DNA of 64,000 nucleotides from an uncultured Parachlamydiaceae bacterium (lineage in GTDB: Bacteria > Chlamydiota > Chlamydiia > Chlamydiales > Parachlamydiaceae): positions 256,001-320,000 of the forward strand of contig CAVVXH010000010.1 of assembly GCA_963752155.1 (NCBI GenBank), written 5' to 3'. Positions 1 through 64,000 of the stretch are shown in pieces (within the stretch, counting starts at the first letter, position 1; each line of letters begins with the position of its first letter). The position numbers and the translations under genes were made by a program. The notes under the pieces were generated by a model. That model was given only the letters and a program-made list of their open reading frames with translations, was not told the DNA's origin and did not search any database.

Positions 1-676
1 CTTCAAATTTTTTCCCTGTGGCTTCAGAAAATATGGCAGCAATCTCATAAATATTTAGAGATTCAGTAGAGAACCAGTAATCTTTTCCATGATGCTTTGA
101 GGGACCATCGATTAAAATTTTGCATGTTGCCTCAGCAACATCTTCTAAAGCGATCCATCCCAATTTCTTATCATCGGCATAAAAGGTAACCTTTCCATTT
201 TTTGCCATCCCGTAGAATCCTGTAAAGTTTTGCATAAAACAGTTAGGATGTAGAAAGGTGTAAGGAATACCACTTGCTTTGATGTAAGCTTCGATCATTT
301 GGTGCCAGGCAAAATGGGCATCGTAACAATCAGGTTCCGGAGTAAATACCCCTAGATGAACAATGTGCTTTACTCCAGCTTTCCTGGCAGCATCGACCAT
401 AGCTTTGCTTTGGACAAGCATAGAAACTGAGTATCCTGTCAATAAAAAGAGACTTTCAACTCCCTGGAGAGCAGAAGTAAAGGTTCTAGGATCATCGAGA
501 TCTAGATATACAGCATCCCCATATTTTTCTTTTAATTTAGGGAGCTGTTCTTTTTTTCTTGCTGTTACGCGCATTGAAATGATGTCTTGGTTGAGTAGTC
601 TTTCGGCGATTAGACCGCCGAGTTGTCCTGTGACTCCTAGAATCATTGCAATAGGTTTTTTGTTAGATTTATCCAT
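1..676 (-). CDS. NmrA-like/SDR NAD(P)-binding protein (3' end outside window)
   Basis: Read by hand on the minus strand: MDKSNKKPIAMILGVTGQLGGLIAE (Rossmann GxxGxxG), later HFAWHQMIEAYIKASGIPYTFLHPNCFMQN; GGAGG RBS at 681-685. Confidence 0.8.
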   Translation of the reverse strand, partial: MDKSNKKPIAMILGVTGQLGGLIAERLLNQDIISMRVTARKKEQLPKLKEKYGDAVYLDLDDPRTFTSALQGVESLFLLTGYSVSMLVQSKAMVDAARKAGVKHIVHLGVFTPEPDCYDAHFAWHQMIEAYIKASGIPYTFLHPNCFMQNFTGFYGMAKNGKVTFYADDKKLGWIALEDVAEATCKILIDGPSKHHGKDYWFSTESLNIYEIAAIFSEATGKKFE

Positions 677-823
677 TTTGCCTCCATTTTTGGTAGTGGG
701 TCTATAGAAGCAATGCTATATAGGATTTATAAATAAAATTAAAATCATTAAAAAAACAGCAATTCCTGCTATAAATGTCATGAAAAGTATAATCAACGAT
801 ATCGTCGCAATTCGGAGTATAAG

Positions 824-1147
824 ATGAAGATTATTACAGGTGTTGTTCAGGAAGGAAAAAAAATGGCTCGAACTTTAGGATTTCCAACCGCTAATATTGC
901 CTGCCCTTTGGGACTTAACGAAGGAGTTTATGCTGCAATCACACAGCTTTCAACAGATTCTAAGAAGTGGCGTTCTTTAGCTTATTTGAAGGATGGTATT
1001 TTGGAAGTCTATTTAATCGATGCTGATCTAGATCTCTATGGGTCAACCATTACTGTTCAATTGACCAAATTTATTCGATCTCCAATTCCTTTTACAACTG
1101 CAGAAGCTATGCAAGCACAAATTCAACAAGATTTATTATTTATGTAA
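824..1147 (+). CDS. Stand-alone riboflavin kinase domain protein
   Basis: GKKMARTLGFPTAN, GVYA, EVYLID and FIRSP motifs of the RibF kinase domain; no FAD synthetase domain. Confidence 0.8.
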   Translation: MKIITGVVQEGKKMARTLGFPTANIACPLGLNEGVYAAITQLSTDSKKWRSLAYLKDGILEVYLIDADLDLYGSTITVQLTKFIRSPIPFTTAEAMQAQIQQDLLFM

Positions 1148-1194
1148 TGGTTCAAATAAGGCTCTCATCCTTTATTGCCTTATTTGAAGTTCCT

Positions 1195-2421
1195 CTAATA
1201 TCCTATTGTTTTTGAAACTTCTAAAAGAATCTCAAAAATAACGAATACTGCGAGTAAAAGGAGAGCTATTTTCCCCCCAGGAAACGTGTACGGCGATTGC
1301 ATTCCTAAGCGATAGCGTGCGGTCCATACCATTAAAATCGGAAGTAATCCTAAAAGAAGGGCGCAACCATAACCTCCTGCATAATCTAACGCTGTGAGGA
1401 AGATATGGGGAAATAGATAAGCTATAAAAAGAGCGGGAATAAAAATAAGCAAGCACAAGAGCGTTTTGCCGGAAAGTGATTTTTTTATATTTAAGCCATC
1501 AGCTAAGAAATCCATTAAGCCGAGAGTGACTCCAAAAAATGAAGTAATCAGAGCAAAAAAAGCAAAGTATTGTCCGACGATATAGACGATTGGTGATTTA
1601 ATGAAGTTTTTCAAAGGATGAACAGCATTATCTCCATTGGCTAGGGCTTCGGCGAGTCCTCCAGGACCATGCGTTGGAACAATTCCTTGGATCAACCATT
1701 GCCAAACAATATATGTGACTAGAGGGATGAAACTTCCTATAAGAATTGCTTTTCTTATGCGTTTAACATCGAAATGCATATCATTGACCAAAGTGGGGAT
1801 AATCCCTTGATAGGCAAAGGACGTAAAGGCAATTGGCAAAGCTAAAAGTGATTTCGACCAATCGCGATGTAATAAGAGCTCATTTTGGACAAATCCAAAT
1901 CCAAGGAAAAGAAATGCAAGAAAGGAAATTGCTAATCCTAACATAAATAAAACGTTTATTTTACTTACAAATCGTGTGCCGGCTATGATAAGAGGGGCAA
2001 CAAAAAGGACAAAGATAAATGGTGCTATCCAGCTTGGGATTTGATTCCCTGCAAATTGGGAGATTAAGTCTCCGCATCCGACAATGTAGGCGACAGAGAG
2101 TGAGTAAAATAAAAATAGATAGAGCACCCAAGCAAATGCTTTTCCCCAAAAACCTAGTGTACGTTCTGACATAGAGACAATATTTGCATCCTTATGCATC
2201 CATAGAGAGATTTCCAGAAAAAGTAAGCCGGTGCAAGTCATGAACAACCAGCAAAAAAAGTAAACAGTAATTGAGGGAAGAAAGCCTCCTAAGCTTGTCA
2301 GGACAGGTAAGGCTAGCATTCCTCCGCCAATAGAAGTTCCAGCAACCAATAAAATTCCGTGGAAAGTTGATCCGGTATTTTGTTCCAAAATTGTTCCTTT
2401 TGTTTTCCGAGAGAATAGCAC
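1195..2421 (-). CDS. tyrP: Aromatic amino acid (tyrosine) permease, HAAAP family
   Basis: LLVAGTSIGGGMLALP, SFAYQGIIP and TSFFGVTLGL motifs; multiple TM helices. Confidence 0.85.
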   Translation of the reverse strand: MLFSRKTKGTILEQNTGSTFHGILLVAGTSIGGGMLALPVLTSLGGFLPSITVYFFCWLFMTCTGLLFLEISLWMHKDANIVSMSERTLGFWGKAFAWVLYLFLFYSLSVAYIVGCGDLISQFAGNQIPSWIAPFIFVLFVAPLIIAGTRFVSKINVLFMLGLAISFLAFLFLGFGFVQNELLLHRDWSKSLLALPIAFTSFAYQGIIPTLVNDMHFDVKRIRKAILIGSFIPLVTYIVWQWLIQGIVPTHGPGGLAEALANGDNAVHPLKNFIKSPIVYIVGQYFAFFALITSFFGVTLGLMDFLADGLNIKKSLSGKTLLCLLIFIPALFIAYLFPHIFLTALDYAGGYGCALLLGLLPILMVWTARYRLGMQSPYTFPGGKIALLLLAVFVIFEILLEVSKTIGY

Positions 2422-2520
2422 GATCCTTCCGGAGTGGGTTTTTCAGGGTCGTTCAGGTTCAGTTATCCTTAAATAGTATCATTTTGTTAACGATTAGTCT
2501 AGATTTTCTTGAATTCTTTT

Positions 2521-2544
2521 CGTGTAATCGTGTAATCGTGTAAT
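2521..2544. repeat. 8-bp tandem repeat (CGTGTAAT)x3
   Basis: cgtgtaat cgtgtaat cgtgtaat immediately left of the AACGAT array. Confidence 0.85.
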
Positions 2545-2560
2545 GACGTCTGTAATGAAG

Positions 2561-2887
2561 AACGATAAGAACGATAGGAACGATAAGAACGATAGGAACG
2601 ATAAGAACGATAAGAACGATAAAAATTATAATTGAACATTATCATGATGAACTATCTGATTAAACTGTGTAAACTAAAATTCAAATCATTTATAATAAAT
2701 TGTTGCATTTTAGTTTGCATAGTTTAATTTACACTTCCAAGAGAAACAATAAAAAAGTTTTTATCATCTTCTTATCGTTTTTATCGTTTTTATCGTTTTT
2801 ATCGTTCTTATCGTTTTTATCGTTTTTATCGTTTTTATCGTTTTTATCGTTCTTATCGTTCTTATCGTTCTTATCGTTTTTATCGTT
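2561..2887. repeat. Empty inverted 9-mer array pair, AACGAT family: (AACGATARR)x7 at 2561-2623 and reverse complement x13 at 2771-2887
   Basis: Units read directly; the arms face each other around an AT-rich 147-bp spacer. Confidence 0.95.
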
Positions 2888-3093
2888 GCATCGTGGCAAG
2901 GGGACAAAATATAAATTATCAAGCCCAAATCGAAGCTGAAGATCAACTTGAAATAGCTCCAGATTTAAAAAAAGCAATTAGTTGTTGCAACATATAAACT
3001 GTAAATGATAATATCTAAAATGCGTGATGAATAGAAAATCAAAATATTCAAGATAATATATTAAAATAATTTATTTATACTATGGAGGACAAT

Positions 3094-3552
3094 ATGTCTA
3101 CAGAAGTCGGAGTGAATACACCAGTTCAGCAGTCGTTTGTGAATACTGCTGAAGTAAAAACTAAAGATAGCTGGATGAATCGGTTGGCTAAAGGCGCAAC
3201 AACTCTAGTTTCTACAGCAGTAGGTTTACAAGCAAGTGCAATTGTTTCTGCTTGGGCACCTAAAATTATTCTAGATCGTGCCATTGCCGGAAGTTCTTGC
3301 TGGGCGTGGGGAGCATTAGTCACGGGGCCTGCAGCAGTGAAGGCTTCTGCACCGATAATTACTTTGATGACAGCGGGCGCTGGGGTTGCTGCTACCGCAG
3401 GTACCGCAGCTACGATTGTCTGTGCCGGAAAAATACTCTCTTATGGAGTTAATGCGATTAAAGGTAAACTTGAAGAGCGCAGAATCAGAGAAAGTGAAAG
3501 ATTAGCTCAGAATATATTAGCGAATAATTTCAAAGAGGTTATTGCCGCCTAA
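3094..3552 (+). CDS. Hypothetical Ala/Gly-rich hydrophobic protein, possible secreted/membrane effector
   Basis: ORF 3082-3552; GGAGG RBS precedes ATG at 3094; hydrophobic core and charged C-terminal helix. Confidence 0.65.
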   Translation: MSTEVGVNTPVQQSFVNTAEVKTKDSWMNRLAKGATTLVSTAVGLQASAIVSAWAPKIILDRAIAGSSCWAWGALVTGPAAVKASAPIITLMTAGAGVAATAGTAATIVCAGKILSYGVNAIKGKLEERRIRESERLAQNILANNFKEVIAA

Positions 3553-3565
3553 ACAAGCGGATGCT

Positions 3566-3701
3566 GGCTATGTTCACCTGTACACGAGAAACTTTATTCC
3601 TCCTCTGTGTTCTCTGTGATCTCTGTGGTAAAAAAAAATCTACCACAGAGATCACAGAGAACACAGAGGAGGAATAATTGAGCGAAGAAGTGAACAAGGC
3701 T
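3566..3701. mobile_element. 136-bp MITE with internal CACAGAG(A) inverted 9-mer repeats (copy 1)
   Basis: Ends GGCTATGTTCAC / GTGAACAAGGCT; 8-bp flanks CGGATGCT / TGGATGCT; near-identical inverted copy at 46831-46966. Confidence 0.85.
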
Positions 3702-3841
3702 TGGATGCTCATCCCTTTGCCGCGTCTTAGCCATCCAATTATCCATATGGGTAATTGGATGGTCTCTTTTAAATTCTGGCATTAAATTTGCAGCCATATT
3801 CTAATACTTATATTAATAAGCTTAGCTATAAGGAGGGCAAG

Positions 3842-4021
3842 ATGACTAAATTACAATTATTAAAAAAAATAGCTATACTAGAGTCTATCAATGATCATTT
3901 AAGTACAGAAGTAGCATATATTGATCAACTATTGCGTCTTGTAGGATTTTCAAATGGATTAGAAACTGCAAAATTGACAGCTGAAGAGATAGTAGCTAAA
4001 GGCTTACAAGATGATTTTTAG
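3842..4021 (+). CDS. Small hypothetical protein (59 aa)
   Basis: AAGGAGG RBS then MTKLQLLKKIAILESINDHL...GFSNGLET. Confidence 0.7.
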   Translation: MTKLQLLKKIAILESINDHLSTEVAYIDQLLRLVGFSNGLETAKLTAEEIVAKGLQDDF

Positions 4022-4037
4022 TCAAAAATTTGATCAA

Positions 4038-4758
4038 TTATTTAATAGCTCGACAAAAAGTGAGTGCATAAATTTCTTTAGGACATCCTTCTCTAAGAGT
4101 CTCTGCACATCGTTTAAGTGTCGATCCAGTTGTCATGACATCATCTATAAGAAGAATCGTTTTATCATAAAGTGATGTCTTTTTTTAACACAATGAAGAA
4201 CTATCTAGAGTGCGCTGTTGCCGATTCATTCCAGCCTGACTATAATCTCCACTTTTGCGTTTTAAGAGAAGATGCAATGGTTTATTTAAGAACACGAGAA
4301 ACATTTTCTGCTAATAATTGACTTTGATTATAGCCTCTTTCTATCCAATGGGTAGAAGAAATAGGAACAGGAACGATAAATCCGGTAGCGGCCAATTAAG
4401 TTGAATGAATTGAGCGACTAAAAATGCTCCGGCTCCCTTTGCCAAATAGGGTTGGTTACCATATTTAAGTTTGCGAATGATGGATGCTGGGGGGCCGACA
4501 TAGTCAAAAGCGGCAGCAACATGATTTAATTCACAGGAAATTTAGATCTTTACTTGGCATATAGGACAAGATTTCAGATCAATAGTATACTCAGATGAGA
4601 AGCAATGGGGGCACCGTTCATGGTGGGTCAATCAGTTGTAGCTTTCCCATACATTCATGGCAAAGATAGGATGAATCAATTTCAATCATTTCGCGGCAAT
4701 GGAGACAAAGCGGAGGGAACAACAAATTGCGAAATGATTTCAAGAGAAGAGGTAACAT
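4038..4758 (-). CDS. comF: ComF-family phosphoribosyltransferase-like protein (multiple frameshifts)
   Basis: N-terminal LLFPPLCLHC...CHEC zinc ribbon; RGYNQS and DDVMTTGSTL motifs occur in shifted frames. Confidence 0.75.
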
Positions 4759-4760
4759 TA

Positions 4761-5672
4761 TCAAGGGAAAATGGCTTTCGATAATATTGGAGATGACGGT
4801 TTCGATATGTTGAGCCAATTCAGGATAGTATTTAGGTTCTTTAGCTTTAAGCCAGCGAGCCATCCGACGTGCCACCAGCGCAATGTCATCAGAATAGTAG
4901 GCAGGTTGACGCATGGTCTCTTCGCTTTTAGTTTCCCGACATCGAGGTGAATGGGCATAGCCCCGGCAAACCCAGCATTATGCATGATTCCGTGATCGTG
5001 ATCGTAAATTCCTTTGAGGTATTCAGATAGATAGAGGTCGAAGATTTCTGTGATGCGCAATTTGGCAAGTTCTATTTCATTATTTTCGAGAAGCTCGTGT
5101 AAAACAGTGCGCATAGTTTTAGCTTTGACTTGAACCACAAAAGGGACTGTGTCTAATTCAATGAGTTGAGTTCGCCCTAATTTATCCGTCACAGCTAGCG
5201 ATGGATAGAGTCCTTTGGTTGGATTGAGATGCAAGAAAACAAGCCCACATTCACTTTTATGTTTCATATAAGCGAGATGATATCCTTCAAATACTCCTGC
5301 CATTTTCTTCTCTATCTTTTCCATTTTTTTATCGCGATAGTTGTTAAAAGGTGTCCACGCTGGCAGCCAACTGAGGAGAGGAGAAGGTCTTAGATGCTTA
5401 AACTTGAAAAATTTAATGACATATTTGCCATCTTCAGAACTAAAAGCATAAGATTGAACGCCTTTTCCAATATATGAAAAGCGCTGCTGTAAGATCTCAT
5501 CAAGCTTTGATTGATCAATAGTTGTCAAAGCGGGAACTTCCCATTCTTTTTTTGAGATGTAATCGTTGCTAATGTTGCTAATTCTAAAGTCATCAGTTAG
5601 ATAATAATAGAGCCGACCTATGCCCAAGAGGACAAAGGTCGGTATGAGCAAGTAAATAAATAGTTTCCTCAT
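4761..5672 (-). CDS. Hypothetical protein with N-terminal TM anchor, possibly kinase-like (likely frameshift near 4920)
   Basis: YIGKGVQSYAF..YVIKFFK and HLDVG resemble kinase-fold motifs; the C-terminus appears to continue in the 4618-4914 frame. Confidence 0.55.
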   Translation of the reverse strand: MRKLFIYLLIPTFVLLGIGRLYYYLTDDFRISNISNDYISKKEWEVPALTTIDQSKLDEILQQRFSYIGKGVQSYAFSSEDGKYVIKFFKFKHLRPSPLLSWLPAWTPFNNYRDKKMEKIEKKMAGVFEGYHLAYMKHKSECGLVFLHLNPTKGLYPSLAVTDKLGRTQLIELDTVPFVVQVKAKTMRTVLHELLENNEIELAKLRITEIFDLYLSEYLKGIYDHDHGIMHNAGFAGAMPIHLDVGKLKAKRPCVNLPTILMTLRWWHVGWLAGLKLKNLNTILNWLNISKPSSPILSKAIFP

Positions 5673-8272
5673 CTAATTTTCGGAAATTCCTCTTTTGCTT
5701 TTTATTCTGGAACTACTGCTTGAAGAAGATTCCTTGCTGATTAGAGGAAACACTTCTTGATCGATAAAGATCAACTGATCCCCCTCAACGGTGACGAGGC
5801 AGTGTCTTCCTTCATCAGGATTCAGGAGAACTTTTTCTGCTAGAGGATCTTCAGGAATTGTTCAAGTGTGCGTCTTAAAGGGCGAGCGCCCATTTCAGGT
5901 TGGAATCCTTTTTCGACTAAAAACGCTTTGGCTGCATCATCCAATTCGATCACAATTTGGTGAGAAGCAAGCCTGGTGAGCAGTTTTTTAAGCTCGATGT
6001 TAATCACTTGAAGCAGTGCTGCTCGATCAAGAGGTCTAAAGATCACAACATCATTTAAACGATTTAAAAATTCAGGTTTAAAGGCTTTTTTGACCGCAGC
6101 CAGTATCTTTTCTTTAATATGTTCATAATCCATAGAACCTTCTTGAGCTCCAAAACCCACTTCTGTACTCTTTTTGATAAGATCAGCTCCCAAGTTGGAA
6201 GTCATGATGACAATCGTATTGCGAAAATCGATTTTTCTTCCGAAAGAATCGGTCAAACGCCCTTCTTCCAAAATTTGCAGAAGGAGGTCCATGACATCAG
6301 GATGCGCTTTTTCAATTTCATCAAAAAGAACAACAGAATAAGGACGTTGACGGACTTGTTCTGTCAGTTGGCCCCCTTCTTCATGTCCCACATAGCCTGG
6401 AGGAGATCCTGTCATGCGGCTGACAGCAAATTTCTCCATGTATTCTGACATGTCGACTTGAATAAGAGCATCTTCTCCGCCAAACATATTGATTGCAAGT
6501 AGGCGAGCTAGAAGTGTTTTTCCTACTCCTGTTGGACCTAAGAAGAGAAAAGCTCCAATCGGACGATTAGGATCTTTGATATCGGCTCGGCTGCGGCGAA
6601 TCGCGCGGCAGATGGTGTTTAAGGCTTCATCTTGTCCGATGATACTTTCTCTAAGAATTTCTTCCATTTTAAGACTTTTTGCGTTTCCCCTTCGGTCAAG
6701 GCGATTACATAGGAATGCCTGTTTGTTTTGCAACAACATTGGCGACATCTTCATCTTCGACAATGACTTCATGCTCTTCTTTATTGATTTCCCATTCGGC
6801 ACGAATTTGTTGCAGCTGTTCGCGCAAAGTCTTTTCTTTATCGCGCAATTTCGCAGCTTTTTCATATTCTTGCTTGCTGATGGCATCTTCTTTAGCTAAG
6901 CGCGTCTTCTTCAATTTCAGCTTCATATTTGCTAATGTCTTGAGGTTGATTCATCATGGAGATGCGCATTTTGGCGCCGGCTTCATCGATTAGATCGATA
7001 GCTTTATCGGGTAGGAAACGTCCATGAACATAGCGATCAGAAAGAATTGCTGCAGCTTTAATGGCTTGCAGGAGTATAAAAACATTTGTGATGCTCTTCA
7101 TATTTGCTTTTTAAGCCCATCAAGAATTTCAATTGTTTCTTCCACACTTGGCGGTTGGACCATGATTTTTTGAAAACGTCGTTCTAAGGCAGCATCTTTT
7201 TCAATATGCTTGCGATATTCATCGATAGTGGTGGCTCCGATACACTGCAGTTCTCCGCGTGAAAGAGCAGGTTTAAAATATTAGAAGCATCGATAGCCCC
7301 TTCTGCAGCACCTGCTCCTACAATCGTATGCAATTCGTCGATGAATAAGAAGAACATTGCCATTCTTCTTGATTTCATCCATGACAGCTTTAATGCGCTC
7401 TTCAAATTGACCGCGGTATTTTGTTCCGGCAATCATTAAAGCCAAGATCAAGAGTGATCAATTTCTTTTTGCGCAGATTATCAGGCACTTCTCCTTTGAC
7501 AATGGCTTGAGCAAGACCTTCAACAATAGCTGTTTTACCCACACCGGCTTCACCGACGAGTACAGGATTATTTTTACGGCGGCGGCAGAGAATCAGAATA
7601 AGACGTTCGACTTCTTCTTTTCGTCCAATGACAGGATCCATTTTGCCTTCGCGGCACATTTCAGTCAAATCATGTCCATAAGCTTTAAGGGCAGGCATTT
7701 TGTCGGAAATTGGCATTGCATCCTTTTCATAGGATTTATCGGAAGAGCTTACCGGCACTTGCCCAGCGCAGCTGGGGTGGCCGAGGAGTAGGAGGTGATG
7801 ATTGGCCTCCCTAATAGGAGGAAGTTGTAAATTAAAGGTTTCGAGTTCTTTAAGAACTTCTTTGCGACTTCTTTAAGATTGACATTTAGATTTTCAAGTA
7901 CTTGAGCAGCAACACCATCCGTTTGACGTAATAATCCCAATAAAAGATGTTCGGTCCCGACATAGTTATGATTGAGATTCGCAGCTTCTTCATTAGCATA
8001 TTCAAAAACTTTTTTTACTTTTCCTGTTAAAGCTGGATCGCCATAGACTTGAATTTCAGGACCATAGCCTACAAGTTTTTCAACTTCGCTGCGCACAGTT
8101 TCAAAATCGATGTTTAAGATTGCGCAACACATTGACAGCTACACCTTGACCAAGTTTGAGCAAGCCAAGAAGAACATGCTCTGTTCCCAAGATAATTATG
8201 ATTTAGGCGTTGAGCTTCTTTTTTTGCCAATTTAATGACTTGCTTTGCTCGATTGGTAAATTTGTCAAACAT
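5673..8272 (-). CDS. clpC: ATP-dependent Clp protease ATPase ClpC (fragmented by frameshifts)
   Basis: [12 protein letters not shown] start; [42 protein letters not shown] spread over about 7 ORF pieces. Confidence 0.92.
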
Positions 8273-8366
8273 TTGGTGCTCACTTTACAGCTATTTGTAT
8301 ATATTTAAGATCTTAATTGAATTTTACGAGTTCATGTATTGGGGTGCAACAAGAAAAAAAAAGATG

Positions 8367-8771
8367 TTAAAATTCTCTGCTATAGGCAAGAATTAAAGCC
8401 TTTGCGACGTTAGAGATTTGAGGGTCATGCTCGTTTTTAAGAATGGCGGCTAATTTTAGTCCTTCTTCGTGACGATGGGTCATGAATAGAGCTTTGCACA
8501 TATTTAAAAGAGTTGGAGCGTGATCGCCTTCGAGTTTAAGAGCTTTTTCGAGAAAGACGAGTGCTTTTTTGGGCTCATTCATTTGCAAATAAAGAGCTCC
8601 TGTCGTTTGGGCGTCGTAGGCAGAATTTGGATCCAGTACAGCTAGAGCTTCAAAAAATGACATTGCAATGTCATATTTTCCTTGGCGAATATAGGCATAT
8701 CCGATGTAACGCATTTCATCTAACTGATCTTCAGACCAACCCAATGTATTAAGCCAATTGATTCTTCCCAT
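8367..8771 (-). CDS. TPR protein, putative SycD/LcrH-like type III secretion chaperone
   Basis: TPR-like helices GYAYIRQGKYDIA..FEALAVLDP; small protein. Confidence 0.65.
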   Translation of the reverse strand: MGRINWLNTLGWSEDQLDEMRYIGYAYIRQGKYDIAMSFFEALAVLDPNSAYDAQTTGALYLQMNEPKKALVFLEKALKLEGDHAPTLLNMCKALFMTHRHEEGLKLAAILKNEHDPQISNVAKALILAYSREF

Positions 8772-8777
8772 AAATGG

Positions 8778-9227
8778 TTAGCCTTGTAAAAATTGACCCA
8801 TGCGTCCAACAACATGCTTCAGCCATTGGTTTATTTTAGTAATTCGAGCAAAACAATCTGTGATAGCTTTTCGTTCTTCTTCCTCTTCTTCGGTCTCACA
8901 TTCTTCTTTTGCCAGTTTTTCTTCATTTTCTTCTTGTTCTTTTTCATCGCCCAAGCTGGGCAAAATGCGGGAAAATCCGAATGGAGAGCGTCTTTTACTT
9001 AAAAATCTCACAGGAGGATAAAAATAGGCCCAAGGAGAATTGAAGGGTGTAATTCCTAGAAGGAGATCGATTTCAGTCAGAGTAGGATAAGCATTCATCA
9101 CCTGGATTTGAGGGGGAATACTGCCAGCTTGATCTAGGCGCAATTGCTGATTGAGCTGTTCAATCATGCGAGTTCGAACAGCATAGAGGTTATAAATATT
9201 TAAGTCTAAATTATCAATAGTTGCCAT
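8778..9227 (-). CDS. Conserved chlamydial-type hypothetical protein
   Basis: GGAGG RBS; WAYFYPP motif; acidic stretch; operonic with the TPR gene. Confidence 0.7.
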   Translation of the reverse strand: MATIDNLDLNIYNLYAVRTRMIEQLNQQLRLDQAGSIPPQIQVMNAYPTLTEIDLLLGITPFNSPWAYFYPPVRFLSKRRSPFGFSRILPSLGDEKEQEENEEKLAKEECETEEEEEERKAITDCFARITKINQWLKHVVGRMGQFLQG

Positions 9228-9297
9228 ATAACCCTCCTCTGTTATTTTTATTTTACCAACTCTCTATTAAGTTTGCAAGAGGCCGAATCTTATGCGC

Positions 9298-9350
9298 CAG
9301 GGCATATGAAATCATAATTCTTTAAAACTGTTCTGATTTCATATACCCTG
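9298..9350. mobile_element. 53-bp MITE/IS scar with CAGGG ends (ISAs1-like)
   Basis: CAGGGCATATGAAATCA ... TGATTTCATATACCCTG; ATCTTATG occurs in both flanks. Confidence 0.6.
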
Positions 9351-9362
9351 ATCTTATGTATC

Positions 9363-10052
9363 TTATGCGAGTCTCCACATTGTTTTTCTAAATTCCCAGT
9401 TTTCACTTCCTGACCAAGTCGTTCCCAATGATCCTATGTTAGTCCAAGGATTAATCGTAAGGCGTATTCCTGCACAAAGTTCTTCCACACCATCTAAAGC
9501 GGATAAATATTTCATTGCATGATCATTAAGACCGGGAGAATTACCTACTGTAGCGGTTGCAAAAGCAGTCAAAAAAAGTCCATAAGCTAATTCAATTGTT
9601 TTTGTAACAGCAAGTAAGGTTGTACCAAAAAGAAAGCAACAACGTGAAGCGATATGTTTTCTTAAATTGGGATTAGCCTGATTATCAGCCTCTTCAACTC
9701 CTTTTTTAAGGATAGGATAAGCAATTGTTTGGGTAAGAAGCCCAACAAATTTTCCTCTCGATTCAAAATTTTCGATGAACTCCATTCCTTTACTATAAGG
9801 ATTGAAAAATCGAATTGTTATAAAAAATAGACTTGGTAATAAAAGTTGCGCATCAAAGATACTGCTAAATCCTTTGTTTGCGAATCTATTTATTTTCGAT
9901 TTTCCAGTGGAAAATAAGGATAGGGCTGAGCCTGCAATTTTGGCAATTGTGTTACCTGCTGATAATAAAAAAATACTACTCCCATCAAGGAGACTAGGAA
10001 TCGATTTTTGTACCCAAGCATCTTTAAATTCAGTTAATGAAAAATTATGCAT
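9363..10052 (-). CDS. Hypothetical membrane protein, tandem paralog A
   Basis: 229 aa; collinear and highly similar to 10135-10821. Confidence 0.8.
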   Translation of the reverse strand: MHNFSLTEFKDAWVQKSIPSLLDGSSIFLLSAGNTIAKIAGSALSLFSTGKSKINRFANKGFSSIFDAQLLLPSLFFITIRFFNPYSKGMEFIENFESRGKFVGLLTQTIAYPILKKGVEEADNQANPNLRKHIASRCCFLFGTTLLAVTKTIELAYGLFLTAFATATVGNSPGLNDHAMKYLSALDGVEELCAGIRLTINPWTNIGSLGTTWSGSENWEFRKTMWRLA

Positions 10053-10094
10053 ATTTACCTGCTTTTTAAAAGAAATTATTTATTGATTTGTTTT

Positions 10095-10123
10095 ATTATA
10101 GCAGTTTTGTTAATTAAATACAA
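10095..10123 (-). promoter_or_regulatory. Sigma70/66-type promoter of paralog A
   Basis: TTGTAT-17-TATAAT on the minus strand; homologous TTGAAT-16-TATGAT upstream of paralog B. Confidence 0.55.
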
Positions 10124-10134
10124 GTCTAAAGTCT

Positions 10135-10821
10135 CTAAAGTCTCCATGTGGATTTTCTGTAATTCCAATTTTTATGTCCTGACCAACTCGCTCCCAGCTG
10201 ACCTAAATTTGTCCAAGGATTAATTAAAATGCGTATCCCTGAGCAAAGTTCATCAAGACCGTCTAAGGCGGATAAATATTTCATCGCATAGTCATTAAGT
10301 TTTGGAGAGCTGCCAAGGAAGATGGCAGCTAGAGTTGTCAAAAAAAGTCCGATAGATATTTCAATTAATTTTGTGACTGTTAATAGGAGGATGCCGGTAA
10401 AAAAACAACAACGTGAAATGACATGCTTTTTTAACTGGGAATTAGCGGGGTTGTCAGCGATTTTAATCCCATTTTTGAAAAGAGGATAAGCGATGGCTGG
10501 AGTTAATGGGCCAATAAATTTTCCTCTGGATTCAAAATTTTCAATAAACTCCATTCCCTCGCTGTAGGGGTTGAAGAACCGAAAAGTTATAAAAAATAAA
10601 CTAGGTAGTAGAAGTTGGGCATCGATTATAGAGCTAAATCCTTTATTTGCGAATCTATTTATACGAGTTTCTCCACTAGAAGGAAGAGCGAACACCGAGC
10701 CTGCAATTTTGGCAATTGTGTTGCCTGTTGCCAGCAAAAGAAGATTACAACCAGTAAGAATGCTCGGTATCGATCTTTGTTCCCAGGTGCTTTTAAATTC
10801 TGTTAACGAAAAATTTTGCAT
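10135..10821 (-). CDS. Hypothetical membrane protein, tandem paralog B
   Basis: 228 aa; shares NFSLTEFK, GMEFIENFESRGKF and INPWTN with paralog A. Confidence 0.8.
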   Translation of the reverse strand: MQNFSLTEFKSTWEQRSIPSILTGCNLLLLATGNTIAKIAGSVFALPSSGETRINRFANKGFSSIIDAQLLLPSLFFITFRFFNPYSEGMEFIENFESRGKFIGPLTPAIAYPLFKNGIKIADNPANSQLKKHVISRCCFFTGILLLTVTKLIEISIGLFLTTLAAIFLGSSPKLNDYAMKYLSALDGLDELCSGIRILINPWTNLGQLGASWSGHKNWNYRKSTWRL

Positions 10822-10911
10822 AATTACCTATATCGTTTTAGTCCTTTTAATAATATATTTTTATCATACCAGTTTGCAGATTAAATTCAAGTCTCGATAT
10901 ATCGAAGATAG

Positions 10912-11078
10912 GTGCTCTTTTGCGCCTCCTAAAATTCGCACCTTGCCATTGGTGCCTGACCTGATATTCTGACATTTGTCGATGCGATAACATTGCTTCC
11001 TAAAGGGCAAATGTCAGAATGTCAGGTCAGGCACCAATGGCAAGGCGCGAATTTGTTATTTAGGAGGCTCGAAGGCAC
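10912..11078. repeat. ~165-bp palindromic element downstream of nuoN
   Basis: ~46-bp arms 10932-10978 and 11008-11053 (TTGCCATTGGTGCCTGACCTGA..TTCTGACATTTG) plus outer GCCTCCTAAA / TTTAGGAGGC. Confidence 0.85.
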
Positions 11079-11087
11079 AAAGATTTC

Positions 11088-12521
11088 TTACGTTCTAAGA
11101 AGAGCAAGTATTGGCTCAGGATAGCACGACAATGCAACCAGAGCAACAAGGCAAAATGCTGCGACACTCATAGCAGGCAAAGAATGCTCCGGTGCAGTAT
11201 CCTCTAAGGGCTCTTTTGCAAACATAAGGCCAATCAAACGCAAATAATAAAAAGCCGAAAGAATCGTCGTCAAAAGTCCAATGACGACAAGGCCATAATA
11301 TCCGGCTTCAAAGGCCACTTTAAAGATGTAAAACTTAGCAAGAAATCCTGCTGTTGGAGGTATCCCTGCAAGCGTGAGCAAACAAAACGTAAGAATTAGT
11401 GCTAGAAGAGGGGAGCGTCTGTAAAGGCCATGGAGATCAGTAAACATCACCCCTTCTTCTCTCTCGTCTAAAAAAGCGAGAACTGCAAAGCATCCAAGTG
11501 TCGCTAATGCATAAATCACAAAATAGAATAAAAGTGCCATTAAGGCATTTTCACCCCCAGCAGCCAGAGGGATAAGTAAAAATCCAGCATGGGAAATTCC
11601 TGAATAAGCAAAAAATCGACGCAGTTGAGTTTGACGTAAGGCAACATAGTTTGCGTAAATGAGTGTCGGATAGGCTAGTAAAGCGATGCTTTGATTCCAA
11701 ATGGAACTAAATCCAGGCAAAGCGATCATGAAAACGCGAATAAATGCAGCAAAGGCTCCAATTTTTGTAGCTACAGCCATAAAAGCTGTGACAGGCGTAG
11801 GCGCTCCGTCGTAGACGTCTGGAGCCCACAAATGAACCGGGAAAATGGCTGCCTTAAAAGCAATTCCCAAAGTAACAAAAGCGACTCCGCTAAAAAATAG
11901 AATCTTATCTGTAGATGTTTCGAAAGCTTGATAGCTGGGTAAAAGTCCGGAAAATTGTGTTGTTCCTGTTGCCCCATAGATTAAAGCAATGCCATATAAC
12001 AAAAATGCAGCTGCGAGAGCCCCCGTAAGAAAATATTTAGTTGAAGCTTCTCTGGTGAGGGGCCAGTGTTTGATATATCCACACAAGATGTACAAGGCAA
12101 GCGAAAGTGTTTCGAGTCCCAAAAATAAAGTTAAAAAGTCTGTTGCACTTCCGATGAGAAGTAATCCGAAAAGTGAGGCAAGCATCAGAAAATAATATTC
12201 GCTTGGTGAGGCCTCGAAGCGCTTAAAGAACGGCACAGAAATAAGCGTTGTAGCTATGCCTATACAAATAAACAATACCGCAAAGAATCGTGACAAAGGA
12301 TCAAAATAAAGCCAACGCGTAAAATAGGGGTTCTGATCTACTGGAGAATACACCGCAGCTATTAACGCTAAAATTAAGGTTACAAGAGCTATGAATGAAG
12401 CACTTTTTTTCGCAATAGGAGAGAAGAAAGTTTCCATTAATATGAGTAAAAGGCCTCCACCTAAAAGAATAAGTAAAGGGCTAATAGCACAAATATCGGT
12501 GAAATGAATAAGGGTGTTCAC
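11088..12521 (-). CDS. nuoN: NADH-quinone oxidoreductase subunit N
   Basis: FLGLETLSL, EASTKYF, FPVHLWAPDVYDGAP and GIPPTAGF motifs; GTG start at 12521 after AAAGGAG. Confidence 0.93.
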   Translation of the reverse strand: MNTLIHFTDICAISPLLILLGGGLLLILMETFFSPIAKKSASFIALVTLILALIAAVYSPVDQNPYFTRWLYFDPLSRFFAVLFICIGIATTLISVPFFKRFEASPSEYYFLMLASLFGLLLIGSATDFLTLFLGLETLSLALYILCGYIKHWPLTREASTKYFLTGALAAAFLLYGIALIYGATGTTQFSGLLPSYQAFETSTDKILFFSGVAFVTLGIAFKAAIFPVHLWAPDVYDGAPTPVTAFMAVATKIGAFAAFIRVFMIALPGFSSIWNQSIALLAYPTLIYANYVALRQTQLRRFFAYSGISHAGFLLIPLAAGGENALMALLFYFVIYALATLGCFAVLAFLDEREEGVMFTDLHGLYRRSPLLALILTFCLLTLAGIPPTAGFLAKFYIFKVAFEAGYYGLVVIGLLTTILSAFYYLRLIGLMFAKEPLEDTAPEHSLPAMSVAAFCLVALVALSCYPEPILALLRT

Positions 12522-12559
12522 TATGACTCCTTTGCAAGAAATGTTTTCCAAGCGGTTAA

Positions 12560-12718
12560 GGGACTGTTCAATAATAACTTGTATGATTGGGCAACGCGAA
12601 AGCTCCCGTGGTTAAGCGATCGAAAGCGACCCCATATTATAATATGGGGTCACTTTCGATCGCTTAACCACGGGGCTTTGGTGCAGCCCAATCGTGCAAG
12701 TTATTGTTGAACAGTCCC
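12560..12718. mobile_element. 159-bp palindromic MITE inserted in the nuoM 3' end
   Basis: TIR GGGACTGTTCAA / TTGAACAGTCCC; TAA duplicated at 12557-12559 and 12719-12721; element is palindromic throughout. Confidence 0.9.
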
Positions 12719-14140
12719 TAACTTTTCTGTCGTCGGCTTGAGGTCGTTTAAGAGGGGAGCAGGGAAAATCCCAATGCCTAAGATGATCGCAATAAGAGGT
12801 AAAGCAACGAGTAGTTCTTTAATTCCTAGGTCGAGGGATTCATGATTGAGCCCTTTGGGTTCTCCAAAATAAACTTTTTCCATCCATCTTAACATGTAGA
12901 TCGCAGAAAGAATGACTGTTGTTGCGAGGAGCGTTGATAACCAGACGTTTTTTTTGAATAATCCAAAGAGGATGATGAGTTCTCCGACAAAATTATTGGT
13001 GCTAGGTAATGCGATGGAAGCAAGTACAAAAAATAGTGTAAGCCAGCAGAGGCGAGTATACGATTTTGCTGCTCCTCCAATGGTGTCTATGGAAGTTGTC
13101 CCTACGCGTTGTTTCAACCAATAGGCCATTAAAAATAGAGCTGCGATAGTTATTCCATGATTGAAGGCTTGTAGGATAGCCCCTTGTAGGGCTATTTCAT
13201 TGCCAACAAAAAGCCCGGCTAAGATGAAGTTAACATGTGAGAAGCTAGAGTAAGCGATCAGTCGCTTGGCGTCATTTTGTGTCCATGCCGCTATGGCCCC
13301 GTAAAGAGCGCCTATGATTGCCAAGGAGAGGAGAAAAGAGCTATATTGCACAATATAAGTGGGGAAAAATTCGTAGCCAATTCTTGCTATACCATAAATT
13401 CCTGCTTTGGAAAGAAGCGCAGAAAGAAGAATTGTTCCTGCATAAGGGGCTTGGGTATAGGCTTCTGGAAGCCATCCGTGGAAAGGAAAAAGAGGCGTTT
13501 TCACAGCAAATGCTAAGATGAAAATGGCAAAAAAGATGGGTGCATGAGGGTTTTGAGCTGCATAAACGGCAAGTTTATCAAAATTGAACGTGGGATTGGA
13601 GGAAGTGAAATAGAGTCCTAATACTGCTGCAACTAAAAGTGCTGAACCGGCAATCATGTAAACGAGGAATTGCAATGCTGCTTTTTGTCGATGTTCACCC
13701 CCTCTTAGGGTCATGATAAAGTATAATGGAAGCAAGATAGCTTCCCAGGAAATAGTAAAGACAACTAGATCTCGCGTAGTAAAGAGTATGAAAAGAAACC
13801 CTTGCAAAAGGAACGTGAGAAAGTAAAAAAGAGCAGATTGTCTATCTGTGGGAGCTATGTAAATAGCGAGAGGTATGATCAGTGCAGTCAAAGCAACAAA
13901 TATCATCGAGAGCGAGTCCATAGATAAGTGAAAATTGATTCCAAGAGTGGAGATCCATGGTTCATTGATTTCTGCGCCATTCCAGTGAGGATATCCTAAA
14001 AGGAGAAGTCCTAAGGGTAAGAAGCTCAAGACAAGATAAATTCTTTGTTTAGCTGTGGTCGATAGGGAGGTCACTCCTATCGCTAAGGCTATGAAGGAGG
14101 CTATAAATGGCAAGATGATAAGTAGCAGTAGGTTGGGCAC
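12701..14140 (-). CDS. nuoM: NADH-quinone oxidoreductase subunit M (last 5 codons supplied by the MITE)
   Basis: KTPLFPFHGWLPEAY, IAYSSFSH and LPSTNNFVGE motifs; GTG start after AAGGAG. Confidence 0.93.
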   Translation of the reverse strand: MPNLLLLIILPFIASFIALAIGVTSLSTTAKQRIYLVLSFLPLGLLLLGYPHWNGAEINEPWISTLGINFHLSMDSLSMIFVALTALIIPLAIYIAPTDRQSALFYFLTFLLQGFLFILFTTRDLVVFTISWEAILLPLYFIMTLRGGEHRQKAALQFLVYMIAGSALLVAAVLGLYFTSSNPTFNFDKLAVYAAQNPHAPIFFAIFILAFAVKTPLFPFHGWLPEAYTQAPYAGTILLSALLSKAGIYGIARIGYEFFPTYIVQYSSFLLSLAIIGALYGAIAAWTQNDAKRLIAYSSFSHVNFILAGLFVGNEIALQGAILQAFNHGITIAALFLMAYWLKQRVGTTSIDTIGGAAKSYTRLCWLTLFFVLASIALPSTNNFVGELIILFGLFKKNVWLSTLLATTVILSAIYMLRWMEKVYFGEPKGLNHESLDLGIKELLVALPLIAIILGIGIFPAPLLNDLKPTTEKLGTVQQ

Positions 14141-14150
14141 GAAGATCTCC

Positions 14151-16040
14151 TTAATTGCTGACTTGCATTGCAAGGATATAGGTGATTAAAAATGCAGCTG
14201 TGGCAGCCATCCAAGCTACGTAAGAGCGAATTTGTCCGCTTTGCATTTCCTGCATAAAGATTGCAAGAGATGATGTTGCTTTCGTAATCCACTGAAGGCT
14301 TCCGGAAAAGATATTTGGTTCCACATGATTTGATAGGGTGTAGGAAATTTTTTTCAGAGGTTGCACAATGTATGAATGATAGATGTCATCAATATAAAAA
14401 GCATTTTTGAAGAGTTGTATAGGTTTTTCTTGTTTTGGATAGATCGTATAAAGAAGGTAGGCTAATCCAATTCCAAGGAAGGCCCCAATCACAGCCATAT
14501 TGAGCTCAAGGGTAATTGCAAAGTGAGTGCTTAGCTCGTATTCCGTCGGAGTAATCCCCACTTCTTTTAAGAAGTTTAGCAAGGGTGGTATGCCTGTTGC
14601 CGAAAAGCCAAGGGCTCCTCCAACGATGGAAAAGGCAAGTAAAACTGAACAGGGGATGAGCATGATTTTTGGAGCTTCATGAAGGGGGGGATTTGCGTTT
14701 TCAATGGCCGGAGGTAAGCGAGAAGTTCCGGTAAAGGTTAAGCAGTAGGCACGGGTCAAGTAAAAAGCTGTTAAAATCGAGGTGAAAAGTCCCATGTAAA
14801 AAAGAAGATCGAAACCAACGAGATGTTCTTGTCCTAAAATGAGTTCTTTGCTGAAGAAGGCCGCCAGAGGGGGGACTCCAGACATAGCAAGCACTCCGAA
14901 CAAAAAGAGATAGTTAGTATAGGGAAATAGTTTGCTGAGGCCTCCCATTTTACGCATATCTGTCAGGCCATGAAGGACATGAACGACATTTCCGGCGGAT
15001 AAAAAGAGGAGGGCTTTCATGAAGGCGTGCATGGTGAGGTGGAACATTGCTGCATAAAAAGCTTTGGCTCCGCAGGCCATAAACATATACCCTAACTGGC
15101 TGACGGTTGAATAGGCTAGCACTCTTTTAAGGTCGTTTTGGCCGATGGCGCAGAGGGCTGCAAAAAGGGCCGTTATCGCTCCGACGGTTCCGATCACTTG
15201 TAATGCTAGGGGGGAAAGAACATAAAGTGCATGCATTCTAACAACTAGGTAGACTCCAGCTGTGACCATTGTCGCAGCATGGATTAGGGCAGAGACGGGA
15301 GTAGGACCTTCCATCGCATCTGCTAACCACACGTGCAAAGGAATTTGTGCTGACTTGCCGCAAGCTCCGACAAAAAAGAGGAGCGCTATAATGGTGATGA
15401 GCGGATCTCCAATAGAAAATTTGTCTAATTGTGCTGTAATGTCTACAATGTTGGAGGTTCCGAAAGTACGGAAAGTTAGCAACAAACCTATTAAGAGGCC
15501 TAGGTCTCCGATGCGATTGACGACAAAAGCTTTGACCGCTGCAGCAGCAGCTTTAGGTCGGTAATAGTCGTATCCGATTAATAAATAGGAAGCTAGACCA
15601 ACTCCTTCCCATCCTACAAAGAGAAGAAGTAGGTTGTCCGCTAATACAAGGAGGAGCATAGCAAAGACGAATAAATTTAAACAGGCAAAATAACGTACAT
15701 AATCTTCTTCGTGATCCATGTAGCCAACAGAATAGATATGGATCAGCGATCCAACGCCAGTGATAATGAGAGCCATCATGAGAGAGACAGAGTCTATATG
15801 TATGCCGAAAGTTGCATTAATTCCTTTTATGGGAATCCAATCATATAAGGTGAGATTTGAGTCTTGCATATTGGTATGTAGGTAGCCCATTAAGATGGCC
15901 ACAAAAAGTAAGAAAGAAAGGGTGAGAGACCCACATGCAATATAGGCCGTTTGTTTTCGTGATAAAACCGGGTAGGTGATGAGCTGTAGGATAAAACCTA
16001 GTAAAGGTAAAAATAGGGCTAACCAGGGTGCATACGACAT
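14151..16040 (-). CDS. nuoL: NADH-quinone oxidoreductase subunit L
   Basis: GWEGVGLASYLLIG and GKSAQIPLHVWLADAMEGPTPVSALIHAATMV motifs. Confidence 0.96.
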   Translation of the reverse strand: MSYAPWLALFLPLLGFILQLITYPVLSRKQTAYIACGSLTLSFLLFVAILMGYLHTNMQDSNLTLYDWIPIKGINATFGIHIDSVSLMMALIITGVGSLIHIYSVGYMDHEEDYVRYFACLNLFVFAMLLLVLADNLLLLFVGWEGVGLASYLLIGYDYYRPKAAAAAVKAFVVNRIGDLGLLIGLLLTFRTFGTSNIVDITAQLDKFSIGDPLITIIALLFFVGACGKSAQIPLHVWLADAMEGPTPVSALIHAATMVTAGVYLVVRMHALYVLSPLALQVIGTVGAITALFAALCAIGQNDLKRVLAYSTVSQLGYMFMACGAKAFYAAMFHLTMHAFMKALLFLSAGNVVHVLHGLTDMRKMGGLSKLFPYTNYLFLFGVLAMSGVPPLAAFFSKELILGQEHLVGFDLLFYMGLFTSILTAFYLTRAYCLTFTGTSRLPPAIENANPPLHEAPKIMLIPCSVLLAFSIVGGALGFSATGIPPLLNFLKEVGITPTEYELSTHFAITLELNMAVIGAFLGIGLAYLLYTIYPKQEKPIQLFKNAFYIDDIYHSYIVQPLKKISYTLSNHVEPNIFSGSLQWITKATSSLAIFMQEMQSGQIRSYVAWMAATAAFLITYILAMQVSN

Positions 16041-16049
16041 AGAAGTTCC

Positions 16050-16349
16050 TTATCCCTTAAGTTCATTGTAACAGTCAACATCGACAGCTTGTTTTGAACG
16101 AAATAGGTTGATGATGAGGGCAAATCCTACTGCGGCCTCTGCAGCAGCGACAACAAGGACAAAAAAAACCCAAATCAATCCTATTTGATTATTCCAATGG
16201 TTTGCGAAAAATACAAAGAGAAGATTGGCAGCGTTTAGCATAAGCTCAAGTGATAAAAAGAATATTAACACGTTGCGCCTCACTAGGACTCCAATTAATC
16301 CGATTGTAAACATCGCAAGACTGACAAAAATCAGAAAAAAATCGTCCAT
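16050..16349 (-). CDS. nuoK: NADH-quinone oxidoreductase subunit K
   Basis: SLELMLNAAN and VAAAEAAVG motifs. Confidence 0.95.
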   Translation of the reverse strand: MDDFFLIFVSLAMFTIGLIGVLVRRNVLIFFLSLELMLNAANLLFVFFANHWNNQIGLIWVFFVLVVAAAEAAVGFALIINLFRSKQAVDVDCYNELKG

Positions 16350-16860
16350 TTAAATTTCCTTTTTTCCGATGTAAAGGGCACCAATCGAGGCGATTAAAAA
16401 TAAAAAAATGACAGCTTCAAATGGGAAAGAAATAATCGATGTAGAGGAGTTTTCCAAGAGAATATGCGGTACCAAAATCTTTTGAGGGGCTTGTTTGTGA
16501 AGGGGAAAAGATGGCGAGTTCTCTAGCTAAGTAAATGAGAGCGAGTGTAAATGTGCCACCTGCTGCGGCAAGGAGTAACGGAGTGCTTTTTCCATGTGTG
16601 AGTGCAATTTTTTCATGAGCATTTTGGAAAAGGAGCATAATAAACATGAAAGTGACCAAAATGGCTCCGGCATAGATCAACACTTGCATGACAGCTATAA
16701 ATTCAGCAGAAAGTTGAAGGTATATAACAGCCAAGAGAAGAAGTGTTAACAAAAAATAGAGGCATGAGTGGACTGGTTTTTTGGCTAAAATGACTCCTAG
16801 GGAAGAGAGGATAAGGATGATCCCAATAATTATTTGCATTGGATGGTCTAAATGCATCAC
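16350..16860 (-). CDS. nuoJ: NADH-quinone oxidoreductase subunit J (+1 frameshift near 16424)
   Basis: AEFIAVMQVLIYAGAI; removing one base restores YFFPFEAVIFLFLIASIGALYIGKKEI* ending at 16350. Confidence 0.88.
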
Positions 16861-16872
16861 CTAGTTCTCCTC

Positions 16873-17358
16873 TTAAATTTCTCGATTCGGGTCACGACCT
16901 GAGTCTCCCGGGTTTTTTTCGGTTAAAATGTCTTTAGTAAAGATCAGCTCTTGTCGTGAGTAAGCAGAGAATTCATATTCATTACTTAGGATGATTGCTC
17001 CGGTGGGGCAGGCTTCTTCGCAATATCCACAGTAAATACATCGCAACATATTGATTTGAAAGTCTTTAGCGTAGCGTTCACCATGTGAGTTAGGAGCATC
17101 CGGATCATTTTGTTCCGGCTTGACGTAGATAGCTTGAGAAGGGCATACAATTGCGCATAATTCACATCCGACGCAACGCTCAAGGCCATCGTTCCATTTT
17201 GTAAGGTAATGACGTCCTCGTGAACGTGGCGGCAATTTTCTCTTTTCTTCCGGATAGCGTAAGGTAACAGGGCGTTTAAAGGCATATTTTAAAACGATAA
17301 ATAGTCCGTGGAATACGGATAAAATCTGTTTATATACTCTTGGAGCTGTTTTTTTCAT
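16873..17358 (-). CDS. nuoI: NADH-quinone oxidoreductase subunit I
   Basis: Two CxxCxxCxxxCP motifs; RYPEEK. Confidence 0.95.
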   Translation of the reverse strand: MKKTAPRVYKQILSVFHGLFIVLKYAFKRPVTLRYPEEKRKLPPRSRGRHYLTKWNDGLERCVGCELCAIVCPSQAIYVKPEQNDPDAPNSHGERYAKDFQINMLRCIYCGYCEEACPTGAIILSNEYEFSAYSRQELIFTKDILTEKNPGDSGRDPNREI

Positions 17359-17359
17359 G

Positions 17360-18349
17360 CTATACCAATAAAAAGTAAGCTGTAATTAAAAGATTCAACG
17401 TAGCAATGGGGGTAAGTACTTTCCATCCAAAGCTCATTAGCTGGTTGTAGCGCAAACGGGCCATAGTTGCGCGTACCCACATAAATATAAAGACTAAAAT
17501 AGCAACTTTTAAAATAAACCAAACGAATGGGGTATCTGTTGGCCCGTACCAGCCACCTAAAAATAAGGTTGTTGCAATAGAACAAACAGCTAGGATGTTG
17601 ATGTACTCGGCAAGGAAAAAGCTTGCAAATCTCATTCCACCATATTCTGTATGGTAGCCTCCGGTGAGTTCCTGTTCCGATTCTGGAAGATCGAAAGGAG
17701 CGCGGTTTGTTTCTGCAAAAGCAGTTATGAAATAGATGATGAAGCTGATGGGATTGGTCCAAATGAACCAATGATTTTGCTGAGCCTTGACTATTTCCGG
17801 TAAGCTTAAGGAGTTTGCAGCGATGACTACGGTGATGATCGATAATCCCATGGGAATTTCATAGCTAATGAGTTGTGCTGTGCTGCGCAGTCCTCCAAGT
17901 AGAGAGTAGCGGTTGTTAGATGACCAGCCGGCTAAGACGATTCCATAAACTGCGAGTGAAGAGAGTGCGAGAAGCACGAGGATTCCGGAGTTAAGATCAG
18001 CAATATACAGTTTGACTGTGCGGCCAGCTATTTCGATGGTATCTCCGAAGGGGATGAGGATGAAAGCCATCAGGGCAGTAAAAACAGAAATGGCTGGAGC
18101 TAGGATATAAGTAAATTTATCGACATTTTCTGGGCAAAAACTTTCTTTGCTAAGGAGTTTAAGGCCATCGGCAATAGGCTGTAGAAGGCCAAAGGGTCCT
18201 ACTCGATTAGGGCCAAGCCTTAGTTGGACTCTGGCCATAATCACCCGTTCGCAAAAGGTCATATAGGCAGCCGCCCCCATAAGGACCAAAACGAGAAGGA
18301 TGCTTTTGATAAGTACTTCGATTAAATCGCCTAACACGGGATACCTCAT
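17360..18349 (-). CDS. nuoH: NADH-quinone oxidoreductase subunit H
   Basis: RLGPNRVGPFGLLQPIADGLK and ETNRAPFDLPESEQEL motifs. Confidence 0.96.
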   Translation of the reverse strand: MRYPVLGDLIEVLIKSILLVLVLMGAAAYMTFCERVIMARVQLRLGPNRVGPFGLLQPIADGLKLLSKESFCPENVDKFTYILAPAISVFTALMAFILIPFGDTIEIAGRTVKLYIADLNSGILVLLALSSLAVYGIVLAGWSSNNRYSLLGGLRSTAQLISYEIPMGLSIITVVIAANSLSLPEIVKAQQNHWFIWTNPISFIIYFITAFAETNRAPFDLPESEQELTGGYHTEYGGMRFASFFLAEYINILAVCSIATTLFLGGWYGPTDTPFVWFILKVAILVFIFMWVRATMARLRYNQLMSFGWKVLTPIATLNLLITAYFLLV

Positions 18350-18440
18350 TATCCACTTTTATTCATTATTTTGGACGTTAGCGGAAAAGCTTTTGTCTGT
18401 AAATAAAAAAATTCAAAGGGGTGGGGTATTGTGAAATGTA

Positions 18441-18573
18441 GCAAGGACGACAAGGACGGCAAGGACAACAAGCAAGGACAAGCAACAAAGATATAAGATA
18501 ATACCATTTCTCGTTTATTTTATATGTCCTTGCTTGCCGTCCTTGTTGTCCTTTTCGTCCTTGCTGTCCTTGT
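18441..18573. repeat. Empty inverted 9-mer array pair, CAAGGAC family (copy 1)
   Basis: (RCAAGGACR)x~4 then ~40-bp spacer then reverse complement x~5. Confidence 0.9.
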
Positions 18574-20216
18574 TAGTTCTTTTCTTTAATACGATTAAGT
18601 TCTCTATAGAACGCATCAAGTTCGACATCTTCATCGTTTTCAGAAGCTGGAAATTGCTTTGAGATTAATTGTTCTCTCTTAGAATTTAGATAATTCAGAG
18701 CGTTTTTAATAGGGTCTTTTACACTATCAATTTCATTATTAACGTTCCAAGAATCACAATAAAGCTCTATGCTTCCATTAGCTAAAATATATAAATCAGT
18801 AATTTCTTTGGGTAGCCGAGTTAAAAAGCCTGGAGATTGATGAGTCCATTGATCCATCAAATCTAAGAGTTCTGCATCCAAAGCATGCAATTCCTCAATG
18901 CTGCAACCACTCTTAGAATTGGTTAATTCGACGATTTGATGCGCGATGATGCGAAATTGAGATTTAATTTCTTCTAGATGATCCTCCTTTTCAAGATAAG
19001 CACGCATTTCTGGAATTTCAGTATCAACTTCCTCAATAGAAGAATCGTTATTAAGTTTATCTTGAAAATCGGTATTTAACCAATCATTAAAACTTTCATC
19101 ATTAAAACTTTCATCATCTTCAAAAAAGGAGTCTGATTCATAGCCATCCTCTAAAATTCCCTCGTTTGAATTTTCGATCTCGCAAGCCGGAGATAGATGT
19201 TTATTTTCTAAAGACTGATTTTTTTCATAGTTCGCCATGAATTGTTGTGCTTTTTTGAAGTATTTCTGGGCTTTAATTAAATCATGATCCCTATCAGGCT
19301 GATTGCTTTCTGTAACTGCAAAAGAAGGATTTAATTGCTGAAGGACTTCTTCGGCATCAGAACGAAATTTATCAGAAAGTGCATCGGTTTCTTGGTTTAT
19401 ATTTTCGACATCTGATTGAGCAATATCTTTAAGTGTAGTAACTATATTGCAATCTAGGTACGGATTCAGGCTCTCGTGTGATGGTTTGATATTTATTTTG
19501 GGCTGAATTTGTGGGCGTTCGTACACCTGAAACATTTCAATTTTAAGTAAATTTTCTTCCGTAATTCTTTTTAAGTTAGACTCATTTTTAGAAGATAATG
19601 GATTCTTTATTTCATTTATTTGTTGTCCCATTAGATCTACTTCGATTTTAAGTAATTCTAACTTTTCTTGTTGTTGATTTGCAGATAAGTTAATGGACGC
19701 ATAAAGAGTATCAATTGCTTCTCCTTGTTTATAAGCTTCTTCTAACAAGTTTTCAACAAATTTATTTTGAAAGAATAGATCAATTTCATTTTCATTTTCT
19801 TTAGAAATTTTTAGAAATGCTGCAATCTTTTCACTAATAGCAGAGGAGGGGAAATTTTTTTGATCGATGTTTTTTGAGAAAACATAATCGATTTTGGTCA
19901 TTTTGAAAGGAATAGATTTGAGTTGTTGCCAGATAGAGTTCAGTTCATTTGTGGCCTCAGGATCGTTTTTTTTAATGAGGGCTTTAATTTTTGAGCTTAG
20001 GATGAATTGATTTTGAAGTAAATTTTCTATAACCGAAGGTAATTTCCTCGCATTGATTTGTGAAGTTGTTTGGGGGTCCGCTTCTGATGTCTGTTTTGAG
20101 TCCAGAACCAAAGCAATCTCCTTTATTTTGCGAGTTTGCACATTGTCAATTCTTATAGAAAAAAAATTTTGATATAAATTTTGGAAAAAATTTAAAGAAA
20201 AAAATGAATAGATCAT
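18573..20216 (-). CDS. Hypothetical acidic coiled-coil protein
   Basis: 547-aa AT-rich ORF; GAGG RBS; E/D/N/K-rich; no motif recognised. Confidence 0.7.
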   Translation of the reverse strand: MIYSFFSLNFFQNLYQNFFSIRIDNVQTRKIKEIALVLDSKQTSEADPQTTSQINARKLPSVIENLLQNQFILSSKIKALIKKNDPEATNELNSIWQQLKSIPFKMTKIDYVFSKNIDQKNFPSSAISEKIAAFLKISKENENEIDLFFQNKFVENLLEEAYKQGEAIDTLYASINLSANQQQEKLELLKIEVDLMGQQINEIKNPLSSKNESNLKRITEENLLKIEMFQVYERPQIQPKINIKPSHESLNPYLDCNIVTTLKDIAQSDVENINQETDALSDKFRSDAEEVLQQLNPSFAVTESNQPDRDHDLIKAQKYFKKAQQFMANYEKNQSLENKHLSPACEIENSNEGILEDGYESDSFFEDDESFNDESFNDWLNTDFQDKLNNDSSIEEVDTEIPEMRAYLEKEDHLEEIKSQFRIIAHQIVELTNSKSGCSIEELHALDAELLDLMDQWTHQSPGFLTRLPKEITDLYILANGSIELYCDSWNVNNEIDSVKDPIKNALNYLNSKREQLISKQFPASENDEDVELDAFYRELNRIKEKN

Positions 20217-20526
20217 ATAAACACCTCGATTTATTAAATTACATGTAAAAATATTTTTTTTATATTTTAATATTTTTGTTTTTTTATAGGCAATTAAATT
20301 CTATTGTACCTCTTGCGTTTTTCTATTGTCAAGTCAAAAACAGTATTTTAGTGAGAAATTAGATATTAGATAAAATAGAAATGAACTGCAATAAGAGACA
20401 TTGTTTGAATCAATGCGTATTTCTGGTATTTCTGGCAACTTCTCATATAAGTGGACGTTGCATTTTTTTGTAGATGAAACGTTCATCTGGAAATCGTTAT
20501 ATTAGATTGAGTATGTGGACGTAATC

Positions 20527-20629
20527 AACGATGCAAACGATACAACGATAAAAACGATAAAAACGATATAAACGATAAGAACGATAGGAATGATAGGAAC
20601 GATAGGAACGATACAACGATAAAAACGCT
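20527..20629. repeat. AACGAT-family array downstream of the GxxExxY gene (~11 units)
   Basis: aacgatgca aacgatac aacgataaa aacgataaa aacgatata aacgataag aacgatagg ... Confidence 0.92.
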
Positions 20630-20673
20630 TTTCAAGATTATTTACAAAAGTCTAGACACTCCCACTCCCTACG

Positions 20674-21099
20674 TCACAATTTCTCATAGACTTCTTCTAG
20701 ACTAGTCGAAAAGTCCTCATTGCTCTGCAGTCTTTTCCATTCCAATTTCCTATGTCGGAAATTTACTAACAAACCGATTTGAAGTTGAGAAGCTTTTAAA
20801 TAGTTGAATAATTGTGCCTGATGTTCGCGAACCAAACTTTCACAACATTTTAATTCCACGATCACGGTTTTTCCTACAACCAGATCTGCGTGATATCGAC
20901 CGATTACTTTGCCTCTAAACATTACTTCAAAAGGTCGTTCTACTTCGACCTCTAGGCCCATCTGTCTCATCGCAATCAATAGCGCATTTTTGTAGACTTT
21001 TTCCAGAAATCCTGGCCCAAGCTCCTTCATGACCTCAAAACAACAGTTCAGAATGGTGCCCGTCAATTCATGATGAGGTAATTTTTTGTCTTCTTCCAT
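20674..21099 (-). CDS. GxxExxY protein (PD-(D/E)xK nuclease-like)
   Basis: ELGPGFLEKVY, ADLVV..VIVELK and QLFNYLKAS..GLLVNF; ATG at 21099 is part of the last repeat unit (alternative start 21120). Confidence 0.92.
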   Translation of the reverse strand: MEEDKKLPHHELTGTILNCCFEVMKELGPGFLEKVYKNALLIAMRQMGLEVEVERPFEVMFRGKVIGRYHADLVVGKTVIVELKCCESLVREHQAQLFNYLKASQLQIGLLVNFRHRKLEWKRLQSNEDFSTSLEEVYEKL

Positions 21100-21358
21100 C
21101 GTTCTTATCGTTCCTATCATTCTTATCGTTTTTATCGTTTTTATCGTTCTTATCGTTCTTATCGTTTATATCGTTTTTATCGTTTTTATCGTTCTTATCG
21201 TTCTTATCGTTCTTATCGTTTTTATCGTTTTTATCGTTTTTATCGTTCTTATCGTTCTTATCGTTCTTATCGTTTTTATCGTTTTTATCGTTTTTATCGT
21301 TCTTATCGTTCTTATCGTTTATATCGTTTTTATCGTTCCTATCGTTCTTATCGTTTAT
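21098..21358. repeat. AACGAT-family array upstream of the GxxExxY gene (29 x 9 bp, ATCGTTnnT)
   Basis: 29 consecutive units with variants ATCGTT-CTT/TTT/TAT/CCT; inverted relative to 20527-20629. Confidence 0.97.
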
Positions 21359-21478
21359 ACCATTGATCTATAGTTAGTAGCAACAGTCTGAACGGTAGCT
21401 CACTTCACTTTTTCTAGAGCTGTCAAAGGCCTTCACCACTTCACTCCCATAATTAGAAGTTGCTATTGCTATCTCTTG

Positions 21479-23167
21479 CTATCTCTTCCTATCTCTGTTG
21501 AGAAAAATAAATGGAAACAAAACCCCAAGACAACAAAGCAAAAGAATTGGACTATTTCCAAATCGACTATAAATTGTGGGGTAATGGTATCTCGGAACTT
21601 CGACGTATAGAGCATCGGCAATCCATTGTGATTCCGGCGATGTATCTCCTAACATCGCAATGATTTGCCCAAAACTGTCGCAGGCTGTCGTAATTCCTGT
21701 ATTGCAAGCTCGAACAATAGGGACTCCATTTTCAACGCTACGCAATCTAGCAAGATCGAAATGTTGTTTAGGTAGATTGGAATTGGGGTACCATACATCG
21801 CTCGAAAGATTGACAAGCAGCTCTGCTCCGTTTTGACGGCATTCTCGCATGATATTTCCAAAGGTCTCTTCATAGCAAATAGAAACCCCAAAAGGAATAG
21901 TACTTCCATGGAAAACTGTCGCTTCGGTTCCGAAAGTTAAAGATCCTTGAATTCCATATTTTGCTGCCAGGTTGTGGAAGATTGAAAAAGGGATATATTC
22001 AGCCATCGGAAGTAAGATCCGTTTAGCATAGTGTGGAGAGGCAGCATAAACAGACTCATCTGTTGAATTGGGTTTAAAATGGATCGCTGCACTATAATGT
22101 TGTGCCTTGGCATTTTCATCTTGAATAACATTTTCTAGACCAGCGATGACTTCAGACTGAAAGATATTGGCAACGGCTTGTGCCCAGAAAGCATTATTAA
22201 CGAACCATCTATTTCCTTGATTTGAGATAGATTGACGAGCAAATGGCTCTTGTAGGGGAGGAAACTTTTGTTTAACAGATTCACCGTAAGTTGCGGTAAT
22301 CGCTTTTTCTACCTCTTCATAGGGATAGATAGGTAAATAGGTTGCAAAAGGAACGACGTATTCGGGCAAAGCAATCAGGTCAATATTCTTTTCACGATAA
22401 GGGTGTAAAATTTTAAAAATTTGAGCCCACTCGTCTATGACGTAATCGACATACTGCGATCTCGTATCAAAGACTAGAGCCTCTTCCGCTGGAAAAGCTG
22501 TTTGCACTAACAGAGTTCTATAAGGATTCGACGGTTCTTGAATGGGGTAATGAAAATGAAATATTCCAAATAGATAAGGGAATGCAGCGAGCGATATCCA
22601 TGCGACTAAGTTCTTTTTACTTTGGTAAAACCAAGCTCTTAATCCCATCATATTTACAAGAATAACCCAGAAAGAAAGTAAATAGATTCCTCCAATGGAA
22701 GCTAATTGCATTGAATAAAGATGATTGGTTAGGGCAATTCCTGCGGGATTCCAGGTATATCCTGAGAGAAAATAGAGTCGACTCCATTCAAACAAAGTCC
22801 ACAAAGAGGCTAAAGCGATCGCTTGAGAGATTTTTTGAAGTCGTTCAGGTTTAATAAAAATAGACAACACCCCCCATTGCATTCCCCATAAAATGCAAAA
22901 CAACGCATAGACAAAATAGATATAATTGAAAGGGTGATACAGTAGCCATTTAAGTTGTATCGCTTGTACCGCGAGGAACCATAGTGTCCCTATTAAAAAG
23001 CGCTGTTTTGCTGAAGTAATTTCAAGCAAGACTCTGCACATCAGTGCATAGCCGCACAGAGCTGATAGAGTGCTCAACCAAGGAATGCCGGCAGGCTGCC
23101 CATAACTCACAATGACGAAGGAAATAAAGAGCAAAAGGAGCGCTCGGATCATGCCTAATGTTGCCAA
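21479..23167 (-). CDS. lnt: Apolipoprotein N-acyltransferase
   Basis: EWSR..SGYTWN; ALPE; KRILLPMAEYIP; SICYE; RSVENGVPIVRACNTG. Confidence 0.92.
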   Translation of the reverse strand: MATLGMIRALLLLFISFVIVSYGQPAGIPWLSTLSALCGYALMCRVLLEITSAKQRFLIGTLWFLAVQAIQLKWLLYHPFNYIYFVYALFCILWGMQWGVLSIFIKPERLQKISQAIALASLWTLFEWSRLYFLSGYTWNPAGIALTNHLYSMQLASIGGIYLLSFWVILVNMMGLRAWFYQSKKNLVAWISLAAFPYLFGIFHFHYPIQEPSNPYRTLLVQTAFPAEEALVFDTRSQYVDYVIDEWAQIFKILHPYREKNIDLIALPEYVVPFATYLPIYPYEEVEKAITATYGESVKQKFPPLQEPFARQSISNQGNRWFVNNAFWAQAVANIFQSEVIAGLENVIQDENAKAQHYSAAIHFKPNSTDESVYAASPHYAKRILLPMAEYIPFSIFHNLAAKYGIQGSLTFGTEATVFHGSTIPFGVSICYEETFGNIMRECRQNGAELLVNLSSDVWYPNSNLPKQHFDLARLRSVENGVPIVRACNTGITTACDSFGQIIAMLGDTSPESQWIADALYVEVPRYHYPTIYSRFGNSPILLLCCLGVLFPFIFLNRDRKR

Positions 23168-25668
23168 AAAATATAAGGGAGTTCTAGAGGTGTTAAATTC
23201 GGCGCATTTGGAACTATACGAGGCGTATAGTAACTAATCGGATAATCAGCAGGGACTTCTGCTTGAAAAATATGCATGTTGGAAGGGTTTATGGATTTCC
23301 CTATTTCTTTCATAATGTAAATTGATGGCATAGAACCTCCATTTTTATAAAGTTCGACTCTTATATCATTAGGATCTATTTTATCTAAAAAGACTTCAAT
23401 ATTAAATCGATAAATGTCACCAAGGTTCTCTGTGCTTATCTTACCAAAGTATAAATTATTCCAGCTTTCATTGATAGTCTTAATTTGTTTTGTAACATTT
23501 CCACTTAGTCGATTTTGATAAAGCTGAGCTGCAGGAAGATAGTATTTTTCAGTATACTCACGTACACAACGATTACTTGAAAAATAGGGGGTAAGTTCGG
23601 CCATGCTAGATCGGATACGTTTAACCCAATCAACTGGGATGTTTTCCCCATTTCGCGTATAAAAAGAGGGGATGACTTCGTTCTCTAACAAAGTGTAAAG
23701 GGCATCTGCATCTTGGGCATCGCGAGCTTGTTCATCGATTCCCTTCCCATTGTGAGATTGGCCGATTGCCCAACCGACTTGAGGTGAATAGGCTTCAGCC
23801 CACCAGCCGTCAGGGATAGATAAATTGAGCCCTCCATTGACAAGAACTTTCATTCCACTTGTTCCGCAAGCTTCCCAAGGGCGTAGAGGGGTATTAATCC
23901 AGACGTCGACTCCTTGCACTAATTCTTTGGACAAGAGCATGTTGTAATCGCTCAAGAAAATAACATGAGGGGATACTTCAGGCCGTTTAATAAATTCGGA
24001 CCATTGTCGAATGAGGGCTTGGCCAGGCAGATCAGCAGGGTGAGCTTTACCGGCAATCAAAAGTTGGATTGGGTGTTTAGAGTTATTGAGGAGGGCAATA
24101 AAGCGTTCAGGATTGTGCAATAATAAATTGGGACGTTTGTAAGTTGCAAAACGTCTTGCAAAACCTAGTGTCAAAGTATTGGGATCGAAAATTTTCTTGG
24201 CCTTCTCTATTTCTTCTGCGGTTGCACCAGCGATTGCCAGTTGAGTCGGAAGACGGCGTCTTGTAAAGTCTACAAGATTTTGACGCAGGAGTGAACGCAT
24301 ATTCCAAATGGGAGCATCGGGAACGGCATTCATCTTTTTTTCTAAACATTTAGTATCTTGCATCCACCGTTCTTTTCCACATGCATTAGTCCATAATTCA
24401 TCAGAGTGAATAGAGTCCCAGCTAGGCATGTGTACGCCATTGGTGATGTGTCCAATAGGGACTTCTTCTTCAGGCCAACGAGGGAATAAAGGAGCAAACA
24501 AACGTTTACTGACTTTTTCGTGCAAACCACTAACAGCATTGGCAAAAGCGCTTCCACGCATCGCTAAATAAGCCATATTGAAGTATTCTTTATCGTTGTT
24601 AGGATCTATCCTGCCGAGAGCTAACAATTCTTTTAAGGATATTTTTAGAAGATTTTGAGTATAGTAATTTAGGAATTTTTCAATGAGTTCCGGACTGAAG
24701 CGGTCAAAACCAGCTTCAACAGCTGTGTGAGTAGTGAAAAGATTACCTGAACGTGTGATTTGAAGGGCTGTATGAAAGTCCACTTGATGCTCGATCATAT
24801 AAGAACGTGCACGTTCAAGTATTGCAAAAGCTGCATGACCTTCATTGAGATGACAAACTGCAGGTGAGAGATTTAAGGCTTCAAGAAGCCTCCATCCTCC
24901 TAAGCCAAGAATGATTTCTTGTCTAAGACGAAGCTCGGCATCACCTCCATAAAGTTCACTTGTAATGGCCCTATAGGCTGGAAAATTTGCGGGATCATTG
25001 GTGTCGAGGAGAAGCAATTTGACTCTGCCTACGATCACTTGCCATGTTCTTACCCAGAGGGTATATCCGGGGAGTGCAATTTCGAGGCGGAGCCATTCGC
25101 CATCCGATTTGCGTAAGGGTGTGATGGGCATTTGGCCAGGGTCATTATAAGGATAAAAAGCTTGCTGGGCTCCGTGGTTATCCAAAACTTGCCTAAAATA
25201 ACCTTGTTGATAGAGCAATCCGATCGCTACAACAGGAAGACCTAAATCGCTAGCAGCTTTTAATTGATCTCCGGCGACATTACCTAGACCCCCGGAATAG
25301 ATAGGAAGAGCTTCGGTAAGCATATATTCCATGCTGAAATAGGCGACACAGTTTAATGGGCTATTTTGATGCGTTTCGCTAAACCAGCTGGGTTGTGACT
25401 TTTCTAGACGGTTATTTTCGACCAGATCCTGAGCAAGAGTATGAAAATGGGGATCTGACAATAATTTTTCAAGCTTTTCTCGCGAAGCGACTTGCAAAAC
25501 ATCTTTAGGATTGCGAGTAAGTTTCCACAATTCTGGATTGAGTTTTTCCCATAACGCATCTGAACTACGATTCCAGGACCAATGAAGATTTTCGGTAAGT
25601 TGTTTCAAGAGCTCGTAGCCGAGGATATTGCAGTGATCTTCGATAGGTGATTGAGTTTTCGTCTCCAT
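23155..25668 (-). CDS. glgP: Alpha-glucan (glycogen) phosphorylase
   Basis: YFSMEY, YSGGLG, HLNEGH, ITNGVH, GFARRFATYKR and EACGTSGMK motifs. Confidence 0.95.
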   Translation of the reverse strand: METKTQSPIEDHCNILGYELLKQLTENLHWSWNRSSDALWEKLNPELWKLTRNPKDVLQVASREKLEKLLSDPHFHTLAQDLVENNRLEKSQPSWFSETHQNSPLNCVAYFSMEYMLTEALPIYSGGLGNVAGDQLKAASDLGLPVVAIGLLYQQGYFRQVLDNHGAQQAFYPYNDPGQMPITPLRKSDGEWLRLEIALPGYTLWVRTWQVIVGRVKLLLLDTNDPANFPAYRAITSELYGGDAELRLRQEIILGLGGWRLLEALNLSPAVCHLNEGHAAFAILERARSYMIEHQVDFHTALQITRSGNLFTTHTAVEAGFDRFSPELIEKFLNYYTQNLLKISLKELLALGRIDPNNDKEYFNMAYLAMRGSAFANAVSGLHEKVSKRLFAPLFPRWPEEEVPIGHITNGVHMPSWDSIHSDELWTNACGKERWMQDTKCLEKKMNAVPDAPIWNMRSLLRQNLVDFTRRRLPTQLAIAGATAEEIEKAKKIFDPNTLTLGFARRFATYKRPNLLLHNPERFIALLNNSKHPIQLLIAGKAHPADLPGQALIRQWSEFIKRPEVSPHVIFLSDYNMLLSKELVQGVDVWINTPLRPWEACGTSGMKVLVNGGLNLSIPDGWWAEAYSPQVGWAIGQSHNGKGIDEQARDAQDADALYTLLENEVIPSFYTRNGENIPVDWVKRIRSSMAELTPYFSSNRCVREYTEKYYLPAAQLYQNRLSGNVTKQIKTINESWNNLYFGKISTENLGDIYRFNIEVFLDKIDPNDIRVELYKNGGSMPSIYIMKEIGKSINPSNMHIFQAEVPADYPISYYTPRIVPNAPNLTPLELPYIFWQH

Positions 25669-25675
25669 AAGATTC

Positions 25676-26089
25676 CTAATCCTCCACTGCAATGGATTTG
25701 TTTAAAAGTTCTCGCGTGCAGTAAATGGGTACATTGTTCATTAAGGCTAGGATGATACAGTCACTTGGTCTCGAATCTATCTCTAAGATATGTCTGATTT
25801 CATCTTTTTCTAATTCAAGATATAAACGTGAATAGTAGATGGTGTCTTCAACATCATTGATGATGACCTGTTTGATGCGAACTCCAAAGCCTTTGAAAAT
25901 TCCGTTTAGGAGTTCATGAGTCAAAGGCCGTTGGGTTTCGACTCCTGTCAGGTACATCTGAATAATTTTGCCGATGTTGGGGTCTGTATAGATGGCAAAG
26001 CGTTTTTCAGGAGTTCCCATGACGATGACAGTGTACGTCTTGGTTTGCATAATCTTGTCAAAAGTCAATTGTATGAGTTCATTTAGCAT
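25676..26089 (-). CDS. Bifunctional nuclease (DUF151) family protein
   Basis: RPLTHELL and IDSRPSDCIILA motifs. Confidence 0.88.
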   Translation of the reverse strand: MLNELIQLTFDKIMQTKTYTVIVMGTPEKRFAIYTDPNIGKIIQMYLTGVETQRPLTHELLNGIFKGFGVRIKQVIINDVEDTIYYSRLYLELEKDEIRHILEIDSRPSDCIILALMNNVPIYCTRELLNKSIAVED

Positions 26090-26111
26090 TTCAAAGTTCC
26101 TTAAAAAGCTT

Positions 26112-29096
26112 TTATATTCTTTCAATGACTAATGGAACTTCTCCTTTTTCTCGGAGAATCTCATTTTCTTTTTCCAGAAGATCTTTGCTTGCAAAGATGA
26201 TAGGAATTCCTAAATTTATTTGAGGCACAATTTCGGCTTTTACAGCTTCTATAACATCTTCTTTTGTTAGCGAAAGGATAGCTGTACGGAATTTTTGACG
26301 TAAAGGTTGCGGTTTACCTTCTCGTAGCCATCCATAGGCAACATCGCCTCGGCTTCCAGGAGAAATTGGCACATCTAGGGATTGGATCATTTCAAGTTTT
26401 GCTTCTTCTAGATCGATCTCGTCGAAATCTCCTCTGATCAGTAAATCGATAGATTCATTAAAGGCATCTAGGGTTGCGCTGATGTTGGGATCTCGATAGG
26501 AATAAAAATAAAAATTGGCAGCCATCGAATTGCATATAGCTCCTCCGCCGTAGGCCCCACCCTGTTCTCTGATTTTGGGATGCAAGATAAGGTTATCGGC
26601 CAAAAAGGCAGCGATATTTAATCCTGGAGCATGTGGATGTGAGTAGGAAACAGTTTTCAAAACCTTGCCTATAAAGGCAATTGGAGAAGCTGTCATCTTT
26701 CCTTGAGGAACAATTTTTGGCAATGTGTAGTTTTCAGTATTCCAAGGTTGGAAAGGTTTTGTTGGGATTGACGTTAGGCCATAAAACTTGTGTCGCTTGA
26801 GTTCATCATACATGGCTGCATCGCAAGTCGTGATCAAGTTGGGGTTGTCTAGACCAAGCAAAGAGTCTTTGAAACGAGAAAGTTGTTCAGCAAGCCATGG
26901 GAGGCGCATATCGACGTTGTCGGCAATATCCTTAATTTGCTTGTAGTAGTCGAGCCCATACCAGGCGTTGGCTATTTTTGAAGGGAAATCGAGACTAGCC
27001 GCTGAAAGATTGATGGCATAGCGTAGGGAGCTCTGATGCAACGAATTTTGCAAACTGATAAAATGCTTCATGACCACTTCTCGAAGACGGGGCAAGTCAG
27101 TAAAATCTAGAGATGTCACAATTTCCTGCATTAATGTCATTAACCTTTGGCTCTTACGGTGCAAAGCTTTGCCGCGAATGTAGAGGGACGGGAAAAAAAG
27201 TTCAGAATTTTGAGCTTGCAAGTTAAATGTGAGCGAGGCTTTTATTCCACCTGTATGGGCCTGAACATATTCCAAATTATCTGCATAGTTGCGCCCTCCA
27301 CATCCCATTTGAGGAAGTAAAACAGTGAATAAACGCACCAATGGAAGATCAGCCTCGGCAATTTTTGGAAGATCGTAAACTAAGTCAGCATAAAGAATAC
27401 TATTGGTAAATGTTGTATGTTGAAAAATTTGTAGACCATTAACTTCTTCCTTCATCAGGGGAAAATCGCGTGCAATTTTCGGCACATCATCGAGAGTCAC
27501 CTTTGGAAGAATACTTTGATCTGCTTCTTCTTGCATCAGTTGAAAGGTTGAAAGTGCAGCAGTTTGTGATTGAATCTTTTCAATTTTTTCAGGGGTTAAG
27601 TTTTTTTGAATTGAATTTAGAGTCGCTTCTTCTTCAGCTAATTCCTTAGCGGCTAATTGACTATCTGGTTCCAAGACAACGCGGACGGAATGGGGATTAT
27701 TGATCAGATGCTTATAGATGAGGTTGCTAAAGTAGTGAGGATTGGCCAAATTATTTTTGTGAACAGCTTCTACTAACCGATGAATTTGCAGCCCTTCTTC
27801 TGGGTTAGCTCCGTGTTGTTTCAGTAATGCTGAACGCATAAATAACGATAATCCATAGGGGCCATGATCTCCCGTGATCTCACTTCGATGGATTTCCAAT
27901 TGATGAAGTGCGTTTTCTATTTGATGCAGAGGGATGCCGACTTCAGCAATTTTCGTTAAGGTAAGCTCAATCAGTTCTTCTAGATAAGAAGCATTTTCTG
28001 GTTTGCATCCTCGTAAAGTAATTGTGAATGGAATTTCACTTTGATCAGTTTCGATGTAGCTGCTGACTTGTTTACAGAGTCCTGATTTTAAAAGAGCCAT
28101 TTTTAACGGCGAAGCATCAGTGTCGAGGAGTATAACCTCCAAGATACTCAGAGCTAAAATTTCTTCTTGTTCGAGAACATGGCATGTGAGCCATCCAAAA
28201 GAAATGATTGTCTGTTCTTCTAGAGTTTCATCTTCTTGGATAGGGTAATGAGCATTGACATACTTCCGTTCGGTAAAACGTTTTTGTTTAGGTATCGGTG
28301 GTAGTGGTGAAACTTTTTTAGTTTCTTTTAGGGTGTGGCTGGAAATGAAATCTAAGTGGCCGGCCAACGATTGATTTCCATAGAAGAAAAATAAACAGCG
28401 GCTAGGATGATAATAATAGCGATGGAATTCTTTGAGTTCTTCGTAGGTAAGTGAAGGGATATTTTGGGGGTCTCCCCCTGAGTTATAGCCATATGTTAAA
28501 TCGGGAAAAAGGGCAGCATTGAGAGCCTCGCTTAAACGTGCATTGGCAGATGACATGGCCCCTTTCATTTCATTGAATACGATCCCTTTATATTCCAAGG
28601 GAGAGGACGGGTCTTCGTTATCCAGGAATTCTAATCGATGTCCTTCTTGTAAAAAACTTAAGTAATTGAGTTCGGGATGAAAGACGGCATCGAGATAGAC
28701 ATCGAGTAAATTATAGAAATCATTGATGACCTGTGTCGCAGCGGGGTAACAAGTGAAGTCAGCGCCTGTCAGAGCATTCATAAAGGTGTTTAAGCTGCGG
28801 CGAGTCATGGCAAAAAATGGATCTTTGACAGGGAATTTTTCAGATCCGCACAGAACAGTATGTTCAAGGATGTGAGCCACACCATTTGAACTATGAGGGT
28901 GTGTTTGAAAAGAAAGGCAGAAAAGATTTTCAGAGTCATCATTGGCGATATGCATGATCTGAGCTCCCGTTGGCAAATGAATGAGCTCATAGAGGTGACA
29001 TTGCAGTTCATCGATAGCAAGTGATTTGATGACTTCAAAATCGTGATAGCGCTGTCCTACAGTTGCAAATAATTTATCTACTTTACCTGTTGCCAT
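26112..29096 (-). CDS. M16C insulinase-family zinc peptidase (presequence-protease-like)
   Basis: GVAHILEHTVLCGS (HxxEH), FMNALT, IREQGGAYGG and YSYRDP motifs. Confidence 0.93.
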   Translation of the reverse strand: MATGKVDKLFATVGQRYHDFEVIKSLAIDELQCHLYELIHLPTGAQIMHIANDDSENLFCLSFQTHPHSSNGVAHILEHTVLCGSEKFPVKDPFFAMTRRSLNTFMNALTGADFTCYPAATQVINDFYNLLDVYLDAVFHPELNYLSFLQEGHRLEFLDNEDPSSPLEYKGIVFNEMKGAMSSANARLSEALNAALFPDLTYGYNSGGDPQNIPSLTYEELKEFHRYYYHPSRCLFFFYGNQSLAGHLDFISSHTLKETKKVSPLPPIPKQKRFTERKYVNAHYPIQEDETLEEQTIISFGWLTCHVLEQEEILALSILEVILLDTDASPLKMALLKSGLCKQVSSYIETDQSEIPFTITLRGCKPENASYLEELIELTLTKIAEVGIPLHQIENALHQLEIHRSEITGDHGPYGLSLFMRSALLKQHGANPEEGLQIHRLVEAVHKNNLANPHYFSNLIYKHLINNPHSVRVVLEPDSQLAAKELAEEEATLNSIQKNLTPEKIEKIQSQTAALSTFQLMQEEADQSILPKVTLDDVPKIARDFPLMKEEVNGLQIFQHTTFTNSILYADLVYDLPKIAEADLPLVRLFTVLLPQMGCGGRNYADNLEYVQAHTGGIKASLTFNLQAQNSELFFPSLYIRGKALHRKSQRLMTLMQEIVTSLDFTDLPRLREVVMKHFISLQNSLHQSSLRYAINLSAASLDFPSKIANAWYGLDYYKQIKDIADNVDMRLPWLAEQLSRFKDSLLGLDNPNLITTCDAAMYDELKRHKFYGLTSIPTKPFQPWNTENYTLPKIVPQGKMTASPIAFIGKVLKTVSYSHPHAPGLNIAAFLADNLILHPKIREQGGAYGGGAICNSMAANFYFYSYRDPNISATLDAFNESIDLLIRGDFDEIDLEEAKLEMIQSLDVPISPGSRGDVAYGWLREGKPQPLRQKFRTAILSLTKEDVIEAVKAEIVPQINLGIPIIFASKDLLEKENEILREKGEVPLVIERI

Positions 29097-29199
29097 TCTG
29101 ACTCTTTGTTATGCGTTATAGGAAGTGAAATAGATGACTAGTTCTTTCTTTAGCATACTGGCATCAAGAGTTTTTTGCCAAGCATGAAGTCTAGTAGTT

Positions 29200-29250
29200 C
29201 AGGGCGCATGAAATTAGATGCCTGATTTAGCACTGAAGTTCATGCTGCTG
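29200..29250. mobile_element. Degenerate copy of the CAGGG-ended mini-element
   Basis: CAGGGCGCATGAAATTAG ... TGAAGTTCATGCTGCTG; similar size and ends to 9298-9350. Confidence 0.4.
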
Positions 29251-29327
29251 TATTTTCTCTTCGATAAAAAAGATTAAAACTGTTAAGTTAGTAGAAGAAC
29301 TTCGGAATTAGAAAGGTCGCACAAAAG

Positions 29328-29429
29328 ATGATTAAAGAAGATATTAACATACAAATAATTGCAATCTCTACGGGTCTTTCAATTGAGGAAGTTAAAACAA
29401 TTGCAACAACTTCTGAGCGATTATTATGA
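29328..29429 (+). CDS. 33-aa micro-ORF resembling the C-terminal tail of Rpn/YhgA-like proteins
   Basis: MIKEDINIQIIAISTGLSIEEVKTIATTSERLL*; GAAAGG upstream; ATGA overlap with recR. Confidence 0.5.
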   Translation: MIKEDINIQIIAISTGLSIEEVKTIATTSERLL

Positions 29430-30025
29430 GATATCCACAGCATTTAACAAAATTAATTGAAGTCCTTAAAAAGCTTCCTGGTGTTGGGGGTAAAAGTGCA
29501 GAACGCTTTGCCTTTCAACTTATTCAATGGCCCGAAATTCAGCTTGGAGAAATGGCCGATATCATTGCTACCAGCAAGCAAAAGTTGCGTTATTGTTCCA
29601 CTTGTGGTTGCCTGGGCGATGAAAATAGTTGTCATTTCTGCACCGATCAACGTACAGCCTGCGGGACTCTATGCGTGACAGCCTCCGCTCGCGATGTTTT
29701 CGCAATCGAAGAGACCCGCGAATTTAAAGGGACTTACCACGTTCTCGGAGGACTGCTTTCACCATTGGAAGGACAAGGGCCTGAAGTTCTAAAACTTCAA
29801 AAATTAAAGGAACGTCTGGTTCAAGCCAATATTTGTGAGGTAGTGATCGCTATTGACTCAACTGTTGAAGGAGATGCTACAGCCTTATACCTTAAAGGAG
29901 AGCTTGCTGCGCTACCTGGCGTAAAAGTTTCTCGTTTGGCTTTTGGTTTGCCAATGGGCAGTCCACTCGATTATGTAGATGGTGGAACTTTAGCTCGTGC
30001 TTTTTCCGGTCGCTCTTTCTATTAA
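29426..30025 (+). CDS. recR: Recombination mediator RecR
   Basis: LPGVGGKSAER, C4 zinc finger, YHVLGGLLSP, EGDATA and LAFGLPMG motifs. Confidence 0.96.
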   Translation: MRYPQHLTKLIEVLKKLPGVGGKSAERFAFQLIQWPEIQLGEMADIIATSKQKLRYCSTCGCLGDENSCHFCTDQRTACGTLCVTASARDVFAIEETREFKGTYHVLGGLLSPLEGQGPEVLKLQKLKERLVQANICEVVIAIDSTVEGDATALYLKGELAALPGVKVSRLAFGLPMGSPLDYVDGGTLARAFSGRSFY

Positions 30026-30039
30026 AGGACTGTTGCAAC

Positions 30040-31014
30040 TCATTTAAAATGACATTCTAATAGAGGCAGTGTTTCGTTTAAAAAAGCCTCCACGTTAAGG
30101 TGGGTAATACGTAAAATGGCTTGACGTTGTTCCAAAAGAAGGGGGTTGATTTTGAACAAAAAAGTCATCAATTGCTTGAGCTTACCGACTTTAGTTTTTT
30201 CTGACATTTCAGGAGGCATCTCGGCTAAATACACATTAAAATAGTGCTTAAGATTTGCCCATGAGCACTTATACTCTTTTCCGTCAAAATGAGATTGAAT
30301 TTGATGAAAAATAAAAGGGTTGATGAGGCTTCCTCTACCAATCATCAAAGCATCGCATCGCGTTGTTTTTAACATTTTGAGCGCATCTTCAACATTGAGA
30401 ATGTCTCCATTGCCAACGACAGGGATCGTAAGCAAAGATTTGGCTTCTGCAATGAGGTCCCAACGGGCTGGTGGGCCATACCCTTCAGCTTTTGTTCGTG
30501 GATGGAGTGTGATGTAGCGAACTCCGCTTTCTTGCGCTGCCAATAAGTTTTCTTTAAATAATGAAGTATCATCAAATCCTGAACGCAATTTTGCAGTTAC
30601 AGGAATAGGAACAGCTTTTACCATGGCTTGAGCAATATGGTATAGATGATTTGGATCTTTAAGTAAACTAGAGCCCGCTCCTCTTCCTGTGACTGTATTG
30701 GAAGGACATCCACAATTTAGATCGATTCTGGGGGCCCCTCGTGCAGCTATTTCTCGACTCATGTCAGCCATCAGTTGAATATCTGAACCCATAATTTGTG
30801 CAGCCAATGGAATTGGAGTCATTTCATTGGCTTGGTAACGAATAGCCAGACTTTGGACATGAGCATTTGAAGGTACGCGTAGAAAATCTCGAACAGCTTC
30901 GTTAAAACCTCCAATGGAAGCCATGGCTTTGCGAAAGCATTGATCCCCAACACCTTCCATAGGAGCTAGAATGAGATAAGGGCAACCATTACTGTTTTTA
31001 TGAAGAAGATTCAT
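30040..31014 (-). CDS. dus: tRNA-dihydrouridine synthase
   Basis: LAPMEG, IDLNCGCP, GAGSSLL, LHPRT, GNGDI and MIGRG motifs. Confidence 0.92.
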   Translation of the reverse strand: MNLLHKNSNGCPYLILAPMEGVGDQCFRKAMASIGGFNEAVRDFLRVPSNAHVQSLAIRYQANEMTPIPLAAQIMGSDIQLMADMSREIAARGAPRIDLNCGCPSNTVTGRGAGSSLLKDPNHLYHIAQAMVKAVPIPVTAKLRSGFDDTSLFKENLLAAQESGVRYITLHPRTKAEGYGPPARWDLIAEAKSLLTIPVVGNGDILNVEDALKMLKTTRCDALMIGRGSLINPFIFHQIQSHFDGKEYKCSWANLKHYFNVYLAEMPPEMSEKTKVGKLKQLMTFLFKINPLLLEQRQAILRITHLNVEAFLNETLPLLECHFK

Positions 31015-31182
31015 TTTTATGAAAGGTTATTTTTATTAGAAAGTATAGATGGGTAGCTATATTTTTGCAATTCCTACTATGGCAAAAAAAAGAGGTGTGG
31101 CAGAATTCAGATAATAGGCTATATGATTCTTTTGCATTGCATCGGAAGATAGCCAATGACCCTTTTCACATTGGTTTGAAAG

Positions 31183-31647
31183 ATGGTTCTGAATAAAGAG
31201 AAAGAAGGGGCTGTGCTTCTCGAGACAACTGAAAATTATTACTTTGAATATCAAAAAGATCCTGAGCAAAAGGATCTTATGATCCTTCAAGAAGGAATCA
31301 ATGCTGATGCGGTTGAATATGGGATGCAGCGTATTCACCCTTTTGGAATTTTTATTAAAGATTTTGATGAAAAAGTCGCCGGAGGTATTTATGGCCATTA
31401 CCTCTATGGCTGTGTTCAAATAGAAATGCTTTGGGTAGCAAAAGAATTACGTCATAAAGAATGGGGATTGAAGCTTATGCGCGAGGCAGAAGCTATCGCT
31501 CGTGAACGCAAATGTCGATTTGCAACTGTCAATACAATGGAATGGGAGGCATTGTCGTTTTATCAAAAGATTGGCTATCAGATAGAATTCACTAGAGAAG
31601 GGTATGATAAGCAATCTAAAATGTATTACTTACGCAAAAAAATTTAA
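31183..31647 (+). CDS. GNAT N-acetyltransferase
   Basis: LWVAKELRHKEWGLKLM..AE and ALSFYQKIGY motifs. Confidence 0.88.
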   Translation: MVLNKEKEGAVLLETTENYYFEYQKDPEQKDLMILQEGINADAVEYGMQRIHPFGIFIKDFDEKVAGGIYGHYLYGCVQIEMLWVAKELRHKEWGLKLMREAEAIARERKCRFATVNTMEWEALSFYQKIGYQIEFTREGYDKQSKMYYLRKKI

Positions 31648-31699
31648 ACACAAGCGAGAAAGCGCCTTGCTATTTCCCCCCCTTTCCAGGTCCAAATAC

Positions 31700-31790
31700 G
31701 TGACTTCAAATTAAGTATGCACCCTTGATTATAACATCCAAAAAGTTATTGGATGTTATAATCAAGGGTGCATACTTAATTAGAAGTCAC
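31700..31790. repeat. Near-perfect 91-bp palindrome (42-bp arms, 7-nt loop) overlapping the murF-alr stop; probable bidirectional terminator or mini-element
   Basis: GTGACTTCAAATTAAGTATGCACCCTTGATTATAACATCCAA matches its reverse complement with one mismatch; lies between convergent genes. Confidence 0.9.
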
Positions 31791-34350
31791 ATATTTTAGG
31801 GGAGACATCTGGTCTTACACTATCCTTTTCCTCATGAATGAAAACGCGTTGAATGCGAGGGCCAAGGCAGGTGATCAGTTCATGGACAATAGAGTTTCCG
31901 TTTTTGGCAAATTCTTCAGCCGGAAGATATTGGCCAAATTCATCTTCTCCAAAAATTAAGACAGGGTCTCCTATGGAAGCGTAGGGAATATGTGTGATGT
32001 CGACCATCATAAAATCCATGCAGATTTTTCCTACAATCGGAGCTTTTGCCCCTCGTATCATGACATAGCCTTTATTGCTATAATTTCTGTGAAGGCCATC
32101 AAAATAGCCTAAAGGCAACATCGCAATCCGTTGTTCTGCTTGATTTACAGTATAGCTTCGGCCATAGCTGATCGTGTCACCTGCTTTGCAGGTATTGATC
32201 CCAACGATGCGGGAAGTTAATGAGAGAGCAAGACGCAAGTCAAAAGGATGGGGGGCATCTGATGCACGTAATCCATAGAGTGCTAGGCCAATACGCACCA
32301 TATTGTATTGTGGAAAGTTAAAACGAAGCGATGCGCTGGAGTTTGAAGCATGTCTCCACTTCATCGTGATCTCTTCTTGGGCAAGCTCATCGATAATGTT
32401 GTCTAATTTCTTAGACTGTTGTAAAGTAAAAGGGTCTTCTTTTGGATCATCTGCAGAAGGAAAATGAGTCATAATTCCTTCGAATTCAAGGTGAGAGGAT
32501 GATGCGATGGCTCGGCCAAGATCCGCAGCTTCTTCAGGGCGGCAGCCAAAGCGTCCCATACCGGTATCTACATGAAGGTGAACTTTTATTGTTTGTGAAC
32601 GTAACTTGGCTTCTGCATTCAGCTTGTCGATCATAATGTTGTCGCTAACTCCAACCTCAAGTCCCCATTTGACAATTTTTGCGGCTTCAAAGGGGGCTGC
32701 ATGGATGACAAAAATGGCTTGTTGAACACCTTCTTTTTTCAGGGCAACACCTTCATCGACATTTGAAACTCCAAGAATATCGATGTTACGTTCACTTAAA
32801 AATTTTGCTAGCTGCAATTCGCCTGTGCCGTATGCAAATGCTTTCACCATGATCATGAGCCTGGTTCCGGTCGGCAATTTATCTCGCAAGAGGGCGATAT
32901 TGTTTTCGATAGCATCTAGGTTAATTGAGCACTGATTTGTCGTCAAACTGTCATTAAAAAATTGCACGACCGTTTCCAGAGGTGTTTTTCGCTCTCCGGT
33001 AATGAGCACACTATCATGTGTCTTCAGAATTGGTTTAAGCCATGTAAACGCTTCTTCATGTGTTTCAAAATGAACAATTTCTATTTCAGGTGAATCTCTT
33101 TTTACTTCATCAATCAACGATTGAAAGCAGTGTGATCCTACCAACAATAGGAAAGCAATCTGTTGATCTTTTAAAGACATACCAATGCGCTTATAGCCAA
33201 CCTCTCGGCTTAACTTATTGTGAAAATTTTCAGACTCTTTTTTGACTTCACGCATTCCTCCAAATATAAAAATGCGTCGAGATCCTGGGGATTGACGATA
33301 TTTCTTAAGGGCTTGATCTACCGATTGAGGATCGCAACAGTAGCTTTCGTTGATGAAGATTGCCCCTTGTGGAGATTTCCAGATTTCCGTGCGCATCGGT
33401 TCAGGGAGATAATTCTTAATGGCCTCGATGATAGAAGTTGAGTTTACTCCCAGAAGCCAAGCAGCCTTAGAGGCACAGTTGATGAGGTTTAGGAAATAAT
33501 AATGTCCCCAAGAAATGGTGCCGGAAAAGGTGTTCCCATCGGGAAAAACAAGTGTATAGCTCGACATAGAGGCTTTATTTTCTGGAGCCAAAAAAGCATG
33601 TGGAAGTGTATCAGAACTTTCATCCCAAGAGTAGCATTTGTAGAATTCATGAGGCTTTTTGTCTAATTTTAGATCTTTGGAATGGAGTACCCAATCTAAA
33701 GATGTCGAGTAATTAAGAAATCGAAGAGTTTCCCGTTCGATCGTACTGATATCTTTTAGAGTTGCGAGATGTTTTTTTCCTATCGGAGTGAAGATAATTG
33801 CATCTGGAGCGATCATTGCACCTAAAGAGTCCATTTCTCCTTGTTTAGAAACGGAAGCTTCGATGAGTGCAATCTGATGAGAGTGGGTGATGGTCAATAA
33901 ACTTAAAGGAACCCCGATTTGGCTATTAAAACTTCCTGGAGAAGCCGCTACATTCATTTGATGAGTGAGGATTTCCTGGAGAAGGTCTTTGACCATTGTT
34001 TTTCCATAAGTCCCTGTAATGCCGATGACTTTGGCTTTTTGTGTAGAGCGATAACATTTAGCTAGGGATTGGAGTGCAATGAGTGGGGAGTCAACAAAGA
34101 GTAGCTGAATTCCAGAAAGATTAGCCGGGGGATGCCATGGTCGAGAAACAAGTGCGTATTTAGCTCCTTGCCGCATCGCATGTTCGACAAATTGATGTCC
34201 GTCTTGGTTACCTTGGAGAGCGACAAAGAGTGTGTTTGGAGACCCTATGCGACGAGAATCGATGGTGATGGCATCGACTAGGGCGGGCGATGAAGTATTT
34301 CCACCTGCCTTGCAAAAACCCTCCCATAAATTTAAGTCGAAAGGGTCCAT
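31780..34350 (-). CDS. alr: Bifunctional MurF-like ligase / alanine racemase fusion
   Basis: N-terminal IDSR, GITGTYGKT and SFNSQIGVP; C-terminal MVKAFAYG, HLHVDTGMGRFG, GYFDG and GKICMD. Confidence 0.9.
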   Translation of the reverse strand: MDPFDLNLWEGFCKAGGNTSSPALVDAITIDSRRIGSPNTLFVALQGNQDGHQFVEHAMRQGAKYALVSRPWHPPANLSGIQLLFVDSPLIALQSLAKCYRSTQKAKVIGITGTYGKTMVKDLLQEILTHQMNVAASPGSFNSQIGVPLSLLTITHSHQIALIEASVSKQGEMDSLGAMIAPDAIIFTPIGKKHLATLKDISTIERETLRFLNYSTSLDWVLHSKDLKLDKKPHEFYKCYSWDESSDTLPHAFLAPENKASMSSYTLVFPDGNTFSGTISWGHYYFLNLINCASKAAWLLGVNSTSIIEAIKNYLPEPMRTEIWKSPQGAIFINESYCCDPQSVDQALKKYRQSPGSRRIFIFGGMREVKKESENFHNKLSREVGYKRIGMSLKDQQIAFLLLVGSHCFQSLIDEVKRDSPEIEIVHFETHEEAFTWLKPILKTHDSVLITGERKTPLETVVQFFNDSLTTNQCSINLDAIENNIALLRDKLPTGTRLMIMVKAFAYGTGELQLAKFLSERNIDILGVSNVDEGVALKKEGVQQAIFVIHAAPFEAAKIVKWGLEVGVSDNIMIDKLNAEAKLRSQTIKVHLHVDTGMGRFGCRPEEAADLGRAIASSSHLEFEGIMTHFPSADDPKEDPFTLQQSKKLDNIIDELAQEEITMKWRHASNSSASLRFNFPQYNMVRIGLALYGLRASDAPHPFDLRLALSLTSRIVGINTCKAGDTISYGRSYTVNQAEQRIAMLPLGYFDGLHRNYSNKGYVMIRGAKAPIVGKICMDFMMVDITHIPYASIGDPVLIFGEDEFGQYLPAEEFAKNGNSIVHELITCLGPRIQRVFIHEEKDSVRPDVSPKICDF

Positions 34351-37113
34351 TTATCCATCAAAGTTGGGCTGAATAGAAGCTGCTGGAGGAACTCCTTTAC
34401 CAGGAGCCTCTTCCTTAAATGGTGCAGTCGTCGGTTCGGTTTCAAAAGATTTTTTGTGTAATTCATCTTGATATCGAAGACGCGCACGCTTTTCTTCAAT
34501 ATTCCATTCATTTTTAAGGATTTTTGCAATGTCTTCAGCATCGAGTGTTTCGAATTCGATGAGCATTTCAGTGATTAATTCGACTTGAGCTTTATACTCT
34601 TGAATTATTTCTGTTGCTCGTTTATTCGCATCATCGAGAATTTTGCGCACTTCTTTATCAATTGTCTGGGCGGTATCATCGGAGTACTTTTTCTCGTGGT
34701 ATCCGGTAATACCAGTGAAGTTCCCATTTTCAGAACGTTCATCATAGGCCATTGCACCAAGCTTATCGCTCATGCCCCACTCGCAAACCATGCTGCGGGC
34801 AAGTTGTGTGGCGCGTTCGATATCTTGTTGGGCTCCGCTAGAGATATCGTCCAACAAAAATTTCTTCGGCACACGGCCGCCCATCAACACAGCCAACTGA
34901 TCATGAAGTTCATTTTTCCAATAGCTAACACGATTTTTCTTAGGCAGGAACATTGTTGAGCCCAAAGACAATCCTCGTGGAATGATCGTGACTTTATCAA
35001 CAGGATCGGCATGCTTTAACAACGAGACCGACAATGGTATGGCCAGATTCATGATAAGCTGTGGTTCGTTTTTCGTTTTCATCGATTTCCAAGACTGCGT
35101 CGTTCTTTACCATAAAGCACTTTATCGCGTGCTTCCAGCATTTCATGCGCCGTCACAGCAGAGCGCCCTTTACGTGCTGCAAGTAAGGCAGCTTCATTGA
35201 GCATATTTGCCAAGTCGGCTCCGGAACATCCCGGAGTGCTTCTCGCAATAGTCCATTAGATCACAGTAGGATCCATTTTATTTTACGGGCATGAACTTTA
35301 AGGATGTCAAAGCGCCCTTTAATATCTGGCAGACTGATGATGACACGTCGATCAAAACGGCCAGGACGCAAAAGGCTTTATCCAAAACATCAGGACGGTT
35401 TGTCGCAGCCATGAGGATGACCCCTTCATTGGTATCAAATCCATCCATTTCCACCAGAAGTTGGTTAAGTGTTTGCTCACGTTCATCATGGCCGCCGCCA
35501 ATACCTGCACCGCGATGACGCCCAACAGCATCGATTTCATCCATAAAAATAATGCAAGGAGCATTCTTCTTGGCCTGATCAAACAGATCGCGGATACGGC
35601 TTGCGCCCACACCGACAAACATTTCGACAAAATCAGAACCGGAAATCGAAAAAAAGGGACGATCAGCTTCTCCGGCAACAGCTTTAGCAATCAGGGTTTT
35701 ACCTGTTCCTGGAGGACCAACGCAAAGAACACCTTTTGGAATATGTCCGCCGAGAGCAGTGAATTTCTGTGGATTTTTAAGAATTCGACAATTTCTTGCA
35801 GTTCTTCGATAGCTTCATCGACTCCTGCAACATCTTTAAAGGTGATTTTATTCTGCCCTTTTGTCAGCAACTTAGCAGGGGATTTCCCGAAATTCATCGC
35901 ATTGGAGCCCATCCCTTTCATTTGCCGTGAAAAGATGAAATAAAGGACAAAATGACCAAAAAGACAGGCAGCAGGGTGAAGAGATAGCTCAAATAATTTG
36001 GCGGGGCTCTTCACTTTTAAAGGTTTTTTCAAGAACCGTGTTTAAGAGGTTGATCAGGAGCTTTAAAATATCCGCCATGGTTATGGCTCAAATTATCCCA
36101 CTCTTCTTTGCAGTAGCAAACCAATGGTTGAATTCTTCCGGATCTTGCTTTTCAAGGCACGTGTAGAAAGTTCTTGGTCGTTGAAGTACCAAATCACATT
36201 GGTAACAGCTTTGACGAGCCTTATCGAGTTTGAGTGTATTGTCTTCGAGCTTTGTTAATAGGGTTGTATTTTCATCGAAAGGTCTTTGTAATTGCGAACA
36301 GAACGCAAGTTGCAGAAGGTGAATTTGATCAGTTTCGCGGCTTAGTTCTTTAACAATTTGCTGTAATTGTTGAGTTGCAGTAGCATAAAGACCTAGCTTT
36401 GCTTCAACTGTAAGTTTGGAATTGTTTAGTCCACTTTGCACATCATCGTCTAATGATTTCAATTGATCCTTCATCTCCTGATTCCCAATCCCTAACAGAG
36501 GCGCGCGGAAATCACGAATGAGTTGATGGAGCGAACTGCCAAAGGCATCGACGGTTTGAGCTGTAGGATTTGCTTGGATTTCATTCAGTTGATTTGAAAG
36601 ACTGGCTAAATTGACTTTATTTTTATTGGAAACCTCATGAAGAGTGATACTGTAGTCTTTTTCGGGGCCATGAGAAAGACCGTCGATGATCGAATACCCC
36701 TCAGAAGGAATGGGTAACCCGGAAAGTGAAAAAAATGAATTTGCCGATTCAATGACTTTATTCTGCTGATCTGTAAGAGCCGTTTTTAAACGTTCTTTTT
36801 CTGCGCGGAGTTCGTGATTGGCATTGAGTAACTCTAAAAATTTAAAACGTTGTTTCCCTTCTTCGGTGACTCGGTCTCTAAATTTCCCGCTAAAGGAGAC
36901 AAGATTGTCATTTAAAGCAATTTTTCGACTATCTTCCGGGTGCAGCAGTTGCAAATTGACAAGATGTTCAAGCTGATAGCTGAAAGAAACTTGTGCAAAT
37001 TTAGTTTCAATAAAATTCTGCACGAAAAGTGCCAAAAGAAAGGCAGCCATTACGAACCAGACAAAACCGCTCGGTACATTTTTTTTTAGATCCTGTCCTT
37101 TGTCATCACTCAT
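34351..37113 (-). CDS. ftsH: ATP-dependent zinc metalloprotease FtsH (fragmented by frameshifts)
   Basis: [41 protein letters not shown] and VTIIPRG in separate frames. Confidence 0.92.
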
Positions 37114-37227
37114 ATTTACCTATCAGCTTATAAAAAGATTAAAATAAAGGTTTTAGCCATTTCCAATAGATTGGAAAGGGATTTATGTCAGACACAAACC
37201 CAGGGCAAAATACAATGATTCATCCCA

Positions 37228-38616
37228 TTACCGAATTTTATCATAGAACTCATTCACCTTCAATAACAACTTTAAAGTCTCACTAGTATTCAGGTTCTGG
37301 AGGCTAGTTCGCCCAGAAAGAAACTCATGTATAACTTTGCCATTATAGAAAACAACCGGAACAAGAAGGCGCACTATCCCAGGCACTTTAGCTTTATTCC
37401 ACCATTGTGCTAGAGGAGAAGAATTTGGATAACAATCTCCGGGTTTTGGAAAGTCCAAAGTGTAACGGGAGGTCTCCATTTCACTTTTGGGAAGAAAAAT
37501 TGTGACCTCTCCCTTCCAAACATCTCTCCAGTCTTGAGGTTTTGAATGAATATTTTCAGTTGTTTCAACGGTAGCGCTCCAGTTGTAAAATGAATGATCT
37601 CCTGGAATAAGTTCAAGAGGTTTTTGCCTTGTTGATTTTTCTTCTAATGTTTTCAAGGCAAATAAACGATAGCGATCGATGTAAAGCTTCTGCTTGCCGC
37701 AGCTGATCGATTTATTAGCAATTCCATGAGTTAAAAGGTGAACTGCTGTGGCCAAAGCTTCTTTTGAAATAGAAAGCCCGCAGTTTTTGCAGAAGCGGCG
37801 AATGAGATGTTTTTGCTCTAGAGGGGGCATGGGAAGAGTTTTAGTGAGATCGAGCATAGAACCAAAGGGGCCTATTAATAGCTTTGAGTAGGAGAATTGG
37901 GTTTGTTCATCGAGGTATGCATTGAGCTCTTGAGCTTCCGAGCCTAAATTTTTTAGGTGAGTATTGATCTCTTTACCAAATTCATTGGCGAGCAGAGGAA
38001 GTAATTTTGTGCGAAAGCGAGCGCGTAGAAATCGAGGGTCTTTGTTTGTTTCATCTTCAAAAGCTTTGATCCCACACGATTTCAGTTCTTCGATTAAATC
38101 ATTTTTCCGGCAATTCAACAGAGGGCGCCAAAGTGTTAATTGACTCAAGCAGGTGACAGGACGGAGAGCTGTCAAGTAAGGGAGTGAGGTTCCTTCAAAA
38201 ATTCTCTTTAGCACTGTTTCAGCTTGGTCATCTGCATGATGTCCTAATAATACAGCTTGATAGCCATGCTCCAAACAAAGTTGGCGAAAAAAAAGAAACC
38301 GTTCTTCTCTACATGCAGACTCAAGATTGCCTTTTAAAGTGTTGGGAGAAAGAATTTTCAGATGAAAGGGAATTCCTCGCTGTTGAGCGCTTTGTTCAAG
38401 GGATTTTGCTTCTTCTTCACTTGAAGGACGCCATCGATGATCCACATGTGCGATTGCGAATTCAAAGTGTAAATCTATCTTTAATTTCAATAGAAGCTGC
38501 AGTAGCATTAAAGAATCTGGCCCTCCAGATAATGCAAGCAACAAGGGGCGATGTCCATCCCAGTGTTTTTGGATAAAGGTTTTAAGCTCAGTTTTTAACA
38601 TCATGTTATCGTTCAT
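37228..38616 (-). CDS. tilS: tRNA(Ile)-lysidine synthetase
   Basis: ALSGGPDS, GHHADDQAET, RPLL and DETN motifs; upstream of ftsH. Confidence 0.93.
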   Translation of the reverse strand: MNDNMMLKTELKTFIQKHWDGHRPLLLALSGGPDSLMLLQLLLKLKIDLHFEFAIAHVDHRWRPSSEEEAKSLEQSAQQRGIPFHLKILSPNTLKGNLESACREERFLFFRQLCLEHGYQAVLLGHHADDQAETVLKRIFEGTSLPYLTALRPVTCLSQLTLWRPLLNCRKNDLIEELKSCGIKAFEDETNKDPRFLRARFRTKLLPLLANEFGKEINTHLKNLGSEAQELNAYLDEQTQFSYSKLLIGPFGSMLDLTKTLPMPPLEQKHLIRRFCKNCGLSISKEALATAVHLLTHGIANKSISCGKQKLYIDRYRLFALKTLEEKSTRQKPLELIPGDHSFYNWSATVETTENIHSKPQDWRDVWKGEVTIFLPKSEMETSRYTLDFPKPGDCYPNSSPLAQWWNKAKVPGIVRLLVPVVFYNGKVIHEFLSGRTSLQNLNTSETLKLLLKVNEFYDKIR

Positions 38617-38950
38617 TGAAGAGGTGCAGAATGATAAATATTACAACAGCAAGGGCAACCCATAACCAGAAAGTCAGAGGGGGAGGAGCAGGCATCTCTA
38701 AAACGAGTTCGCCCGCATATTTTTTTCTTTTTTGAGTGAACTCTTCATTTTCATCCTCCTCTTCTTCTGAAGATTTAGGATCTTTGAAAATTTCTTGAAG
38801 TTCTGGAATTTCTCGTATAGGAATCCAAGCTTTTAATTCTACACTCCAGGCAAGGGTGTCTGGGGTTATTTCCTTGATACGTTTAAGTTGGTCGACAGTA
38901 TAGGGACCTTTTTGTTTCCCATTGATTTTAATATACCAGATTTTTTTCAT
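38606..38950 (-). CDS. GYF_2/DUF4339 domain membrane protein
   Basis: WYIKINGKQKGPY..TLAWS...WIPIREIPEL plus a C-terminal TM helix. Confidence 0.8.
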   Translation of the reverse strand: MKKIWYIKINGKQKGPYTVDQLKRIKEITPDTLAWSVELKAWIPIREIPELQEIFKDPKSSEEEEDENEEFTQKRKKYAGELVLEMPAPPPLTFWLWVALAVVIFIILHLFNER

Positions 38951-38983
38951 TTGTAGTACTCTAGAAGTTTAACCTAGGAAACG

Positions 38984-40131
38984 ATGATGCCTATTTTATG
39001 GCGCTATTTGCTTTTACATTATTTAAAAGTATTATTTTTTTGTACATTTGCGTTTATTGCATTATTACTAACCTTGCGATTGGAAGAAATTGCCCATTTT
39101 GCAACCTTAGGTTCACAGGGAATTTATATATTGTATTTTACATTCTATCAGATTCCTTACATTCTGCCTATAGCGCTTCCCATTTCAGCATTAATTTCTT
39201 CTATTATTTTGATTAAATATTTATGTAAAAATCATGAGATGACAGCTTTGCGTGCAGCAGGTCTTTCTTTGCGTGCAATTTTGACTCCTTTATTAATGGC
39301 TGCCTCTTTTTTAGCAATTGTTAATTTCTATGTTGTTTCTGAATTAGCTACCGATTCCCATCTGGCAACATCTTTGATAAAGAACGAATTGCGCTCGATC
39401 AATCCTTTACTTCTTCTAAGCAATAAACATCTGATGAAGATGAGAGGGATATATTTTGACACTTTGGGATCTTCGAGGTTAGGTGAATCTGCTTCAGATA
39501 GTATCATTGCTATGCCGAACAAACAGACGAATCGTATTCAGCTGCTCGCGGCCAAAAATTTGCACGCCTCACCAGTAGATTTTGACAGTCAATCGTTAAC
39601 GATTTTGTCCATTTTATCGGAAAATAGCAGCGAGTCTGACCGAATACTTGTTGAAAATATGGGTAAAAGCACGACTGGCGTGAAAGATTTCTCACAGTTG
39701 ATTCAACGCAAAGTATGGACTCTGAATAATGATCATCTGAAGCTTTCATTGTTGCTATGTCGTTTGCAGGAGGGGCTAAAGTCCATTGAGAATGCAATCA
39801 CTAGCGGCAAGCCTCCAGAGAAATTAAGCAATTTCAAAAGAGCAATAATCGGATCTATAGCGAGATGATGCGACGCATTTCTATTGCAATTGCTGTATTT
39901 ACGTTCACATTGCTTGGAGCCTGCTGCGGGATGAGCATTGGCAGAAATCAATCCTCAAAAGCGATCTATCTTGTAGCAGTGTTGAGTGCGGTTTATGTGG
40001 CCGCATACTTTTCTGGTAAGGGTGTAGATCATTTGCTGATTACATCGGCCTTATTTTATCTTGTTCCACATGTTTTGATAATTATAGTTTCGTTATGGAT
40101 GGTTGGAAAGGCCGTCAGGGGAGTTGAATGA
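38984..40131 (+). CDS. lptF: LptF/LptG-family LPS export permease (frameshift near 39820)
   Basis: ILWRYLL and HEMTALRAAGLSL; C-terminal TM part in ORF 39865-40131. Confidence 0.75.
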
Positions 40132-40138
40132 GATATTT

Positions 40139-41224
40139 ATGATCCCTTTTATAAAAATCTGGGAAAGATATTTTCTGAAAGAAACGTTAAAAACTTTTTT
40201 TCTTTTTTTAATTTGTTTTTATGGCCTTTACATCCTGATTGATTATACAAATCATGGTAGGAGCTTCCACAAGGATGGATCTTCTTTTTGGCAAGTGTTT
40301 TGTATGTATTATCTTTGTGAATTTGTCAATCGGAGTGAAGTGTTAGTTCCTTTTGCCATTATTTTGGGAACGACTCGTACTTTGTGCAAATTGAATGATA
40401 ACAATGAGCTTGTTGCTCTGATGGCGAGTGGTGTTAGAGCAACGAGGCTTTTACGTCCATTTTTAGCATTGGGAATATTTTTTACTGTTTTGATGTATGT
40501 GAACGTTGAGTATGTCCTACCTGCTGCAGCTAAGGAGCTGAATTATTTTGATACAATGGATGCAAAGCAAAAGAAGCATAAATTTGTACCTATCTCTGTA
40601 AAAAATATTATTTTAGAAGATAATTCTACGTTGCTTTTTCAGAGTTATGATCCTATAGAGAACTTTTTTTTCGATGCCTACTGGGTGCGTTCTATTGATG
40701 AAATCTATAAAATCAAGCATTTGTACCTCCATGAAAAGGCACCTATAGGGCATTTTGTTGATCGTTTGATGCGCAATGAGCAGGATGAACTTGTAGTGTT
40801 TGAATCGCATGATTTAACAATGCTTCCTAATCTGAAGTTCGATGCAAAGAGATTAAGAGAAACTTTAGTGCAGCCTGAAGATCAGGCTTTGTCTACTCTT
40901 TGGAAGGAGATTTCTGAAAGTCCTGAAGCTCAGAGTGAAAAGGAGGCTAGAATGCATTCGACATTTCATCGTAAGTTAGCTATTCCGTGGTTGTGTTTAT
41001 TGGCAGTATTGGTTCCTGCACCATTTTGCATGTGGTTTTCCCGTCAATTTCCTGTTTTTTTGATTTATGCATTGAGTTTATTTGGTTTAATTGGAATTTA
41101 TATCATTATCGATGCAGCGCATGTGCTGGGTCGTAGGCAGGTTCTAGACCCTTTTTATGCGTTGTGGACTCCATTTGTATTTTTCTTTTTGATTTTTGGT
41201 TGGCGGTTTGTGAGGTTGCGATAA
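40139..41224 (+). CDS. lptG: LptF/LptG-family LPS export permease
   Basis: WERYFLKE, NELVALMASGV..RLLRP and HRKLAIPW motifs. Confidence 0.78.
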   Translation: MIPFIKIWERYFLKETLKTFFLFLICFYGLYILIDYTNHGRSFHKDGSSFWQVFCMYYLCEFVNRSEVLVPFAIILGTTRTLCKLNDNNELVALMASGVRATRLLRPFLALGIFFTVLMYVNVEYVLPAAAKELNYFDTMDAKQKKHKFVPISVKNIILEDNSTLLFQSYDPIENFFFDAYWVRSIDEIYKIKHLYLHEKAPIGHFVDRLMRNEQDELVVFESHDLTMLPNLKFDAKRLRETLVQPEDQALSTLWKEISESPEAQSEKEARMHSTFHRKLAIPWLCLLAVLVPAPFCMWFSRQFPVFLIYALSLFGLIGIYIIIDAAHVLGRRQVLDPFYALWTPFVFFFLIFGWRFVRLR

Positions 41225-41288
41225 TTTTTCAATCTTTTGTTTTTTTGCTTGTTGATAAATCGTTTTTTTTGCTAAGATGATTTTTCAA

Positions 41289-41371
41289 GCGAAAGTGGCG
41301 GAATGGTATACGCGCTACCTTGAGGTGGTAGTGGGAGTAATCCCGTGGGGGTTCGAGTCCCCCCTTTCGCA
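41289..41371 (+). tRNA. tRNA-Leu(GAG)
   Basis: Acceptor GCGAAAG/CTTTCGC+A; D-loop GGAATGGTA; anticodon arm CTACC-TTGAGGT-GGTAG; long variable arm; T-loop GTTCGAGT. Confidence 0.95.
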
Positions 41372-41530
41372 CATTATCGATTTCTGTTAGAAATGGCAAG
41401 GGTTCTGTTTTTTAAAGTTCCTTAATCAGATGTATGAAAAGAAACTTAGAGTCTCTATAGGGTTGGCCGCACGGTGAATAACCCTTTTGTTTCAGGGCCT
41501 CGTTCTTCAGAGAAAAAATAGCTAGACCGC

Positions 41531-41803
41531 TTAAAAAAGTTCGGAGTGAGAACCTAATCTTTCGACTACTAGTTTTTTGTTTTCCATATCAATCCAATAT
41601 ATCAATAATACATCCGGTCTGATGTGACACTCGCGCATGCCGACGTACCCACCAGAAAGAGAATGGTTACGGTATTTTTCAGGAAGTGCCTTTCCCTCTA
41701 TTAGCAATTTTAAAACGTCATTTAATTCACGCAGAATTGAGGTTTGATGTTGATATTTTTTTAAATCTTTTTTAAATCTTGTGACATATTTAATTGAGAG
41801 CAC
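41531..41803 (-). CDS. yafQ: YafQ-family mRNA interferase toxin
   Basis: FKKDLKK, YRNHSLSG, RECHIRPDVLLIY and RLGSHSELF motifs. Confidence 0.92.
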   Translation of the reverse strand: MLSIKYVTRFKKDLKKYQHQTSILRELNDVLKLLIEGKALPEKYRNHSLSGGYVGMRECHIRPDVLLIYWIDMENKKLVVERLGSHSELF

Positions 41804-42062
41804 TAGGTTCTACTCCCATCTGTTTCCAAAAGTCTTCTAAACTTTCACAATCGACGCCACCACCATTTAAAGCTTCCTCGTGAGCCTGAAGAGTTGCCTT
41901 ATTAGGCTTTTTGGGGAAGTCAGCTCTTAAATAGGTTAAAATAAGTTCACTAAGATTCAAATGAGCTTTTGCTGCCAACATTTTAATATAAGCTCTCTCA
42001 TCAGCAGTGCACTCTATTGTGACTTTGACTTTATCGTGGTGGGCATGAGAATGAGCGCCCAT
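41790..42062 (-). CDS. Cognate antitoxin (RelB/DinJ-like position)
   Basis: Overlaps the toxin start; PNKATLQA..E and SLEDFWK C-terminal motifs; GGAGG RBS. Confidence 0.8.
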   Translation of the reverse strand: MGAHSHAHHDKVKVTIECTADERAYIKMLAAKAHLNLSELILTYLRADFPKKPNKATLQAHEEALNGGGVDCESLEDFWKQMGVEPSALN

Positions 42063-42176
42063 ATGTACCTCCTCTGATTATATCCTTATTTTATAATTTA
42101 CCATGATTTTTGTAAAGAACAAGATCCTGGGATTCCGTGGAATAATAGAATTAAATTAGCTCCTTTCTCAATAATT

Positions 42177-43322
42177 TTATTTTGCACGTTCAAGAGTTTG
42201 AGACAAATCGTCCAAGAGATCTTGAGAGTCTTCAATCCCTACTGAAAATCGAAGAATCCCATCGCTGAGCCCAATTTTATGTCTTTCTTCAGACGGAATG
42301 GAAGCATGCGTCATTGTAGCAGGATGACAAACAAGCGATTCCACCCCACCTAAACTCTCTGCTAATGCAAAAAGCGAAAACGAAGAGGCTAGGTCTATTG
42401 TTGATTCTAATGAAAGATTGAATTCAGCTGAAATCATACCCCCAAAACCTTTCATTTGCTCCTTAGCAATGGCATGACTTGGATGATTTTCCAATCCTGG
42501 ATAATAGACTTTTTTAACCAAAGGGTGTCTTTCTAAAAATACCGCTATTTCCATAGCATTTCGAGCATGTTGTTGCATACGTAATGCTAGAGTTTTTAGT
42601 CCACGAGTGATTAACCAAGCATCAAAGGGGCTTGGATTCACTCCAATGGCTTTACGCATGAAATCCATTTGTTCTTTAATTGAAGCAGAGTTTGTCATGA
42701 TAACACCTCCGATGACATCAGAATGTCCTCCAATGTATTTTGTGGTGCTATGCCAGACGATGTCTGCGCCGTATTCCAAGGGGTTTTGAAAATATGGAGT
42801 TGCGAGGGTGTTATCGACAATTGTCAATACTTCATGCTGTTTTGCGATATTGACACAAGCTTCAATATCGACATTATTTAAAAGAGGGTTTGTGGGTGTT
42901 TCAAACAAAAGCCATTTTGGTTTTTTGGTTAACGCTGATTTTAAATCAGAGATTTGGTTTAGTTTAAGTGATTCAAAATGTATTCCAAAGCGGTTAAAGA
43001 CATTATTGAACAGGCGATAGGTGCCTCCATATAGACCTTCGAGGGCTAGTACATGGTCGCCTTGAGAAAGCATACCAGTCATTCCTGTAAGTGCACCAAG
43101 GCCAGAAGAAAATACCGTGGCGTGCTTCGCGCCTTCTAAAGTAGCCAGTGTTTTTTCTAAGATGGTAAAATTTGGATTACCTGCTCGAGTGTAGTCATAA
43201 CCGTGCGATTCTCCGGGAGCATCTTGTAAGTATGTTGACGTCATGTAGATTGGGGGCATGATGGAGCGGTTTTCTGCATCCGGTTCATAGCCGGCATGAA
43301 TGGCTTTGGTGGCGAATTTCAT
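42177..43322 (-). CDS. Cystathionine gamma-lyase/synthase (PLP)
   Basis: YTRAGNPN, ETPTNP, VDNT, HSTTKYIGGHSD and AESLGGVESL motifs. Confidence 0.92.
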   Translation of the reverse strand: MKFATKAIHAGYEPDAENRSIMPPIYMTSTYLQDAPGESHGYDYTRAGNPNFTILEKTLATLEGAKHATVFSSGLGALTGMTGMLSQGDHVLALEGLYGGTYRLFNNVFNRFGIHFESLKLNQISDLKSALTKKPKWLLFETPTNPLLNNVDIEACVNIAKQHEVLTIVDNTLATPYFQNPLEYGADIVWHSTTKYIGGHSDVIGGVIMTNSASIKEQMDFMRKAIGVNPSPFDAWLITRGLKTLALRMQQHARNAMEIAVFLERHPLVKKVYYPGLENHPSHAIAKEQMKGFGGMISAEFNLSLESTIDLASSFSLFALAESLGGVESLVCHPATMTHASIPSEERHKIGLSDGILRFSVGIEDSQDLLDDLSQTLERAK

Positions 43323-43386
43323 ATTTTTTTTTATCCTAATTTGTAACAGTAGCTTTGTCTAAGAGATTATTTATGTCAAGTGCTGA

Positions 43387-43552
43387 GCAAGGACAGCAAG
43401 CAAGGACAGCAAGGACGGCAAGGACAGCAAGGACGACAAGGACAGCAAGGACGACAAGGACAGCAACACCATAAAATGTTATTGGAGATACTCTCTAATT
43501 GTCCTTGTCTTGTCGTCCTTGCTGTCCTTGTCGTCCTTGCTGACGTCCTTGC
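43387..43552. repeat. Empty inverted 9-mer array pair, CAAGGAC family (copy 2)
   Basis: (RCAAGGACR)x~8, ~35-bp spacer, reverse complement x~5. Confidence 0.92.
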
Positions 43553-43619
43553 AATAAACTAATGGTTATGCTATTATGGCCACATAAAACGACAAGCATA
43601 ACATAAAGGCTAAATATTA

Positions 43620-44324
43620 ATGCAAGTTCATCAACAACATTATCCAGAATGGATAAGGATAAATACCCGTTATAATCGTCAACCTGACTGGGAAAAACTT
43701 CCTGCAGAGATAATAAGACTCATTTTTAGTCATTTAAGTTCAAAAAATAGAGAAAATTATAATTTAAGAGAAATCTGCACATCTTGGAGAGATAACTTAA
43801 ATGTTATCGATGTGAGGAGTGTAAAGGAATTATTTAACTTCGGTGGTGAAAATGATTGCAATTCAAATATACTTGTAGAGACTTTCTTCTCTTATTGCAT
43901 AAGTTCTAGGGACGCCAGGAAAGCTTATCGAAATTTTCGTATTGTTGTTAATTTAATTGGTGGATGGGAAAAGTTCCGTAGTCTTCCGGAAATCCAAATT
44001 AATTTAAACAAAAATGATATTTTTGATACTCTGCAAAAAATGAAAATATCTGAATTGATTCAAAGCATAATTAGGGTTAAGATGCCAGATAATCGACCAG
44101 GAATTATATTTAAGCATTTTAATGCTGTTAGTAAAGATGTTCAAATTGGTGTATTGACCATATATTCAAATTCAAATATTTCCGATTGGTATTTAGCTTT
44201 TAATGATCAAAGGGGCATACCAATACCTCCTATGGATTTAGAAAAATTAAGTGATAAGGTTTGTGATGTCGAAAATCCTATACCAATTTTAAGAGATATT
44301 TTTGTTAAGGGTCACATTAAATAA
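43620..44324 (+). CDS. F-box-like domain protein (putative host-directed effector)
   Basis: WEKLPAEIIRLIFSHLS...LREICTSWR matches the F-box consensus. Confidence 0.75.
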   Translation: MQVHQQHYPEWIRINTRYNRQPDWEKLPAEIIRLIFSHLSSKNRENYNLREICTSWRDNLNVIDVRSVKELFNFGGENDCNSNILVETFFSYCISSRDARKAYRNFRIVVNLIGGWEKFRSLPEIQINLNKNDIFDTLQKMKISELIQSIIRVKMPDNRPGIIFKHFNAVSKDVQIGVLTIYSNSNISDWYLAFNDQRGIPIPPMDLEKLSDKVCDVENPIPILRDIFVKGHIK

Positions 44325-46537
44325 TGTGACAAGTCAGTGTTTTTAACAAGCATGACTTTAGAGTCGGTTTTTGCTTGAATACTTGCAGATCGATGTCCTT
44401 TTTCAAATAAGGCCATTTGTCCAAAAGACATTCCAGGTTTAAGCGTATTTAAAAGATAGGTGATATTTGTAATTTTATCTGTGTGATAGGCTGCGACAGT
44501 TCCGGAAATAAGAATATATACATATTCTGCATTTTCATCTTCATGAAAAATAAATTCATTTTTTGCATATTCTTTGTATTCAGAAAGATGAATAATTTCG
44601 TATATATCAGCAGAGGATAGGTGATAAAAGTAAGGGCTCGATTTAAAAGCACTTTCTATTGAAATTTGTTCTTCTGACTTATTTTCTTTATCATTTAATT
44701 CATATCCAATAGAAATTATCAATGGATTTTGTGAGGGGAGAAAATAATTTAATAAAAATTTAATTTTTTCTTCAGAAAATTCAGCAATCTCCTTGTCGAT
44801 AGGACTTTTCCCTAGTGAGGCATTGTATAGATCTTCAATGACCAGATCTCGGGCTTTCAAAATATAATTTTTTACCATTAACATGGACAGTGGATTTGTA
44901 AAGGGAGAGACCGGATACGACTTTAAAGCAAAAATCCAATATTCACGATCATTTTCTCCATATTTAGGGGGCCTGGAACCCGATGAAATTGAAAGTAATG
45001 GGGGAGATTCCCAACCCTGAATTTTTAAATCTGAAGTCCTCAATTGAACTAATTTATTATCGATGAGCTTCTGAAGAATATTAAAAACATACAATGCTTC
45101 TTGATATTCTTCATTGTTAAATTCATGTATAAATTGAGCTTTGGCATCAACATGGCTTGGATAGACTCGAAAAAGTGTAGGATATCCATGATTGTTGTGA
45201 TTGATGCAGACTAGATTTTTGTTTTTTTCTAGGATCAATTGTAATGTTTTTTTTGAATATAGAATATTAGCTAATAAAACTTGGAATCCTTTTATTCCTA
45301 AGCTTTTAATGCTTGCCCAAGCGGCCATGGCTCCCGCCCCTGAACGAGATGTTTCTAAACTAAATAGAAAAGGGTTAAAATCTGTTTGAGTAGATATATA
45401 GGACGGTTTTTCTTTTCCTAAAAATGTTGTCAATTGATTTTTATCTTTAACTATAAATAGGCTGCTTATAGCTGGAGTAAAACCTGATTTATGAAAATCA
45501 AATCCTGCAGCATCGGCGACCTCTATAGGTTGGATTTTTTTTAAATTATGATAGATAAAGTCGAGGATGTCTGTAGGAATTCCCATAGGATTCGTTCCAA
45601 AATCATATTGAGAAAATGTCAACCAAATCCAACCAATCACTGAATCGGCATAAAGCCAAGGGGACGGGGCTCCGTTGCTATTTTCATATTGATCGAGCAA
45701 CTGACGCATTTCTAGAATGGGATCGAAGGCATTGAAATCTGTAGTTCCCATGGTGGCGATAACCAGAGCAATTGGACGATTTTCAGATTTGCATTTTTTA
45801 AGCACTTGTTCAAAATGTCTTAAGGAGAGTGAAGCTTGATCATCTATATCAATTTCTATCAATTGATTGGTTCCAAGGCCAATCCAATTGGCACAAGTTT
45901 TAATCGAATAGTGAGCTACTTTTGAGGCCAGTATAACGCTTCGTTGATCGATCCCCTCCGATCGACTCTTATTTCCGCAAATTCTTGTTAAAGCCAGTTT
46001 CATTGCATAGAGGCAACATCCAGTGCCTCCGAAAGTAAAGACTCCTCCAGCCGCTGCTGGGTTCCATTTCATGAGTGAGGCAAGCATCGCAATTGTTTCG
46101 AGCTCTGCGCGCGCTGTGTTTGTGGCGTATTCTCCGGCAGCATAATTGGGTGAGACGATGTTGGTGAGAAGTCCAGCGATAAGTGAGGCTGAAGTCACCG
46201 AAGGGTTGACGTTATTCATTGCGCAGGGATGGGTCCAAATAGGCATTCCTTGCAGCAGTGTAAGGAGTTGATCTACAACTTCAGTAAGAGTTTGTCCTTC
46301 TTCAGGGAATTTAACTTCGTTGCAATTTGAATAGTCTATTTTTCGTTCAGGTCCTAAAAAAAATCTCCAATATTCGGAATTTTCAAAAACACTTTTTGGT
46401 CTTAATTGATTAAAATGGTGTAATGCATCGTAGACTTCTTTTTCAAATCGTTCATTTTCTTTTTCTTTATTCCAAGGAAAGGGGAATTTATTTTTTAATT
46501 TATTCCAATAATTTATGAAGTTTTTTTGCGGATTCAT
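44312..46537 (-). CDS. Group II PLP-dependent decarboxylase fused to a C-terminal cyclic-nucleotide-binding domain
   Basis: FTFGGT, AHYS, TMGTT..AFDP and FDFHK (PLP Lys); C-terminal YILISGTV..GMSFGQMALF..RSASIQA; likely start MNPQK after AGGA. Confidence 0.82.
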   Translation of the reverse strand: MNPQKNFINYWNKLKNKFPFPWNKEKENERFEKEVYDALHHFNQLRPKSVFENSEYWRFFLGPERKIDYSNCNEVKFPEEGQTLTEVVDQLLTLLQGMPIWTHPCAMNNVNPSVTSASLIAGLLTNIVSPNYAAGEYATNTARAELETIAMLASLMKWNPAAAGGVFTFGGTGCCLYAMKLALTRICGNKSRSEGIDQRSVILASKVAHYSIKTCANWIGLGTNQLIEIDIDDQASLSLRHFEQVLKKCKSENRPIALVIATMGTTDFNAFDPILEMRQLLDQYENSNGAPSPWLYADSVIGWIWLTFSQYDFGTNPMGIPTDILDFIYHNLKKIQPIEVADAAGFDFHKSGFTPAISSLFIVKDKNQLTTFLGKEKPSYISTQTDFNPFLFSLETSRSGAGAMAAWASIKSLGIKGFQVLLANILYSKKTLQLILEKNKNLVCINHNNHGYPTLFRVYPSHVDAKAQFIHEFNNEEYQEALYVFNILQKLIDNKLVQLRTSDLKIQGWESPPLLSISSGSRPPKYGENDREYWIFALKSYPVSPFTNPLSMLMVKNYILKARDLVIEDLYNASLGKSPIDKEIAEFSEEKIKFLLNYFLPSQNPLIISIGYELNDKENKSEEQISIESAFKSSPYFYHLSSADIYEIIHLSEYKEYAKNEFIFHEDENAEYVYILISGTVAAYHTDKITNITYLLNTLKPGMSFGQMALFEKGHRSASIQAKTDSKVMLVKNTDLSHYLM

Positions 46538-46551
46538 TGTTTTCCTGGTAT

Positions 46552-46717
46552 CAGACCACATGACCCCTATACGTAGGCGGAGGATTTCAAATGAGACCAA
46601 GATGCAGTGATTAGCGACGAGGTATTAGCCTAAGCTATTGCCGAGGAGCTAAGCGCTGCAGATTGGTCTCATTTGAAATCCTTACGCCACGTATAGGGGT
46701 CATGTGGTCTGGGTATA
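46552..46717. repeat. ~165-bp palindromic element
   Basis: Arms CAGACCACATGACCCCTATACGT..GGATTTCAAATGAGACCAA and its reverse complement; right end GGGTATA. Confidence 0.85.
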
Positions 46718-46830
46718 TAACTTTTCTTCATAGCTAATTTGAATTTTTATGTAAATAAAAGTTGTCTTTGTCGTCTCCTAAATAACAAATTTTTAAAGAT
46801 TTACCCAACTGAAAGAAGTGTTGTTTTTGT

Positions 46831-46966
46831 AGCCTTGTTCACTTCTTCGCTCAATTATTCCTCCTCTGTGTTCTCTGTGATCTCTGTGGTAGATTTTTTT
46901 TTACCACAGAGATCACAGAGGAGGAATAATTGAGCGAAAGTTTCTCGTGTACAGGTGAACATAGCC
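46831..46966. mobile_element. 136-bp MITE with internal CACAGAG(A) inverted repeats (copy 2, inverted)
   Basis: Ends AGCCTTGTTCAC / GTGAACATAGCC; perfect 8-bp TSD GTTTTTGT at 46823-46830 and 46967-46974. Confidence 0.9.
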
Positions 46967-46999
46967 GTTTTTGTAACCTCATTTCAGGCAAATGGATGA

Positions 47000-49018
<2,019 letters not shown>

Positions 49019-49057
49019 TTATTTTTAGATGAAGTATGTCGGGAAAATGTTATGATG

Positions 49058-50224
49058 TCAATAAGTGACTTTAGTAGCAATTGGTGCATGATCACTAACA
49101 TTGGTTTTAATGTTGTTTAATGTAATATTTGGTACATCAATGTTAGTGATTTCTGTAGAAATACTTTTCTTGCTTTTGACACCAATCCAATCGATTCGAG
49201 TGTCTAAGATCTGATAGGGACTTGTACAGGTTGCATATAGGTGATTTCTATAGTCGATGCGGTAGCCGGCATTTTTCAGTAGACTTAATCGTGGATGTAA
49301 TGCCGTGACATTACCATCCATCCCTATGATCATGATATCGGCGTCAAGGGCCTCAGCTTGTTCAATCAGAGTTTGTAATTCCTCATCCCCCTTAGCAGAA
49401 TCCATCTTTCCGTTAGGCATAACTTCTTGCCGATAGGGATTTGAGCCACTAAGATGGCAAGAAGAAACGGCAATTGTTTTTTGAGTCTCTTGGTCTAATA
49501 AAAGCACACAATATCCTCGTCCAGCAATTTCTCCTAAAGATTGAATGAGTTGAAAACGTTTTTTATTCCATGCAATCCCATTAATAGAATGGCTTGTTTT
49601 GCTAAATTCGCTTTGATATTCTTCAGGAAAGTCGACGTCTTTTAAATAATCTGCCTCTTGAAAACAGATAATATCCATTTTTAATTCATTACGTAACATA
49701 TTCTCGGCCATGATTTGGCGGACTTTTGTTATACGTGTGAGGATTGTACCTTGAGTGTGTCCAAGAATTTCCAGGAGATGTTTCATGACTGTTTGGAAGA
49801 CTTTTGGATCGTAAATGATGACCGGTCTGACATTATGAGGGGAGATCATTGATTCAACTTTTTGATACCAAATCGCATTTGGACTGCCGGTTTTTTCTGG
49901 AGAGGCTGTAATCTCTTCCATGATCTGTTGATAATTTTTCTGTTCCCATTCTTCCTTTGCTAAATTTACTTCTTGAAGATCTTCAGAAAATAAAATTTTT
50001 AATGCCAGCTTCTGAATTTTTTGATTTAATTCTATAGTTTCCGCATCGTTCTCATACCGTTCATTCATCAATTCAGCCATTGTAGCAGCGCGTTGATAGT
50101 CATAGTGGCTTGTAAGGCCTCCTCCGTTGAATGAAGCAACAGTAAATTCTGTAGCGTTGAGTATCGGGAATACAAAAGCGCACAAAAAAACTATAAATTT
50201 ATATAAGTTCATGCTAGACCTCAC
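49058..50224 (-). CDS. Secreted endonuclease/exonuclease/phosphatase (EEP) family protein
   Basis: Signal peptide; VASFN, DIICFQE, MDGN, RIDWI and SDHAPI motifs. Confidence 0.8.
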   Translation of the reverse strand: MRSSMNLYKFIVFLCAFVFPILNATEFTVASFNGGGLTSHYDYQRAATMAELMNERYENDAETIELNQKIQKLALKILFSEDLQEVNLAKEEWEQKNYQQIMEEITASPEKTGSPNAIWYQKVESMISPHNVRPVIIYDPKVFQTVMKHLLEILGHTQGTILTRITKVRQIMAENMLRNELKMDIICFQEADYLKDVDFPEEYQSEFSKTSHSINGIAWNKKRFQLIQSLGEIAGRGYCVLLLDQETQKTIAVSSCHLSGSNPYRQEVMPNGKMDSAKGDEELQTLIEQAEALDADIMIIGMDGNVTALHPRLSLLKNAGYRIDYRNHLYATCTSPYQILDTRIDWIGVKSKKSISTEITNIDVPNITLNNIKTNVSDHAPIATKVTY

Positions 50225-50325
50225 GTACCTTCTGTTAATTATTATTAAAAAATATCCTTAACCATTGTAAGCTTAGGGGTATTAAATGTCAATTTTAACA
50301 GATCACATTTTAACGGACAACGAAC

Positions 50326-53223
50326 ATGATAAAATCAAACAGATCCAACATCAGGTCGATACCTGGCTTGGAATCTTTTCAAAAGGATCTTTGCGAAGTT
50401 TTTGATGGTGAAGTCTATTTTGATTCTATCACGAAATGTGCTTATAGCGTCGATGCATCCATTTACGAAATTATGCCCTTAGGAGTTGTCATTCCAAAGG
50501 ATAGAAATGAATTATTGATACTCTTAAAAGTTGCCAATCGTCATTCTATCCCTGTCACTGCACGTGGGGCCGGTACAGGTATTGCAGGCGGATGCATTGG
50601 CCCCAATTTGATTATCGATTTGTCTAAATATCTAAATGCCATCATAGAAATTAACTATGAAAAAGAATATATCATTTGTGAACCAGGAGTGGTCCAAGAT
50701 CAGCTGAATGCACTCCTTTCACCCCAAGGATACCGCTTAGGACCAGATACTTCGACGGGAAATCGAGCTACCATTGGAGGTATGCTTGCAAATAATGCTG
50801 CCGGAGCACGTTCTTTGTTTTATGGCAAGATGGTCGATCATGTTGAAGAGGTTGTTCTTGCATTAAGCAATGGAGAGCTCATACGATTAAGAGAAGTCTC
50901 TGACGAACAATTACAGGAAAAAATCCATTTAAACGGAGCTGAAGGAAGAATCTATAAAGCAATAGATCAAATTCGAAACGAGTATGCCGAAGATATTCAA
51001 AATCATTTTCCAAAAATTCCCCGAAGAGTTTCAGGGTATAATCTCGATGAACTTAGTCAATATCCTTTAAATCTGTCTAAGTTGATCGCAGGTTCAGAAG
51101 GAACTCTTGGTATTGTTATAGAAGTCAAATTGAAGATATGCAAAAAGCCCAAAGTAACGGGTCTGTGCATCATTCATAGTACAGATATGCTGGAGCTGAT
51201 GCGTCATATTCCTGCAATGTTGATCCATAAACCCCTTTCTTTAGAGATGATTGACGACAACATTTTAGCTGCAGGAAGGATACACCCTTCTACTCGAGGA
51301 AAATTAGAATGGCTTTTGGGAGAACCTGCAGCTGTGTTTGTTGCCGAATTTGAAGGGGACACCCTCGAGGTTGTTCAAGAAAAGCTATTCAATTTTGTAG
51401 AAGAAATGGGAAAGCTTAAAGTGGGATATGCGACTATTCAAGTGACGAATTTCGAAGAAATGGAAGCTGTTTGGGCAGTACGCAAGGCAGGGCTAGGTCT
51501 GCTTTTATCAAAACGTACCTACAGTCGAGCAATAGCTTTTATCGAAGATCTCTCTGTAGGTCCAAATGAACTTGCAGCCTTTATGGAATCCTTTCTGATT
51601 TGTCTTAAGGGCTTTGGAAAAGAAGCTGGTATTTATGGCCATGTCGGAGCAGGGTGCATCCATATTCGTCCCTACGTGGATTTGAGAGATCCTAACGAAC
51701 AAGAAACCATGGAAAAATTGATGCTTGCGGTTGCGGAATTGCTTTTAGCGCATGGAGGATCTTTGAGTGGTGAGCATGGTGATGGGTATGTCCGATCATG
51801 GCTCAATAAAAAGATGTTTGGCGATAGGCTCTACCGGGCTTTTTGCGAATTAAAAGAAGCCTTTGACCCCGATCATTTGATGAATCCGGGCAAAATTGTG
51901 AATGCTCCTCCACTTCTACATGATTTACGTAGTTTTACAAAGGCAAATTTAAAGAAAATAGATAGTTTTTTAGATTTTAGCCCAGAAGGGGGATTCGAGC
52001 TAGCAGCAGACCTTTGTAATGGGAATGGGATGTGTCGTAAGGGTGAAGGTGTGATGTGCCCATCCTTTCAAGTGACACGGGATGAATATGATACGACCCG
52101 TGCAAGAGCTCAAGCTTTACGTGCTATTATTCACGGGACTTTACCAAGAGAAGCTTTTTCTGGACAAGAGCTCTATGATGTTCTCGATTTATGTTTACAG
52201 TGCAAAGGATGTAAAAGCGAATGTCCTTCACAAGTCGATATGGCAAAAATGAAATCGGAATTTTTATACCATTATCAAGCGGAGCGAGGATACTCTTTAC
52301 GTACGCGCCTTTTTGGAGAAATAGGGAGGATCAATAGATGGGTTTCTCCATTTGCGCGGATTTTTAATGCCCTTAATGGAGGTGTCATTGCTAAAAAGCT
52401 ATTAAGCTGGTTGTGTATTTCTTCAGAAAGAAAGCTTCCTCAAATAGCTCCGGAAAGGTTTTCGAGTTGGTGTGAGAGACAACCTTTTTCGGAGCAAAAA
52501 GCTCGTGTTGTGCTTTTCAATGATACCTACACAGAATTTAATCACCCTGAAATTGGGAAGGCAGCCTATTCTGTTTTGCGGTCTTTGGGATACGATGTCA
52601 TTGTCCCTCCATGGAACTGTTGTGGAAGAACATTATATTCTAAAGGAATGCTTCCTCAAGCCAAAAAGAAGGCCGAGACACTGTTGTCCATTCTTTTTCC
52701 CTATGTTAGAGAGGGGATTCCTATCATTGGGTTAGAGCCCAGTTGTTTGTTTATGCTCAAGGATGATTTCCAAGGGTTAGTGAGTCATGACGAACGTTTA
52801 AAGGAGCTCCAATCTCGATGCTTTACATTTGATGACTTTCTTCACGGCCATCTTATAGATGGAAAGCTTCCGTTATCGTTTAATGCAGTGAACGTTGATT
52901 ACTTAGTGCACGGACATTGTCATCAAAAATCCTCTGGAAGGATGACTTCATCAATAGAATTGTTGAATAGTATGCCTGGATCACATGCAAGTTTGATTGA
53001 CTCTGGATGTTGTGGGATGGCTGGATCCTTTGGTTATGAAGCAGAGCATTATGCGATTTCGATGCAGATTGGTGCCTTAAAATTATTTCCGGCTATTTTG
53101 CAAGCCTCAAAAAAGGTTGTGGTGGTAGCTAATGGAGTTTCTTGCCGTCAGCAAATTGTGGATGGCACAGGACGCAAGGCATTCCATATTGCTGAAGTGA
53201 TCGCTCAAGACTTGTTCCATTGA
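50326..53223 (+). CDS. FAD-linked oxidase with Fe-S/CCG domains (YdiJ-like 2-hydroxyacid dehydrogenase)
   Basis: ARGAGTG, GSEGTLG, GEHGDG, CNGNGMC, CLQCKGCKSECP and CCGMAGSFG motifs. Confidence 0.9.
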   Translation: MIKSNRSNIRSIPGLESFQKDLCEVFDGEVYFDSITKCAYSVDASIYEIMPLGVVIPKDRNELLILLKVANRHSIPVTARGAGTGIAGGCIGPNLIIDLSKYLNAIIEINYEKEYIICEPGVVQDQLNALLSPQGYRLGPDTSTGNRATIGGMLANNAAGARSLFYGKMVDHVEEVVLALSNGELIRLREVSDEQLQEKIHLNGAEGRIYKAIDQIRNEYAEDIQNHFPKIPRRVSGYNLDELSQYPLNLSKLIAGSEGTLGIVIEVKLKICKKPKVTGLCIIHSTDMLELMRHIPAMLIHKPLSLEMIDDNILAAGRIHPSTRGKLEWLLGEPAAVFVAEFEGDTLEVVQEKLFNFVEEMGKLKVGYATIQVTNFEEMEAVWAVRKAGLGLLLSKRTYSRAIAFIEDLSVGPNELAAFMESFLICLKGFGKEAGIYGHVGAGCIHIRPYVDLRDPNEQETMEKLMLAVAELLLAHGGSLSGEHGDGYVRSWLNKKMFGDRLYRAFCELKEAFDPDHLMNPGKIVNAPPLLHDLRSFTKANLKKIDSFLDFSPEGGFELAADLCNGNGMCRKGEGVMCPSFQVTRDEYDTTRARAQALRAIIHGTLPREAFSGQELYDVLDLCLQCKGCKSECPSQVDMAKMKSEFLYHYQAERGYSLRTRLFGEIGRINRWVSPFARIFNALNGGVIAKKLLSWLCISSERKLPQIAPERFSSWCERQPFSEQKARVVLFNDTYTEFNHPEIGKAAYSVLRSLGYDVIVPPWNCCGRTLYSKGMLPQAKKKAETLLSILFPYVREGIPIIGLEPSCLFMLKDDFQGLVSHDERLKELQSRCFTFDDFLHGHLIDGKLPLSFNAVNVDYLVHGHCHQKSSGRMTSSIELLNSMPGSHASLIDSGCCGMAGSFGYEAEHYAISMQIGALKLFPAILQASKKVVVVANGVSCRQQIVDGTGRKAFHIAEVIAQDLFH

Positions 53224-53274
53224 TAAATATTTGGGGAAGATGAAGGGCTGATGGGTGTAAACCAGAAATTTCAA

Positions 53275-53304
53275 TTGACAGCAAACCATTTCTTGACCTA
53301 TCTT
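53275..53304 (+). promoter_or_regulatory. Putative sigma70/66 promoter of the rhs gene
   Basis: TTGACA-18-TATCTT about 40 bp upstream of the ATG. Confidence 0.45.
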
Positions 53305-53345
53305 CGTGATTTCTTAATAACACCTTCGCAAAAAGACAAAATTAT

Positions 53346-56300
53346 ATGATTATTTTTTCTCGTTGGCTTTTGACAATTTTTATTTTATGCCTCTATTTAC
53401 CAACTCTTTCAGCTGGTCAGTTACAATTTGTAGCTACTGAATCTGACCCTGATGCTTTCATTCAAAATAGCGTTAATGTCATTAACGGCGATTATTGTGA
53501 ATCCGATACAGATTTAGTAATTACAGGTCCTGACGCTTTGGTTTTACAGCGCTTTTATAGTACAAAAGATGTGATTACTGGAGCTCAAACAGGTGGATGG
53601 AGAATATTTCCTCAAAGATTTCTTATCATAGGAAAGGATCTTTCTGGAAAAACATGCAGCGTGCGTGAAGATCGTTTTGAATGGACCGTTGCTTTTACAG
53701 GAGAACGCTCGGGTGGAATTTTTCCTTACAGCGGATGGAGAAATACGAATGGTTCAACTAAAGATCCACTCAAGATTGATGTCTTAAACAATGCTGTGGG
53801 CCTAGTTAATACTTACGCTCAAGAAATCAATGGACAGACTAATCATCAAAATAACTTCCTTCATTGCAAAGGCAATGCATGCGAATTGATCTTGGGAGAC
53901 GGCACTAAACGAATTTATCAAAAAGTGAAACAGTCGCCCATGCTTATTCTCGGAGAGGAGCTAACACCTTTAATTGCTAACCAAATGATAGAGCCTGAAT
54001 CCTTTCTTTTAAGCCAAGAAATTCTTCCAAGTGGCAACCAACTCTTTTATTCCTATGATACTGCTGGTCATCTTACTAGAATCGAAATGAAAAATAAAAG
54101 CTCAACAAAAATCTTTTCATGGATCCATTTTAGTTACGAGTTTCAGAAAAACAGTTGTCAAGTACACATCGAAGCAAGCGATGCTCGTGAGCTGAATTAT
54201 CGTTTTGTTTTGGTAAATGATTTTTATAAGCTCATTCAGATCGAAGGCTCACATTGCCTTCCTACTACCTATGAGTATAATGAGGTTTTGGTTAAAAAAA
54301 CTTTGCCTGAGGGGCGTTTTATCGAAATTGATTATCAGGATGGCAAAGTCAAATTTTTAAAAGGACCAAATGCACAGACAGGTAAATCAGAAATTGTTCA
54401 TTCTTTTGCTTACGAAATTGGCTACACTGACGTCTTCAACGCATTAGGTATTAAGACAAGATATATCTATGACAAGCGTTCTCAGCTAATATCCCTTGAA
54501 AGATATGACAATCAAAATAAGATCTATCGCATCGAACGGAAATTTTGGGGGAATACAAGATTAAATGTTGGATTTTTATTAGCAAAAACAATTGTAGATG
54601 GTAATGGGCGTGTTCAATCCTATCGTTCTTTTCAATATGATAAGCTAGGTAATGTTATTGAAGAGAGGATTTATGGTAATCTAACTGGAAAACAAGAAGT
54701 TTCCTTACAAATCTCTCCAGAAGGGAATCTTTTAAATTCCGATGAAGAAGAATGTAACATTAAAAATTATGGTTTTTCAACAGATGGGTTAAATTTGCTG
54801 ACGAAAATGGGAGATTGCAAAGGAAATCAAACACTGTATTACTATAAATCGGGGACCAACCTCCTTATTAAAAAGCTAATTTTTGAGAAAGGGAGTATTA
54901 AAAAAAGAACCTTCCAGTCCCATAATGAGGATGGAGTCTGTATTAAAATTATTGAAGATGATGGATCAAAAGAAGAGGAATCTTTATTCTATGACGGGCT
55001 TATTAAGGAAAGGCATATTAAAGAAATCAAACCCAAAGAAAATCTCCCAGGAGTAGGTCTGCCAGAAATTATTGAAGAAAAGGCTTTCGATTTTATTAGG
55101 AAACAAGAAGTTCTGATTAATAAATTGGTCAATGTATACGATAATCAATCTAATCTTTTATCTTGCAGCACTTATGATGCTGATGGTCAATATGCGTTTA
55201 CAGAAAAAAAAACATATAACTCTATTGGACAAGTAATCTCACAAGTTGATGCTGTTGGTAGAGAGAGTAATTTCAGCTACGATGAAATTGGCAATCGAAT
55301 TTTTGCTTCAATTTCTCAAGATGGAAGATGTAATACTACTACTTTCAATTTTCACAATCAACCTATTGAAATCATTGAGGTAAATGCTGAGGGCCAATTT
55401 ACAATTAGTAATGATTATGATTCTTTTGGAAGAAAAATCTCTTCAACAGATCGCTATGGAAATTCTACGGGTTATGAATACGATGAGTTCAATAGATTGA
55501 TAAAAGTTATTCACTCGGAAGTGTTAGATGAAAATAATCAAATTGTTCATCCTACTTTTAGCTATACTTATGATATCTTTGGAAATGTTTTGACAACAGA
55601 AGATCCCAAAGGGGATATTATTACAAAATCCTATAATTTACGAGGAAATCCTACTAGAATAAATTATCCAGATGGATCTTTTGAACTATTTAAATATGAC
55701 ACGGAAGGCAGTTTACACCGTTCCATAACTCGCGAGCAAATCATTACTGTTTATGAATATGATTATTTAGGAAGATCTATTTATGAAGAACTCTCTACTG
55801 TGGATGAAAAGAACGTTTCCTCCTATTTAGCGAAAAGATCACGTTATTATAATGGCTTCCGATGCACTTATGAAAAAGAAGATGAGCATGTCAAGCTCTA
55901 TACTTTTGATCTGGCCGGAAGATTGGCTTCTCTTGCTGAATATACAAATGGGCCATATGATCCAGAATCTCGACGAACAGAAATCTTTTATGATCGTTTT
56001 GGCCGTTTACACCAAAAAAAAGTTTTCTTTGATAGCGGATCGCAGGAATATGCTCTAGAATGTTTTGAATACGACTTAGCTGGAAATGTGATCGAAAAAC
56101 GAATTGAAGATGCTCAAGGGATTGTTTTATTAAAAAAATGTTTTTCTTATAATTCTCAGAATCTTTGTATGGAAGAGTATAGTCTTCAAAATGGCGTTAA
56201 AACCTCATTGCTTAAAACTTTTTATAATTCTGAGGGGGAACCTATTGGTTATTTGGATGGTTCTGAACAAGAAACAAAGATTATCATCGATAATTCTTTT

Positions 56301-58889
56301 CAAAACAGTTTGGGGCAAACGGTTCTGAAGAAGACCCTTGTGAATCCAATTGGCGTCCAAACAGAAGTTGAATTTGACGCTCTGAGTCGAGTGTATTCCA
56401 TTATTAAAAAAGATCCTTTTGGTGTTCTTCTTTCATCTCAAAAGATACTTTATGACTCACTTGGTAATAAAAGTTGTGAAATACACGATCAGATTGTGGA
56501 AGGAAAAATTCTTGGATCTCAAAAGACGCAATGGAATTATGGACCAATGGGGCGTGTAGAAGAAGAGGTGGAGGCGGCAGATTCCTCACTAGAAAAAAGA
56601 ATTAAATATAACTATAATTCTATAGGGAAAATGACTAGCAAAGTCGTTTCTGGTACGACAACGCCTATTAATTACACCTATTCCAGAACAGGAAAACTTC
56701 AAAAAATTGAGGCACTAGATTGTAAAAAAGAATTACAAATTTCAAATACATATTATTACGACTATAAGGGAAACATCCTATCAGCATGCACTCTTAATGG
56801 AACATCAGTTCAGAGAAACTATAATATCTATGATCAAGTTACCAAAGAAACTATTCAAGATAGAGAAGGAATGTATACCCTACGATATGCTTATGACAAA
56901 AAAGGGCGGTTAAAAGAAGTTATTTTACCAGATAATTCTAAAATTGTTTATTCATATGATGCTGTCTTTGGTCGCGAAGTCAAACGCATTTCTTCGAAAG
57001 GAGAAGTTCTCTATACGCATACTTATGATCATTATGACAATCAAGGTAGATTACAAAATGAAACCTGTATTGGTTATACAGGCTCTAAAGAACACACTTA
57101 TGATTTGAATGGCCGGAAAATTTTGAGCAAAAATAATTATTTTAGTGAAGAATATGTTCGGGATTCATTAGGACGCTTGTTAGAGATTAAAGGAGAAAAA
57201 CATGAAGAATTTACTTATAACTTTCTTTCTCAGCTCATCTCAGAAAAGAAAGGCAACACAAATAGCCATTTTTATGATTCTTTAGACAATCGAATTAAAT
57301 CCGGTAATGATGAACTTTTTTATAACACTCTTAATCAACTGACTTCATCTTCAAATGTCGAATTTTCGTATGATCCTTATGGAAATCTTTTAAGAAAAGT
57401 TTTAAATGGTGAAGAAATGCGATTTGAAAGCGATGTTCTGTCTCAACTCATTTCCATAGAAAAAGCTGATAAAACAACTCTTACTTTTTCTTATGACGCA
57501 TTTGGGAGAGTATTAGTTGAAAAACAAATTGATATCAAAGAAAAAAATAAGAAAATTCTTTCGACATTTCGGTATTTCTACATAGGTTATCAGGAAATTG
57601 GTACGTTAACTGAAAAGGGAAATATTGAAACACTCAAAGTTCCAGGTTTGGATGGAGATGAGCTGGCTATGACAAGTATTGCCTTTGAAATCAAAGGTGA
57701 AACTTTTTTACCTCTTCATGACATTGTGGGAAACGTTGTCAGTATAATTGAACCGCAAAGTTGCCAACTTGTTGAAAGTTATCAGTATACTGCTTTTGGA
57801 GAAGAGCTTATAATCAACCCTTATGGTGAGGTAGAAAAATTTTCCTTAATAAGTAATCCTTGGAGATTTTCTGAGAAGCGAATCAATCAGAAATCAGGTC
57901 TTATTTTATTTGGATTGCGTTTCTATGATCCAATTATTGGAAGATGGATTAGTCAGGATCCAGCAGGTTTTATCGATGGACCTAATTCCTATGCTTTTCT
58001 ACACAACAATCCTTTAAATCATGTGGATCGTTTCGGTCTTGCAACTGAGAGTTTTCAAGGTAAATTTATAGGATATTTCTTTGGTGAAGTAGAGTCGCAT
58101 TGTTACTGTGAACGGCATCGAACATGCAAGCGTGGTGGCGATATTGGAAAAACAGCGAGTTCGACTCTCCCCAGAGTTCGACAAGATTATTATTACGAAA
58201 AATTTTATAAGGATTATCGTAGTGAAAACTTATTTATCAAAGATTGCTATGATGATTCAATTTCCTTTGACCTTAGTGAAAATGGTGTACCTAACTTATC
58301 AAATAATTTAGGTATAGGCTTTATCAATGGAACTTTGAATAATTCTAAAAATTTTAAAGAAAGTGCAAATTATATTTCTAGATTAGCTGGTGGATACAAC
58401 GTTCATGGAGTTTATAATGCTACACATGGGGAGGTTGATCTTTTAGAATGCTTTATGGGCCTTAACTATATTGCCACAGAACCTGTTAGACAGCTCCATA
58501 AAATGTGGAATAGTTTTTTTGAGAAAAGTTCTGCAAATGTTAAATTTTTGATGATCTGCCATAGTCAAGGTGCTATTCATACACGAAATGCTCTTCTAGA
58601 TTATTCTCCAGAATTACGTCAACGGATCTTGGTAGTTGTTATTGCTCCGGGGGGGTATATCTATAAAGAAACATGTGCTAAAGTCATTCATTATCGTACA
58701 GAATGGTGGAGAGATTTGGTGCCTAGGTTAGATTGGAGAGGTGCTAGTCGGGAAAAAGATACAATTGTCAATCTTAGTTCCCATTCAGATGCAATAGCAT
58801 GGGATCATGAATTTATGAGTCCTTCTTATCAAGAAATTCTCTTACATCATATAGAAAAGTATATTGAATCTCAAGGTACAATTTTATGA
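53346..58889 (+). CDS. Rhs/YD-repeat polymorphic toxin with C-terminal alpha/beta-hydrolase-like domain
   Basis: Signal peptide; YD repeats; core end RFYDPIIGRWISQDP...NPLNHVDRFGL; tail contains ICHSQG. Confidence 0.9.
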   Translation: MIIFSRWLLTIFILCLYLPTLSAGQLQFVATESDPDAFIQNSVNVINGDYCESDTDLVITGPDALVLQRFYSTKDVITGAQTGGWRIFPQRFLIIGKDLSGKTCSVREDRFEWTVAFTGERSGGIFPYSGWRNTNGSTKDPLKIDVLNNAVGLVNTYAQEINGQTNHQNNFLHCKGNACELILGDGTKRIYQKVKQSPMLILGEELTPLIANQMIEPESFLLSQEILPSGNQLFYSYDTAGHLTRIEMKNKSSTKIFSWIHFSYEFQKNSCQVHIEASDARELNYRFVLVNDFYKLIQIEGSHCLPTTYEYNEVLVKKTLPEGRFIEIDYQDGKVKFLKGPNAQTGKSEIVHSFAYEIGYTDVFNALGIKTRYIYDKRSQLISLERYDNQNKIYRIERKFWGNTRLNVGFLLAKTIVDGNGRVQSYRSFQYDKLGNVIEERIYGNLTGKQEVSLQISPEGNLLNSDEEECNIKNYGFSTDGLNLLTKMGDCKGNQTLYYYKSGTNLLIKKLIFEKGSIKKRTFQSHNEDGVCIKIIEDDGSKEEESLFYDGLIKERHIKEIKPKENLPGVGLPEIIEEKAFDFIRKQEVLINKLVNVYDNQSNLLSCSTYDADGQYAFTEKKTYNSIGQVISQVDAVGRESNFSYDEIGNRIFASISQDGRCNTTTFNFHNQPIEIIEVNAEGQFTISNDYDSFGRKISSTDRYGNSTGYEYDEFNRLIKVIHSEVLDENNQIVHPTFSYTYDIFGNVLTTEDPKGDIITKSYNLRGNPTRINYPDGSFELFKYDTEGSLHRSITREQIITVYEYDYLGRSIYEELSTVDEKNVSSYLAKRSRYYNGFRCTYEKEDEHVKLYTFDLAGRLASLAEYTNGPYDPESRRTEIFYDRFGRLHQKKVFFDSGSQEYALECFEYDLAGNVIEKRIEDAQGIVLLKKCFSYNSQNLCMEEYSLQNGVKTSLLKTFYNSEGEPIGYLDGSEQETKIIIDNSFQNSLGQTVLKKTLVNPIGVQTEVEFDALSRVYSIIKKDPFGVLLSSQKILYDSLGNKSCEIHDQIVEGKILGSQKTQWNYGPMGRVEEEVEAADSSLEKRIKYNYNSIGKMTSKVVSGTTTPINYTYSRTGKLQKIEALDCKKELQISNTYYYDYKGNILSACTLNGTSVQRNYNIYDQVTKETIQDREGMYTLRYAYDKKGRLKEVILPDNSKIVYSYDAVFGREVKRISSKGEVLYTHTYDHYDNQGRLQNETCIGYTGSKEHTYDLNGRKILSKNNYFSEEYVRDSLGRLLEIKGEKHEEFTYNFLSQLISEKKGNTNSHFYDSLDNRIKSGNDELFYNTLNQLTSSSNVEFSYDPYGNLLRKVLNGEEMRFESDVLSQLISIEKADKTTLTFSYDAFGRVLVEKQIDIKEKNKKILSTFRYFYIGYQEIGTLTEKGNIETLKVPGLDGDELAMTSIAFEIKGETFLPLHDIVGNVVSIIEPQSCQLVESYQYTAFGEELIINPYGEVEKFSLISNPWRFSEKRINQKSGLILFGLRFYDPIIGRWISQDPAGFIDGPNSYAFLHNNPLNHVDRFGLATESFQGKFIGYFFGEVESHCYCERHRTCKRGGDIGKTASSTLPRVRQDYYYEKFYKDYRSENLFIKDCYDDSISFDLSENGVPNLSNNLGIGFINGTLNNSKNFKESANYISRLAGGYNVHGVYNATHGEVDLLECFMGLNYIATEPVRQLHKMWNSFFEKSSANVKFLMICHSQGAIHTRNALLDYSPELRQRILVVVIAPGGYIYKETCAKVIHYRTEWWRDLVPRLDWRGASREKDTIVNLSSHSDAIAWDHEFMSPSYQEILLHHIEKYIESQGTIL

Positions 58890-59428
58890 AATCAATGTTT
58901 TTAGCTTTAATCGTAGTTTTATTAATTATCACAGGTTTTAATTTGATAATTAGAAGGTATGAATATCCCCTATCTAAAGGGGAAGAGCTTGTAAATATTT
59001 TATTAGCAAAGGGTGCAATGACTATTAAAAATAAATATAATATGAAACCCTGTGGGTCGGGAGTCGCTATGCCAGGAGGACCTATACAGGAAGTTACTTT
59101 ATGTTTTGAAACAAAACATACCTATACTAAAGAGCAGTTGAGGGATTTGTTAATAAAATTTTCCGGAGAGTTTTTACGCCTAGTGATCGAAAACAAAGAG
59201 ATTCAAGAATTCCTCAAAGAAAAACCCTTTATTATAAAAAACATTGAAATTATAATTTATAATCATGATGAAAATGGTTTCAGTTTGAAAGATCCCCAAA
59301 TTTCAGTAGCGAATATTTCTCAAGGTAGGTTGTATTACAAAACTGTCGATCCAGAAGATAGTTTTAAATATAAAAATAAATATCAAGAAAGTTACGAGGA
59401 AGCTTTAAAAATTCTTTCAGTTCCTTGA
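58886..59428 (+). CDS. Putative immunity protein for the Rhs toxin
   Basis: ATGA overlap with the rhs stop; 180 aa with N-terminal TM/signal. Confidence 0.65.
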   Translation: MKSMFLALIVVLLIITGFNLIIRRYEYPLSKGEELVNILLAKGAMTIKNKYNMKPCGSGVAMPGGPIQEVTLCFETKHTYTKEQLRDLLIKFSGEFLRLVIENKEIQEFLKEKPFIIKNIEIIIYNHDENGFSLKDPQISVANISQGRLYYKTVDPEDSFKYKNKYQESYEEALKILSVP

Positions 59429-59495
59429 TTTAAAAACAAAATGCTTTTGCATCGGATCATGGATTTATGAATCCTTCTTATAGAATTCTAGTTAC

Positions 59496-59915
59496 TTAGA
59501 TAGCTTTTAGGTGTTCTAATCCTTTATCGATTAGAGTATCCAAAGTTTTGCTGATCGATTTGTGCATTCGTTGTGCTGTTTTAGCAATTAGAAAATGTCG
59601 TTCACTATCTGTTCGATATAAGATTTTTCCTTTAAAGTGCTCTCGATCAACTGGTTCAGGAACAGATTCACCTTTCTCTTGATAAACCTCTATTGCGCAA
59701 GCAATAAGCTTCTTTATTTCATTCATACCTTCGTCTAAACTCTCTGAGTCTGTACAGATACCAGGCAATTCATTTACACGAATAATGTAATAATTCGAAC
59801 CTTCATGGGTTTCTGTTTCAATGGTGTAAGTCCAAGGAAGATTTAAGTAATAGCTTAAATCTTTATTATCCTTCGTTTTTTTCATCTTGCTCATAAGTTT
59901 TTCGAATTTACTCAT
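59496..59915 (-). CDS. hicB: HicB-family antitoxin (no adjacent HicA)
   Basis: YIIRVNELPGICTDSESLDEG and C-terminal RHH-like FKGKILYR..ERH; start uncertain. Confidence 0.75.
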   Translation of the reverse strand: MSKFEKLMSKMKKTKDNKDLSYYLNLPWTYTIETETHEGSNYYIIRVNELPGICTDSESLDEGMNEIKKLIACAIEVYQEKGESVPEPVDREHFKGKILYRTDSERHFLIAKTAQRMHKSISKTLDTLIDKGLEHLKAI

Positions 59916-59956
59916 ACTTTTATGATAGCGAAATCGATATCGAATTGTCAAACTCT

Positions 59957-62900
59957 TTAATTTTTCTTAGAATTCTTAGCCATCTTGTCTTTAATTTCAC
60001 GCCACTTGGTCACAATCTGTGCCGCCATCGGAGCTCCCTCTTTACCAAAACCTCCGTACCGAAGGTAGACGATGACGACAACTTCCGGAAAACCAAATTT
60101 ATCTTTTGCCATAAACAACCCATCTTCATTTTGATTATAGGCAATACCTCCAAACCATACATGATTATACATCTTAACACCCTCTTTAAGGTCTATGTCC
60201 ATTCGCTCGATCGATTCGGCTGTACTTGTTTTGCCCAATAACTGATCTTTTAAATCGATATAATCGCTGATTGCTTCAGGATAGGGGCGATAAAGTCGAG
60301 ATAATGCCGCAAGACTTTCAAGCTGAGAACGCAAGACTACTTTATGCATTCCATCGAGCAAGATGTTACGGACTTCCGGAGGCATAGGGATAGAGCGCAT
60401 TTGAATAGTTGGCGTCTTGGATAAGCTCGATGTCCCATTCATAATTGCTTTTATCAGTTTAGGTTGTAAGACTTTGCCTCCATTGGCGATAGCACCCAAC
60501 GCGACACTTGTTTGTAAAGGCGTGACCACAAGAGAATGTTGACCGATAGCCATGGCATAGAGGCCTGTACGGTTAGTTTCAAGATCTGTGGGGACTTTTC
60601 CGGCAATTTCCCCAGGTAAATCAATTCCGGTGCGTTCTCCATAGCCAAAGAGGCGTGCCGCTTCAGCTAGATCATTGGGGGAATTTAAAACATCACCCGC
60701 AAGCAGGGCAAAATAAGGATTACTGGAAGTTTCGATAGCTTCTAGAATCCCCATTCTTCCTAAGTGGGAACCCACGCTCCGAGGAATCCTTCCTCCTTTA
60801 TAAAAACGAGGAATCGGTTTACCGTCGACGCTGTAGCCCACGTAGGTTTCTTTGCCAATATTAAATGTCGTATCGGTGATTTCAAGTGGATTCAATTTAG
60901 ACCGAGAAATATTTTCGCTTAAATTCTTGTATCTCTGCATCAAAGCTTCATAGGCGGTAATTAATTTAAAAATTGAGCCTTGTGAAGTGGATTGGCGATA
61001 GGCTTGTGAGCGACCATACCCGTAACCATAACGAGGATAGAAGGCCATCGCTAAATCTTTTTCAGTCTGAGTCGATCCGGATTTTCTTAACTGAGGATAT
61101 TTTCCGTTTAAAGGCCTTGTCAAGTTTTGGAAAGATCGAAATGTTTGCAAATAGGGGATGCAATCTATGGCTGGAAGAGTTTTAAGGAAGTCTCTAAGTT
61201 GTAAATAGGAAGCGTACCAATCTGATTCTTTATGAGCCCCAAGGCTCATTTCGTCGTGCCAACTTTTAAAATATTGAAGGTATGAGTTTAGCTTTTCATT
61301 TTCTTCTAGAGGGTGTTCGGAAGAAATTTTGCCGCATAAAAACATCTCGAGAAATTGCCATTTATTTTGCTCCCAGAATGCAGCTAAAAGTGCTTGTTCT
61401 TTTGCATCCAGCAGATCAATATATGGTTTTGCATAACGCTTCTGAGCTTTTTCTTCGGCTCGCTTTTCGAATAAAAAGATTTTTTCATTCTGTTGCCGCC
61501 AAGGGATGAAATGAATGTCATGATAAAGGTCTTTTGTCATCAAATGCACGGCTTCATTAAGCTTTCCAAAGTCAGCAGAAAAATTGCGATGAGTTCCTAA
61601 TTTTTGCTGTCCTATGGGTCCACAACATAAAGAAGAGGGAAAACGATTTTCATCGATGACAAGCCTGCAAAGGTCGATGCATAGGTTTTTATCTTCTTGG
61701 GAAAGAGCTTCCAGGGGAATTCGACCTGTAGAGATTAGGTCAATGGCTTGGCTAATTTTTAAATCATTTAATAAAGATATAAGTGGACTATTTGTAGTAA
61801 GAATAATTTGTAAAAAATTTTCCCAAGTAAGAACTTTTGATTCTTCTGAAATGCAACGATTTCGCAGATCATAAATCTCTCTTTTTAGAGGAGCTTTTTG
61901 ATCCCAAATTTCAGCAAGATGAGATTCGCTTTCAAGCCAACGTATTAGGTTTGAGCGTTTTTTTTGACTGATTTCAGAATTGCCTGTTAAGATAAAATCA
62001 TTAGGATCATAGCGTGGATGAGAAGCTAGGGCTAAGATTTCTCCTGTATGGGGTTCAAGGACAATGACAGCGCCACCTTTAATCCAAGGCTTTTTAGTTG
62101 CCATCGTTCGTTTACGAGATGCGTCCAAATGGGTCATACGGGTATCCCGTAAGGATTCATTTTGAATGAGAAGCTTTTCGGCGTATTCTTGGAGTTCTGC
62201 AGAAATGGTAAGGAAGAGACGTTTTCCAGAAAGCGGGGAGTAAGTACCGGGAAGCTCTTGAAGAAGATTGCCCCGTGCATCTGAACGGTAGTTCTTTTTG
62301 CCGCTAAGTCCCCGAAGATCTCTTTCAAAGCGACCTTCAATTCCAGCTTTGCCTACTCGATCACTGAGAGTGTACCTTTTTGCTTTCAGTTCTTTTAGAC
62401 GCGTGCGTATCTGTTGTTCATCTCGAAATCCATCTGGAAGAGGAAGATCTTCATCGATTTCAATTGCAGTAAGATAGGTCTTTAACGCACCGATTTCTTC
62501 CATGATTTTTTCATATTCGGAATGATTGATGGCTCCAAGATAGCCGATGATATCTCCCGCTACTTTGCCTAAGGGATAATGACGGCGAGGCACTTTTTCT
62601 GTGCAAATTCCAGGCCACTCTTTTTCTAGAGCCCGCAAAGAGTAGTATTCTTTTTCGCTGATGTCTTCCTTGATCACTAGGGGAATTTGATTGTAAAGGG
62701 CTCCTTTGGAATGAATAAGGTCTTCAATACGTTCAGCATCAAGGTTTAACTTATCGGCCAATAATTTAGCAAGCTTGGTAATGTATTCTCTTCTAGGATA
62801 TGTTTTTATTTTTTTGCCATCTTTTTGCGTTTCCCAACGCAGAGAGGAGATTTGCCTCAGTGGAGAATAAAGGAAGGATGCATTGTATTGCATTTGATTA

Positions 62901-63130
62901 ATGGCAAGGGGGATGTTATAACGATCGCGAATAGTACCCCGTTTGGCTGCTTCGATAATTGTCCGACGTTGAGGTTTTAAGGCATTTTGCTGGATTTCTT
63001 CATGCTGGATGATGGTTAGATGCCAAATGCGCAGGATGATGAGTAAGAAGGCTAATAAAATAAGATTGAGAATTCTATTTGTTTTTGCCGGAATATCTTG
63101 TTCTGGTTTTTTGCGTCGTTTTTGGTTCAT
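59957..63130 (-). CDS. mrdA: Penicillin-binding protein 2 (class B, chlamydia-type with large insertion)
   Basis: RGTIRDR, RHYPLG, GKAGIE, GSIFK (SxxK), SSN and KTS motifs. Confidence 0.88.
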   Translation of the reverse strand: MNQKRRKKPEQDIPAKTNRILNLILLAFLLIILRIWHLTIIQHEEIQQNALKPQRRTIIEAAKRGTIRDRYNIPLAINQMQYNASFLYSPLRQISSLRWETQKDGKKIKTYPRREYITKLAKLLADKLNLDAERIEDLIHSKGALYNQIPLVIKEDISEKEYYSLRALEKEWPGICTEKVPRRHYPLGKVAGDIIGYLGAINHSEYEKIMEEIGALKTYLTAIEIDEDLPLPDGFRDEQQIRTRLKELKAKRYTLSDRVGKAGIEGRFERDLRGLSGKKNYRSDARGNLLQELPGTYSPLSGKRLFLTISAELQEYAEKLLIQNESLRDTRMTHLDASRKRTMATKKPWIKGGAVIVLEPHTGEILALASHPRYDPNDFILTGNSEISQKKRSNLIRWLESESHLAEIWDQKAPLKREIYDLRNRCISEESKVLTWENFLQIILTTNSPLISLLNDLKISQAIDLISTGRIPLEALSQEDKNLCIDLCRLVIDENRFPSSLCCGPIGQQKLGTHRNFSADFGKLNEAVHLMTKDLYHDIHFIPWRQQNEKIFLFEKRAEEKAQKRYAKPYIDLLDAKEQALLAAFWEQNKWQFLEMFLCGKISSEHPLEENEKLNSYLQYFKSWHDEMSLGAHKESDWYASYLQLRDFLKTLPAIDCIPYLQTFRSFQNLTRPLNGKYPQLRKSGSTQTEKDLAMAFYPRYGYGYGRSQAYRQSTSQGSIFKLITAYEALMQRYKNLSENISRSKLNPLEITDTTFNIGKETYVGYSVDGKPIPRFYKGGRIPRSVGSHLGRMGILEAIETSSNPYFALLAGDVLNSPNDLAEAARLFGYGERTGIDLPGEIAGKVPTDLETNRTGLYAMAIGQHSLVVTPLQTSVALGAIANGGKVLQPKLIKAIMNGTSSLSKTPTIQMRSIPMPPEVRNILLDGMHKVVLRSQLESLAALSRLYRPYPEAISDYIDLKDQLLGKTSTAESIERMDIDLKEGVKMYNHVWFGGIAYNQNEDGLFMAKDKFGFPEVVVIVYLRYGGFGKEGAPMAAQIVTKWREIKDKMAKNSKKN

Positions 63131-63183
63131 GTTTACGATTTTGGGCTCCTAAATAACAAAATCGACTAATGCTGAATATTAAG

Positions 63184-63319
63184 AAAAATTAAACGCAAAG
63201 GCACGAAGGCGCAAAGAGATCTTACGCGAAGAATCTTCAATTTAAAGAAAGATATTTTACTTTACATGTAAGATCTCTTTGTGCCCTTTGCGCCTTCGTG
63301 TCTTTTGCGTTTAATTTTT
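63184..63319. repeat. Empty inverted 8-mer array pair, CGCAAAGG/CACGAAGG family
   Basis: AAAAATTAAACGCAAAGGCACGAAGGCGCAAAGAGATCTTAC versus GTAAGATCTCTTTGTGCCCTTTGCGCCTTCGTGTCTTTTGCGTTTAATTTTT. Confidence 0.85.
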
Positions 63320-63370
63320 ACTATACATTGTACTCTAATAGCGCAGCATCTTTCAATAGGGGCGTCACAG

Positions 63371-64000
63371 CTAAAAAACGAGAGTTTTGTTTAACTTTCT
63401 TTCTAAAACTTTCAATGGATTTGTGGAATTATCCTGAATAGCTTCTAGTGGCAAATGAAATGTTTGTTCTAAAACATGTTGACCTTCTAGGGCAGCGTGG
63501 GAGACGAGATCCGTGTAGACACCCCAAGTACTTCCCGGGGGAAACTTGACCACGCATTGAGGGACTGTTTTTTGATAGTGGTTATCGCCTTTCATCGTAT
63601 CGTGAATTTTAAGCATGTAATGGTCGTAAGGAGTTCTATAATCTTTTGTGATCCTTAATAATTTATAGAGTGATGCCATTCCCCAAATCGGTGCACGGAC
63701 TCGTGGAAATCATTTTTTCAACCACGTCTTCAAAGGGTTCACCTAGGCGCCAAACGCGAGGTTTTCCTTCATGATTGATATTGGTAAAAATACGTAAAAT
63801 GCGTTGTCCTCTAGTAGGACTTGAAGGAAAGGAATCGACATGAAGCCGAGAGTCATCTTTTCGATAAGAGCTCTTTCTTCCATTGATTTCAACTGGTCGG
63901 AAACTTGTTTTGGCCTGGTCTAAATAAGGGGTATAGCTTGGAATCAGATTTTCTAAAAATTGACGAGTTGTGATGGCGTAACGTTTGATCATTGCTTTCA
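63371..64000 (-). CDS. Kdo hydroxylase (KdoO-like) family protein, partial, frameshift near 63680
   Basis: DDSRLHVDSFPSSPTRGQRILRIFTNIN, RTPYDHYML and TDLVSHAALEGQ motifs. Confidence 0.8.

Follow-up and report, generated by a model that had tools for sequence, protein, structure and literature searches.

The closest described systems are MITEs, intervening sequences of 23S rRNA, cyanobacterial STRR and REPIN/RAYT. MITEs are internal-deletion derivatives of insertion sequences. An intervening sequence of 23S rRNA carries a small ORF in a stem loop of terminal inverted repeats and is co-transcribed with its host gene. ORF-bearing examples occur in Leptospira and Coxiella, and ORF-less versions exist. 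Cyanobacterial STRR units are heptamers. To our knowledge, STRR have been described neither as obligate inverted pairs nor as bracketing a nuclease gene. REPINs and RAYTs are the subject of PMC3116915 and PMC3337134. In these systems a REP is a single imperfect palindrome or hairpin of 20–40 nt, a REPIN is a gene-less inverted doublet of such short repeats co-occurring with one repeat-flanked gene, and RAYT is a Y1/HUH tyrosine transposase (IS200/IS605-like). A genome would typically carry tens to hundreds of REPIN copies and a single RAYT gene.

The locus described here lies in a 64 kb stretch of DNA from an uncultured Parachlamydiaceae bacterium, the whole of which was analysed and is termed the window. 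Two facing arrays of a nonamer, AACGATNNN, enclose a short spacer and no gene. The pair (2558-2895) is regarded, with rather more confidence than doubt, as a gene-less member or descendant of a chlamydial cassette family in which AACGAT arrays accompany a GxxExxY gene. Its parts and immediate surroundings are as follows.

2520-2544, plus strand: small unpaired array, (TCGTGTAA)x3, a short way outside the left arm; no inverted counterpart found.
2558-2622, plus strand: left arm of the gene-less pair, 7 AACGATNNN units whose variable triplets are AAG, AGG or AAA.
2621-2773, no strand: spacer of the gene-less pair, 153 nt, 20.9% GC, without an ORF of note.
2769-2895, minus strand: right arm of the gene-less pair, 13 AACGATNNN units (cores 2774-2887) and an outermost degenerate unit.

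AACGAT cores recur at 9-nt spacing, seven on the plus strand (2561-2620) and 13 on the minus strand (2774-2887). Units are contiguous, with three variable bases each. TRF gives 7.2 copies with 92% matches at 2558-2622 and 14.3 copies with 91% matches at 2757-2887. A two-unit pattern matches 50 times in the window, only within this locus or the gene-bearing locus at 20527-21356, and not once in 100 dinucleotide-preserving shuffles. Spacer bounds were set from the last AACGAT to the first ATCGTT (2621-2773). An earlier note on this DNA had given the spacer as 147 bp and AT-rich; the composition holds (20.9% GC against 39.1% for the whole window), and the size becomes 153 nt, the figure of 147 turning on the end assigned to the last unit. 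An inner inverted repeat of 26 nt (2659-2684 / 2703-2728, 88%) lies inside the spacer. The sole ORFs at the pair are repeat read-throughs. Arms are 86–92% complementary over up to 74 nt. Folded as single-stranded DNA, 2550-2895 reaches -77.1 kcal/mol, where shuffles average -31.7 (z = -13.5) and none of 100 does as well. The pair is able to form a long hairpin or cruciform. It sits in a 660-nt gap between divergently transcribed genes, a tyrosine/aromatic amino-acid permease (1195-2421, minus strand) and a hypothetical gene (3082-3552, plus strand).

The gene-bearing pair, 18 kb away, comprises three parts.

20527-20627, plus strand: left arm of the gene-bearing pair, 11 units including two 8-mers; outermost unit AACGATGCA; downstream of the gene's stop codon.
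20674-21099, minus strand: GxxExxY / PDDEXK_3 gene, 141 aa; D72, E82 and K84 conserved.
21098-21356, minus strand: right arm of the gene-bearing pair, 28.7 units; higher-order period of 45 nt; immediately 5' of the gene start.

The ATG of the gene is the end of the last array unit. The encoded protein matches TIGR04256 GxxExxY (E = 1.2e-40) and PF13366 PDDEXK_3 (E = 1.4e-39). D72 and K84 do not vary among 80 diverse relatives, at least 90% of which also have E82. AlphaFold models the protein with confidence (pLDDT 91.1). In the PDB the model comes closest to Cas4 SSO0001 and lambda-type exonucleases (E = 3e-5 to 4e-4) and less close to RecE, MGME1 and Hjc resolvases (E = 1e-3 to 3e-2). A search of the PDB by sequence gave nothing informative. 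The model supports a predicted PD-(D/E)XK nuclease fold and nothing narrower. The GxxExxY family comprises 14,144 clusters at 50% identity with E <= 0.001. PF13366 is tabulated as of function unknown, with multiple transfers, in PMC3424549. In the excerpts of the literature found, GxxExxY is named in passing mentions only, no title or listed abstract concerns array-flanked GxxExxY genes, and no activity of any GxxExxY protein is reported. The cassette is co-oriented with lnt and ORF 18573-20216. Just outside it, at the 3' end of lnt, lies an unpaired (TTGCTATCTC)x3 array (21466-21496). It is conceivable, because the start codon sits in the 5' arm, that a transcript stem of the 5' and 3' arms could sequester this codon and limit nuclease expression; this is speculation.

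Unit, polarity and a rare terminal unit support the two window loci as related elements and not as independent microsatellites. The 7 + 13 units, and the nonamer and inward-facing geometry in common with the GxxExxY locus, had been pointed out in the earlier note and were recovered when cores were counted at both loci. So was a further observation made there, an outermost unit common to the gene-less right end and the GxxExxY left end. The sequence ACGATGCAA occurs exactly twice in the window, at 2886-2894 (minus strand), within the outermost degenerate unit of the gene-less right arm, and at 20528-20536 (plus strand), each time in the outermost unit of one arm; it is present on two of the four window termini only. 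Array-to-array identities are uniformly high (86–95%), a range that neither fixes arm correspondence and orientation between the two elements nor separates descent from convergence of a slippage-prone unit.

The array also belongs to the close relatives of the gene. A word-indexed search gave 1,363 relatives of the GxxExxY protein at E <= 0.001, the best 120 of which are 72–95% identical; two are named, as Parachlamydiaceae and Chlamydiales. Among these 120, 104 could be anchored by motif, and the ORF calls of 29 of the 104 extend at least 16 aa upstream of the conserved start. Translated AACGAT units (ND.ND / TI[KR]TI), with one 8-mer frame step, make up 24 of the 29 extensions; by eye, four more match the array in part and one does not. 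An array directly upstream of the ATG is therefore a conserved feature of the subfamily. At the level of these predicted ORFs, array and gene are shown to be linked across it. The longest contig is under 5 kb for 104 of the 120 best homologues. Such short contigs would fit repeat-broken assemblies, yet they are common in metagenomes generally and are weak evidence. Periodic peptides were sought in 150 distant representatives, with none found by a strict test; a handful of N-termini looked suggestive by eye and are given no weight here.

A three-unit pattern scan of genome contigs gave at least 118 loci, mostly single three-unit matches in unrelated taxa; flanks are at most 300 nt at 38 of the scan loci, which limits pairing counts. 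Among the matches listed, the AACGAT arm is 5' and the ATCGTT arm 3' at 4/4 chlamydial loci (L038, L069, L080, L087). That geometry is found at 0 of the 114 non-chlamydial loci listed with at least three units, two being divergent and 112 unpaired. Polarity is fixed in 6/6 pairs, two in the window and four in other chlamydial genomes among the matches listed, and related pairs elsewhere, again among the matches listed, come only from Chlamydiales, Chlamydiae or Chlamydiia MAGs. The four chlamydial loci have arms of 3–11 units and spacers of about 37–82 nt. Next to them lie T2SS E/F genes, a pseudouridine synthase gene and a Mg-chelatase-C fragment; no flanking gene is common to the window and the four loci, which are non-syntenic. 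Gene-less pairs are shown to recur in other chlamydial genomes at unrelated sites. The GxxExxY protein, compared by tblastn with the at least 118 scan loci, revealed no further gene copy.

A trace of the gene is preserved in one of these pairs. Adjoining the right arm, the L080 spacer holds about 33 nt that stem from a GxxExxY gene's 5' end (z = 9.3 against shuffles), and this remnant aligns with the first codons of the window gene. The L080 pair demonstrably arose by internal deletion of the gene from a gene-bearing cassette. The L069 spacer resembles the gene marginally (z = 2.1).

Defined termini, which the earlier note had proposed in place of independent microsatellites, were not borne out. 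The terminal motif ACGATGCA is present, by eye, at 0/8 termini of the four chlamydial loci. By eye, neither window element has a target-site duplication, and the outer flanks share no direct repeat. The relatedness that the same proposal implied is upheld by the unit and by the 6/6 polarity.

Further repeats were observed around the chlamydial pairs. Inverted symmetry extends outside the arrays in L080, L069 and L087, the AACGAT pair being nested in further inverted repeats of 26–73 nt (L080 3760-4066, L069 4891-5245, L087 32-426). These three elements give the impression of palindromes in layers. An outermost GACAGGATGGG motif is common to L069 and L080, which come from one MAG; the motif was sought in the window and is absent there. 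Unpaired intergenic arrays of other 9-mers with the same 6-nt core, for example AATCGTTTC, occur at L013, L053, L072, L082 and L101, all from one unclassified MAG, and at L043, L079 and L024. Such unpaired arrays recur in some Bacteroidota-like and other low-GC genomes. Intergenic tandem nonamers are therefore not confined to chlamydiae. Phage records gave only one haloarchaeal virus (two accessions) and were uninformative.

No recognisable remnant of the gene or of its flanks is significant in the window's gene-less spacer; L080 has one. Local alignment of this spacer with the interior of the gene locus scored 23 at best, against a shuffle mean of 20.1 and maximum of 26, and is not significant. 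Ungapped comparison with the inner flanks of the gene locus, anchored at the array ends, gave P = 0.09–0.54, and comparison with the spacers of the four chlamydial loci gave z of at most 0.8. Against all sequence compared in the analysis the spacer has self-matches only and no second copy. The ORF spanning spacer and array has three protein matches at E <= 0.001, by eye unrelated low-complexity repeats. Descent of the 2558-2895 copy from a gene-bearing cassette has to be inferred, since its spacer lacks significant similarity to anything compared.

The proposed course is simple. A full cassette would consist of a purine-rich AACGATNNN array, a small PD-(D/E)XK GxxExxY gene and a complementary array, as at 20527-21356. 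The gene-less form would keep two facing arrays around a short spacer and nothing else. The copy at 2558-2895 would have descended from the cassette either by loss of the gene or through duplication of a pair that had lost it earlier. Slippage during replication probably makes the unit numbers drift (7 vs 13, 11 vs 29). In its present state the copy most likely works neither as a gene nor as an RNA and is inert intergenic DNA, prone to form structure, within the promoter region of the divergent tyrP and ORF3082.

Other nonamer pairs occur in the window. The nonamer runs named beside AACGATNNN are CAAGGACNN and CACAGAGNN.

3601-3670, no strand: gene-less CTCTGTG/CACAGAG hairpin, CTCTGTGNT x3, 12-nt loop, CACAGAG x3; called by TRF.
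18442-18574, no strand: gene-less inverted pair of CAAGGACNN, spacer about 39 nt; between nuoH and ORF 18573-20216.
43386-43552, no strand: second inverted pair of CAAGGACNN, spacer about 31 nt; an F-box-like ORF on one side, a cystathionine synthase/lyase gene on the other.
46862-46925, no strand: second copy of the CTCTGTG/CACAGAG hairpin, opposite orientation, same non-repeat flanks.

Three nonamer families and six hairpin-forming pairs are thus present in 64 kb, and one pair encloses a gene. The CTCTGTG/CACAGAG copies are parts of a dispersed element of ~140 bp (3566-3705 and 46825-46965, opposite orientations) whose core is a near-perfect hairpin with a 12-nt A/T loop.

Other features of the window were noted. 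Its gene content has a chlamydial look, with DUF5399 and DUF687 proteins, an F-box-like protein and a nuo operon. Conserved genes appear split into adjacent or overlapping ORFs at 5840-8132, 34351-36032 and 63371-63992: a ClpB/ClpC-like ATPase and FtsH into three pieces each, and a Kdo hydroxylase into two. The third FtsH piece (35691-36032) has no Pfam match and was assigned from its position. The splits are either assembly frameshift errors or pseudogenes. The stretch 53346-59428 encodes a 1847-aa RHS-repeat protein whose C-terminal part is DUF687-like; next comes a 180-aa ORF that overlaps it and has no family, and the layout resembles that of a polymorphic toxin with its immunity gene. At 41289-42062 a YafQ/ParE-like toxin ORF (41531-41803, minus strand) lies beside tRNA-Leu(GAG) (41289-41372), and the 90-aa ORF overlapping it upstream is probably the antitoxin. 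The F-box-like protein (43620-44324) matches PF12937 with E = 4e-5, just under the gathering score. Eukaryote-like domains such as F-box are typical of amoeba-associated bacteria. Rfam models matched tRNA only in the window, with no rRNA and no family at the array pair.

Distant cassettes were found on plasmids. Comparison by tblastn with annotated plasmids gave eight GxxExxY genes with 31–46% identity. At 6/6 annotated plasmid loci the gene and its two neighbours share a strand, and on one side or both the annotation leaves hardly any gap or none. Inverted arms of 25–30 nt, 86–92% complementary, bracket the gene in Bacteroides (L122), Bernardetia (L123) and Sphingomonas (L125). Each arm consists of three 8–9-mers, CACAGAG-type in L122 and L123 and CGCGAAG-type in L125. 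The CACAGAG nonamer family of the window hairpins thus also brackets GxxExxY in the Bacteroides and Bernardetia plasmids, in opposite arm order there. In L125 the ATG adjoins the last unit, like at the window locus. The Treponema gene (L119) has a 16-nt bracket, the Fusobacteria and Persicobacter genes have direct flanking repeats, Gemmatirosa has a nonamer hairpin 3' of the gene, and the Prevotella locus has nonamer runs both direct and inverted. Judged from these arrangements, inverted-array bracketing of GxxExxY genes appears to be a general architecture whose unit sequence differs between groups. As separate observations, the Sphingomonas plasmid cassette (780-1243) fills the fabD-fabG gap and the Bacteroides plasmid cassette (730-1207) the gap between radA and the next gene, both on the host strand; both are about 420–470 bp, with arms that begin TTCAC and finish GTGAA.

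Tentatively, and with doubt outweighing belief, GxxExxY genes with inverted nonamer arrays may form a class of selfish, autonomous cassettes that spans phyla and has not been described before. The substrate of the nuclease would be the hairpin or cruciform made by the arrays, or their RNA stem, and 2558-2895 and the CAAGGAC and CTCTGTG hairpins would be non-autonomous partners. If true, this would parallel the relationship of REPIN and RAYT with a nuclease in the transposase's place, and structured repeats and assembly breaks in environmental chlamydiae would in large part trace back to it. It would give a large protein family of function unknown a testable job and would account for tiny GxxExxY genes within conserved operons, for example fabD-fabG. 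The pairs are a source of long hairpin-forming DNA in chlamydia-like genomes. DNA of this kind can vary in length by slippage, favour inversion from one facing array to the other and interrupt assemblies. If the nuclease acts on the arrays, gene-bearing and gene-less elements would make a simple two-part system for the origin of non-autonomous elements.

Among the alternatives to simple membership or descent, the likeliest is that the pair is an active non-autonomous element, copied or moved in trans by the GxxExxY nuclease 18 kb away, which would recognise the arrays or their hairpin. This is considered unlikely. All evidence tying the pair to the cassette is in its favour, as are the conserved catalytic D...ExK residues, the confident model (pLDDT 91.1) with its Cas4/lambda-exonuclease-type and weaker Hjc matches, and the differing, non-syntenic sites of gene-less pairs across genomes. 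The spacers of L069 and L080, from one MAG, are also alike in length and layout (z = 2.1). However, neither window element has a target-site duplication by eye, the spacer has no second copy among the sequence compared (its protein matches being unrelated repeats), the terminal motif is absent by eye from the other chlamydial loci (0/8 termini), and the excerpts of literature found report no activity of a GxxExxY protein. Mobilisation in trans by this nuclease, on the REPIN analogy, is pure inference.

The order of events may also be reversed. Nonamer hairpins would pre-exist, GxxExxY would be a homing-type passenger, and the gene-less pair would be an unoccupied or vacated site. This landing-site reading, hairpins first and gene as passenger, is kept as a live rival and is judged quite improbable. 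Six hairpin-forming pairs of three families in 64 kb, one with a gene, agree with it, as does the window's spacer, which has no gene trace. Cassettes are wedged into tight operon gaps on the host strand at 6/6 annotated plasmid loci and at the window locus, a placement characteristic of nuclease genes that are selfish. However, the arms accompany the gene in Bacteroides, Bernardetia and Sphingomonas, in gaps between conserved genes such as fabD/fabG where a pre-existing hairpin would not be expected, and L080 is a site with a deleted gene and not a virgin one.

A host cis-element is very improbable. The pair would act as a transcription barrier, or as a spacer whose length slippage tunes within the promoter region of tyrP and ORF3082, and a slippage-prone unit would explain the likeness of the two loci. 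The pair does lie inside the 660-nt divergent intergenic region, and other pairs lie at terminator-compatible gene ends (L080 between convergent genes; 3601-3670 after ORF 3082-3552). Positions are nevertheless inconsistent, divergent, convergent and tandem contexts all being seen. Promoter-like sites number 3 against 4.9 +/- 2.2 in shuffles, with no excess. RNA duplex energies of 10 pairs have no consistent strand bias, and there is therefore no case for selection on one transcript. No Rfam family matches.

That the arrays are chance microsatellites or an assembly artefact is scarcely credible: same-core tandem 9-mers are indeed unpaired in many unrelated bacteria (112/114 non-chlamydial loci among the matches listed), but zero two-unit matches are expected by chance, the same geometry recurs at four other chlamydial loci, and the entry of the window protein has a longest contig of 648,887 bp.

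Membership in or descent from the AACGAT-array / GxxExxY cassette family is thus the preferred reading, and the known systems compare with it as follows. A CRISPR array is ruled out; the units are contiguous, with no unique spacers of similar length. Like cyanobacterial STRR, the arrays are dispersed, intergenic, tandem and built of a short family-specific unit. Like the intervening sequences of 23S rRNA, the cassettes have a small ORF between long inverted arms, and ORF-less versions are known; unlike them, they lie in intergenic gaps of protein operons, and the window has no rRNA.

Likeness to REPIN/RAYT lies in the gene-less inverted doublet of a short repeat co-occurring with one repeat-flanked gene, and the inverted repeats stand around a short spacer (arms 86–92% complementary, 153-nt spacer). 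Unlike RAYT, the partner gene is PF13366/TIGR04256 with a predicted PD-(D/E)XK fold, and unlike a REP, the arms are tandem arrays of 3–29 non-palindromic nonamers. Membership in REPIN/RAYT is rejected, the partner being no tyrosine transposase and the arms (7 + 13 tandem 9-mers) no REP hairpins. Where the earlier note spoke of a REPIN-like non-autonomous partner, kinship to the cassette is retained on unit, polarity and L080, and REPIN membership is given up on gene and arm type.

The pair is unlike a MITE in that no target-site duplication is seen, no transposase is known and arm length is highly variable. It is like a MITE in being short, non-coding and bounded by inverted arms, and the L080 pair documents such an origin, its coding part having been deleted internally. 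There is a gene-bearing parent form, from which L080 derives by deletion; the protein of the parent form is a predicted nuclease. The window pair has the polarity of the AACGAT-array / GxxExxY cassette family, and its partner gene is a clear member of the GxxExxY / PDDEXK_3 family.

Follow-up and report, generated by a model that had tools for sequence, protein, structure and literature searches.

Foldback (FB) transposons of Drosophila have long inverted arms built of short tandem repeats, the lengths of which vary between copies and between arms; most copies lack coding capacity, a few have a central coding region, and the encoded proteins are not known to be related to GxxExxY. The ends of Ac/Ds, En/Spm and Tn7 carry subterminal arrays of transposase-binding words, with MITEs as derivatives. 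Intervening sequences of 23S rRNA, as in Coxiella and Leptospira, can bear a small ORF of the S23p/PF05635 family. REPIN/RAYT is presented, in passages of two papers (PMC3116915, PMC3337134), as a single gene flanked by its own inverted repeats and accompanied by many gene-less hairpin copies, with distinct repeat classes pairing with distinct gene clades. The function of the protein family that concerns us here, PDDEXK_3, is given as unknown, with multiple transfers, in the relevant section of a 2012 superfamily survey (PMC3424549), and GxxExxY figures in passages of a further paper (PMC8934634) as an annotation mention only. We found no description of an association between this gene and repeat arrays in the open literature on GxxExxY/PDDEXK_3, subscription journals lying outside the search.

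We analysed a 64,000-nucleotide stretch of DNA, the whole of which we call the window, from a genome of 3.13 Mb in 22 contigs with ~38% G+C, in which it occupies C10:256001–320000. The names of homologues (Parachlamydiaceae, Chlamydiales) put this genome among the chlamydia-like bacteria. The window holds a unit in which a GxxExxY gene lies between two inverted arrays of short words. The reading that we favour, at a probability of roughly 0.55, is that this unit is the sole intact member in its genome of a widespread class of transposase-free selfish cassettes, that the nuclease reads its own word arrays, and that each cassette of the class would comprise a minimal PD-(D/E)xK nuclease gene between inverted arrays of a clade-specific 6–7-base word. 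The unit, and a second array pair in the window, have the following features:

20513..20527, minus strand: outer A-end, 15 bases; ATGTGGACGTAATCA here, ATGTAGACGTAATCA in other copies
20527..20627, minus strand: downstream arm, 11.4 units of the upstream word's reverse complement on the gene strand (TRF)
20628..20673, minus strand: 46-base linker from the stop codon to the downstream arm
20674..21099, minus strand: GxxExxY / PDDEXK_3 gene, 141 aa (Pfam and NCBIfam matches)
21098..21355, minus strand: upstream arm, on the gene strand 28.7 units of AAGAACGAT / AAAAACGAT with variants (TRF)
21355..21386, minus strand: outer B-end, directly outside the upstream array; length ~30–43 bases
2558..2894: second inverted AACGAT pair, 7 + 14 units with a 153-base centre and no gene-derived sequence

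An earlier note on this DNA had described a GxxExxY gene between inverted 9-mer arrays, and this description was borne out by TRF together with the matches to PF13366 and TIGR04256. TRF reported the array at 20527–20627 with period 9, 11.4 copies, 82% matches and a score of 97 (AACGATAAA), and the array at 21098–21355 with period 9, 28.7 copies, 91% matches, a score of 390 (ATCGTTCTT) and a higher-order period of 45 bases. The outermost units of the downstream arm are 8-mers (ACGATGCA, ACGATACA). Both arrays lie where the note had put them, but its wording of their orientation had to be reversed: the gene being encoded on the minus strand, its upstream array is the one of 29 units and its downstream array the one of 11. 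The further claim that the last upstream unit supplies the start codon was confirmed by the sequence, and the feature is kept across the clade. On the gene strand the start reads ...GATAAGAACG-ATG-GAAGAA, with the ATG (21099–21097) inside the last upstream unit. A second in-frame ATG at 21120 derives from a variant unit, AATGAT; homologues begin at the MEEDKK position.

The 46-base linker is not conserved, as homology at other loci of the genome begins near query base 37–43, which is the stop-codon region (blastn). The A-end sequence is common to the corresponding end of many other loci in the genome. The B-end contains a degenerate extra word (CAATGGTA here, CAACGGTA in other copies), and its sequence also borders arrays at many other loci. 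In the window copy the A-end and the B-end differ from each other. The centre of the second pair, at 2558..2894, is the 'OUT'-type sequence known from other gene-less copies of this genome. Soil contigs with near-identical cassettes run on into the B-end (loose ends at 21370/21374), and past 20512 they show the same further flank as is carried by other copies of this genome. In these soil cassettes the arrays are much shorter, with joints that skip 124 and 235 bases, a shortfall that we did not count as length polymorphism because short-read contigs can collapse tandem repeats. One sequencing run, guessed to be RNA but perhaps DNA, yielded short contigs over parts of the gene, to which we gave no weight.

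The encoded protein matched TIGR04256 GxxExxY (1e-40, 138.7 bits against a cut-off of 35) and PF13366 PDDEXK_3 (1.2e-39, 135.7 bits against a cut-off of 22), the latter being the sole Pfam family matched. Residues E33, Y36, D72, E82 and K84 were invariant in 93 sequences, in which G30 and Q96 were conserved at 90% or more; in a 12-sequence alignment G30, E33, Y36, D72, E82, K84 and Y100 were all invariant. The AlphaFold (AF2) model of the protein had a pLDDT of 89.7. Its Foldseek neighbours were Cas4 SSO0001, lambda exonuclease, LHK-Exo, AdnAB nuclease domains and Hjc, with Cas4 SSO0001 (4ic1) at E 4.6e-5 and Cas4 and lambda exonuclease within 5e-5 to 4e-4. VIA-align returned the BpuSI nuclease domain, Cas4 and a Spirosoma restriction-endonuclease-like protein, all at Z ~8, a middling value for this tool (Z 8.1 for the BpuSI domain and for Cas4 4ic1, the latter with rmsd 3.1 over 98 residues). 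A sequence search of solved structures gave Cas4 4ic1 only, at a marginal profile E of 0.43. The modelled fold is restriction-endonuclease-like, which is a generic nuclease-fold result with no specific assignment. The protein contains no separate DNA-binding domain, and the homodimer prediction scored 0.00 against a mark of 0.42. It matched no PHROGs family and none of the defence-system models of PADLOC-DB 2.0 (0 families at E up to 0.01). We made eight dN/dS comparisons, in two of which dS was saturated and in one of which there was an in-frame TGA; the five relatives with defined dS gave values of 0.046–0.164. Codon comparison thus indicates that the gene is under purifying selection.

We then considered the genomic context of the gene beyond this genome. 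A search found 1363 relatives of this clade, and a profile scan with one genome per species gave 543 confirmed relatives among 600 candidate stretches. The cross-phylum sample consisted of the loci of the best 80 of these 543 relatives, drawn from many phyla and a few archaea, and the controls were virtual genes of the same length set in the flanks of the same loci. A strict inverted bracket (TRF) was present at 20 of 73 testable GxxExxY loci versus 2 of 945 control positions. A more lenient test, in which a 6-mer occurs at least twice upstream and its reverse complement at least twice downstream, was passed by 47 of 73 loci and 115 of 916 controls (Fisher p 3e-22, kin not being independent), and failed by 26 of the 73 cross-phylum loci. 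At three or more copies, the same test gave 17/73 loci versus 3/916 controls. The two-copy statistic in direct orientation stood at 22/73. Array density was 2.8 per kb near the gene versus 0.58 per kb elsewhere. These counts uphold the expectation, drawn in the earlier note, that inverted arrays are enriched around GxxExxY genes.

The same note had asked whether the repeated word covaries with the protein clade, and this too was supported: by a protein tree, by the drift of the word in metagenomes, and by paralogues within this genome. The tree had 86 rows, of which 45 had a scorable word. Word classes required 22 changes on the tree, the minimum possible being 19, and none of 300 shuffles fell below 30. 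Host phylum on the same tree also required 22 changes, versus a shuffle mean of 24.5. A single clade with the word CACAGAG spans Acidobacteriota, Chlorobiota, Lentisphaerota, Bacteroidota, Chloroflexota and chlamydial relatives. On the sequences compared, the repeated word tracks the protein clade and not the host phylum. The two distant GxxExxY paralogues of the present genome (C4 and C6) have CACAAAG words, one of them abutting its ATG.

Closer relatives gave a similar picture. Some GxxExxY match was present in 17 of 31 related genomes, and the AACGAT clade in far fewer. At these loci the gene was again found between inverted arrays, with words other than AACGAT: AACGATAT / TATCGTTA at 79% identity, GATGATnnn / CATCCTGAT at 60%, and CACAGAG, CACAAAG or CGCAGAG types at 30–38%. 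Metagenome loci of the same clade (n = 80, 50–87% identity) had a strict inverted pair in 39 of 80 cases, an upstream array in 49 and a downstream array in 58, with arms of 3–4 units only. With falling identity the word drifted from AACGAT to AATGAT and on to CAGGAT/GATATGCAG. The start codon lay in or directly after the last word in 25 'AACG|ATG' and 14 'TGAT|ATG' cases among the 58 metagenome loci with a determinable start. Compact relatives, with 3–4 words per arm, have short inverted ends of the TCAACGGTA type outside the words on both sides. Two loci (L178 and L179) share an identical gene plus 49 bases upstream and differ in their left contexts, and at another (L122) full, gutted and other-cargo cassettes stand in tandem.

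Both neighbours of the unit are co-oriented with the gene, lnt (21479–23167) upstream and a 547-aa ORF without a Pfam match (18573–20216) downstream. A promoter scan of the region gave 8 sites versus 5.7 expected by chance, with no sigma-70-like site on the gene strand between lnt and the gene. Rfam over 18000–23500 gave no rRNA, and only sub-threshold miRNA-like matches on the neighbouring AAGGAC hairpin. The 881-nt minus-strand RNA folded with an MFE of −235.5 kcal/mol (z −8.8, 0 of 20 shuffles as good). In the MFE structure the partners of the 3' array are the distal 5' units and not those at the ATG. Consequently, of the earlier proposal that a read-through RNA forms a duplex sequestering the start codon, the duplex is thermodynamically plausible, whereas the sequestering lacks its ATG-region pairing in the MFE structure. 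Given arms that pair in RNA, and a cassette that shares its orientation with the genes on both sides, a long stem probably forms in the transcript.

These observations can be read in another way, in which the arms act mainly in RNA, as a long stem with the ORF in its loop, and the arrays are a regulatory or insulating device and not a nuclease substrate. In variants of this reading, which we consider unlikely as well, host RNase III trims the stem, or the stem acts as a gate on translation of a nuclease with its true target elsewhere, such as a toxin or a defence enzyme. The stability of the stem, the embedding of the start codon in the last word across the clade, and the co-oriented setting with no promoter-like site on the gene's strand between lnt and the gene all speak for a role in RNA. 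Nevertheless, we regard it as unlikely to be the main function. Any inverted repeat makes a stem, yet here each arm repeats a short word whose core tracks the protein clade; in the MFE structure the 3' array does not pair with the ATG region; the protein matched no PADLOC or PHROG family; and an RNA function supplies no route by which gene-less copies would spread. An RNA role like that of the intervening sequences could hold alongside the selfish-cassette reading.

Within this genome the AACGAT word has been amplified on a large scale. The pattern AACGAT-N2-3-AACGAT-N2-3-AACGAT occurred 824 times and its reversed, non-complemented control not once, which excludes chance. Period 9 was the commonest tandem period of the genome (619 of 2296 TRF rows). 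Arrays with the ACGAT core numbered 89, with 1146 units in 10,590 bases (0.34% of the genome) at 45 loci, and ~30 of the 45 were inward-facing pairs, as at the window unit. HMM search of the genome detected three full-length GxxExxY ORFs, one of them in the AACGAT clade; by tblastn and HMM search, the window copy was the only full-length gene of that clade. The repeat family is thus dispersed genome-wide, as the earlier note had implied, over 45 loci of which the window unit has the sole intact gene copy of the clade. Among the related genomes, the triple-word pattern occurred 3–53 times in seven and was absent in the other 23, with the control at 0 everywhere; none of the other genomes searched therefore shows an expansion on this scale.

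Gene-derived DNA was present in 24 of the 45 AACGAT loci, the window copy included, and four further fragments lay outside arrays. The relics were 78–96% identical to the intact gene (blastn, genome), and therefore give no sign of recent activity. Two breakpoints were shared between relics: centre bases 43–150 joined to 410–470 at ~6 loci, and an end at base 257 at 9 loci. Such a census is to be expected where a single autonomous element is accompanied by non-autonomous derivatives that arose by internal deletion. The relics that end at base 257 sit within a larger palindromic composite, the marker of which was linked to AACGAT elements in 8 of 8 occurrences; therefore, the number of these relics may reflect amplification of the composite, and their multiplicity could come from another agent. 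No empty copies of the composite were seen among these eight marker occurrences. Nine outward-facing array pairs have a conserved 111-base centre, whose ends equal in sequence the outer flanks of gene-bearing copies. These pairs may be circular junctions, but the tandem cassettes in the relative (L122) explain the centre equally well.

The order of unit variants was specific to each arm, and each arm had higher-order periods of its own, e.g. a two-unit motif repeated 10 times in one arm. The arms therefore expand independently, like minisatellites. Homogenisation of the arms by each other was considered and dropped, there being no mirror symmetry of unit variants between them. Two further word families, AAGGAC (54 loci) and ACAGAG (28 loci), are orphans, this genome containing no cognate gene for either; arrays therefore persist where no such gene is resident. 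Three related genomes (G005, G009 and G018; completeness 86, 89 and 80%) contained triple AACGAT words, yet with the query used they had no clade gene or remnant. The idea in the earlier note that the unit might be dispersed only in genomes with the gene is in part contradicted by these three genomes, as searched, and by the orphan families.

The same evidence would suit a view of the arrays as satellites or hairpin elements in their own right, which slippage or another enzyme of the genome (e.g. a RAYT/TIRYT transposase) has spread, with the gene as a trapped passenger. Independent expansion of the arms, the AAGGAC and ACAGAG families, the AACGAT arrays of the three relatives without a detected cognate gene, and the placement of some relics inside the larger composite would all follow. 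We think this view improbable, since a mere passenger would lead one to expect neither the cross-phylum enrichment (47/73 vs 115/916), nor the match of word to protein across unrelated hosts, nor the way in which the last word is joined to the ATG throughout the clade.

That one gene has stayed intact, under purifying selection, amid many gene-less arrays could also mean that nuclease and arrays form a domesticated pair that serves the host, in genome structuring, in mRNA stability or termination, or as recombination hot spots. Passages of the RAYT/REPIN papers (PMC3116915, PMC3337134) show the same census pattern, and domestication has been argued for REPIN-RAYT. The distribution of the gene among relatives is patchy, however, with any match in 17 of 31 genomes and the AACGAT clade in far fewer; host phyla are scattered almost at random over the protein tree; and the gene has decayed repeatedly. 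We give domestication as little credence as the passenger view, and both are less likely than a selfish cassette.

We therefore return to the selfish cassette as the best explanation of the data. It is favoured because the arms are inverted word arrays whose words follow the protein clade, because the gene is under purifying selection with conserved catalytic residues and a patchy distribution, and because one intact gene stands among many relics and gene-less copies. The start codon joined to the last word, the cross-phylum enrichment, the tandem full and gutted cassettes at L122, and the identical gene-plus-end in two left contexts support it further. So does the absence of the element beside lnt in two same-genus genomes (G001 and G002), whose lnt neighbourhoods are not clean empty sites because synteny is broken and other neighbours stand there. 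We found no empty site, target-site duplication or insertion polymorphism in the lnt neighbourhoods of G001 and G002 or among the composite copies. This counts against the reading, as do the 26 of 73 cross-phylum loci that fail the lenient test, the relics at 78–96% identity, the possible amplification of the base-257 class by another agent, the arrays for which no cognate gene was found, and a protein with generic structural matches and no separate DNA-binding domain.

Under the selfish-cassette reading, the nuclease would recognise its own words, the putative substrate being word arrays of the type (AACGATAAG)n, and would cut in the arms or close to them, with the arms in duplex form or extruded as a hairpin or cruciform. 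Through repair of the break or through strand transfer, copies of the cassette or of gene-less derivatives would reach new sites, in many cases within existing arrays or beside them. Non-autonomous copies would arise by internal deletion. Each arm in the present unit would have grown separately, by slippage or unequal exchange, into a minisatellite, and the long transcript stem may limit harm to neighbouring genes.

A broader and more tentative generalisation, which we hold possible though somewhat doubtful, is that GxxExxY proteins are the engines of transposase-free mobile cassettes across Bacteria and some Archaea, and that this genome is an end state. In that case a nuclease of ~125–140 aa would read the word and, by means of the inverted arms around its gene, propagate both that gene and the gene-less derivatives. 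The match between clade and word would then be a natural, evolvable protein-DNA recognition code, and in this genome a single master gene would survive, with arms overgrown into minisatellites that reach 57 units.

PF13366/TIGR04256 is a large orphan family, and its clade-tracking word context offers a testable hypothesis for what the protein recognises. The context suggests that there is mobile or self-propagating DNA of a type that relies on no known class of transposase. The window is a good test case, as its one intact gene has unusually long arms and can be set beside datable relics at 23 other loci and many copies that lack the gene; it therefore also bears on the origin of bacterial minisatellites.

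The unit can be compared with each of the known systems in turn. With Cas4, the RecB family and lambda exonuclease the protein shares its predicted fold and the motif set E...D...ExK...QxxxY; unlike Cas4, it has 141 aa with no Fe-S cluster domain or other extra domain, and its context is unrelated to CRISPR. As in the ORF-bearing 23S rRNA intervening sequences, a small ORF would lie in the loop of a long transcript stem. However, the unit is outside any rRNA gene, its ORF is PDDEXK_3, and its arms are word arrays; the genome itself has one weak, sub-threshold match to PF05635 (IVS protein). The inverted arms of short tandem repeats of variable length are analogous to those of Foldback elements, from which the unit differs in that its words match the clade of the encoded nuclease and in that compact relatives have only 3–4 words per arm.

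The subterminal-array transposons offer a further analogy, in that words resembling binding sites stand inverted at both ends and internally deleted derivatives have shared breakpoints. In contrast to those transposons and to a classical IS or MITE, the unit encodes no DDE, HUH, serine or tyrosine transposase, its ORF being PDDEXK_3 only. As to terminal inverted repeats and target-site duplication, compact relatives have inverted TCAACGGTA-type ends outside the words, the two ends of the window copy differ, and no target-site duplication or empty site was found in the lnt neighbourhoods of G001 and G002 or among the composite copies.

The likeness to REPIN/RAYT is in the organisation: a gene between inverted repeats, one intact gene copy, 45 array loci, and words specific to the protein clade. 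The differences are in the enzyme and in the repeats. The enzyme here is a PD-(D/E)xK nuclease and not an HUH Y1 (IS200/IS605-like) transposase. The arms are tandem, non-palindromic 6–7-base words spaced 8–11 bases and not REP palindromes, inversion exists only between the two arrays taken together, the arms enclose the intact gene, and copies of the gene in decay are frequent. We concluded that the window unit is not a member of REPIN/RAYT, because enzyme fold and repeat design differ, and that the two share a common logic.

The cassette, a minus-strand gene for a GxxExxY (PDDEXK_3) nuclease between inverted AACGAT word arrays, shares the window with further short-word repeats and with an open reading frame that contains short acidic repeats. 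These features are listed by position in the window.

2558-2894: second AACGAT inverted pair of the window, 7 and 14 units
3603-3668: CTCTGTGnn/CACAGAGnn palindrome
18442-18574: CAAGGACnn locus
18573-20216, minus strand: 547-aa ORF directly downstream of the cassette
21466-21496: 10-mer TTGCTATCTC, 3.1 copies, overlapping the 3' end of lnt
43386-43542: CAAGGACnn locus

The 547-aa ORF had no match in Pfam; it carries short acidic repeats (DESFNDESFND) and is preceded by an 11/12 sigma-70-like site at 20332-20303. On the other side, the 10-mer repeat lies between lnt, the gene upstream of the cassette, and the B-end, the short conserved sequence outside the upstream arm of gene-bearing copies.

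The CAAGGACnn words form a second 9-mer family with 54 loci across the host genome. This family includes 32 inward-facing pairs, all of them gene-less and with centres of 16-100 bases, and the genome has no cognate GxxExxY gene. A search of Rfam with the locus at 18442-18574 returned only sub-threshold, miRNA-like hairpin matches. The CTCTGTGnn/CACAGAGnn palindromes, by comparison of their 18 paired copies genome-wide (e.g., C10:158811-158876), are near-identical and span ~130 bases. Each consists of three CTCTGTGnn words, a loop of 16-18 bases and three CACAGAGnn words, such that the polarity is outward-facing; the A-rich loop lies in either orientation, depending on the copy.

Close GxxExxY homologues (72-95% identity) were mostly on contigs of ~1-3 kb, as they should be if short-read assembly breaks off at the flanking arrays; metagenome surveys of the family would thus under-sample its flanks. 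At one locus (L163:3001-3384, 73% identity), the gene is conserved except for an in-frame TGA, which could reflect either recent pseudogenization or recoding.

AAGGAC-type arrays were also observed directly outside AACGAT arms, in opposite polarity (C10:446775-447335, C2:28022-28498, C1:54268-54943), and the arms of the two word families are therefore nested. A relative with 80% identity, on a 114-kb contig (L122:2960-3760), has three cassettes in tandem. The gene is complete in the first and largely deleted in the second, where ~25 bases from its 5' end are left together with its 3' end. In the third, the AACGAT arms enclose an insert of 110 bases that contains a separate G+C-rich hairpin.

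Nine AACGAT pairs in the host genome face outward and have in common a conserved centre of ~111 bases, four of them being:

C7:60987-61320
C15:118959-119195
C17:108329-108583
C21:92522-92740

The nine pairs lie within a ~1 kb repeat that carries, beyond the arrays, an inverted sequence of 32 bases. The 153-base centre of the pair at 2558-2894, which holds no gene-derived sequence, contains the sequence found on the outside of the arrays of these outward-facing pairs. The ends of the ~111-base centre are the B-end and the A-end, the outer flanks of gene-bearing copies. The centre looks as if cassette ends had been joined, and it could represent the junction of tandem cassettes or of a circle.
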